This document shows, one piece after another, positions 1-40,147 of a stretch of 40,147 nucleotides of DNA; the first letter of the stretch is position 1, and each line of letters begins with the position of its first letter. The DNA comes from Caecitellus pseudoparvulus. Lineage: Eukaryota > Protista > Bigyra: Bicosoecida. Location of the stretch: the NCBI GenBank assembly GCA_965644315.1, contig CBFFRQ010000144.1, forward strand, positions 1 through 40,147, read 5' to 3'. The notes under the pieces are model-generated. The model was not told the DNA's origin and ran no database searches. It saw only the letters and a list, made by a program, of their open reading frames with translations. A program made the position numbers and the translations under genes.

Positions 1-338
1 GAAGTTAACCCGTGAGGGAGCGGGCAGCGGAGCAAGTGCATAAAAGTTGGAGGAGACTGGAAGCTGTAAAGATCTGCTGTTGATCGTCTCTCGCTGCTTC
101 AGATTTGTTTACTTGGACGTCTACACATCAGCGAAAAGAAACCACAATCCATGCCACACACCGAATCCGACCGCCCCCTACACATTGTGCGCCTTCCCCG
201 ACGCCAGGCACTTCCCTCGGCACAGCAGGCTCGCCGTGATTGTCAGCGAGCAGGAGCTGTGCTGCAGGCCAGCCGACAGCGCACTGCGCTCGCCATTGCG
301 GCGTAGGACGAAGTGGCTGTTGCATGAAGCACTGAGGG

Positions 339-2246
339 GTGCCTCACGGCAAGTCGTCTGGATACGCAGGCAGAATGGCTGTGCGCGTGGTGCCTTTGGC
401 CGGCTGTGGGCGTGCAGCGATCCGGGCGCTTCGTGGGCCTGGCCAAATTCCGCATGGGCCGCGATGCCTTGGCAGCCGCGGCCCTCGTCGAACGGCGCAC
501 TTTGCCGGGACAAAGACGCGCTATCCACCACGCAGCAGCTGGAGCTTGCCACGGCGCGTGTGGGAGGTGGCCAAGTCGTGGATGCCAGGCACCATGGCCA
601 AGTTGCCGCGGCGGTACGAGTTGCTGGCCGACAACGTCTTCCGGCAAATCGAGGAGCTGCACCTGGCTCTGGACATCTCCCACGTGGTGGCAGCGGTGCT
701 GTGGCGCACGCAAGTGTGCATTGGGCGGGGGGCCGTGTCTCCCGGCCGTCTTCGGGCCACTGAGCCGGTGCTGGAGCCGGTCGCAGACACGGCATTGGTC
801 GCTGAGATGGCGACGTGGGACCTGTACGCCCACGCCAGCTACGCCCCCACAGTGTCGATGGCTCTGCAGCAGCTCGGCATACCGCCCGAGGACTTGTTGG
901 CTGCGAACTGGAGCGCCAGTGCAGACATTCCCACCGCTGCGTACATGTTGACAGTGGACCACGCCCACAAAACCATCGTGCTGACTGTGCGGGGCAGCTG
1001 GTCCGCAGAGGACGCGCTGATCAACGGCATGGCTGCACCGGCCCCTTTTCTCTCAGGGCTAGCGCATCACGGCATGGCTCTGGCCGCGCGGGCTCTGGTG
1101 GACGAAGTGGGCGGCACGCTGCTCGCAGCTGCCGACGCGTTCCCAACGTACCGCCTGGTGCTGACAGGGCACAGCATGGGGGCAGGGGTGGCCAGTCTGG
1201 CGGCCCTCCTGCTGCGAGCACACACTGGCGTGACAGCGGGGCGTGGCGTGCTGCACCGCACTTCCGTGTACGGCTTTGCCCCAGCTGCCTGCATGTCCCT
1301 GGCCCTCGCGCGCAGCTGTGAGGGGTGGATACACAGCTTGGTGCACCAGGACGACCTGACGCCGCGATTCCACATCGCGTCCATGCTCGTTGTGCACCAG
1401 GAAATGGCCGGCTTTGTGTGGGGAGACGAGCTGGCCGACCTGTGGCGGCACTGGGCTGCTCATGCGCCACCCTTGCGAGCCGCCCTGCTGCGAGGTGCAG
1501 CCGCAGCCATGGCAGCGAGCTGGAAAGCTGTCGCTGCCGTGTACTGGCCACTGTTTGTGGCATGTGTACGAGTGCACAAGGCAGTGGTGGGCGAATCCTC
1601 CCGTGAGGCGTTGTTCCGGCAGCTGGCCAAGCCCATCGACATGCATCGACATCCATTCTCGGGCATGCAATACTACCTGCCAGGGTCGCTCTTCCACCTC
1701 CAGTACGCATACAAAGACTTGCCGAGCAGCTGGAGGACGTCAGATGCCAGTGCTCCGCCCCTGCAGTATGACATCGGCGTCAGTATCCACGATGCCTTCC
1801 AGCCGTTGCAGTGCGCCGCTGCTGACACCGCCACGCACTGGGTGCAGAGCGAGGAGGTCCTGCCTGTGCCAGATGAGGCGGCAGCCCCCGGCGCAGAGCA
1901 AGCCCACACACACCTCGTGCACGACAGTGTCGCCACGGCCTTGCGCGGTAGCTGTGACCCTGGGCAGCACAAGGCGCCCATCCCGCCAAGCGAAGTGCAG
2001 GCGTGGAGCGGGGAGCTGAGTGACATCCGGCTGCTTCGCGTGCTGCCTGCTGCAGGGCAAGGGTGGAACGTGGCGGGACAAGCAGTGGTGGATGATGCAG
2101 GGCTGGATGCCGGGTCTGCCGCGCACCACGAGCACTTTGGTCGGGTGGTGTGGTCCGGCCGCATGTTCCTGGACCACAGCACCGGCGCCATGTACAAACA
2201 CCTGCTTGCATTGCAGCAGCGACTGGCGCAGGGCAAGACAACGTGA
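339..2246 (+). CDS. Class 3 lipase (alpha/beta hydrolase, DAG-lipase-like); true start uncertain
   Basis: TIVLTVRGSWS lid region, LTGHSMGAGVA nucleophile elbow (GxSxG), YGFAP, VHQDDLTPR catalytic Asp region, MFLDH putative catalytic His. Confidence 0.85.
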   Translation: MPHGKSSGYAGRMAVRVVPLAGCGRAAIRALRGPGQIPHGPRCLGSRGPRRTAHFAGTKTRYPPRSSWSLPRRVWEVAKSWMPGTMAKLPRRYELLADNVFRQIEELHLALDISHVVAAVLWRTQVCIGRGAVSPGRLRATEPVLEPVADTALVAEMATWDLYAHASYAPTVSMALQQLGIPPEDLLAANWSASADIPTAAYMLTVDHAHKTIVLTVRGSWSAEDALINGMAAPAPFLSGLAHHGMALAARALVDEVGGTLLAAADAFPTYRLVLTGHSMGAGVASLAALLLRAHTGVTAGRGVLHRTSVYGFAPAACMSLALARSCEGWIHSLVHQDDLTPRFHIASMLVVHQEMAGFVWGDELADLWRHWAAHAPPLRAALLRGAAAAMAASWKAVAAVYWPLFVACVRVHKAVVGESSREALFRQLAKPIDMHRHPFSGMQYYLPGSLFHLQYAYKDLPSSWRTSDASAPPLQYDIGVSIHDAFQPLQCAAADTATHWVQSEEVLPVPDEAAAPGAEQAHTHLVHDSVATALRGSCDPGQHKAPIPPSEVQAWSGELSDIRLLRVLPAAGQGWNVAGQAVVDDAGLDAGSAAHHEHFGRVVWSGRMFLDHSTGAMYKHLLALQQRLAQGKTT

Positions 2247-2271
2247 CAGCGTCCAACTGGCGAGAAAGGGT

Positions 2272-2853
2272 TCAGCGCTGAGCACCAGGCTCAACTTTGG
2301 GCGTGTTCAGCACGGTGGACAAGTACGCTGCCCAGAAGACGGATGCGATGTTGATGTACAGCACACGGTAGGGCAGAGGCACCATGGTGAAGTTGACGGC
2401 CTGCAGCACGGGCCAGACAATCCAATTCACCTTCAGCGTCGGCCACAGCTTGTCCCGAGCCTCGGCCATGCCTACTGCCGGACTGCCTGTGCGCAGGGCA
2501 GCGCCCACCACGAAGAAGGCGATGTTCACGATGGGCGTCCACGTCAGCTGGTCCCACGCCACACGCAGGGCTGCGCCCACACGGCCCTCTGCCAGGACGA
2601 TCTTCTCCAGCGCCCCGTACCAGCCGTGTGCCATGACGCCAAAGAGGCCGCCCCACACTGCGCCCCGTGCCAGCCGAGCCCAGTCGAAACTGCCCCCAGC
2701 CAACACCTGGGCCATGCTGTCCCCGACGATGTACAGAGCAGCCGACGTGACAGCCTTGGTGGCGATGGGGTGCTGGGTGAGCTTTGCATCATACCAGCCG
2801 CTGAACTTCACTGCAGTCGCCTTGACGGCGCTGACGGCGCGTGCCAGAGCCAT
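2272..2853 (-). CDS. Mpv17/PMP22 family membrane protein
   Basis: HPIATKAVTS..GDSMAQ, FDWARLAR, DQLTWTP, NWIVWPVLQAVNFTMVPLPYRVLY..FWAAYLS match the family signature. Confidence 0.92.
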   Translation of the reverse strand: MALARAVSAVKATAVKFSGWYDAKLTQHPIATKAVTSAALYIVGDSMAQVLAGGSFDWARLARGAVWGGLFGVMAHGWYGALEKIVLAEGRVGAALRVAWDQLTWTPIVNIAFFVVGAALRTGSPAVGMAEARDKLWPTLKVNWIVWPVLQAVNFTMVPLPYRVLYINIASVFWAAYLSTVLNTPKVEPGAQR

Positions 2854-3324
2854 GCTGGGAGAGCAACTGATTTCCGCACTCCGTGACTGGCCAGCGCAGC
2901 TGATCAGGGTCCATTCAAAGACACAGGGTGTGCGGAGGCACAGTTATGTCGATGTGAACTGGTGCCAGGGATATCAAATGTGTCCGGCAGAGATCTCAAA
3001 AGTGTCCGGCTCCGCACCCTTTCCGGGTGTCTAGTTGGAGGCAGAAGTCCCCATCAGACCGAAACCCCGGTGTCCGGGAACTGGACTTCAGCCAGTTCTT
3101 GCCGCCCCTCACGGGCCTCAATAAGACAGATTCTGGTCCATAGCAGCGCTTTGTGGGGATGGCTATCTTGTAGGGTCAATTCGAGAGTATCAGGGTAATT
3201 CGGCGGCATTCATAAAGTGGAGATTGTCTTCCACAAGGCGCCCACCAAGTTTCGTAGATTGCACGACTAATAAAAGAAGTGTGGGAGGGGGGATGGATCA
3301 ACCCTGGCGACTGCACCGGAGGGT

Positions 3325-4907
3325 TTGCAGAAGGTGCAGGCGGGTGACGCTGCCTCGGCAGCCATGCGACAAGCCCAGCACTTGGAGGAGGACGCTCCGG
3401 CGGCGGATGATGGTGATGGTGATGGGAGCGACATGGAGGGTGAAGCGTTAGTGGGTGGCAGTCTCGCGTTGCTGGGTGCGGCGAGTGAGTCGGGGCAGGC
3501 CAGTGCGCCTGACAGCGCACGTGCCGTGCCGAGTGGAGTGGCGGGTGGCGGCGGGGAGCTGGAGGGCGACGACAGTGATGCCCGGTGTGACAGGGACGTG
3601 GATAGGTGGGGGCGTGTGGTGACGCCTGCCGTGGCTGCGCGGCGTGCGGTTCAGGCACAGGCCCGCAAGGCTGCCGCAGCCCTGCCATGGGACACGGCGT
3701 ACTACGCCTGCACTCTCCTGCAGCGTCTGTGGGAGGCACATCCCCGTGTGCTGAGTGAGGCAGCGGCGGCCGGTGACAGTGGTGGTGCGCCTGCCAGCGG
3801 CACGAAGCGGCGGCGCAAGGCATGGAAGGCGTGGGAGTCAGGCGCCACCACTGCTGTCGCGCTGCACAGTGCGCTATGGACGTTTCTGGATGCCCTGTCC
3901 GACATCATGGTGTTCCCTAACGCGTGGGTGCGGGCGCAGCAGCCAGGTGGCTGGGCGCCGTCCTGAACACCGTGGCAGTGGCGAGCGTGGGGAGCTTCTC
4001 TCCCCCACCTGGCGTGGTGGCGTGGCTTGCTGAGTATGAGCGCATGTTCGCCCTGGCTCGGGCAGCCTGTGTGCAGCTGGCGGACGGAACGCTGAGCAGG
4101 GAGCAGGGCACGGCTCTGGCGCCGGTGCTGCTGTTCACGGCGGTGGGGCTGTACGCCACGACGCCGCCCAGCTCCCGAAACACCATCCCGCCCCACCTTG
4201 CCGAGCGCACTGCTCGCTTGGCCGGCAAGTCCACCCTGCTCGTGGATGGCGTGAAGGTGGAGGGCGGCAAGGCGGTGCAGCGAAACAGCCCGCCCTCCAC
4301 ACATACTGCCCACGATGATGACGACGGCGGTGCGCGGGACCCGCTGTTCTGGCTGCTGCAGCGCCTCAGCAACACAGCAGTGCAGCAGGGCGGGCCGGCG
4401 GCCACCACGGCGCTGAACATGTTCGGGGCCATGGCTGGGCACTTGCCGCAGGCAGACCTGCGGCGCTACGTGGTGCCGGTGGCGCGGGCAGTGTTCCGCA
4501 TTGTGCAGGCGGCAGATCAGTTGGCCAGCGACCCCCGCCTGGCCGATGCGCCATCTTGGTCAGAGCAAGCTCAGCAGGCGGCCGCTGCGTCAGTGACAGG
4601 CGCCTTGGCTTCGGAGGTCGTGGAGGGTGGGCAGGCTGCCATGGGCGCAGATGTGTTCCTGACGGCGTACAACGGCGAGCAGCGAGCCAGGGCGGCGGCG
4701 AAGGAGCGGCGGGCGAAGCAGGTGGCGCAGAAGGCGGTGGTGAACCCAGCAGCAGCTGCAGGGCGTAGGAGTCGGAAGGCACAGGCAAAGAAGCTCCATG
4801 CGGTGAAGCGCATGGACAAGCTGAAGGTGCTGCGAGGTGGTGGTGGGAAGGGCAGGAAGCCGGTGCGGGAGGAGCGAGAGGCGTTGGTGTGTGGGGTGGA
4901 AAGGTGA
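3325..4907 (+). pseudogene. UTP20: UTP20-like C-terminal fragment, 5'-truncated, with a frameshift near 3935
   Basis: IMVFPNAWVR (one frame) continues as AAARWLG (next frame), resembling the UTP20 HPHAWVR..AARL motif. The C-terminus RRAKQVAQKAVVNPAAAAGRRSRKAQAKK resembles the UTP20 tail. Only ~500 codons of a normally >2000 aa protein are present. Confidence 0.6.
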
Positions 4908-4970
4908 GCTGGCGCAAGGTGGGAGACAGGTTTGTCGCATGGTGCATTGGACTGTGCTGGAAGTCTGGAA

Positions 4971-7736
4971 TCAAATCAAGTCCGTCAGAGTCTCAAACTT
5001 GGCCGCTTGCTGCCGCACGCTGTCTGGGATCCTGCGATGCCCAGTGAGACCCAGCAGCTCCCGCACGATGTCTGTGTGGCCATACATGCATGCGCATCGG
5101 AAGGCTGCTTCAGGTCCATGGCTATCCGCCGCGTGCACGTCCACTGCCCGCGTCCCAGTGAGACCTAGCAGCTCACGCACGACGTCTGTGCGGCCCCAGC
5201 GACATATCAATCGGAAGGCGGCCTCAGGCCACTTTCCATCCGCCGCATGCACATCCACTTCCCGCGCCCCAGTGAGGGCCAGCAGCTCACGAACAACGTC
5301 TATGTGGCCATGATCGCATGCCCACCGGAAGGCGGCCTCAGGTCCACCCCTATCCGCCGCGTGTACATCTACTTCCCGCGCCCCAGTGAGGGCTAACAGC
5401 TCACGCACGATGTCTGTGTGGCCCCTGTAGCTTGCCCATCGGAAGGCGGCCTCAGGTCCATGCCCATCCGCCGCGTGCACATCCACCTCCCGTGTCCCAG
5501 TCAGGCCCAGCAGCTCACGCACGATGTCGGTGTGGCCATCGCGGCATGCCAATCGGAAGGCGGCCTCAGGTCCATCCCCATCCGCCGCATGCACATCTAC
5601 TTCCCGCGCCCCAGTCAGGCCCAGCAGCTCACGCACGATGTCGGTGTGGCCATCGCGGCATGCCAATCGGAAGGCGGCCTCAGGTCCATCCCCATCCGCC
5701 GCATGCACATCCACTTCCCGTGCCCCAGTCAGGGCCAGCACCTCACGCAAAACGTCGGTGTGGCCATCGCGGCATGCCAATCGGAAGGCGGCCTCAGGTC
5801 CATCCTCATCTGCTGCATGCACATCCACTTCCCGCGCCCCCGTGAGAGCGAGCAGCTCACGTACAATGTCGGTGTGGCCATTGTAGCATGCCCACCGGAA
5901 GGCGGCCTCAGGGCCCTGTCTGTGAAACCAACGCAGCACCTCAACTTTTCCTTTCACGTGCACATCCACTGCCTCATCCCCCGTCAAAGACAGCAGCTCA
6001 CGCACCTTGGCAAGTTTACCTTCCTTGCATGCATCCACAAACGCAGCGGTGTTCTCCTCGCTGAATGTCACTTGCCCTGGGGCGTGCCCTGCCTGTGCCT
6101 GCCCTGCCTGTGCCTGCCCTGCTGCGTCAACTCCCTGCTCTCCATCAAGCAAGCTCCGCACAGCACTCTCCACACTTGACAGACGCCCCAATCCACCCAC
6201 ACTTCCTTCACATGCAATCGCATATGCACCCATGCAGCAACCACTCCCTCCTCGCCCCAACTCCTCCAACACGCTCGACAATGCATGTTCGCAACCTTCA
6301 CCGCTGCCCACGAAGCTTGACACATCACCCGATCCGCCACCCAGCGCATCACCTCCCACACCAAGCACCTCATGCAGCACGCTTGACACACCCTCACTAT
6401 CAAAACTGCCGCCATCAGCACGACCCATGCCCCACACACCACCACACGCACTCAACACCACCTCACACCCACCCCCATCCAGTGCGCCCACCAGGTCACC
6501 CACACTGCCACTCCCCATACCCACCACCACAAAGCTCCCCACACCCACACCACCCAGACTTACTCCACATGCCTCCGCCACAGCACACACACCCAACACC
6601 CTCACAGCCACGCGCTGCTTCACATCCAGCCCAACATCGCCCCACGCTTCATCCTCCAAGAACACCCTCAGCGGCCACCCCACCTCGCACTGCACCTGCA
6701 CTGTGACACTGCTCCTCTCGCCAACCGGCTCATCAGCTCGGCCGCCACCACAGATATGATTCAAAGCTGCCCTGCGTGGAGTCTGTGCCATCCGCGGCAG
6801 TCCATGGGCGATGCGAGCTGCTTCGCCACGCTTCACAGCCCCAACACTCGTGGCAAGCGCTATGGCACCCGTCTCCACACCTGTTGTCCAATGCTCCACA
6901 TCCCCAGCTCCACCAACATCCTCATCCACGATCTCAACCCGCCCACTGTACACACTCACATCCTTGCCGTTCAGGCACTCCAAACCGCCCGACAAGTCCA
7001 ACCCATGCACACTTCTCACCTTCCGACCACTCATCACCGGCGCACACCCCAGAAGCCCACGCAGCTCCTCCACTGCGCTCGCTGCACACTCCAAGTGCTC
7101 CGCAGCACTCTCACTCCTCAGCTCGCCGGCCGCCTCGCCTCGCAGCCAACCAGCCTGCTGACGGATGCCAGCCAAAGCCGCCTCCATCGCTGCTTCGCCA
7201 CCAGCATCATGTGTGAGTGGGCCACCCTCACCAGCCACAGCCACATCTACCCTCTTGAAGCCTTGCCACCATCGCGTCAGGTCAGCCAGCGCACCCTCCA
7301 AATTCACACCGCTCCGCACACTGCCCCAAGCACCCACGATGGCGCCCCAAAGCGCGTCGCCCTCCGGCACTGGATCGGCACTCACATCAGATGCCGCCTG
7401 ATGCAGCACATCCACCGCGCAGAAGCACCGGAACGACAGGTACTGCAGCGCAGCACACACGCCACCTCGCTCACGCTGCCCCGCCAACGCCCCAGCCTGC
7501 TCCAACAGCGCACTCCCCGCATCACGCAGTGCAGCCTCCAGCTCCACCAGGCTCATGGCCGTTGGGGCATCGCCAGCAGCAGACGCCTCGCCACGCCCAA
7601 TGGCTGCCAGTCCTCGCAGTGCTGGGCCGTGGTCCATGACGTTGCCCGGCAAGCACTTCATCTTGGCCAAGCATGTCGCCACCTTCTTTGCCTGTATGTC
7701 GTCAAGACCTGCAATGGCTGCTGCACTGTCATCCAT
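4971..7736 (-). CDS. Ankyrin-repeat protein with an uncharacterised N-terminal region and a C-terminal array of 38-aa ankyrin repeats
   Basis: ORF 4971..7865, likely ATG at 7736. It has 8 copies of (G)PEAAFRxACxxGHTDIVRELLxLTGAREVDVHAADxx plus one divergent N-cap unit. Confidence 0.88.
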   Translation of the reverse strand: MDDSAAAIAGLDDIQAKKVATCLAKMKCLPGNVMDHGPALRGLAAIGRGEASAAGDAPTAMSLVELEAALRDAGSALLEQAGALAGQRERGGVCAALQYLSFRCFCAVDVLHQAASDVSADPVPEGDALWGAIVGAWGSVRSGVNLEGALADLTRWWQGFKRVDVAVAGEGGPLTHDAGGEAAMEAALAGIRQQAGWLRGEAAGELRSESAAEHLECAASAVEELRGLLGCAPVMSGRKVRSVHGLDLSGGLECLNGKDVSVYSGRVEIVDEDVGGAGDVEHWTTGVETGAIALATSVGAVKRGEAARIAHGLPRMAQTPRRAALNHICGGGRADEPVGERSSVTVQVQCEVGWPLRVFLEDEAWGDVGLDVKQRVAVRVLGVCAVAEACGVSLGGVGVGSFVVVGMGSGSVGDLVGALDGGGCEVVLSACGGVWGMGRADGGSFDSEGVSSVLHEVLGVGGDALGGGSGDVSSFVGSGEGCEHALSSVLEELGRGGSGCCMGAYAIACEGSVGGLGRLSSVESAVRSLLDGEQGVDAAGQAQAGQAQAGHAPGQVTFSEENTAAFVDACKEGKLAKVRELLSLTGDEAVDVHVKGKVEVLRWFHRQGPEAAFRWACYNGHTDIVRELLALTGAREVDVHAADEDGPEAAFRLACRDGHTDVLREVLALTGAREVDVHAADGDGPEAAFRLACRDGHTDIVRELLGLTGAREVDVHAADGDGPEAAFRLACRDGHTDIVRELLGLTGTREVDVHAADGHGPEAAFRWASYRGHTDIVRELLALTGAREVDVHAADRGGPEAAFRWACDHGHIDVVRELLALTGAREVDVHAADGKWPEAAFRLICRWGRTDVVRELLGLTGTRAVDVHAADSHGPEAAFRCACMYGHTDIVRELLGLTGHRRIPDSVRQQAAKFETLTDLI
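5030..5915 (-). repeat. 114-nt tandem repeat array encoding ankyrin units
   Basis: GGAAGGCGGCCTCAGG (or a close variant) recurs every 114 nt; units at ~5490-5800 are nearly identical. Confidence 0.92.
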
Positions 7737-8483
7737 GGCTTGGCCTGTTGCTGCTGCCTGCGGCGTGGGAGAGGGGCAAGGCGCTCTGTGCTGTGGTGTA
7801 TGGGTGACACGCTCTGGCGCAAGTGCTGGCGTAAGCGAGGTGCCATGCCCGCTCCCACACACCATGGCGACATGTGGCAGGGGATCTGATCAGGTGTGGC
7901 AGTACTGTGTAGCTGGCTCCTGTGGTGTGAACGTAGTGGGCAGGTGCATTGGTGTGGCGGGGAGGCGTTGTGGAAGTTGAAATGTGTGAGGGTGCAACTA
8001 CCGTCCGCACTTGCACCAGTGCACGCTCACCTGTAGCGGCCAGGACTGCAGACAAGGCACCAAGCACGTTAATGCGCTGATCCTTGTATAGTTCCAGGTG
8101 TGTGTTAGAGACAGCTTCGGTGCATTTTTGTGCCAGCCGTGTCAAAGGTGTGCGGCTCAGCTCGACCCGGTGTCCGGCATCACAACAGAAAAGGTGCTGA
8201 AATTGCTCCCTGGACAGCACTGAGAACCCCTGTATGATACGAGCCAGGCATTGTTGCAGTGTGGGTGTGTCTGCTTGACAATCTCAGGCTCGCACCGGGT
8301 TCTGCGCTGCAAGCAAATCAAGGATCGCTGGCGAGGCCAACCTCCACCGCTTGTGCGGAGGTCCAACTCGCGATTGCGTCGATGCAAATATCCTCTTCTC
8401 ATGGCATGTACCCGCTGACCATGACTGGACACAGTTTGCGGATGAGAGCGGGGCCGGCGAGCACACTGGAAACATGCTCCCAC

Positions 8484-9652
8484 TCACCGCTCAGTCTGCG
8501 ACGCCCCTTCCCGGGGAGCCCCACGCCGCACCTGTGCTGCCTTCTCCGCCCGCTGAGCAGCCGTGGAAGCGGAGAAGAGCGCCGAGGCAGAGGTCTGGAA
8601 GTCCCCTGCATCCTGGACTAGGCCCAAGTCTGGGCGGCCATCACTGGCCAGCACGCCCGCCGCTGCTTCAGCAATGGACAGGCGCCGAGATGTGGTGGGG
8701 GGCAGGGCAATGCTGCTGTCCGTGGCGCGTGCCAGGGCTGCCAGCTCGTTGTGATGCAGTGGACGCCAGTCGCCAGGCAGGAGCCCCATGCCCTCCAGGG
8801 ATAGGGGTCCCACGGCGGAGCGGTGCAGGGCCACGACGGCATGCCCCACCGCAGCGAACATGCGACGCACTTGGTGGTACATGCCTTGGTGCAGAGTCAC
8901 CTGGCACCAGTGTGGGTCGGCGGGGTGTGGGGTGAGAGTGGCGGGTCTGCACACTGAGCCATCCTCTAGCGTGAGGGCGCCTGACGCGAAGGCGGCCGCT
9001 TCCCGTCCAGAGGCACACAGTGGCGCCGCTGTGCGCACTTTGTACACCTTGGCCACGCCCTTGCTGGGCGCTGTGATGCGGTGGTTCAGCTGCCCGCTCT
9101 GCGTGAACAGCAGCAGCCCGGTCGTGGCACGGTCCAGGCGCCCGACGCACTGCAGGCGCGGCTTGCGCAGCTGGAACATGCCAGGCAACATGTCGAACAC
9201 AGTGGGCCCCTCGTCTTCTGCGTGGGTGCAGCTGACTCCGGCTGGCTTGTACATGGCGAGGTGCAGGGGCTGTGTGAAGGGCAGCGGCTCGCCGTCCACT
9301 GCGCAGAGCATGGAGGGGGGGAAGTTGCGAGCGCGCACAGGCAGAGGCCACAATGCATGGGTGCCGCACCTGTCACATGTGCTGGGTTCACCTTCGTGGC
9401 GGCAGTGAGGACGCGGGAGGGCGCTGCCTGCTCATCTGACTGCACCAGTACCTGGTGCTTGCGGAGGAAGGACCGTGCAGACCGCCGCTCTGCAAGGCCA
9501 TACTGCTTCAGCACATTGTCTGCACGCATCTCAGTGACTGGTTCCAACAGCTCTTTCAGGAAGGGGCTGGCGGCCACGGACATGCCTCGCATGCTGCCGC
9601 GAAACACCAACGAAACGTTCAGGCTTCGGGCCCCTGCACGTGCGAGCGCCAT
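8484..9652 (-). CDS. RsuA/RluB-family pseudouridine synthase (S4-like N-terminus, probably organelle-targeted); intron 9299..9369
   Basis: MYKPAG, VGRLDRATTGLLLFT (catalytic Asp), KVYKV, GMYHQVRRMF, LHRSAVG. A GT..AG intron joins ORF 9652 to ORF 8484..9353 in frame. Confidence 0.9.
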
Positions 9653-9887
9653 GGTGCAGGGAGGGGGGGTGCCAGACGGAGGCTGCAGCTTGGTGCGCTC
9701 CGTTCACCACAGTACTTCTCCCAGCTTACACACTTGCACTTTCCGCTTTGAATTTGCACGTGACGCGGGACTACGTTGCCAAGCGTCGAGCCACGTGAGC
9801 TCAGCTGAATCAGCTGCTGGGCACCCCAGCAGCGGCCCCTAGCGACCTGCCCGGCGCAGCTCCACACCACCCATAGTCCGCACTAGG

Positions 9888-12258
9888 ATGTCTGGCTCTC
9901 CACCTGCGACCCCCATCAGCACGCCCTCTGGGCGGCTGGCGGCGGTGCTGCAGCTGTCGCAGGGCGACGTGGCTGTGGTGGTCATCTTCAGCCTGCTGGC
10001 CGTGGCAGCAGCAGGCTACGCCTTGCGCAGGGAGTGGACTGCGAGGCGTGGCATTCTGTGGGCGGGGAAGGCCCCCTTTGAGGCGCACTGGCCGCTGTCC
10101 TCGCCCGCAGTTGCCTGCATGCTGCTGCTCGTCGGGGTGGATTGGTGCGTGCTGCGCCGCTCCGCGCATCACCCTCCTGTCACGCTCACCCGGCCACACC
10201 CGCCCTCGCAACAGGCAAGCTGGCCCCTCAAGCATCGTGCAGTATGCGACGTCCGTCGGCGTTTCCGCAGCTGCACCGTACCTGCTCCTGCCGCTGGTGC
10301 TGGCCGGCGTGGCGTGGGTGGTGTGGCCCACCCTGCGTCGAGTGGGCGCTGCCGACGTGCCAGGCTACCTGAGCATCCGCTTCGACCCGCTCTTTGCCAT
10401 GTACGCGACGGGGGTGTCTGTGCTGGTGCCGCTCATCGGCACCATGGCGCTGTTGGTGTCTGGGGCGACGTGGCTGACCCCCGCTATGAACTGGACGCCA
10501 GCCAGCAGCGTCAGCCTGCTGGTGTGCCTGGGCACCCTCCTGGCCATGCTGTCCCCGACCCAAGTCACACTTGCCAGCCTGGCCCTGGTCCTGGCCAGTG
10601 GCCTGCTCATCGCTGGCACCTTGCTGGGTAGTTTGGCCCTGTCCATGGCAGGCGGCGCCACCTCCCTCGAGTACACCATGCAAACCTCCCAGCACGCCGT
10701 GAAGCTGGGCATGGACACGACCTTCCTGGACATCGGCCAGCCCCCTGCCTCACACGTGGCAGTGGCCGCTCGCCCCTGGGCCGTGGACGTCTCCTGGCCC
10801 GCCCTGCTCTTCGGCGTGCCGCTTGCCTTGCTCTGGCTGCTGGTTGGCAACCCCGCCACAGCCCAGGCAGTGGCCGCAGCCCGCAGCAGCCCAGCACGCA
10901 CTGCCACGCTTGTCGCATGCGGCGCCCCCCTCCTCTTTGTCTTCACGGCCTTTGCCGGCACTGTGGCGCGTCTGCGTCTGGGGCGCACGCTGGGCTGTGG
11001 CGAGGCGGGCCGCCCCTGCTCCTTCCAGCAGGCCACCACTGCAGCCATGAGCATGCTGGTGCTGCCCTCGGGCTTCCGCGGCCTGCTCACTGCCAGCCTC
11101 CTGGCAGCCCTCGTCGTGCGTGTAGCCGTCACGCTGCGTGGCGCAGGGCAGCTGTTGCTGCGGCAGGTGCTGGTGCCGTGCATGCCTGGCACCTTTCCGC
11201 TGCAGGCGCACATTGCAGGGCAGACTGGCGGCGGCGATGGCGGTGAAGGCCTGACCAAGGGCCCCATCCTCACGGCCCGCAACCGCCTGGTGTGGGCTGC
11301 CGTCATTCTGCCTCTCGGCCTGCTGAGCCTGGCGTGGCTAGGGCAGGTGACGCCTGCTGGCGGCAGCGCCCCCCAACTGACCACTGTCTTTGACAGTGCC
11401 TTCACATTCGGCACCCCCCTCGTTGTGGCGGCCGTGTCCGGCATGCTCATGCCCACCCTTACGTCGGCAGGCGCCGTGGCTGGCGTGGTTGTGGCGCACC
11501 TCATCGCCCTGTGCCGCCTCGTTACCGTGCCTGTGGTGGCGCCTATCCTGGCACAGGCGGCCTCTGCCCCGACAGCGGGGCACCTGGACGCCCTGAATGG
11601 CTGGCAGTGGACCTTTGGCGTGTCCTCTGTCTTCACCTACTTGGCTGTGCAGAGCACCGTGCAGGTGCTGGTGACTGCCCTGGCTGCGGCTGTCGCCGCT
11701 TGTGCCTCCAGTGCCGCGCCGCCCAAGGGCCTGGCCCTGCCGACACTGCGCTTCATGGCGTGGCGTGCGCCACAGGCCTGGCAAGGGCACCTGGACGAGG
11801 CGTTGGCTGAGGAGCTGTCAGCTGCAGACACACGCCGGGCGCTGTCTGCGGGCGGGCGCGGGGGCGTCGCTGCATCCTCAGCGTCCACACGGGCAGCGCC
11901 AGGGGGTGCCTGGGCCGGAGGAGGCGGTGCCACGTATGCTGCTGTGGCTGCACGGGGTCTAGATGAGGAGGATGAGGAGGATGTGGTGCTGGATTTGGAG
12001 TTGGAGGGGGCGGGCTCCGCCGCTGCCAGCAGCCAGGGCATGGCTAGCTCGCCCACTGCTGAGGAGGCAGAGGATGCTGCTCTGGTGGGTGGGGGTGTGG
12101 AGGCAGCGGATGTCTCCTTCGAGGGCCAGCAGCAGCCGTCCCCCTCTGGGGCCGTGGACACCGTCGCCGCCGCGAAAGCCTCTGAGGCCATGGCTTGGCA
12201 GGTGGCGCACGGGGTGGCGATTGTCGCTAGCCTGGGGCTGCTGCTGGCTTTCTGGTGA
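9888..12258 (+). CDS. Divergent sodium:solute symporter (SLC5/SSF)-like membrane protein; intron 10145..10214
   Basis: Many hydrophobic segments; DVAVVVIF..WAGK, VPGYLSIRF and LPSGFRGLLTASLLAAL resemble SSF motifs. A GTGCGT..CAG intron joins the two ORFs in frame. Confidence 0.65.
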
Positions 12259-12399
12259 GGCCAGCGCCGAAACAGCCACCACCGCCGCCTCCCATACTCG
12301 CATAAATGTTCTTCTGTAATGCGTTCCGCCCGGGCCCCGGCGCATGCTGCACGACCAGCGTGGGCCGGGGCTGTTTCGAATGCACGTGCTGTGCCTGAG

Positions 12400-13818
12400 T
12401 CAATTCACCCACGGCCGCCGGGCCTGCACTGCACTGCTGGTGTGCTTGGCCGTCTGGCGCTGTGTGCGTTTGCGGCGGCGTGAGCGGGTCCGCGTGCCTC
12501 TGCGGACTGTGCGCCTGGTCTGCGCCTGCACCGCAGCTTGCACCAGGCTACGTGCAGCGGACTGGGCGAAGACATCCACCTGCCCATTGGCGGCGTGCAA
12601 GGCCACGTGGGCCTGCTCCACTGCGCACTGTGCCAGCAGGCGCCGCCGTCGCTCGGCATGGGCCACCTGGGCGGACCGGTGGGCAGCCGCCTCTGCCAGG
12701 CACTTGGCTCGCAGGGAGCGCAGCAGTGTCTCCTGGGGGGAGAGGGGGGGGAGCTCCGCCCCTGCTGCAGGCGGCGCGGGGGCCACGCCGAAGCCAGCGG
12801 CGATGCTCTGCAGCCGATGTGCCAGTGAGTGTGTGCGTGCATCCAGGCGGCTCAGTCTCGCCTGGGCCACCTGCCCATTCCATTCGCTGGCGTCACGGGC
12901 GGGCTGGGGGGCGGGCGCGGTGTGGGGTGCAGGACTACTGGTTGTAGAGTCCAAGGTGGAGCTGTCGTGGCTGTCGTCGTGGGGAGGGGTGGCGGGGCGT
13001 TCTGAGCGGGCGGGTGAGGCCCAGTCCAGTGCAGGCGTCTCCTCGGCAGCCTCAGCTAGCATATCACGCATGCTCTGCAGGTGCGTCTCCAGGTCCACTT
13101 CCGCCGCCTGCACGTCGTCCAGGGCACGCTGTGCAGCCTGCATGTGTCCCTGGAGACTGTCCTCCTCGCGGTCGGGGAGGGCGGGGGAGCGCGTCGCAGG
13201 TGACGAGGGGGGCGCCTCCTCGGCAGGCACCACGGACAGGGAGGGGGAGCCGTCGTCACCATGGGTGATTTCCAGCACGATGTCGCCCCGCCCAGGCTGG
13301 ATGTAGTAGTGCTGTGCAGAGCTGGGCGCGGGCTTGGTGGGGGAGGTGAAGAGCAGCTCCTGGCGCGGCGCCGTGAGCCGAGAAGCACGCGCCTTGCCGC
13401 GGGACAAGGCGCCAGCATCGTCATCGAACACTGCTGGGCTGATGGTGCTGGGGCCAGGGTCGCCCGCGCTCACTGGCTGGTGTGTGGGGCCATGTGCCGG
13501 CGTGGTCACGGGCAGCTCGGCAGGGGTGGGCGGCACCTTGTCGTGCCCTGGTTCGTGGGGCCCAGCCAACTGCTGGCGAAGGGGCTTGGGCGGCGCTCGG
13601 AGCTTTGAAGCAGAGGTCAAGATTCCCAGGGAGGCCTTTGCAGGCGCAGTGGTGGGGCGCTCAGGCCCGTCCGTTTCTGCTGCCAGCATCCGCAGGAATG
13701 CGTCCATTGCTCCCAGGCTCATCTCGATGCTGTCCACTGAGGCCTGGCTGCCAGCATCATCCTCCTGCTGGCTTGAGATGGTGCTCCACGTGGAGCTCGA
13801 GACGCTGGCACTGGCCAT
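12400..13818 (-). CDS. Hypothetical protein (low-complexity, coiled-coil segments)
   Basis: 472-aa ATG ORF with host-like composition, ending convergently near the SSF gene; no recognisable domain. Confidence 0.55.
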   Translation of the reverse strand: MASASVSSSTWSTISSQQEDDAGSQASVDSIEMSLGAMDAFLRMLAAETDGPERPTTAPAKASLGILTSASKLRAPPKPLRQQLAGPHEPGHDKVPPTPAELPVTTPAHGPTHQPVSAGDPGPSTISPAVFDDDAGALSRGKARASRLTAPRQELLFTSPTKPAPSSAQHYYIQPGRGDIVLEITHGDDGSPSLSVVPAEEAPPSSPATRSPALPDREEDSLQGHMQAAQRALDDVQAAEVDLETHLQSMRDMLAEAAEETPALDWASPARSERPATPPHDDSHDSSTLDSTTSSPAPHTAPAPQPARDASEWNGQVAQARLSRLDARTHSLAHRLQSIAAGFGVAPAPPAAGAELPPLSPQETLLRSLRAKCLAEAAAHRSAQVAHAERRRRLLAQCAVEQAHVALHAANGQVDVFAQSAARSLVQAAVQAQTRRTVRRGTRTRSRRRKRTQRQTAKHTSSAVQARRPWVN

Positions 13819-14284
13819 GCCGCACAGTGGCGCGGGCGTGCAGGGCGCTTGATGTGTGGGCGGAGACTGGCCGCCTTCAAATTCCGCTGCAAAACCAGAG
13901 CAAGCCGGGCAGCAACCAACGACCGCGAGAAGGGCAGCCCGTGATATGCTAACTGGGCGTATTGAATTGCAGTCAGTGTTTTACTGGTTGGACCTGGCGC
14001 ATTGCGCCCCCCTCCCTGGCTGGTTCAATCACGATGCGTGAAGAGCTCTGCAGTCGACCACACAGCACACCGTTTGGAGGTCCCCGTTCTTTGTACGGCC
14101 TTCAGGGGTGCCTCACATGCAATTCCCTGGATGTTCCTCTGTGTGGTCTTGGGGTGCGCGATTGATGACAGCGGAGGTGCAGCGCTGCAGTTTGCTTGCG
14201 GTTTGAGTGGCCATGCGACAGAAGCACGGCACGGCACTGACAGCACCACCTGCTAACACACGATAGCATACAACCGGCAAAAGC

Positions 14285-14670
14285 TCATGTGCTGGACTGT
14301 GACGCGTTGTCGCGCGCCTCGTCTGGCAGCGTTGTGGGGTAGGCGTCCGCTGGCACTCGGTACCGGCCCTGCAGCGCAGCTCGTGCAGATGCCGAGAGCG
14401 GCCCCGTGGCGGCAGTCTGGGCAGGGAGGGAACAGGGCAGTGTAGGGGTAGTGGTGTATGGGCGTCAGGCGCATGGCGCCGCACCACTCGTTTCACGGCT
14501 GCGGCATCTTGCCGCCAGCGCAGCCAGTCCATCTCGCTGCGGTAGTAGACAGCGAGCATGACAGCGCCACCAAAGACAACTCCAGGAAGCAAGCTCCGTT
14601 TCAAGTACGGCAGCACCGCATCATGCCAGGCAGACCGGGGACCCCCTCCCGGCAGAGCTTTGCGCTGCAT
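14285..14670 (-). CDS. Small single-TM hypothetical protein (~105 aa); predicted intron 14417..14484
   Basis: ATG at 14670 and a hydrophobic segment LLPGVVFGGAVMLAVYY. A GTGCGG..CAG 68-nt intron gives an in-frame second exon ending at TGA 14285. Confidence 0.45.
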
Positions 14671-15129
14671 GCAGCGGAAATTGCTTGTGCTTTGTGCGGT
14701 AAAAACAGGAACGAAATGGGGGTGAAGGAAGGGGACCTCAGGGTTCGGGTATGTAAAGGGCAAGATTGAGTTTGTTCGAATTGGGAGCTTCTTCGCAGCA
14801 ATGCACCGCGGGAGAGTGCGTTGGTCGTGTCTGGCCTCAGATGTCGGGGAGCTCCAAACCGCGCTTGAACTGACCAAAAACATATACATGTGAGTAAAAC
14901 CCAAATGGACTGCCTGATCCACAAATCCTGCAGTTGTACCACCTGAAGACTGCAGTTCTGCGGGCGAGCGAGTTCCCTTCCGTTTCACTTGCGTTTCCCG
15001 GGGCGACTGAGTGGGGCGCGCCCGGCGCGTCCTTAGAGAGGCTGCGCGCCGGCGCCTGCCACGTGTGATGCCTGCCTGTAAAAACTCTTGAAGCGAATTC
15101 TGGGGGCACCGCACACCCTCCCAGGCACC

Positions 15130-17699
15130 ATGCCTCGGCGGAGTGCCGCTCTCAGCCCTCGGGCCTCAAAGTCCGAGGCAAGCGGCGCGACTTCGCGGCC
15201 GAAACGCAAGCGCCCTCGCACGGTGGTGGTGAACCTTGCGAACTGCAAGTATGCCATTGTAGAGCATGCTGTGCGGGAGCGGGGCTGGGTGGTGGACAAG
15301 GACCCTGACAGCACGGTGCGAGGCAGCTGCGAGCGGTGCCGTTTGACCACGTTTCACGCCACGCCAACACCGCCACACGCCACCTCCCCACAGGCGTGGA
15401 ACTTGATGTGGATGGACACGTCAGTTTCGGCTGAGCGTGCCATGCGGTTGAAGCGGCACCAGAAGCTGAATCACTTTCCAGGCATGCACATTCTCGCCCG
15501 AAAGGTGCGTTTGAGCCGCCCCGCCAAGCTGCTGCTGCTGCGCATTCGACACCCACCTGCGCTACGCCGCACACACCTCAGGCTTGGCTGGCACGCACGC
15601 TGGGAGTGATGGGGCGACTGTTCAAGGCAGAGTACAACTTCCTGCCCCAGACGTGGGTGCTGCCGGAGCAGTGGACGGAGTTCAAAAAGGCGGCTGCGCG
15701 GCGCGGCAAGCACCGCACGTACATCGTCAAGCCAGACGCCGGGTGCCAGGGCAAAGGCATCTTCCTCACCAAGCGAGGTGAGGGGGTGGACCCACGCGAG
15801 CCCCAGGTTGTGCAGCGGTACATCTCCCGCCCCCTCCTCATCGACGGCTTGAAGTTCGATTTGCGCGTGTACGTGCTGGTGACGTCGGTGCGGCCGTTGC
15901 GCGCGTTCTTGTTCCAGGAGGGCCTCGTGCGCCTGGCCACGTCGCCGTACGTGGCGCCGAGCCAGGGCAATCTGTCCCACGTGACGATGCACCTCACCAA
16001 CTACTCCATCAACAAGCACGCGGCGGGGTTTGTGGGGGCGGATGCCGAGGCTGGGGGTGCTGGCGGCAGCAAGCGCACCCTGCGCTGGTTTCGCAGGTGG
16101 CTGGGCGAGCAAGGCCACAACGCGGAGGAGGTGTGGGCCAGCATTGGGCACATGCTGACCAAGATGTTGCTGGCCGCACAGCCCAAACTAGCGCACGTGT
16201 ACCGCTCCGTGGCCGGGCCGCATGGCAGCCGAGTGGACATTCCGGCAGGGCTGCGGTGGGGCGCCCAGGTCGCAGGGATGAAGCCCAGCCAGAGCTTCAC
16301 GTCCAGCGCCTGCTTCGAGGTGCTGGGGTGCGACATCATGCTGGACGACGCGCTGCGCCCGTGGCTGATTGAAGTGAACCACTCACCCTCCCTCGCGTGC
16401 GACAGCCGCCTGGACACGGCGGTCAAGGGGCGCCTAGTGCGCGAGGCGCTGGCCCTCGTGAACATGAAGGCCAGCGACAAACGCAAGGCTGAGGCAGCAG
16501 CCCGGCAGCAGTCCAAGTCGCGCCTGTACTCTGCTACGCGCAGTGCCGGCGTGTTCGCGTCGGCTGCTGGCAGGGCGGATCGTCAGGTTAGCACGCCAGA
16601 CGCTGACGATAGCAGCAGCTCCGACGAGGAGGCAGCTCACGCATTGCGAGCAGCAGGTGCGACAGGCCCCCCCACGTCGCTGCGCGAGCTGGTGGCAGGC
16701 ATGACGGTGCACCAGGCTGTGGAAGCCAAGCGTCGGTGGTTCGAGGGGCTGGTCGCGCCGGGTTGCAGCCGCATGTACCCGCCCCACGACTCGCTGGACG
16801 CCGAGTTGGACCCGCTCCTCACGCGGCGAGTGCACAGCAAGGCCCTCGCTGCTGCGTTGAATGGCGGGGCGTCCCGCAGCAGCACAGACGGCACGGAGGC
16901 GTATGACCGGTTGCCGGGTCAACATGCAACGTTGAAAGGGGTTGTGGCTGCCGGTGGCGATGTGGCCACAGCCTATGCGCAGTTCGCAGAGGCTGCAGCT
17001 GATGCCTTTACGGCAGGGACAGGGGCACGGTCCGCCCTGCGGGGAGGTGGCTCTGATTCGCTCCTGAAGGCTCGGCTGCTTGCGCTGCGCTCAGCATTTT
17101 CCGCCAACGCCGAGGCAGGCAGCGCGGGGGAGGAGGAAGAAGGCGAGAGTGCTGGAGGTGCTACGCCAAGGGCTGCACCACAGACATCCGACCCGCCCCG
17201 TTCTGGCGGAGGGAGGGGCTTGCTCAGCTCTCCCCGCCGCCAAGGCACGCCACGTGTCTCACCCGCCCACACGCTGGCCAAGTTGCAGCGTGCATTCACC
17301 CCCATTTCCACACACTCACCGCCAGCCTCTCGGGGGGGAGCTCGGCCGTCGTCGCCGCGTGCGGGCCAGGGACGTCTGCGGCCATCAAGCGGCAGTCCAG
17401 CGCGCCAGCCCTCCCGCCAGAGAAGTGGCCAGCGTGCCAAGCCCACCCGCCACCACTCGGCCGTGCTTCGAGATCGGAGGGCAGGGGTGGCGTCACGAGT
17501 GGTGCTGCCCCTCGTGAGTCAGGATTTGACCCGGGCTGTGCCGTGGACTGAACAGGCCGCGCCAGAGCCGCGCGGGTCAGGCTCGGCGCAGGGCATGCCA
17601 CGCCGGGCCGCCAGCGACCTGGGCGGCGTGCCACACGGTTTGTACAGCGCTGTGGCAGGCAGTGGACCCCAGGCTGCACGGTCCTTGCGACAGCGATAA
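15130..17699 (+). CDS. Tubulin polyglutamylase, TTLL6/TTLL13-like; introns 15316..15393 and 15505..15581
   Basis: WNLMWMD, QKLNHFPGM, YIVKPDAGCQGKGIFL, QRYISRPLLIDGLKFDLRVYVLVTS, HLTNYSINK, CFEVLGCDIMLD, PWLIEVNHSPS. Confidence 0.92.
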
Positions 17700-17952
17700 C
17701 AGTGGGCTGGTGCCAGTGTCTGCTGGCGTCTGAACGCGGTGACCGTGCTCTGGGAATGGGTCAGAAACACGCTTGCGCCGGGGGGGGGGAGGCTGTCCAG
17801 GGCCTAGCAAACCCGGGGCTGGGCTAAAAATCCACACACCTCAACGTCACCTTGCACCTAATGTCGCAGCAGTGCCTGCTTGACGAGCCGAAGGACCCTG
17901 GCGACTGAACGTGGCCAGCGTCTGCACCACAGAACGTTGCTACGCACTCACT

Positions 17953-20900
17953 ATGGCAGCAGCAGCCGCGACCGGGACTGGCGCCGCCGCCGCTGATGGC
18001 GTCGACCAAGACCTGTACTCGCGTCAAATTGGCGTGTTTGGCATGGAAACGTGCGTTCCCAGCTCGTGCTGGCGGCAGCGCAGGGGCGTGCTTCCCACGT
18101 CCCGTGCTGCCCACCACGCCAACTGCTGACACGCCAAGCACACCTTGAACGTGTGGGCGCAGGATGGGCAAGCTGATCAAGATGGACGTCCTCATCGTGG
18201 GAGCCAAGGGAGTCGCAGTGGAAGTCGGTGAGTGTCCCAGCGGGCGCCGCTCCCGGCGAGGGCATTTGCGCCTGATCGGCGTGGTGGCACACCAGCTGCA
18301 CGTGCCGCGCCCACCCTCCCCCCTGCACAGCCAAGAACTTGATTCTCGCTGGGCCACACTCAGTCATCATCCACGACCCTGCACCTGTCCAAGGCGAGGA
18401 CCTGGGCTACAACGTGCGTGCTGGAAGGGAACGCCGCTTGCCGTGCGAGTTCTGCACCCTGGCTCTTCCTCCCCCGCCGCAGTACTACTTCACCCCCGAG
18501 TCCGTGGGCAAGCCCCGAGATGAGTCCTGCATCGAGCAGCTGGCCGAGTTGAACAGCTACGTGCAGGTGAAGGTGCTGGGCGAGCCGTTGACGGAGGCCG
18601 TGCTGAGCCGCTTCAACGTCGTCGTGTTCACCGACACGCCCGCGGCAGACCTGGAGAAGTACAATGCCTACTGCCGCGCGCAGAGCCCTGCCATCGGCTT
18701 CATCGCAGCAGATGTCCGGGGCCTTGCCGGCCGCGCCTTTGTGGACTACGGCCCTGCTCACGCCGTGCTGGACGCGGATGGCGAGCCGGTGCGCAGTGCC
18801 ATCCTGGCTGGCGTGCTGGTGCAGGAAGACGGCAGCGTGCTGATCGAGACGCACGACGCCAAGCGCCACGGCCTGGCTGACGGCGACCACGTCATCTTCC
18901 GGGAGGTGGACGGCGCGACGGCGCTCAACGACGGCGTGCCCCGCAAGGTCAAGAACTGCAAGCCCTACTCCTTCGTGCTGGAGGACGCACCCGAGGGCCT
19001 GGACGGGCTGTACTCCGGCAACGGCGTCGTGGAGCAGGTCAAGGTGCCCAAGCAGCACGCGTTCAAGTCCTGGGCCGACGCCGTCGCCAACCCTGACGCA
19101 GACGGCGGCATGCTGGTGGACATGGACCTGAGCAAGTGGGGCCGTGCGCGCGCCCTGCACGCAGCATTCAACGGCATGGACACCTTCGTCGCCAAGCACT
19201 CCGCTCTGCCCTCCCCCCGCAACGACGCCCACGCCGCCGAGGTGGCGGAGCTGGCCACGGCCTGGGCCACCAAGGCTGGCTTCGAAGCGGAGGGTGTGGA
19301 GGACGTCGCCAAGCAGCTGGCGGCAGTGGCCGCCGTGGAGCTGCCGGCACTGGACGCTTTCTACGGCGGGCTGGTGGCGCAGGAGGTGGTGAAGTTCACG
19401 GGCAAGTTCACGCCCCTGGATGGCTTCCTGTACGTGGACGTGTTCGAGATCGCGCCCAAGGTGGAAGACCCCGCAGACTTTGCAGGCAGTGGCGACCGGT
19501 ACCACTTCTCTAACGTCATCTTCGGCAGCAAGCTGACTGAGACGATCCGCGGGCAGAACGTCTTCGTCGTCGGCTCCGGCGCCCTGGGCTGCGAGTTCCT
19601 GAAGAACTTCGCCCTGGCAGGCGTGGGCACCGGCCCCAGCGGCAAGATCACCGTCACGGACATGGACAACATCGAGACCAGCAACTTGAACCGGCAGTTC
19701 CTCTTCCGCACGAAGGACGTCGGCCACTCCAAGTCCTCCTCTGCCGTGAACGCGGTGAAGGTGATGAACCCCGACCTGGAGGGGCACATCACCGCCCTGG
19801 AGGACCCCGTCGGCACCGACACGGAGCACATCTTCGACGACGCCTTCTGGAGCAAGCTGGACTTCGTCACCAACGCCCTGGACAACGTCAAGGCGCGTGG
19901 GTACGTGGACGGCCGCTGCGTGTGGTTCGGCCTGCCCCTGCTGGAGTCCGGCACCCTTGGCACCAAGGCCAACTCCCAGCACATCTTCCCCTCCCTGACG
20001 GAGTCGTACACCGACAGCCAGGACCCGCCCGAGGACAGCATCCCCATGTGCACGCTCAAGAACTTCCCCAACCAGATCGAGCACTGCATCGAGTGGAGCC
20101 GCGACAACTTCCAAGGCTACTTCGCCACCAACGTGCAGGAGGCCATCGCCTTCGCGGCCGACCCCGAGAAGTGGCTCGCCAGCACTGCCGAGGAGGGCAA
20201 CGTCTTCGTGCGCCGCCAGAAGCTGCAGGGCGTTGTGGACACGCTCGCAGAAGTCAAGTCCGCAGACTGGAAGGCCTGCGTGCACCGCGCCCGCCTGGCC
20301 TTTGACAAGGACTACGTCGCCCAGATCAAGCAGCTGCTGCACAACTTCCCCCCGGAGCACGTGACCAAGGAGGGCACCAAGTTCTGGTCTGGCCCCAAGC
20401 GCTGCCCCCAGGTGCCGGAGTTCTCCCTGGACGACCCCCTGCACGCGAGCTACATCGCTCACGCCGCCGCGCTCTTCGCCTACGCATGGGGCGTTGCCGT
20501 GCCCGCCGACTTTGCCGACCCCGCCCAGCTGGCAGCAACCCTGGCTGACTGTGACATCCCCGAGTGGAAGCCCAAGTCTGTGCGCATCCAGGCCGGCGAC
20601 GATGACGAGACGAAGGAGGGCGGCGATGACGACGACGTCGTCGCAGAGGCCCTGTCCAAGCAGCTGGCAGGCATGGTGGGCGGCGCAGAGGTGGAGGCAG
20701 CCAGCAAGGCTCTGCAGGCAGCAGACTTCGAGAAGGACGACGACTCCAACCACCACATCGACTTCATCACGGCGTCGGCCAACCTGCGCGGATGGAACTA
20801 CCGCATTGCCGAGGCGTCGCGCCACAAGGTCAAGATGATCGCCGGCAAGATCATCCCCGCCATCGCCACCACCACCTGCGCCGTCACTGGCCTGGTCATG

Positions 20901-21464
20901 ATTGAGATGTACAAGACCATCCAGATGTCCCTGCTGCCCCCTGCCGAGCGCAAGGTGGACTCCCTGCGCAACGCCTACATCAACCTCGCCATCAACTCCT
21001 ACTACGCCGCAGAGCCCGGCCCCCCCAAGTTCACCCGCACCCTGGACATGGACCCCATCATGGGCATGCCCAACCGGGCAGTTCCCAACAACCACACCAA
21101 GTGGGAGCGCATGGTGATCAACATCCCCGCGACCGGCACAGTGCAGGAGGTCATGGATGCCGTCAAGGCCTACATCGAGACCACCACCAAGCAGGAGGAG
21201 GAAGCCGGCACCGCGCCCGAGGGCAAGGGCCCCATCGCCGCCTCTGATGTGGACGTCACCATGCTCGCGGTGGGCACCAAGATGATCTTCTCGGACCTCT
21301 TCCCCGCCCACGCCGCGCGCCTGGCCAGGCCCTTCAAGGAGGTGTACTCTGAAGTCTGCCTGGACGGCGCTGCCCTGACGGAGCCGTACGTGGCAGTGGG
21401 AGCAGCTGCCGAAGCTGGGTCGGACATGGTCACGGTCCCCGAAGCCCAAGTCATCATTGCTTGA
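17953..21464 (+). CDS. UBA1: Ubiquitin-activating enzyme E1; introns 18051..18162, 18228..18330, 18414..18482
   Basis: LYSRQI, VVGSGALGCEFLKN, SNLNRQFLFR, catalytic IPMCTLKNFP, FEKDDDSNHHIDFI, GKIIPAIATTT. The predicted introns restore a continuous frame. Confidence 0.97.
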
Positions 21465-21542
21465 GGTGGCAGAATGCATTGCAGCTTGATGCGTTGCAGG
21501 CTTGGGCAATGCTGGTACTGTGGCTGGTGGAAAATACCTGCA

Positions 21543-22706
21543 TCACGCTCGCCCCACTCCGCGAGATCTCAGCAAGAGCATCGCACGCCGCCCATGCCGA
21601 GTGCTGGTGCCAGCCCACACTGCATCACGCGCCGCTTGCATGAAAGGCTCTCCGTAATGTTGCCAAACGTGGGCTGGGATGGCTCGGTGACCAGTCAGGC
21701 CCAGCACCTCACGCACAGTGTCTGTGTTTCCTTCCTCGCATGCCTCTTGGAAGGCGGCCTCAAGTATACTCGGATCCACTGCGCGCACATTCACTTCCCG
21801 CGCACCATTCAGGGCCAGCAGTTCACGCACAGTGTCTGTGTTTCCTTCCTGACATGCCTCCCGGAAGGCGGCTTCAGGTCCATTCTCATCCGCCGCATGC
21901 ACATCAACTTCCCGCGCTCCAGTCAGGCTCAGCAGCTCACGCACAATTTCTGTTTGGCCATAGTTGCATGCCCACCGAAAGGCAGCCTCAGGTCCAGCCC
22001 CATCCGCCGCGTGCACATCCACCTCCCGCGCCCCAGTGAGGCCCAGCAGCTCACACACAATGTCTGTGTGGCCCATGGCGCATGCCGCTCGGAAGGCGGC
22101 CTCAGGTCCAGCCTGATCCGCCGCATGCACATCCACTGCCCGCGCCCCAGTCAGGCCCAGCAGCTCACGCACGATGTCCGTGTGGCCATACCAGCATGCT
22201 TTATGGAAGGCGGCCTCAGCTCTACCCCATGCAGCCGCGTGCACATCAACTGCCCGCGCACCAGTCAGAGCCAGCAGCTCACGCACAATGTCGAGGTGGC
22301 CATAGTGGCAGGCCCACCGGAGAGCAGCCTCAGGTCCAGCCTGATCCGCCGCGTGCACGTCCACCTCCCGCACCCCTGGCAGGCTCAGCAGCTCACGCAC
22401 GATGTTGGTGTGGCCATTGCGGCATGCCAGTCGGAAGGCGGCCTCAGGTCCACGCTCATCTGCCGCGTGCACATCCACCGCCAGGACACCTGTCAGGCCC
22501 AACAGCTCGCGCACCAACTTCAGGTGACCTTTTCTGCACGCAAGCCGGAACCCAGCAGTTGTGTCTGAACTCGCCAGTGCCTCGGCCAAAGTGGCAGTCT
22601 GAGTGCTGGCTTGCTGCAAGATGAGCCACAGCTGATCTGCAGCTGCCACTTTACAGGCAGCGTTCCACTGGGTCTCGAGGTGTGCTGGGCTTCGAAAGGT
22701 TGCCAT
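21543..22706 (-). CDS. Ankyrin-repeat protein (8 units of the same 38-aa family as the 4971 gene)
   Basis: Repeats of GPEAAFRxACxxGHTDIVRELLxLTGAREVDVHAADxx; the last unit ends LTGHRAIP, as in the paralogue (LTGHRRIP). Confidence 0.88.
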   Translation of the reverse strand: MATFRSPAHLETQWNAACKVAAADQLWLILQQASTQTATLAEALASSDTTAGFRLACRKGHLKLVRELLGLTGVLAVDVHAADERGPEAAFRLACRNGHTNIVRELLSLPGVREVDVHAADQAGPEAALRWACHYGHLDIVRELLALTGARAVDVHAAAWGRAEAAFHKACWYGHTDIVRELLGLTGARAVDVHAADQAGPEAAFRAACAMGHTDIVCELLGLTGAREVDVHAADGAGPEAAFRWACNYGQTEIVRELLSLTGAREVDVHAADENGPEAAFREACQEGNTDTVRELLALNGAREVNVRAVDPSILEAAFQEACEEGNTDTVREVLGLTGHRAIPAHVWQHYGEPFMQAARDAVWAGTSTRHGRRAMLLLRSRGVGRA

Positions 22707-23447
22707 GACTGTCGCCAGGATGCCAGGGTCCAACGCTGATGTTGAAGCCAGAGGTTGAGACAGGCTCGGGCAAGTGAAGCACCGTGATGTCACGCGGAAG
22801 AGCAACAGGTATGCAGCAAGGGAAAGTGTAAATCGATGACGATGACAAGTCTGTGCACATGCAGATGCTGGATTTGCGTCGATATACGTGCAAAGATTTT
22901 GCGGGAAGCACCTGCATGATTATCGCAACCACGTGCGCCACGCCAGCGTGGCACGCACCAGCTCCTGACACAGTGCTCGGAAAGACAGCTTCACACTAAC
23001 AGCGAGCAAATACCTTTGCGCGCTGGTGTCCAGGCTGGATTTGCGTCGCCTGGGGCAAGACTTGACTTGAATTGTGCCAAGGCGGAGAGTGTGTCCAGCT
23101 TGTCCTCGTGTCTGGAGCTGTGGCAGGGCCAGGCCGGCGGGGACATGGCGCGAAGAGGGACGCCAGGATCGCACATAGGCGGGCTTGGCATATGACCCAG
23201 GCCAGTGTGGAGCAAATCTCCAGCAGCGAGTTTGCACGCCGCACCGAAGGAAAGCCACTCTCACGGTCAAGGAACGCCAGGAGAAAGACACGTCCACACA
23301 CCACAGCCAAGAAATTAGCAGCCAAGACGTGCCCTTCACAAACCGTTCCAGCATGTATGGGCTTAATCTTCGCTTACGAATTTGGCTGCAGCCCCACAGC
23401 GGCAGTTCAAATCTTGGTCCAGCTCGTCATGGCGTCAACTTCCGCTG

Positions 23448-23476
23448 GCATGGCAATATACTGGAAATGGGCAAAA
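23448..23476 (+). repeat. Left terminal inverted repeat
   Basis: GCATGGCAATATACTGGAAATGGGCAAAA. Confidence 0.85.
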
Positions 23477-23599
23477 CATTCTCGCACCACCTCCAGTATT
23501 TTCGCTGACAGGGCGCAATTTTGGCATCCCATAGAGGATATTTGCAGGCTTTGATTTATTGTTTAGGCTGCCACCAGCCCCACAGGCGCTGTTTTTGGC

Positions 23600-26059
23600 A
23601 TGGACCAGCCCATTTTCGCGGCGTCGCCCACGGCCCTTCCAGCGCCGTCTCCGCCATTGAACTTGCAACAAGGGCCCTTCCTGATTAAAGTTTCTTCGTC
23701 TGACGCCCGTCACTGCGTGCACTGTGCGCGCTGGAGGCAAGAGCAGGCTGAGGGGTTGCGTGCCTCGCAGGGTCGCTCCTCTGGAGCTGACCTCGTGACC
23801 AGGACACACTACCACTGTTTGCGAACAGGGTGTCACTGGCGAGGGAAGAATCCCAGTAACTTCTCCAACCACCGATGTGGGCATGCGCGGGCCATGAAGC
23901 TGGCGGCAGGTGCGTGGCGTGGTGGTGCCTCAAACAGGCGTTTCGCCCAGCTGCGCAGCCAGCACGCCGAGCCTCCCTGCGGCGCAGAATCGGGTGCCTC
24001 ACACCATGTAGTGGTAGACATGCCTAAACCTTCCTCAGAAGTTGTGGTTGCCGATCCATGTGCGTGCTAAAGCGCCTTGCTCGCCGCGCCACAGCGTCAC
24101 GGCAATGGTGCTGCCTCTGCGCAGGCACTGGCTCTGGCTCTGGAGGCGTTGGCAGCCCAGCCATGGATCCCCCCAGCTCCAGCGGCGAGTGGATGCTGTA
24201 TCCACGGGCCATCGCAGACATGGCTGAAGAGTTCTTCCGCCGAAGCCTTCCAGGCGACCAGGGCACCACTTGGTTCGCCCAAGCCTTCGCCAGCGCCCGA
24301 GCCATGGTGCGGGCCACTGCTGCTACAGCCAGTCAGCTGCTGCTGGGGGCCGCCCCTGCCGGCGACGAGTTCATCCAGCAGTGCACCAAAGACGACGTAG
24401 CTCCTGAGTGCCTCCCTGAGGCTCCCTCTGACTTGATCGTGCCTCCCAGCGCGGCTGCCCTGGCTGGCTCAGTGGGCTCAGTGCTGGGCATGCTCATGGC
24501 ATCCCCTGCGCAGCCTGTGACCCTGGGACTGCCTGGGGCGACCGTCATGGCCACCCGTGCAGCCCTGAGCCGGGCTAGGCTGCCGCCTCAGCATGGAGAA
24601 GGGGTGCTGATGGCCTTTCCTGACAACCCTGCTGAGCTGGGCGTCGCGTCGGCGCTGCGAGATGGGCAAGGCTCCGTGGACCCAGCACTGAGGAAGGATG
24701 CAACTGAGAAGCAAGGCAACATGCTGTACAGGTCTATCGAGCCGAGTGAGGATATGGAGAGCAAGGCAGGCACCCTGGCAGGCACAACACACGCCGTCAC
24801 ATGGGACTCCTGGGTTGTGCAGCCTGCCGCGAATGCTGCACTGGCAGGCTCACTGTACGAGCACTACATCCCCACCCGCAAGCAGCCCGTCACCCTGGAC
24901 GTCCAGCCAGTGGGCCTCGCTGCAACCCACCCAGCCTATGGCGAGCAGTTACCCTTCCTCCCTCGCCCTCCTGGTCCCTGCCCCAGCAGGACTGCGCCGT
25001 GGAGCCCAGACGGCCACAGCCTGCCAGCCAGTGAAGCATACCAAACAGCTGCAGCCGCAGCACGGTTGCGCTTCGAAGTCGCAGTGGCCGCACAAGCTGG
25101 CAGGCCAGCCCAGGTGGGTGACCGGCCCATCCCCGCAGAGGTCCAAGCGGACCTGGACCAAATGGAAGCAGACCTGAAGGGAAGCATGGCGCACCCCTCC
25201 ATGCGCACCGAACTCACAGTTTTATCCGTGAGTAGGAAGGGCTGGACTGATGTGCGGCAGCAGCTGCCATGGGGCACCTGTCCCAAGGCAGGCAGCTGCC
25301 ACGGCACGTGCAAGTGGACGACCAATGGCACCCACAGCGCGAAGCAGTGTCTGTTCACCAGATTCAAGGGAGTGCAGCCTGTAACAAAGGCGACTCTGCT
25401 CTGCAGAAGCCATCGATTTGCTGTCACAGTGGGGTCGCGATCCTTTTGGAGGGTCAAGCACCAGCTGTACCCCGACGTTCTCCCAGATGGGTCGCCCCCG
25501 CCTGGCATGGAGGGCCGCAGGCTGGTCCTTTCCATACCATGCGCAATCGCTGGCACCATTCTGATGGACGAGGCTGCTGCTACGAGTCTGTGGGAGAACT
25601 ACGTCGCTCACCGCCGCGAAGGCATGGTCAAGGTGCAGAAAGCCTTCTGGCGAGACCTCATGCGGCCCTTCGAGGACAAGGTAGACTCCTGGAAAGAGAA
25701 GCTGTTCAAGAAGCACGCCTCTCTCGGTGAATGCCCTGAGGTGCAATATGCGCTGGCCCAAGCCGTGCGCCGAGCCAGAAAGCATGTTGTGGGCAACGTG
25801 CGATCCAGCACAAGTGTGAAGGCTCTGCGTGATGCCATCCTGCACATCTACCATGCCGCTGTCAAGCCGCATGTGGAGGGGTACCTGCAGGCCCTTGCAC
25901 GCTTCGCTGACACCATCAGCGTGGACTGGACCTTTGCATCTTCGGCCCGGGTGCACGTCGCGGGCCCACAGCCACTGCGCAGGGCCAGGGCTGCGCCAGC
26001 GAGCCCACAGCACGAGCTGGGCGAGGAAGAGCCTGAAGATGAGCTGGATGGGGAAGAAG

Positions 26060-26105
<46 letters not shown>

Positions 26106-27828
26106 CGATAGCGATAGCGATAGCGACGAGGGTGCAGAGGAGGAAGCCTGTGCGGGCAGCCGAAGCCGGGCCGCACAGGCCTCAGGCAAGACTCGGTGGC
26201 GAGTTGCTCCCTGCATAGCCACGGTTGTGGGCCGGTACGGTTTTATCCTACAACCTCCAATGTTCACGGGCTACGAGAGCGCGGCAAACTTGGCCTGGGT
26301 CCTGGGCTTAGTGCTGCACAGGCTGAAGGGGCACTTGCGGGAGCGCGGCCCGGCGGCGTCCCACCCCAGCGTCATCACAGTGGACAACCTCAGAACCCAC
26401 CAGCACGCCCTGCAGGCAATCATTGACGTGCACTTTCCACTTCTGCCGAAAGGCGTGGTGCGGTTTGCGGTGGATCCGTGGCACTTCGCCAGCCGCGTGG
26501 CCAAGGCCATTCCCAAGCGAGCCACGCACCAGGATGGTCCACTCTTCATCAAGCTGTGGTTCGACACAGTGGAGTGGATCCGAACACCTGCACTGGGCGT
26601 GGTGTCCCCCAAACTGCTCCTTCCAGAGGATGCCATTGCTCGGCAACGAGCCGCCTTGAGCTCTGCTGAGCCTGCCGACATCCAGGCCTTCATCGACCGC
26701 GCCTGCCGCATCTTGCGACGCAAGTCCCTTTCTGACTCCCAAAAGACACAAGTCCAAGAATTCCTCACAGACTATGGGTGGGCCCTGTATGGGCCAGGGC
26801 GTGCAGTTGGGGCTGCCGCAAGGCTTCGCAAGCACGTCCCCCTCGCTCTGGCTGCTGCCTGTGCCACTTCAGCAGGCATGCTGCAGCGTCGGTGCCAAGG
26901 AGATCACTTCACACCAACTCAGGCTGGGCTGCACCCGAGCGGAGTGCCCATCCTTCCCCTCCACATTGGACCCTGCACTCACAAACAGGCCTCAGCGTCA
27001 CTGGAGCGCACTGCAAGCCTGTTTCGCCAGGTGTGGGCGCCTCAATCGCGGGGTGGCGCAGGCACCGCCGTGCAAGGCCGCATCACACGCGGCATCCTGG
27101 ATCCCAAGTCCTCCTTCCCCGCCGTTCGTGCTCGGGTCAAGGCGTCATTGCAAAACGACGTGGGGCTTCAAGGCTTGCTGGATGGGCGTGACGCGGTGCA
27201 CGGCGCCACCACCACCGGGGGCAATGAGAGCCTGCACTCAGGCATGCGGCACATGGTGTCAGCAGGCACATCCACTCGCTTGGATGTTGCCGAGATGAAC
27301 CTCACGCTGTACTGGCTGGAGAAGAACCAGGCCACTGCTGCCAAGCTGCTGTCCACGTATGCGAGCGATGAATGCCGCCAGGAAGAGACACACAGCAAGT
27401 CTCAAGACGTTGCGGCCACTCTAGAGTTTTGCTCTGTACTGACTGGTGATGTAGGTGGCTTTGCTCTAGGTACCCTGACAGCAGCCTTGCAGAGCTGCCC
27501 GGATACGCCTGCCCCGACCACATTCGAGGAAGCCAAGGCCTTTGGCCTGCCCCTGTACCACAAGGCCAGCTCGTCCGTCACGCCAGAGGTTGAAGAAGAC
27601 ATTCGCCGACTGCTCAGGGAGGAGAGGGAGACGCAAGAGGCCAAGACTGCCAAGTACAGCCCAAACACAGCGGCGTCCCGCATCGCCTCCGCTGCTCACG
27701 CCACTGTCGGCAAAGTCGAGCGAGTGGTGAGCATGGTGCAGCGAGAAGAAGAGCAGTTTGTCCAGCGGGAGAAGCGAGCAAGGCATCATGGTCTCAGTTC
27801 GCCGAGTGCCAAGCGTGTGCGCCGCTAA
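23600..27828 (+). CDS. Putative DDE transposase (~1387 aa) with an N-terminal Cys/His zinc-finger exon; intron 24060..24124
   Basis: Candidate catalytic residues TISVDWTF (D), VITVDN (D), AVDPWHF (DxxH signature of Mutator/Kolobok/hAT/P-type enzymes) and TTGGNESLHS (E). The exon 1 motif is CVHC..HYHC..C..HRC. A GTGCGT..GCAG intron joins the ORFs in frame. The C-terminus AKRVRR is NLS-like. Confidence 0.75.
26062..26127 (+). repeat. (AGCGAY)11 coding microsatellite giving a Ser-Asp tract
   Basis: Directly visible; lies between the first two putative catalytic Asp motifs. Confidence 0.95.
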
Positions 27829-28463
27829 GGGCTGGAGCAGGGCCACCGGCTCTCCGGCTGGGTGAAGGGAGTTTCATCGACACACAGGCCAGTCAGGAGC
27901 CCGAGGCTAGACGCGTGGTATGAGAGACTTGCAGAATGATTCAACATTTCATCAGACTACCTTCATGTAACGGACCTCTCAGCTGTTCAGAGCCGGTAGA
28001 GTGCAGCCCAATGCAGAGATATCGCAGGCCTCGTGGATTGGCGTGGTGAAGCAAACCGAAACGCCACACCCGCACTGTGCAGCGCTCTCTGGCGGGAGAG
28101 AGACAACCCACGGGCAAGCTTTGGACAGGAACACTTCCATAAATCTATTAGGATTGTATGCAGCACAAATTTTTGGAAATTTCGTCTCCTGTTGGGGCAT
28201 TATCTCCATGGAGCGTTGGAAAGCCGTAGAAACACCTTGTCGCCGTCTCCAAGCCAGGTCACGATGTGTTATGATGCGGACTTGCCCGTGATGGATTTCA
28301 GCGATGGTGCAGGTCGCCGCGACCAGCACTCAACACACTTGAAACGCAGCGAGGCTACTGGCTCTGTGAGGCCCCCTGCGCGCCCCTGGACTGGCGTCTG
28401 AGGTTCGCACGAACCACTGCAATGTGCCTCATTCGCGCACATGATCATTGGGCACCGCACCAA

Positions 28464-28492
28464 TTTTGCCCATTTCCAGTATATTCCCATGC
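28464..28492 (-). repeat. Right terminal inverted repeat
   Basis: Reverse complement reads GCATGGGAATATACTGGAAATGGGCAAAA. Confidence 0.85.
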
Positions 28493-28610
28493 ACACGTCA
28501 ACTTCCCCTCGGCGAGCGCAATCCCCACACGCAAGCTGTACCCAACTTCGTCGGCTGCATAAACCTCGCCCCCCGACACGTCTCACAATGTACATCATGT
28601 GTGCCAATCG

Positions 28611-28838
28611 CCTGTGGGAGTGCTCCGCCGTGCACGGCCGCGAAGGCCCGATCAAGGTCCACGCAGCCTCTTGGCGAGACCTCACGCGGCCCTTCAAACA
28701 CAAGGTTGACTCCTGAAGAAGGGCACTCTGCAGGTAGCACTCCTCTCTCGGTGTATACCCTGAGGTGCAGCATGCACTGGCTCAAGCCGTGCGCTGGGCC
28801 ACAAAGCACGTCGTGGGCAGGGTGTGATCCAGTACAAG
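28611..28838 (+). pseudogene. Decayed fragment of the same transposase family
   Basis: Collinear with ~25588-25815 (e.g. TGGCGAGACCTCA(T/C)GCGGCCCTTC, CCCTGAGGTGCA, CAAGCCGTGCGC), with in-frame stops TGA and TAG. Confidence 0.85.
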
Positions 28839-29453
28839 CGGGGGCCAGGAACACCACCCCCTTGCGCAGGGACTCTTGCAGCAGGCTCTACCTCAACCAT
28901 GCAAGCTTGTCAACAGCCAGGGCGGTGCTTTACCTTGGCTCCTCCGCGTCAGATGGCTCACCACTGGTGCCATCCTCAAAGAGACTCTTCAAACTGACAA
29001 CGGCGCAAGTCTGCTGAACTCACACTCCAGCTCACAAAAATACAGTTGCAGCGAAAGCATACATAGGGAGCTCGAAATGTGATTTGCAAGCCTTTTTCCT
29101 TTTGCAGTGCCTGCTGCCATGCAGAGATTCTTCAGGCTTGCCGCAGCTCTCAACGCTGCAGGACTCTCTGCGTTCTCCTAGGGCAAGTGAGTACGCAAAG
29201 ACTAGCCCTAGTCATCAGTATCAAATTCCTCTTCAAAGTCTTCTTTTCAAACTTACGAATGGACTTCTCGATCACAACCTGCATTGTGTGCAACGCGCAA
29301 CTCGGCTGATTTGAGGCCGCGCGTTTCATTGCGTTTCAAGGCATTTTCCGCAGGGGTTCAACTGCTTCACACTTACGCTGTGCCGCACCGCAGCCACCCG
29401 AGTGTTCACGGACACGCCCGTCACGCAAGCAGGCTGGGCATAGCAGCAAACGT

Positions 29454-31454
29454 ATGGGGACGGCTCTCTCATCTGCGGTGATTCAGCTCGCAGGTGTGGG
29501 AGGGAGCTGCGGAATTGCGGGTGGAGACAAGGAGGCCAGTGACTTTGTCTACACCAGTTTTCCAGGCGTTCCAGGGTCTGGGTACCGGTACGATGCAAAG
29601 ACCCCAGTTGGGCCCTTTGAGCACCTTTACCTGTCAGGTGCGAGGTGGTACGAGGAGGAACAGCTGGCCCTGTGGCGTGGGATGGTAGAGAACCCTCATC
29701 TTCCAGTGGTGCTTCCCCTTCCGTGCCAGCTTCCCGCACTTAGGGTGCTACGCAATCTCGAGGTTGGGCTGCACCTCGATACAGCCGTGTTTGGGGCATA
29801 CTTGCTTTCAGGCCCACGAGGCACCGGCAAGACATACCTCTTCCAAACCTTTGCTGACCACGCTCACGCTTCCCAAGGAGCAGCCTCAGCAGAGGACGGC
29901 AAACTTACTATCTGTTGCTACCTCAACTTGGCTGCTCACACGGCATCAGATTGTGACCAATTTGACATTCGCCTGCTGGGCATGATCGTGGATCATCTGC
30001 GCGCGGCAAAGCAGCGCTTGGACCTCGCTGAGACGCTGTCTGAGCTTGCTGGTGCTGCGCCAGACAGGGTCGAAGAATTCGCGCCAAAAGTGACTCATGG
30101 GGCGTTTGCGCTACTGACCGCAACCCAAACCAAAGTGAGCGTAGCAAGCGCCTTGCTGAAGATGTCGGGTGTAGGTGTGATTGTCTTTGTTGATGAAGCC
30201 GAGTGCGTGTTCAAAGGCCGACATTTCTCCGCTGCATGCGCTGAAGCTTGGCTGAATGTTCTGGATGCCGTGCCCCGCATAAGAAACTCCGCCATTGGCA
30301 TGGTGCTTTGCACGAGGTTCTCCCGCACGCACCTGCTGTTCAACTCTGGCAGCCGGCGGGATGCCTTTACGCCGGAGTACACCCACGCACACATGCGCCG
30401 TGACTGGGGCAGCCGGCTCAAACACATTCAATTGCAGAGTTGCCGCTGGACGCAGGAATCGCTCATGGCCTACATTCTTTCACATGTAGGCAGCGCTTCA
30501 GGCCCACCCTTCGACTTGTACACGCGGGATGCTGCGTGGCGGCCAGACCCTGGCAATTTAAAGACTGCAAGAGCCTTGGACAGGCTGAGCCAGTTTTGTC
30601 CGGAGGACACAGACGACGGGAGCCCGCACGGTCGGCTGGAAGCATTCTTGGAGCATGTGTTGAAGGTCTGCGGCCACAGCCCTGAGCGTGTGTGGGAGTT
30701 GACACAGGAGTTGGCCAAGCCAGGCTTGTCATCTTTGACGTCATGGCCTGCGCCTGAGGTTTGTGAAGAACAGCGCATTGCACGGGCAGGCAGTCCGACC
30801 AAACTTCGTGTGATGAGCGTGTTCTTGTCAGGGCTTGATCCTGACATGTCGGTCTGGCTGCGTAGTGACTCGCTTCTGACGTTTGTTCCCGCTACCGTTG
30901 TCGTGTGGAGACAGAAGCTCATTCAGAGCCTTGTCCCTTCAGATGACGTGCTCCAAGCTGACGCGAACAAGACTGGCAGGAGCGTGTTGGCTGTCGAAGC
31001 ATCAGCCCACGAAGAAGCGAACGCGTGGATAAGCGACGCAGTTGACGCGGGGTGGTTGGAAGATCTGGGCCGCAACATTGCGCTCGGCAGTCTACTGATA
31101 TACCGCTACTGTGAGAGCCATGGGGTCCACCCTCGTGCAGCTGATGACATGGGCCACCCAGGGTCTGCCATTGAAGCTGAGCTGCCCGTCACCCCCGAAA
31201 GTGCTTCAAGCGACATGGAGCACCACGTGCAGCTTGCAGGTATGCGCGGTGCGGAAGGCGATGGCCTTGCCAAGCAGGGGGGGCTGTTGGCTTCGGCTTG
31301 TGAAGCCCGACGTACGCTATCACGACCACCCACAAAAGCTCGTGCCCGACAAGCACGGAAAGCAGGCAGGGCAGCAGCATCGCTGGGTCGAGCAAAGCGC
31401 CGCAGGAGCTCTGCAGCACACGAGCCACGGGCTAAGCGAAAAGCACGAATGTAA
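29454..31454 (+). CDS. P-loop NTPase (AAA+/STAND-like), function unknown
   Basis: Walker A YLLSGPRGTGKT and Walker B VIVFVDEAE; possible wHTH (AWISDAVDAGWL); basic C-terminus. Confidence 0.75.
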   Translation: MGTALSSAVIQLAGVGGSCGIAGGDKEASDFVYTSFPGVPGSGYRYDAKTPVGPFEHLYLSGARWYEEEQLALWRGMVENPHLPVVLPLPCQLPALRVLRNLEVGLHLDTAVFGAYLLSGPRGTGKTYLFQTFADHAHASQGAASAEDGKLTICCYLNLAAHTASDCDQFDIRLLGMIVDHLRAAKQRLDLAETLSELAGAAPDRVEEFAPKVTHGAFALLTATQTKVSVASALLKMSGVGVIVFVDEAECVFKGRHFSAACAEAWLNVLDAVPRIRNSAIGMVLCTRFSRTHLLFNSGSRRDAFTPEYTHAHMRRDWGSRLKHIQLQSCRWTQESLMAYILSHVGSASGPPFDLYTRDAAWRPDPGNLKTARALDRLSQFCPEDTDDGSPHGRLEAFLEHVLKVCGHSPERVWELTQELAKPGLSSLTSWPAPEVCEEQRIARAGSPTKLRVMSVFLSGLDPDMSVWLRSDSLLTFVPATVVVWRQKLIQSLVPSDDVLQADANKTGRSVLAVEASAHEEANAWISDAVDAGWLEDLGRNIALGSLLIYRYCESHGVHPRAADDMGHPGSAIEAELPVTPESASSDMEHHVQLAGMRGAEGDGLAKQGGLLASACEARRTLSRPPTKARARQARKAGRAAASLGRAKRRRSSAAHEPRAKRKARM

Positions 31455-31698
31455 TGTTAAGGCAGCATGTTGGTTAATGCAAGTGAAGTGCTGGTCGGGC
31501 AGCGGGATTGCGCGTCGAGGTGTACCTAGCCTGGCCTGGCGCGGGTTAGATGAGATGCCATCGTTTGGCTTGCAGATCAGAGTGGTGTCAGGAGCCCCAA
31601 TCTGCTCCCTAGTGCAGCAAAAACGTTCTGTTGAGCGCAAAGGTGCTCGGCAATAAAGCCCGCTCGGGTACATGTTGGTATCATGTTTTTGACCAACG

Positions 31699-32650
31699 AT
31701 GCCAAGCTTCACGCAACACCCCGTGCACCCGCCATTGTCAGCTTGCTTTGGCTCGAGGCACAACGAGGAAGAGGTTATCGTGGTGGATGCGCCACGCCCC
31801 AGCATGCCTACCCCCAACGACATCATCTTGGTGGGCACGTCACATGGGCGTCTGCTGGCTGTGCTCGGCGCGCCGCGCTCTGCACATGTCACGGAGTCAT
31901 TGTGGATGGACTGGCGGGTGGTGGCTGAGATGGCACCCCAACACGAGGGCAGCATCACGCAGATCGTGCCAATGAGCAAGGACTTCCGACACAAGGTGGA
32001 ACCGTGGATCAGCTCCTCCATGCCGACTCTGCGGGTGGACAGGGAGTCCGCTGCCATCGACTTCCTCTTCATCACCACCGGCGCCGATTGCAAGATAAAG
32101 CTGATGACTCTGGACATGGACAGTAACTTCATCAGCTTGTCTGAAGCAAGCCACGCAGAGGATCCCTCCACACAAGTGTCCAAGGTGGACCTGAGCGGGC
32201 TTGGCGCCAGGCATCGACCCTCAGCGGTGGAGGCCCGTGCGGAGCATTCTGCACAGCTGACGGGCTCTGGCGCCAGCGGCCTGCACGAGTCGTCATCGTC
32301 TGTGCTACAGGATGGCGCTGGCGAGTCCAAGGCACCGCCTCCTTTGCCCATCCCTGCCTCGGGTCGGGCAGACAGCCCAGGCGGATTTGAAGCAGAAGAG
32401 AAGCAGAAACCTGGCGGTGGGCAAGCCAAACCCGCCCAGGGTTGCTCTCCCGGCCGCCTCTCCTCCAGCGGCAACCCTGGTGAGGATGATGAGGATCTGG
32501 ACGAGCACAAGGAGGACGCCATGCTGAAGATGAGCACCATGCGGCTCCTCACAGGGCAGAGCAAGAAGAAGGGCTTCGGCTCGCCAGATTCCAAGGAACA
32601 CCCTCGACGCGGCTCAGCCATGTCGCCCAAGGGCGGCGACCAGGTGGCAG
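31699..32650 (+). pseudogene. WD40-like host ORF truncated by the viral insertion
   Basis: IILVGTSHGRL, QHEGSITQI and FITTGADCKIKLM are WD40-like strands. The GC-rich frame runs into the AT-rich element and stops at 32682. Confidence 0.55.
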
Positions 32651-33101
32651 AAAAAAAAAGGGATGGTGGTGGTTTAGTGTAAAACACCACCCCACGGTAG
32701 ATACATACGTAATGCGTGGCTAAAGCCACTATATTTAATGGTTCATTATATAGTAATTTAATAGTCAATAAAATATATATTATTTAAGGTATATTTAAAA
32801 ACAAGAAATAGTAAATTATAGGAAATATAAAAAAGTAATAAGTTAAAACATTATTTCCTATTTCCTTAATTTCTCTTTTTTTTATGGATTTTTAAATATT
32901 ATTATAATTTTCTTAAAATAGACTTTGAGAAAGAAAATATAAGATATAGGAAAAGTCTCTCTTAATCGCATGTGTTATACTTTTAGTGAATGAGTAAGTA
33001 AATATCTCTCTTAATTGCGGTGTGTGTCCCCTTCAAGAACAATTTAAACGCAATATTAAAAAATAAATAACATAAAAGTGAATTATGTATTAGTAATATA
33101 T

Positions 33102-34643
33102 ATGAGTATGAAACCGAAAATTTCTATGAAAAATAGAAAATCATACTATAAAAAGGAACTAACATTTAGTAGTAGTAAATCTTTTGTAAGGAATTTTATT
33201 ATTGAAATTCAAGATGTAGAAGACCTAAAAAATGAAGATTTTTATATACACATAATGTTATATTTTACTCATGAAAAAGAAAGTAATGAAGAATATTTAA
33301 ATCATATTAAGTTAAATATAGACCTTTATTACAATTTAAGAAAAGTTTTATCTTCAGATTTACTAAATGATTATTTTCAACAAAGTGAAAATATTAATTT
33401 ATATGATGAAAGGAATGAATTTAATACAACATATGGTGCGTCACGGATTGGTGGATCAGGGTTGGTTTGAACTCCAGGGGCCCCTGTGATTTGTCACCAG
33501 CGGAGTCGATTTCCACAGTGAGGAGGTGTTGTGCAATATGAATTTACCAGCGCCTCCCATCCACTCATGTATGCCTTGTTGGGTGTTCTTTTTTTCGTGC
33601 AACTGAGGGTGCGGCAGTACGCGGGTGTTTGTAGCCGTTTGTGCTCGTGTCTCGATCGGCAGCCCTGCCCCAGCGCAACGTAGGCCCGCTCGTTCGCCTA
33701 AAACGGATACTCATCTGTTTCTCCGCTTTGCACTGAATTGCCACTCAGTGCCTTGGTCTTGGTACTTTCCTCAGCAAGTCTCGAGCACAGTTTGAATGGT
33801 GAGCATAACGGCAAGATTTTGAGCGTTGCTCACAGGTCAAGGTCTCCCCTACCGTGAAAGCAGGCGGGACTTCAAGCCCAAGGGAGGCTAGATCGGCGTG
33901 CGAAGTCACAAAGGGGGACTGCATTGAGTCCACCGGAGCACACCATTCTTGCAGCTGTGAGGGTTTGAAACGGTGTGCGGAAATCGCTACGCATACCGTC
34001 ACACTTCCCCCCCTCCTTTGCCAAATAGGCGATTCTCTACAACACAAAGGACGCCCCGGTGACGGGGGGCATGTTGGGCACAACTCCTGGCTCACTTTCC
34101 TTCTCTTGTCTGTCTCGGGAGCGCCCCTTTGACCCGAGTGGTGCAAACAACCTACAAAGTCCAGCTACCATGCTCTCTGAATTGGGCATCCCCGTGGATG
34201 GACACATCCTGGGCGACGCAATCCTGCGCCTTTCGAACAGAAATGCCCCCGTCTTTGTATTGGACCCCGCTCTCATCCCCGAATTCTCCTTCCAGAAGCT
34301 GGACAGTCATGGACTGTGCTCCCGGCCGAAGTGCAAGGCACATGCATCAGCCGTGTTTCATGCTACCCACTGCATGTTTTACCATGCAACAAGGAAGAAC
34401 CTGAACAAGGCACACGCTGAGTTCCAAGACGTGTTCACTGAGCGTGTGAGTAAAGACAATTTTTCATTTGTAGCGTTTAAGTTAGAAAAGAAAAAGCATT
34501 TTTATGGATATAATTGCTTAACTGATGATCAATTTAATTGGTTATGGTTCATTATACATGAGTATATTAGTAGACATATGAAAAGTGGAACTAAAAATTC
34601 ACGTAGTAGATACATGAACGCAATACTAAAAAATAAAGTATAA
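33102..34643 (+). pseudogene. Viral hypothetical gene interrupted by a ~1 kb GC-richer insert
   Basis: AT-rich ORF halves 33102-33434 and 34446-34643 are in the same frame. Removing 33435-34445 (1011 nt) gives ...NEFNTTY-VSKDNFSF... Confidence 0.6.
33435..34445. mobile_element. GC-richer foreign insert inside the viral element (TE remnant or captured host DNA)
   Basis: Sharp composition boundaries; no TIR or clear TSD; contains an ATG ORF start at 34170. Confidence 0.7.
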
Positions 34644-34689
34644 GAGTATAGTATAGGGGTTTAGTGTTTTCCCCCTTTGAGTTTTATAG

Positions 34690-34720
34690 AATTATCTTCA
34701 TAATAATTATGAGGAGAATT
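34690..34720 (+). terminator. Intergenic hairpin, possible 3'-end signal
   Basis: AATTATCTTCATAAT-A-ATTATGAGGAGAATT, an imperfect palindrome ~47 nt after the stop at 34643. Confidence 0.35.
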
Positions 34721-34737
34721 TAAAAAATAAAAAAATT

Positions 34738-34750
34738 ACTTAAAGATAAA
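34738..34750 (+). promoter_or_regulatory. Conserved viral upstream motif
   Basis: ACTTAAAGATAAA, starting 38 nt before the helicase ATG. Confidence 0.75.
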
Positions 34751-34775
34751 TTTCGTATTGTAATTATAATAGCAA

Positions 34776-36479
34776 ATGGTCGTATTCAGTGTAATGACAA
34801 TTAAGAATTTACTTAATGAAAACAAAATAGAAGATGTCAAAGAGTATGTGCAAAAATACTTTTTTAAGACAACAGATAGTTATTTTTTTAAGAATGTGCA
34901 AACTGGGAAATATGATAACTTCAAGCAAAAAGACTTGAGACAATATATTCCAAAAGATTTAAACAATAAAGAATATATTGAAGAGAACAATATAAAATCA
35001 AATAGACAAACAAAATTCAATTTGTTTGATTACATGGTAAGTTCTGAATTTTGTGATTGTTCCAATAATGTACAATATGGTATATTTCCAGATACAGATG
35101 ATGATATTGTATCCATTACAAGAAATATTAAGGGTAAAGCCTTAATTCAAAAATATTTAAATATGGTTAAACCTTTACCTTTTGATTTAAGTGAATGTAA
35201 AGACATAAAAGAGAAAGATTTTTTAGAAGAAATTGAAGTTATTGATAATCATATTAAGGAAGTATTATGTGGGGGAAATATTGCTATGTTTGAATATGTA
35301 CGTTTATTTTTTGCTTTTTCAATTGCTGGTGTAAAGGTGCGAAAAGCAATCTTTATGTTGTCAGAAGAAAGAACCGGAAAAGGCATATATTTAAACTTCT
35401 TAGATCGTGTGCTTGGCGAAAGAATGCTTAAAACATCCTCAACCGAAACTATAACAAAGTACACAAAACCATTAGAAGGGGTTGTATTAGTAAATATTGA
35501 TGAGCTACCAGAACTAAGAGGAAATTTACTTATACAAGATAAACTGAAAGGATTAATAACTGAAGATAAATTTGATTGCCGTGATATGTACAGTGTAGGA
35601 TACACTCAAACAAATACATTTAACATAATTATAACGACAAATATTGAAGGATCAATTAATTTGAGTCAATCAAACAAAGAGCGGTATATATGCCCCGATG
35701 TATCAGACCATCGTAAAGGTGATTTTAAGTATTTCCAAAGTGTCATTAAGGCTATGAATTGTAAGGGGGTAATACCTGCATATTTTAATCATATGAGAAA
35801 GCTTTATGAAGAAAACAAAGATTTTAATTTTGATATTATGCCAAATTCAAGAACAAGGGATGAAAAAATTATATCTGCTCTTCCTCCTTTATACAAGTAT
35901 ATCAAAGATGAATTTATATTTAATAATGCTGATATGGATATAGAATGCAAGCAATTATTGGATGAATACAATACGAACGCAAAATTTAAAATGACCCTTC
36001 ATAGATTACACAAAGATTTAAAAAAGATAGGTATTATTAAAACTACTGTATCTGTAAATGGTTCAACAAAGAGAAAATTTATTGTACCTGTTGAAACATT
36101 ACGCAAAATATTTATAAGTAAAAGATGGTATGACCCAGAAATAGAAGATGATGAAGCACCAGAAGAAGAGGTATCAGTTGATGACATGGATTATATTAAA
36201 GTTTTGTATGCAAAACATCCTGAAAAGTTTAAAGAGTTTATGTCAATTTTAGAAGGGAAGAAACCAAAACCAATAACAGTAGAATCAAAAAAATCAAAAC
36301 CAAAAAAAGTTAAACTATCTGAAAACAAGAAAATATTCAAGAAAGAAAAGGAAGTCAAAGCAAAAGCAAAAAAAAAGAAAACAGAAAAGGAAATTAAAGA
36401 ATACAAAAAGAAAGCAACAAAAGCAAGTAAGAACGGAAAATTAATAACTAAAGAAAATGATAATTTAGGAATTTTTTAA
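34776..36479 (+). CDS. D5-like superfamily 3 helicase
   Basis: HIKEVLCGGN..F.YV pre-ATPase region, Walker A ERTGKG, Walker B LVNIDE, KLKGLITE, motif C IIITTN; Lys-rich tail. Confidence 0.88.
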   Translation: MVVFSVMTIKNLLNENKIEDVKEYVQKYFFKTTDSYFFKNVQTGKYDNFKQKDLRQYIPKDLNNKEYIEENNIKSNRQTKFNLFDYMVSSEFCDCSNNVQYGIFPDTDDDIVSITRNIKGKALIQKYLNMVKPLPFDLSECKDIKEKDFLEEIEVIDNHIKEVLCGGNIAMFEYVRLFFAFSIAGVKVRKAIFMLSEERTGKGIYLNFLDRVLGERMLKTSSTETITKYTKPLEGVVLVNIDELPELRGNLLIQDKLKGLITEDKFDCRDMYSVGYTQTNTFNIIITTNIEGSINLSQSNKERYICPDVSDHRKGDFKYFQSVIKAMNCKGVIPAYFNHMRKLYEENKDFNFDIMPNSRTRDEKIISALPPLYKYIKDEFIFNNADMDIECKQLLDEYNTNAKFKMTLHRLHKDLKKIGIIKTTVSVNGSTKRKFIVPVETLRKIFISKRWYDPEIEDDEAPEEEVSVDDMDYIKVLYAKHPEKFKEFMSILEGKKPKPITVESKKSKPKKVKLSENKKIFKKEKEVKAKAKKKKTEKEIKEYKKKATKASKNGKLITKENDNLGIF

Positions 36480-36486
36480 TTAAATG

Positions 36487-36499
36487 ACCTAAGGATAAA
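36487..36499 (+). promoter_or_regulatory. Conserved viral upstream motif
   Basis: ACCTAAGGATAAA, starting 37 nt before ATG 36524. Confidence 0.75.
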
Positions 36500-36523
36500 T
36501 TACGTATTTACGATATATTAGAT

Positions 36524-36868
36524 ATGGTAAATATGAATAAGTATATTGTAAGAAGAAATGAAGAGAAGGTAGGAGGACATACTCAACATGATATGTATAT
36601 TGAAGCAAAGGATGGAGAAGAAATAAATTTTGATAGCATTAAAGAACTATATGGTCATATTGTTCCCAAGATAGATAAAAAGTATGATGTTGATGAACTT
36701 GTTGTACTTGGACTTCGTAAAGATGGTATTATGAATATTAAAGGGTATGGTTCAACAATTGACGAAACATTGGATAATTTAGATGAGTACTTAAATGGTA
36801 AAGTAAAAGTACAATCAAAATTTCAATCTGTAAGATCATTAACTATTTCATGGTTAGTGGAAGAATAA
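36524..36868 (+). CDS. Viral hypothetical protein (114 aa)
   Basis: ATG ORF preceded by the conserved upstream motif. Confidence 0.75.
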   Translation: MVNMNKYIVRRNEEKVGGHTQHDMYIEAKDGEEINFDSIKELYGHIVPKIDKKYDVDELVVLGLRKDGIMNIKGYGSTIDETLDNLDEYLNGKVKVQSKFQSVRSLTISWLVEE

Positions 36869-36880
36869 AATAATAAAATG

Positions 36881-36893
36881 ACTTAAAGATAAG
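36881..36893 (+). promoter_or_regulatory. Conserved viral upstream motif
   Basis: ACTTAAAGATAAG, starting 31 nt before the PolB ATG. Confidence 0.75.
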
Positions 36894-36911
36894 ATTAGTA
36901 TTTTATAATAT

Positions 36912-38150
36912 ATGATAGTATATTATAAAGACTCAGTATCAAGAACTTATTTTTCATATGATGGAGGAAAGGTAAAGAAGAGCTACAAAAAACCAAATGG
37001 GTATGAGATGTTAAAGAGCTTTGGAATAGATGCAGATGAAAACGGACTCATAGAGTATTATGAAAAGATTCAAGAATATTCAAATGAATTAGAAAAATAC
37101 TTATCCAATATACCAAGTACACGAAATCCTAAACGAATGTTATTTAAAGGACTGGATCTAAGATTCTTTAAAGAGGATGGATGTAATACCTCACTAATGA
37201 ATACTTTACTGATCAATACACGCAAAGATAAGAAGAATTTGAAATCCTATGAACATATGACATATGAAGAATATAAATTTATGGATCAATCATATGATTC
37301 AGGTTTAATAGCAGGTACACCATACAAAGGTAAAGTATATGCTTATGATCAAAAGAAATTTTATTCAATGACTTATGGATGTAGAAAAAGAAACTTTAAG
37401 TTTCCAGTAAAAAGAGGAAGATTTGAAACATTAACAGAGACACCCGAAAAGTTTGAATATGGATATTATCATATTAAAGTTGTTTCATCAGATCCAAGAG
37501 CAAAATTTCTTATTGGCTTTTCTAAGAAGAATTATTATGATCATTTTACATTGAATAAACTGAAATTCTTTCGTGATTGGGTCGGTCTAAGTCTTAAATG
37601 GGAAATTATACAGGATGGTAAACCAAATGCTTTAATATATGATAATGATACATTAGTAGATTCACATATTATTTTTGGATGGTATCAAGATATACTCATG
37701 AAAGCAAATGATAAGCTATCAAAGAACCCTCTTATTAAGTTTATGTTAAATAATATGTTTGGATATCAAAAGATTAAACATCGGCCAATTTATAGAAAAC
37801 TATCAAGTATTCAAAGCAAAACCGAAGAGGAGCAAAAGAATATTTTACCAATTCTTAGTAAGTCTTATGTAAACAAGAAAGGTGAACGTGTGTATTATAC
37901 AGTAAAAAGAGAGCGTATATTCTTATATACAACTGCAAGAATGGGATATTTTCTACCTGCCACTTGTAGAGCTAAGATGTCAAATTTAATAGCTCCAATT
38001 CTTGATGATGTAGTAAGGATATATATTGATGGTTTCATATGTAAAAAGAATCATGATGAAGTAATAACAAAGTTTATTTGTCAGGATCATAAGTACCACA
38101 ATAAGACAATAGATATTAAAAGCTCACAAACAATTTACTTTTTGGATTGA
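36912..38150 (+). CDS. Divergent, short family B DNA polymerase-like protein
   Basis: Motif A-like VYAYDQKKFYS, motif B-like KFMLNNMFG, motif C-like RIYIDGF, in the correct order; no evident exonuclease domain. Confidence 0.72.
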   Translation: MIVYYKDSVSRTYFSYDGGKVKKSYKKPNGYEMLKSFGIDADENGLIEYYEKIQEYSNELEKYLSNIPSTRNPKRMLFKGLDLRFFKEDGCNTSLMNTLLINTRKDKKNLKSYEHMTYEEYKFMDQSYDSGLIAGTPYKGKVYAYDQKKFYSMTYGCRKRNFKFPVKRGRFETLTETPEKFEYGYYHIKVVSSDPRAKFLIGFSKKNYYDHFTLNKLKFFRDWVGLSLKWEIIQDGKPNALIYDNDTLVDSHIIFGWYQDILMKANDKLSKNPLIKFMLNNMFGYQKIKHRPIYRKLSSIQSKTEEEQKNILPILSKSYVNKKGERVYYTVKRERIFLYTTARMGYFLPATCRAKMSNLIAPILDDVVRIYIDGFICKKNHDEVITKFICQDHKYHNKTIDIKSSQTIYFLD

Positions 38151-39145
38151 TTCTTCTTTTTTTCTTCATATTCCTTTACTATATCTGGAACTTGTTTTTT
38201 AATTCTTATTTTGTTTTCCCAAGTTGCATTTTTCTTAGGAAAACCTTTCCACCATACTTTATATTGTCCTCTCCTATCATCTATTATTTCTCTGACTTCA
38301 AATGTTTCTTCACCACTGGCTAGTTTAAGTTCTGATTCTGCAAATGATACATTTGGTAAATAATTTAATTGATATCGTACTGGAACATTTCCTTTATATG
38401 CCAGTATTTGTTTAATTTTTCTAGCTTTCTTACTAAATCTTCTATCTCCTGTTCTAAATCCTCCTTGAACGGGATTTCCTAATGAATCTTCGGCCTGAGA
38501 TGGTGTCAGCTTATAATATACAAGATCACCTATTTTAAATTTTGGAGAGATCATCTTAATTTTTGCAAATTTAAATTTGTTTGGTTCAACTTTTCTTATT
38601 TTGTTTAATTTAGTTCTTACCTGAGATAAAATATCTGTCCATTCTCTATAAGGTTTATTAGTTTCTTCTTCTTTTTTGTTCATGTATCCATTAAATAGTC
38701 TTCCAAGTGTTTTATTTAATCTTTCCACATTTGCCATTTGCTGATGTCTTCCTTTCATTGCTGTTTTTTTCAGAATGGATTCATCAAATAGAAATTTGGC
38801 AAAATCACCCTTAAATTCTCCTCCTCCATCTGTTCTTATGCTTGCTTCTGGTAAATTAATATGTTTTCGTTTAATCATCTTTTTAAATGCACCTAAAACA
38901 GTATTTGGTCTTTTAGTTTTTAGTGGTTCAATATCAAATTCATTAGTCCATAAGTCAACAACAACTAATAAATATTTAAATCCTTCTTTGGTCTTTGGTA
39001 GCTCTAATAAATCAGCTTGAAAATTATAATCTTCTTCGGGATAGATTACCCCTTTAACTTTTGTAAACTGAGTTTCTTTAGGTTGTGGTTTAGTAAAAGT
39101 CTCATCAATTCCCAGTTCAGATATTAACTCTTTTATTTTGCTCAT
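38135..39145 (-). CDS. Retroviral-type (rve) DDE integrase with C-terminal chromodomain
   Basis: FQADL (D), YLLVVVDLWT, IRTDGGGEF (D), NVERLNKTL (E); FKIGDLV SH3-like region; chromodomain FEVREII..YKVWWKGF...ATWE. Confidence 0.93.
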   Translation of the reverse strand: MSKIKELISELGIDETFTKPQPKETQFTKVKGVIYPEEDYNFQADLLELPKTKEGFKYLLVVVDLWTNEFDIEPLKTKRPNTVLGAFKKMIKRKHINLPEASIRTDGGGEFKGDFAKFLFDESILKKTAMKGRHQQMANVERLNKTLGRLFNGYMNKKEEETNKPYREWTDILSQVRTKLNKIRKVEPNKFKFAKIKMISPKFKIGDLVYYKLTPSQAEDSLGNPVQGGFRTGDRRFSKKARKIKQILAYKGNVPVRYQLNYLPNVSFAESELKLASGEETFEVREIIDDRRGQYKVWWKGFPKKNATWENKIRIKKQVPDIVKEYEEKKKNQSKK

Positions 39146-39167
39146 TATATAATTAATTAATAAAATA

Positions 39168-39180
39168 ACTTAAGGATAAA
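39168..39180 (+). promoter_or_regulatory. Conserved viral upstream motif
   Basis: ACTTAAGGATAAA, starting 30 nt before ATG 39198. Confidence 0.75.
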
Positions 39181-39197
39181 ATGCGTTTTAAGACGTA

Positions 39198-39482
39198 ATG
39201 AATAGATTCACACAAGAAATAAAGAAAGTTAAGAAAATGATGATCAATGAAACGGACGAAGAGAAACTACGAAAAATGAAATATGTCATACAGGACATCA
39301 AAAGGTATAAAAAGAAAATGGATACATTGTTCTTGCAATTGGAGGATAATCCAGCCCATGAAGTAGATATTGATAATTTACATGATGAATTTACATCATT
39401 TCAAGATAGCTATCCGGAATACATAGAATACTATGATGAATACTATGAATCAGATTCGGAAGATGAATTAATAATTAAATAA
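39198..39482 (+). CDS. Viral hypothetical protein (94 aa, acidic tail)
   Basis: ATG ORF preceded by the conserved motif. Confidence 0.7.
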   Translation: MNRFTQEIKKVKKMMINETDEEKLRKMKYVIQDIKRYKKKMDTLFLQLEDNPAHEVDIDNLHDEFTSFQDSYPEYIEYYDEYYESDSEDELIIK

Positions 39483-39486
39483 AATA

Positions 39487-39499
39487 ACCTAAGGATAAA
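39487..39499 (+). promoter_or_regulatory. Conserved viral upstream motif
   Basis: ACCTAAGGATAAA, starting 37 nt before ATG 39524. Confidence 0.75.
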
Positions 39500-39523
39500 A
39501 TACGTTTTAAAGGATATACTAAA

Positions 39524-39832
39524 ATGAAAATTGTTAATGCGAGATATTGTACTTTAAATGGAAAGCTATTGACTTGTCCCAGACAGAACACATCTATCAG
39601 ATTTGAAGATAAAGAATTAATTCTAACATTCACAACTCCCTTATTTATAACTAACGTTCATGCATATGATTTTAAGAGCTGTGTAGAGGTAGATTCAGCA
39701 AGCTATAATGTAATACTAAATTTTCCAGATATTGGAGTATCACTTGTTTATAAGTTTACTAAATCAGGATTTGAAAAAATTAATGATGCAATTAATGAGA
39801 GATTAAAACTTATTGGTGAATCAGAAAAATAA
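39524..39832 (+). CDS. Viral hypothetical protein (102 aa)
   Basis: ATG ORF preceded by the conserved motif. Confidence 0.7.
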   Translation: MKIVNARYCTLNGKLLTCPRQNTSIRFEDKELILTFTTPLFITNVHAYDFKSCVEVDSASYNVILNFPDIGVSLVYKFTKSGFEKINDAINERLKLIGESEK

Positions 39833-39887
39833 CTCAATTTATTATTTCAAGAAGCAAAACATAATTATTTATATTTTGTTTCAAGTA

Positions 39888-40067
39888 CTATTCTTTCATT
39901 TTATTTTGATCATCCAATACATCAATAATTATTTTTATTCCAAAAGTTTCAATGAGATCTTTTGTATTCTGTTCAATGATTTTTTCTCTTTTTTCTTGAA
40001 TGGCTTTCGTCATAATGGAATACCAGATGCCATTGTGTTTTCTCCTTTGCTTTGATCTTGAAATCAT
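39888..40067 (-). CDS. Small viral hypothetical protein (59 aa)
   Basis: ATG at 40067 preceded by TATATAAT; charged composition like the other viral ORFs. Confidence 0.45.
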   Translation of the reverse strand: MISRSKQRRKHNGIWYSIMTKAIQEKREKIIEQNTKDLIETFGIKIIIDVLDDQNKMKE

Positions 40068-40087
40068 ATTATATAAGTAATATATAA

Positions 40088-40147
40088 ATGACAGAATTTT
40101 CAAAAACTGTTTATTCAATGACAGAATTTAAAAAAGACTTTGAAACA
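40088..40147 (+). CDS. Start of a viral ORF running off the window (MTEFSKTVYSMTEFKKDFET...)
   Basis: TATATAA-ATG and an open frame to the window end. Confidence 0.45.
   Translation, partial: MTEFSKTVYSMTEFKKDFET

What the first reader, a model, noticed from the sequence alone, without database searches (positions are those of the whole stretch)
32649..40147. Endogenous AT-rich Polinton/mavirus-like virus integrated into a host gene
Seen: a sharp composition boundary at ~32650 cutting a GC-rich WD40-like ORF, followed by intronless genes for an SF3 helicase, a PolB-like protein and an rve integrase with a chromodomain. Established: mavirus carries this triad, integrates into Cafeteria genomes and can protect host populations against the giant virus CroV. 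Inference: this is a related but divergent endogenous virophage or Polinton-like virus, possibly a new lineage given its unusual polymerase and promoter motif.
Basis: partly seen in the sequence, partly recalled or inferred. Interest (0 to 1): 0.85.

Follow-up and report, generated by a model that had tools for sequence, protein, structure and literature searches.

The report
Integrated virus with split primer protein
The left end of a small AT-rich DNA virus-like element sits inserted in a repeated gene of a marine flagellate, and unlike its known relative mavirus it carries a stripped-down DNA polymerase with its predicted primer protein as a separate neighbouring gene, an arrangement also seen in five related elements.

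Summary
Observation confirmed, interpretation partly supported. The element starts at 32652. Uninterrupted host alleles break off at 32651 in two public runs, and the same terminus joins three other GC-rich flanks; no contig bridges this particular junction. SF3 helicase, mavirus-type polymerase and rve-chromo integrase are real. That gene is homologous, through relatives, to the terminal-protein domain of 600-700-aa mavirus-type polymerases. The 412-aa polymerase lacks that domain and the vOTU protease. All 6 distinct elements examined show this split; I did not find it in print. Capsid genes lie beyond the window. The nearest relative (72-85% identity) has a Polinton-like, not virophage-like, capsid, so 'virophage' and antiviral protection are unsupported. 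The host is likely a bicosoecid other than Cafeteria burkhardae. An unchecked note of this scan on other DNA (e1-7302590) also mentions a probable terminal protein. Verdict: new variant of a known kind.

The parts
31699..32651 (+). Host ORF fragment interrupted by the element; multi-copy; family not identified (WD40 not supported by Pfam)
   Evidence: empty allele continues in frame in X1 and X20; other copies diverge upstream of 31765/31780
32647..32651 (.). Candidate target-site duplication (last 5 host bases); right copy not in window
   Evidence: inferred from the junction position; untested
32652..33068 (.). Left terminal repeat, inferred 417 bp; starts with A8-GGG; imperfect subterminal hairpin at about 32665-32691
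   Evidence: terminus on 3 other flanks; contig break, alternative continuation at 33068 and about 1.7-fold depth in X1 and X3; hairpin z -2.3 and -3.4
33102..33438 (+). 5' part of the first viral ORF (unknown function; 180 codons in the uninterrupted allele)
33439..34442 (+). GC-rich (0.55) insertion: the first 1 kb of a longer multi-copy mobile element, with the N-terminal part of a 477-aa ORF; class unproven (retrotransposon likely)
   Evidence: joint 33438->34443 in 4 of 4 runs; contigs of 4,029 and 4,641 bp continue past 34443; P0009 99% identical; cluster member on a 6,411-bp contig
34443..34643 (+). 3' part of the first viral ORF, now in frame with the insert's ORF (190-aa chimeric frame 34071-34643)
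34733..34759 (+). 27-bp putative promoter motif, also at 36482, 36876, 39163 and 39482
   Evidence: 5 matches against 0 by chance; positionally conserved in L003, with the core also in L001, L006, L007
34776..36479 (+). SF3 helicase (DUF5906), 567 aa; Walker A at 197, Walker B at 239
36524..36868 (+). Predicted stand-alone terminal (primer) protein, 114 aa; invariant Tyr89 is the candidate linking residue
36912..38150 (+). Short protein-primed family B polymerase, 412 aa, lacking TP and vOTU domains; no exonuclease motifs recognised
38135..39145 (-). rve integrase with C-terminal chromodomain, 336 aa; D-D-E motifs present
39198..39482 (+). 94-aa ORF of unknown function, 56% identical to the syntenic ORF of L003
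39524..39832 (+). 102-aa ORF of unknown function, 58% identical to the syntenic ORF of L003

Best explanation
32652-40147 is the left end of an integrated element, likely a Polinton-like virus of a bicosoecid flagellate, that was likely inserted by its own integrase and is predicted to copy its ends with a separately encoded 114-aa primer protein and a stripped-down polymerase. Shown: the boundaries, the empty host allele, the terminus on other flanks, the gene identities, and the homology of the 114-aa protein family to the N-terminal domain of long mavirus-type polymerases. Inferred mechanism: the rve-chromo integrase joins the terminal repeats to host DNA. After excision or infection, the terminal protein would be nucleotidylated on Tyr89 and prime the linear ends; the exonuclease-less polymerase would extend while the SF3 helicase unwinds. 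Because the primer is already a separate polypeptide, the vOTU protease that mavirus is thought to use to cut it free is no longer needed and is gone. Replication genes share one promoter motif, likely an early class. Capsid genes are predicted further right, as in L003. This copy was later hit by a host mobile element, of which 1 kb remains in the first ORF.
For: Junction. Synteny and identity with L003: o114 77%, PolB 72%, INT 85%, o94 56%, o102 58%, and 77% DNA identity over 3.4 kb. L003 continues with a lipase-like ORF, an A32 ATPase (E 1.8e-12) and a double-jelly-roll MCP (TM 0.78-0.82). Polymerase family: of 149 stored top hits, 97 are 370-450 aa and 26 are 555 aa or more. Long forms read N-terminal domain, GG linker, C...GHY protease motif, body; short forms begin at the body. 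A profile of the N-terminal domain of 22 long forms ranks the ORF upstream of the short PolB first in L001 (E 4.5e-6, 402 ORFs) and L008 (E 1.5e-5, 78 ORFs). A profile of four other loci's upstream ORFs ranks the window's 114-aa ORF first (E 3e-6, 371 ORFs). HHalign of the six ORFs against the domain gives probability 48, E 1.9e-4, against at most 0.4 for 30 column-shuffled controls and 0.9 for the vOTU control. The invariant Tyr lies before the last strand, where PMC11071308 places linking residues. Gene order helicase-ORF-PolB holds in 6 of 6 distinct elements.
Against: No contig bridges this junction in 4 runs. No capsid gene or right end is in the window, and the last ~375 bp do not match L003. 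Relatives with the same replication module carry only distantly related ATPases, so the capsid type is borrowed from one relative. The N-terminal-domain profile does not hit the window's ORF directly. HHalign with only three ORFs gave probability 6.8. None of the 7 long polymerases looked up carried an informative name, so equating their N-terminal domain with the published D1/TP rests on architecture. No expression or activity data.
Confidence: 0.72

Rival explanations
1. It is a true mavirus-type virophage (EMALE-like) whose capsid module lies beyond the window and which is reactivated by a giant virus.
For: Same helicase/pPolB/rve-chromo set, low GC, 5' position of the integrase and nested GC-rich insertion as low-GC EMALEs (PMC8547959). 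EMALE01 and EMALE02 share a 5' module but differ in capsid type, and in Halocafeteria replication modules move between virophages and PLVs, so a PLV-type relative does not settle the question.
Against: The closest relative has a PLV-type capsid. The polymerase lacks the TP-vOTU of mavirus. None of the 7 upstream 60-nt regions holds the CroV late motif TCTA (read).
Confidence: 0.15
2. It is a capsid-less self-synthesizing transposon or transpoviron-like element that uses the same replication and integration module.
For: Only replication and integration genes are in the window. Capsid-less members of this polymerase group exist (PMC13215967). The right end of the window is variable between copies (loose ends at 39849-39991).
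Against: The nearest relative, collinear over six genes, is an 18-kb contig with ATPase and MCP. L001, L006 and L007 also carry packaging-type ATPases.
Confidence: 0.08
3. The junction at 32651|32652 is an assembly chimera between a repeated host gene and a viral contig.
For: The host flank is multi-copy and no contig from 4 runs bridges the junction.
Against: The break falls exactly at the element's natural terminus, defined by three other flanks, and inside an otherwise open host frame. Host and element overlap by at most 1 base, too little for an overlap-based misjoin (inference).
Confidence: 0.05
4. The 114-aa ORF derives from the terminal-protein domain but now only binds DNA or the polymerase, and replication is primed otherwise (host or giant-virus primase, or hairpin).
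For: Identity to other members is only 17-22%. There is a subterminal hairpin.
Against: The Tyr is invariant in 6 of 6, with a Gly three residues on in 4 of 6. The gene is kept directly upstream of the polymerase in 6 of 6 elements. The hairpin is imperfect and not terminal.
Confidence: 0.15

Closest known systems
Mavirus and low-GC EMALEs (types 1-4) of Cafeteria burkhardae (PMC8547959, PMC10945749)
   Same: Low-GC insertion in a GC-rich bicosoecid genome, often in exons; SF3 helicase, exonuclease-less pPolB and rve-chromo integrase near the 5' end; terminal repeat in the 0.2-2.3 kb range; invaded by a GC-rich mobile element.
   Different: Different host (UBA1 58% identical to the Cafeteria entry). 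The polymerase is 412 aa without TP-vOTU, and TP is a separate gene. No TCTA motif. The nearest relative has a PLV-type capsid, which among EMALEs is described only for EMALE02.
pMVRE group 1 (pPolB-carrying mavirus-related elements; PMC13215967)
   Same: Palm-retaining truncated pPolB with DUF5906 helicase, RVE and chromodomain; endogenous in protists.
   Different: The parts read and a term search do not discuss terminal proteins or OTU domains. I did not place this polymerase in their tree.
Adenoviruses, PRD1 and the coral polinton with a separate TP gene (PMC11071308)
   Same: Terminal protein encoded apart from the polymerase; same predicted small alpha/beta domain with a linking residue before the last strand.
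   Different: Adenoviruses and the coral polinton keep a vOTU domain on the polymerase, and all family B polymerases other than the mavirus-type are said to keep the exonuclease. Here vOTU is absent and no exonuclease motifs were recognised. The TP (100-135 aa) is only the size of the fused D1 domain, leaving no room for the helical extensions that paper credits for TP-polymerase contact.
Endogenous PLVs and virophages of Halocafeteria seosinensis (bioRxiv 10.64898/2026.07.28.741278)
   Same: Bicosoecid host, low-GC elements with TIRs, mobile replication modules at one end, nested transposons.
   Different: Different host (63.6% GC here against 47%); no perfect terminal palindrome here; sequence-level relation not tested.
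Ngaro retrotransposons inside EMALEs (PMC8547959)
   Same: GC-rich multi-copy element inserted in a viral ORF; the parent element may be about 6.4 kb.
   Different: Only a 1-kb 5' fragment is here; RT, RNase H and recombinase were not seen; the left end does not behave like a long repeated A segment in one run's contig.

Membership tests
Mavirus-type virophage / EMALE | Virophage-type MCP, penton, ATPase, protease and MV14 | not testable with these tools
   Beyond the window end. The relative L003 has an MCP with no virophage Pfam hit and no PDB hit at E<0.2 (that mavirus MCP is in the PDB is recalled).
Mavirus-type virophage / EMALE | pPolB with TP-vOTU-PALM organisation | tested here: not met
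   The 412-aa protein starts after the vOTU region; TP and vOTU profiles do not hit it.
Mavirus-type virophage / EMALE | Separate SF3 helicase and rve integrase with chromodomain | tested here: met
Mavirus-type virophage / EMALE | Terminal inverted repeats and target-site duplication | tested here: inconclusive
   A 417-bp repeat is inferred from contig break and depth; the right end and TSD were not seen.
Mavirus-type virophage / EMALE | CroV late promoter TCTA (type 4 only) | tested here: not met
   0 of 7 upstream 60-nt regions. Motifs of other EMALE types are in a figure supplement that I could not see.
Mavirus-type virophage / EMALE | Dependence on, and inhibition of, a giant virus | not testable with these tools
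   Needs infection experiments.
pMVRE group 1 | Palm-retaining truncated pPolB | tested here: met
   Atlas TM 0.76 to a DNA_pol_B_2 cluster for the 72% homologue; motifs A, B and C with a single motif-C Asp; 3 of 18 long relatives hit PF03175.
pMVRE group 1 | DUF5906 SF3 helicase | tested here: met
   E 8.5e-10
pMVRE group 1 | Placement inside the published group-1 clade | not tested
   Reference sequences were not at hand.
Polinton-like virus | Divergent double-jelly-roll MCP, minor capsid protein and A32 ATPase | tested here: inconclusive
   Met for the collinear relative L003 (MCP, ATPase; penton only by position and size), not seen for this copy.
Maverick/Polinton (Polintoviricetes) | Full pPolB with TP-vOTU-EXO-PALM plus RVE | tested here: not met
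   RVE present; TP and vOTU absent from the polymerase, no exonuclease motifs recognised.
Ngaro retrotransposon (insert) | RT/RNase H and tyrosine recombinase ORFs | not testable with these tools
   Only ORF1 was retrieved; no Pfam hit, no PHROG hit below E 0.08 and no viral-contig locus.
Ngaro retrotransposon (insert) | About 6-7 kb with split direct repeats A1...B1A2B2 | tested here: inconclusive
   One cluster member lies on a 6,411-bp contig, but a 4,641-bp contig runs unbroken from a flank through the left end.

The most novel reading that the evidence does not exclude
A large, so far unrecognised lineage of protist-integrating DNA viruses has split the terminal protein off as a minimal ~110-aa gene and deleted both the vOTU protease and the exonuclease from its polymerase. 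It has thus returned to a PRD1-like two-gene priming system, at least twice independently. This locus shows the lineage integrated in a bicosoecid flagellate, under a shared promoter motif and with a swappable helicase cassette.
Probability: 0.65. Interest if true: 0.62.

Novelty: new variant of a known kind. Interest (0 to 1): 0.5.

Why it matters
Integrated Polinton-like viruses and virophages in flagellates are known, so the insertion itself is ordinary. The replication module is not. PMC11071308 states that the terminal protein is fused to the polymerase in all eukaryotic pPolBs except adenoviruses, plus one coral polinton, and both of those keep a vOTU domain. It proposes that vOTU exists to cut the primer free. 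A lineage in which the primer is separate and vOTU is cleanly gone is what that proposal predicts. It also offers a 114-aa plus 412-aa pair with one candidate linking tyrosine for testing the so far purely structural assignment of D1 as terminal protein. The locus further extends virus-in-host, transposon-in-virus nesting to another bicosoecid and links a metagenomic PLV lineage to a host group.

Tried and rejected
No whole genome is held, so the contig could not be extended. AlphaFold models were poor: PolB pLDDT 52 with no PDB match and L003 MCP pLDDT 30; not used. Complex prediction of the 114-aa protein with the polymerase gave no verdict (score 0.14, mark 0.34, alignments not used). Profiles of the short polymerases and of the 114-aa family found nothing in PDB sequences. 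Single-protein scans of viral contigs with PolB, helicase and P0009, and with the 5-sequence PolB alignment, found no locus. The 27-bp motif scan of viral contigs gave one hit, inside an ORF of a giant-virus contig (L004); not taken as evidence of a helper virus. WD40 for the host ORF was rejected for lack of a profile hit. A perfect terminal palindrome of the Halocafeteria type is absent. Identity of the host with C. burkhardae was rejected (UBA1 58%, GC 63.6% against 70%). Both IQ-TREE runs are quick searches; the careful search did not finish. No integrase or helicase tree with named mavirus or EMALE sequences was built, as none were retrieved.
Full report
Observation. GC is 0.636 over 1-32651 and 0.271 over the element without its insert. 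Public contigs fix the boundary. In runs X1 and X20 the host sequence matches to 32651 and goes on with GC-rich sequence that keeps the host frame open for the 10 codons shown. The element's first bases appear at 32651/32652 behind three different GC-rich flanks (two contigs in X20, one in X3). The element therefore has a fixed terminus, occurs at several sites, and this site has an empty allele. None of the 16 of 18 listed pieces from four runs bridges this junction, so it is not independently confirmed. However, host and element overlap by at most one base, which argues against a misjoin (inference). The host flank 31600-32651 is repeated (summed depth about 4-8 times its neighbours in X1, X3 and X20; depth is only a rough guide) and has no Pfam WD40 hit. 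A contig covering 32650-33068 at about 1.7 times interior depth, with another continuation after 33068, suggests a 417-bp terminal repeat (inferred, the right end is not in the window).

Missed insertion. 33439-34442 is 55% GC. All 4 runs laid show the joint 33438 to 34443 with five other bases between, which gives one 180-codon viral ORF. The insert is the first kilobase of a longer element. Contigs of 4,029 and 4,641 bp run on past 34443, and other copies start at 33433-33435 in GC-rich flanks; the element is absent from X20 although virus and host are present. Its ORF is the N-terminus of a 477-aa protein without family, one cluster member of which lies on a 6,411-bp contig, close to Ngaro lengths in the supplement of PMC8547959. 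RT and recombinase were not seen, and the unbroken left end argues against a long repeated A segment. I put Ngaro-like at about 45% and some retrotransposon at about 75%. A later deletion probably removed the rest (inference).

Host. UBA1 (18276-21464) is 58% identical to the NCBI Cafeteria roenbergensis entry and 62% to a EukProt entry whose prefix I recall as Halocafeteria. A quick tree of 44 sequences (the window, the top 36 of 120 listed hits and 7 further named hits) groups the window with both at SH-aLRT 95. The host is likely a bicosoecid, but neither of these two.

Genes and nearest relative. Helicase, integrase and chromodomain are confirmed by profiles, and their catalytic motifs are present. 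A metagenome scan returned L002 and L003, the same virus. L003 is collinear for o114, PolB, integrase, o94 and o102 at 56-85% identity, then carries a lipase-like ORF, an A32 ATPase, a 424-aa double-jelly-roll MCP (25 of 30 feature hits in unnamed clusters; structural TM 0.76-0.82; the single Sputnik-type cluster ranks last of 8 rows), a likely penton and a fibre. No protease was recognised in the 13,962 of 17,988 bases held. The two helicases have no BLASTP similarity, yet the 143 bp upstream (82%) and the last codons and downstream DNA (75%) are shared: a clean cassette swap of a kind already described (PMC8547959). Other relatives (L001, L006, L007) have different ATPases and protease-like ORFs, so this module travels with several capsid modules and the capsid of this copy remains an inference.

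Polymerase and terminal protein. The PolB has no direct Pfam hit, but its 72% homologue matches a DNA_pol_B_2 cluster (TM 0.76), and a profile finds 1,290 relatives at E 0.001 or better. Among 149 stored top hits, 97 are 370-450 aa and 26 are 555 aa or longer; 23 of the 26 match both N-terminal profiles, against 1 of 97 short ones for vOTU and none for the first domain (the profiles were built from 22 of these long forms). Long forms read: ~110-aa domain, GG linker, Cys...GHY protease motif, body. This is the TP-vOTU-PALM layout that PMC11071308 gives for mavirus; short forms begin where the body begins. The single motif-C aspartate is shared by long and short forms and, per that paper, by active mavirus polymerase. 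The ORF directly upstream of the short polymerase (35-138 nt gap) is present in 6 of 6 distinct elements examined: window, L003, L001, L006, L007, L008. The first-domain profile ranks it first in L001 (E 4.5e-6 of 402 ORFs) and L008 (E 1.5e-5 of 78), weakly in L007 (0.04) and L006 (0.98), and does not hit the window or L003 ORF. The window ORF is tied in by a profile of the four other loci (E 3e-6, first of 371) and by pairwise scores with L001 (phmmer E 6e-4, z 9.8). Six-ORF HHalign against the domain gives probability 48, against at most 0.4 for shuffles. Tyr89 is invariant and sits before the last predicted strand. In trees, 94 of 99 short forms (FastTree, 137 rows; 15 fragments under 370 aa dropped; long forms cut to their last 420 residues) and 28 of 30 (IQ-TREE quick, 50-row subsample, support 99) fall on one side without long forms. 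L008 nests among long forms on a long branch, which suggests a second, independent split. The trees are midpoint-rooted and the hits are biased toward the query.

Promoter motif. A 27-bp motif lies upstream of the helicase, TP, PolB, o94 and o102 genes (5 hits, 0 in 100 shuffles). It is kept in position in L003 but absent before L003's structural genes, and its core precedes replication genes in L001, L006 and L007. It is lineage-wide and likely an early promoter; whose polymerase reads it is unknown.

Mechanism. Shown: insertion, mobility, gene identities and homology. Inferred: integrase-mediated insertion, priming by the separate terminal protein on Tyr89, helicase-assisted synthesis by a proofreading-less polymerase, and packaging by a PLV-type capsid. 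Untested: expression, virion formation, giant-virus dependence and host protection.

Literature seen. PMC8547959: abstract, whole Results, supplement 1 parts 1-3 of 4. PMC11071308: passages and whole Results and discussion. PMC13215967: parts 1-2 of 6 and passages. bioRxiv 2026.07.28.741278: parts 1-3 of 5. bioRxiv 2026.06.19.733378: parts 1-3 of 5. Passages only: PMC10120064, PMC7805220, bioRxiv 2026.10.13.758929, PMC11502894, PMC10945749, PMC12721341, PMC12220804. Searches for terminal protein, vOTU and pPolB terms showed no paper describing a separate TP with a vOTU-less mavirus-type polymerase. The library lacks most subscription papers, and figures, figure supplements and bioRxiv supplements were not visible and may bear on this and on the promoter motif.

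Verdict. A real integrated mavirus-related, probably Polinton-like virus end in a bicosoecid: a known kind, with a variant replication module. Interest 0.5.

Noticed in passing
window 23448-28492: 29-bp inverted arms (97% complementary) enclose a 1,266-aa minus-strand ORF without Pfam family; an 11-bp direct repeat lies 3-4 bases outside each arm. It looks like a 5-kb Mutator-type DNA transposon.
   Followed up: partly
window 5010-5993 and 21660-22529: Two ankyrin-repeat genes with a 114-bp period and shared repeat type.
   Followed up: no
window 29454-31454: Long (666-aa) AAA/STAND-like ORF with lower GC3 (0.60 against 0.83-0.91 for two housekeeping genes) just left of the repeated host flank.
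   Followed up: no
window 34071-34643: The insert's ORF runs in frame into the last 66 codons of the broken viral gene, making a 190-aa chimeric frame.
   Followed up: partly
window 33433-33438: Other copies of the GC-rich element share 4-6 bases with the empty viral target at their left end, on different flanks: possible target-site preference.
   Followed up: partly
window 34627-36600 against L003 409-2435: The helicase body is replaced by an unrelated helicase while the promoter region and C-terminal tail are kept.
   Followed up: yes
L004 7991-8014 and 10001-10027: A giant-virus contig holds one exact copy of the 27-bp motif inside an ORF and a similar word upstream of its TFIIB-like gene (name from recall); a lead for a helper-virus promoter only.
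   Followed up: partly
L001 and L008: Both PLV-like contigs are filed inside giant-virus MAG bins (GVMAG names), which may reflect co-occurrence or mis-binning.
   Followed up: no
window 39830-40147: The last ~320 bp differ between copies in other runs (loose ends at 39849, 39881, 39991) and do not match L003.
   Followed up: no
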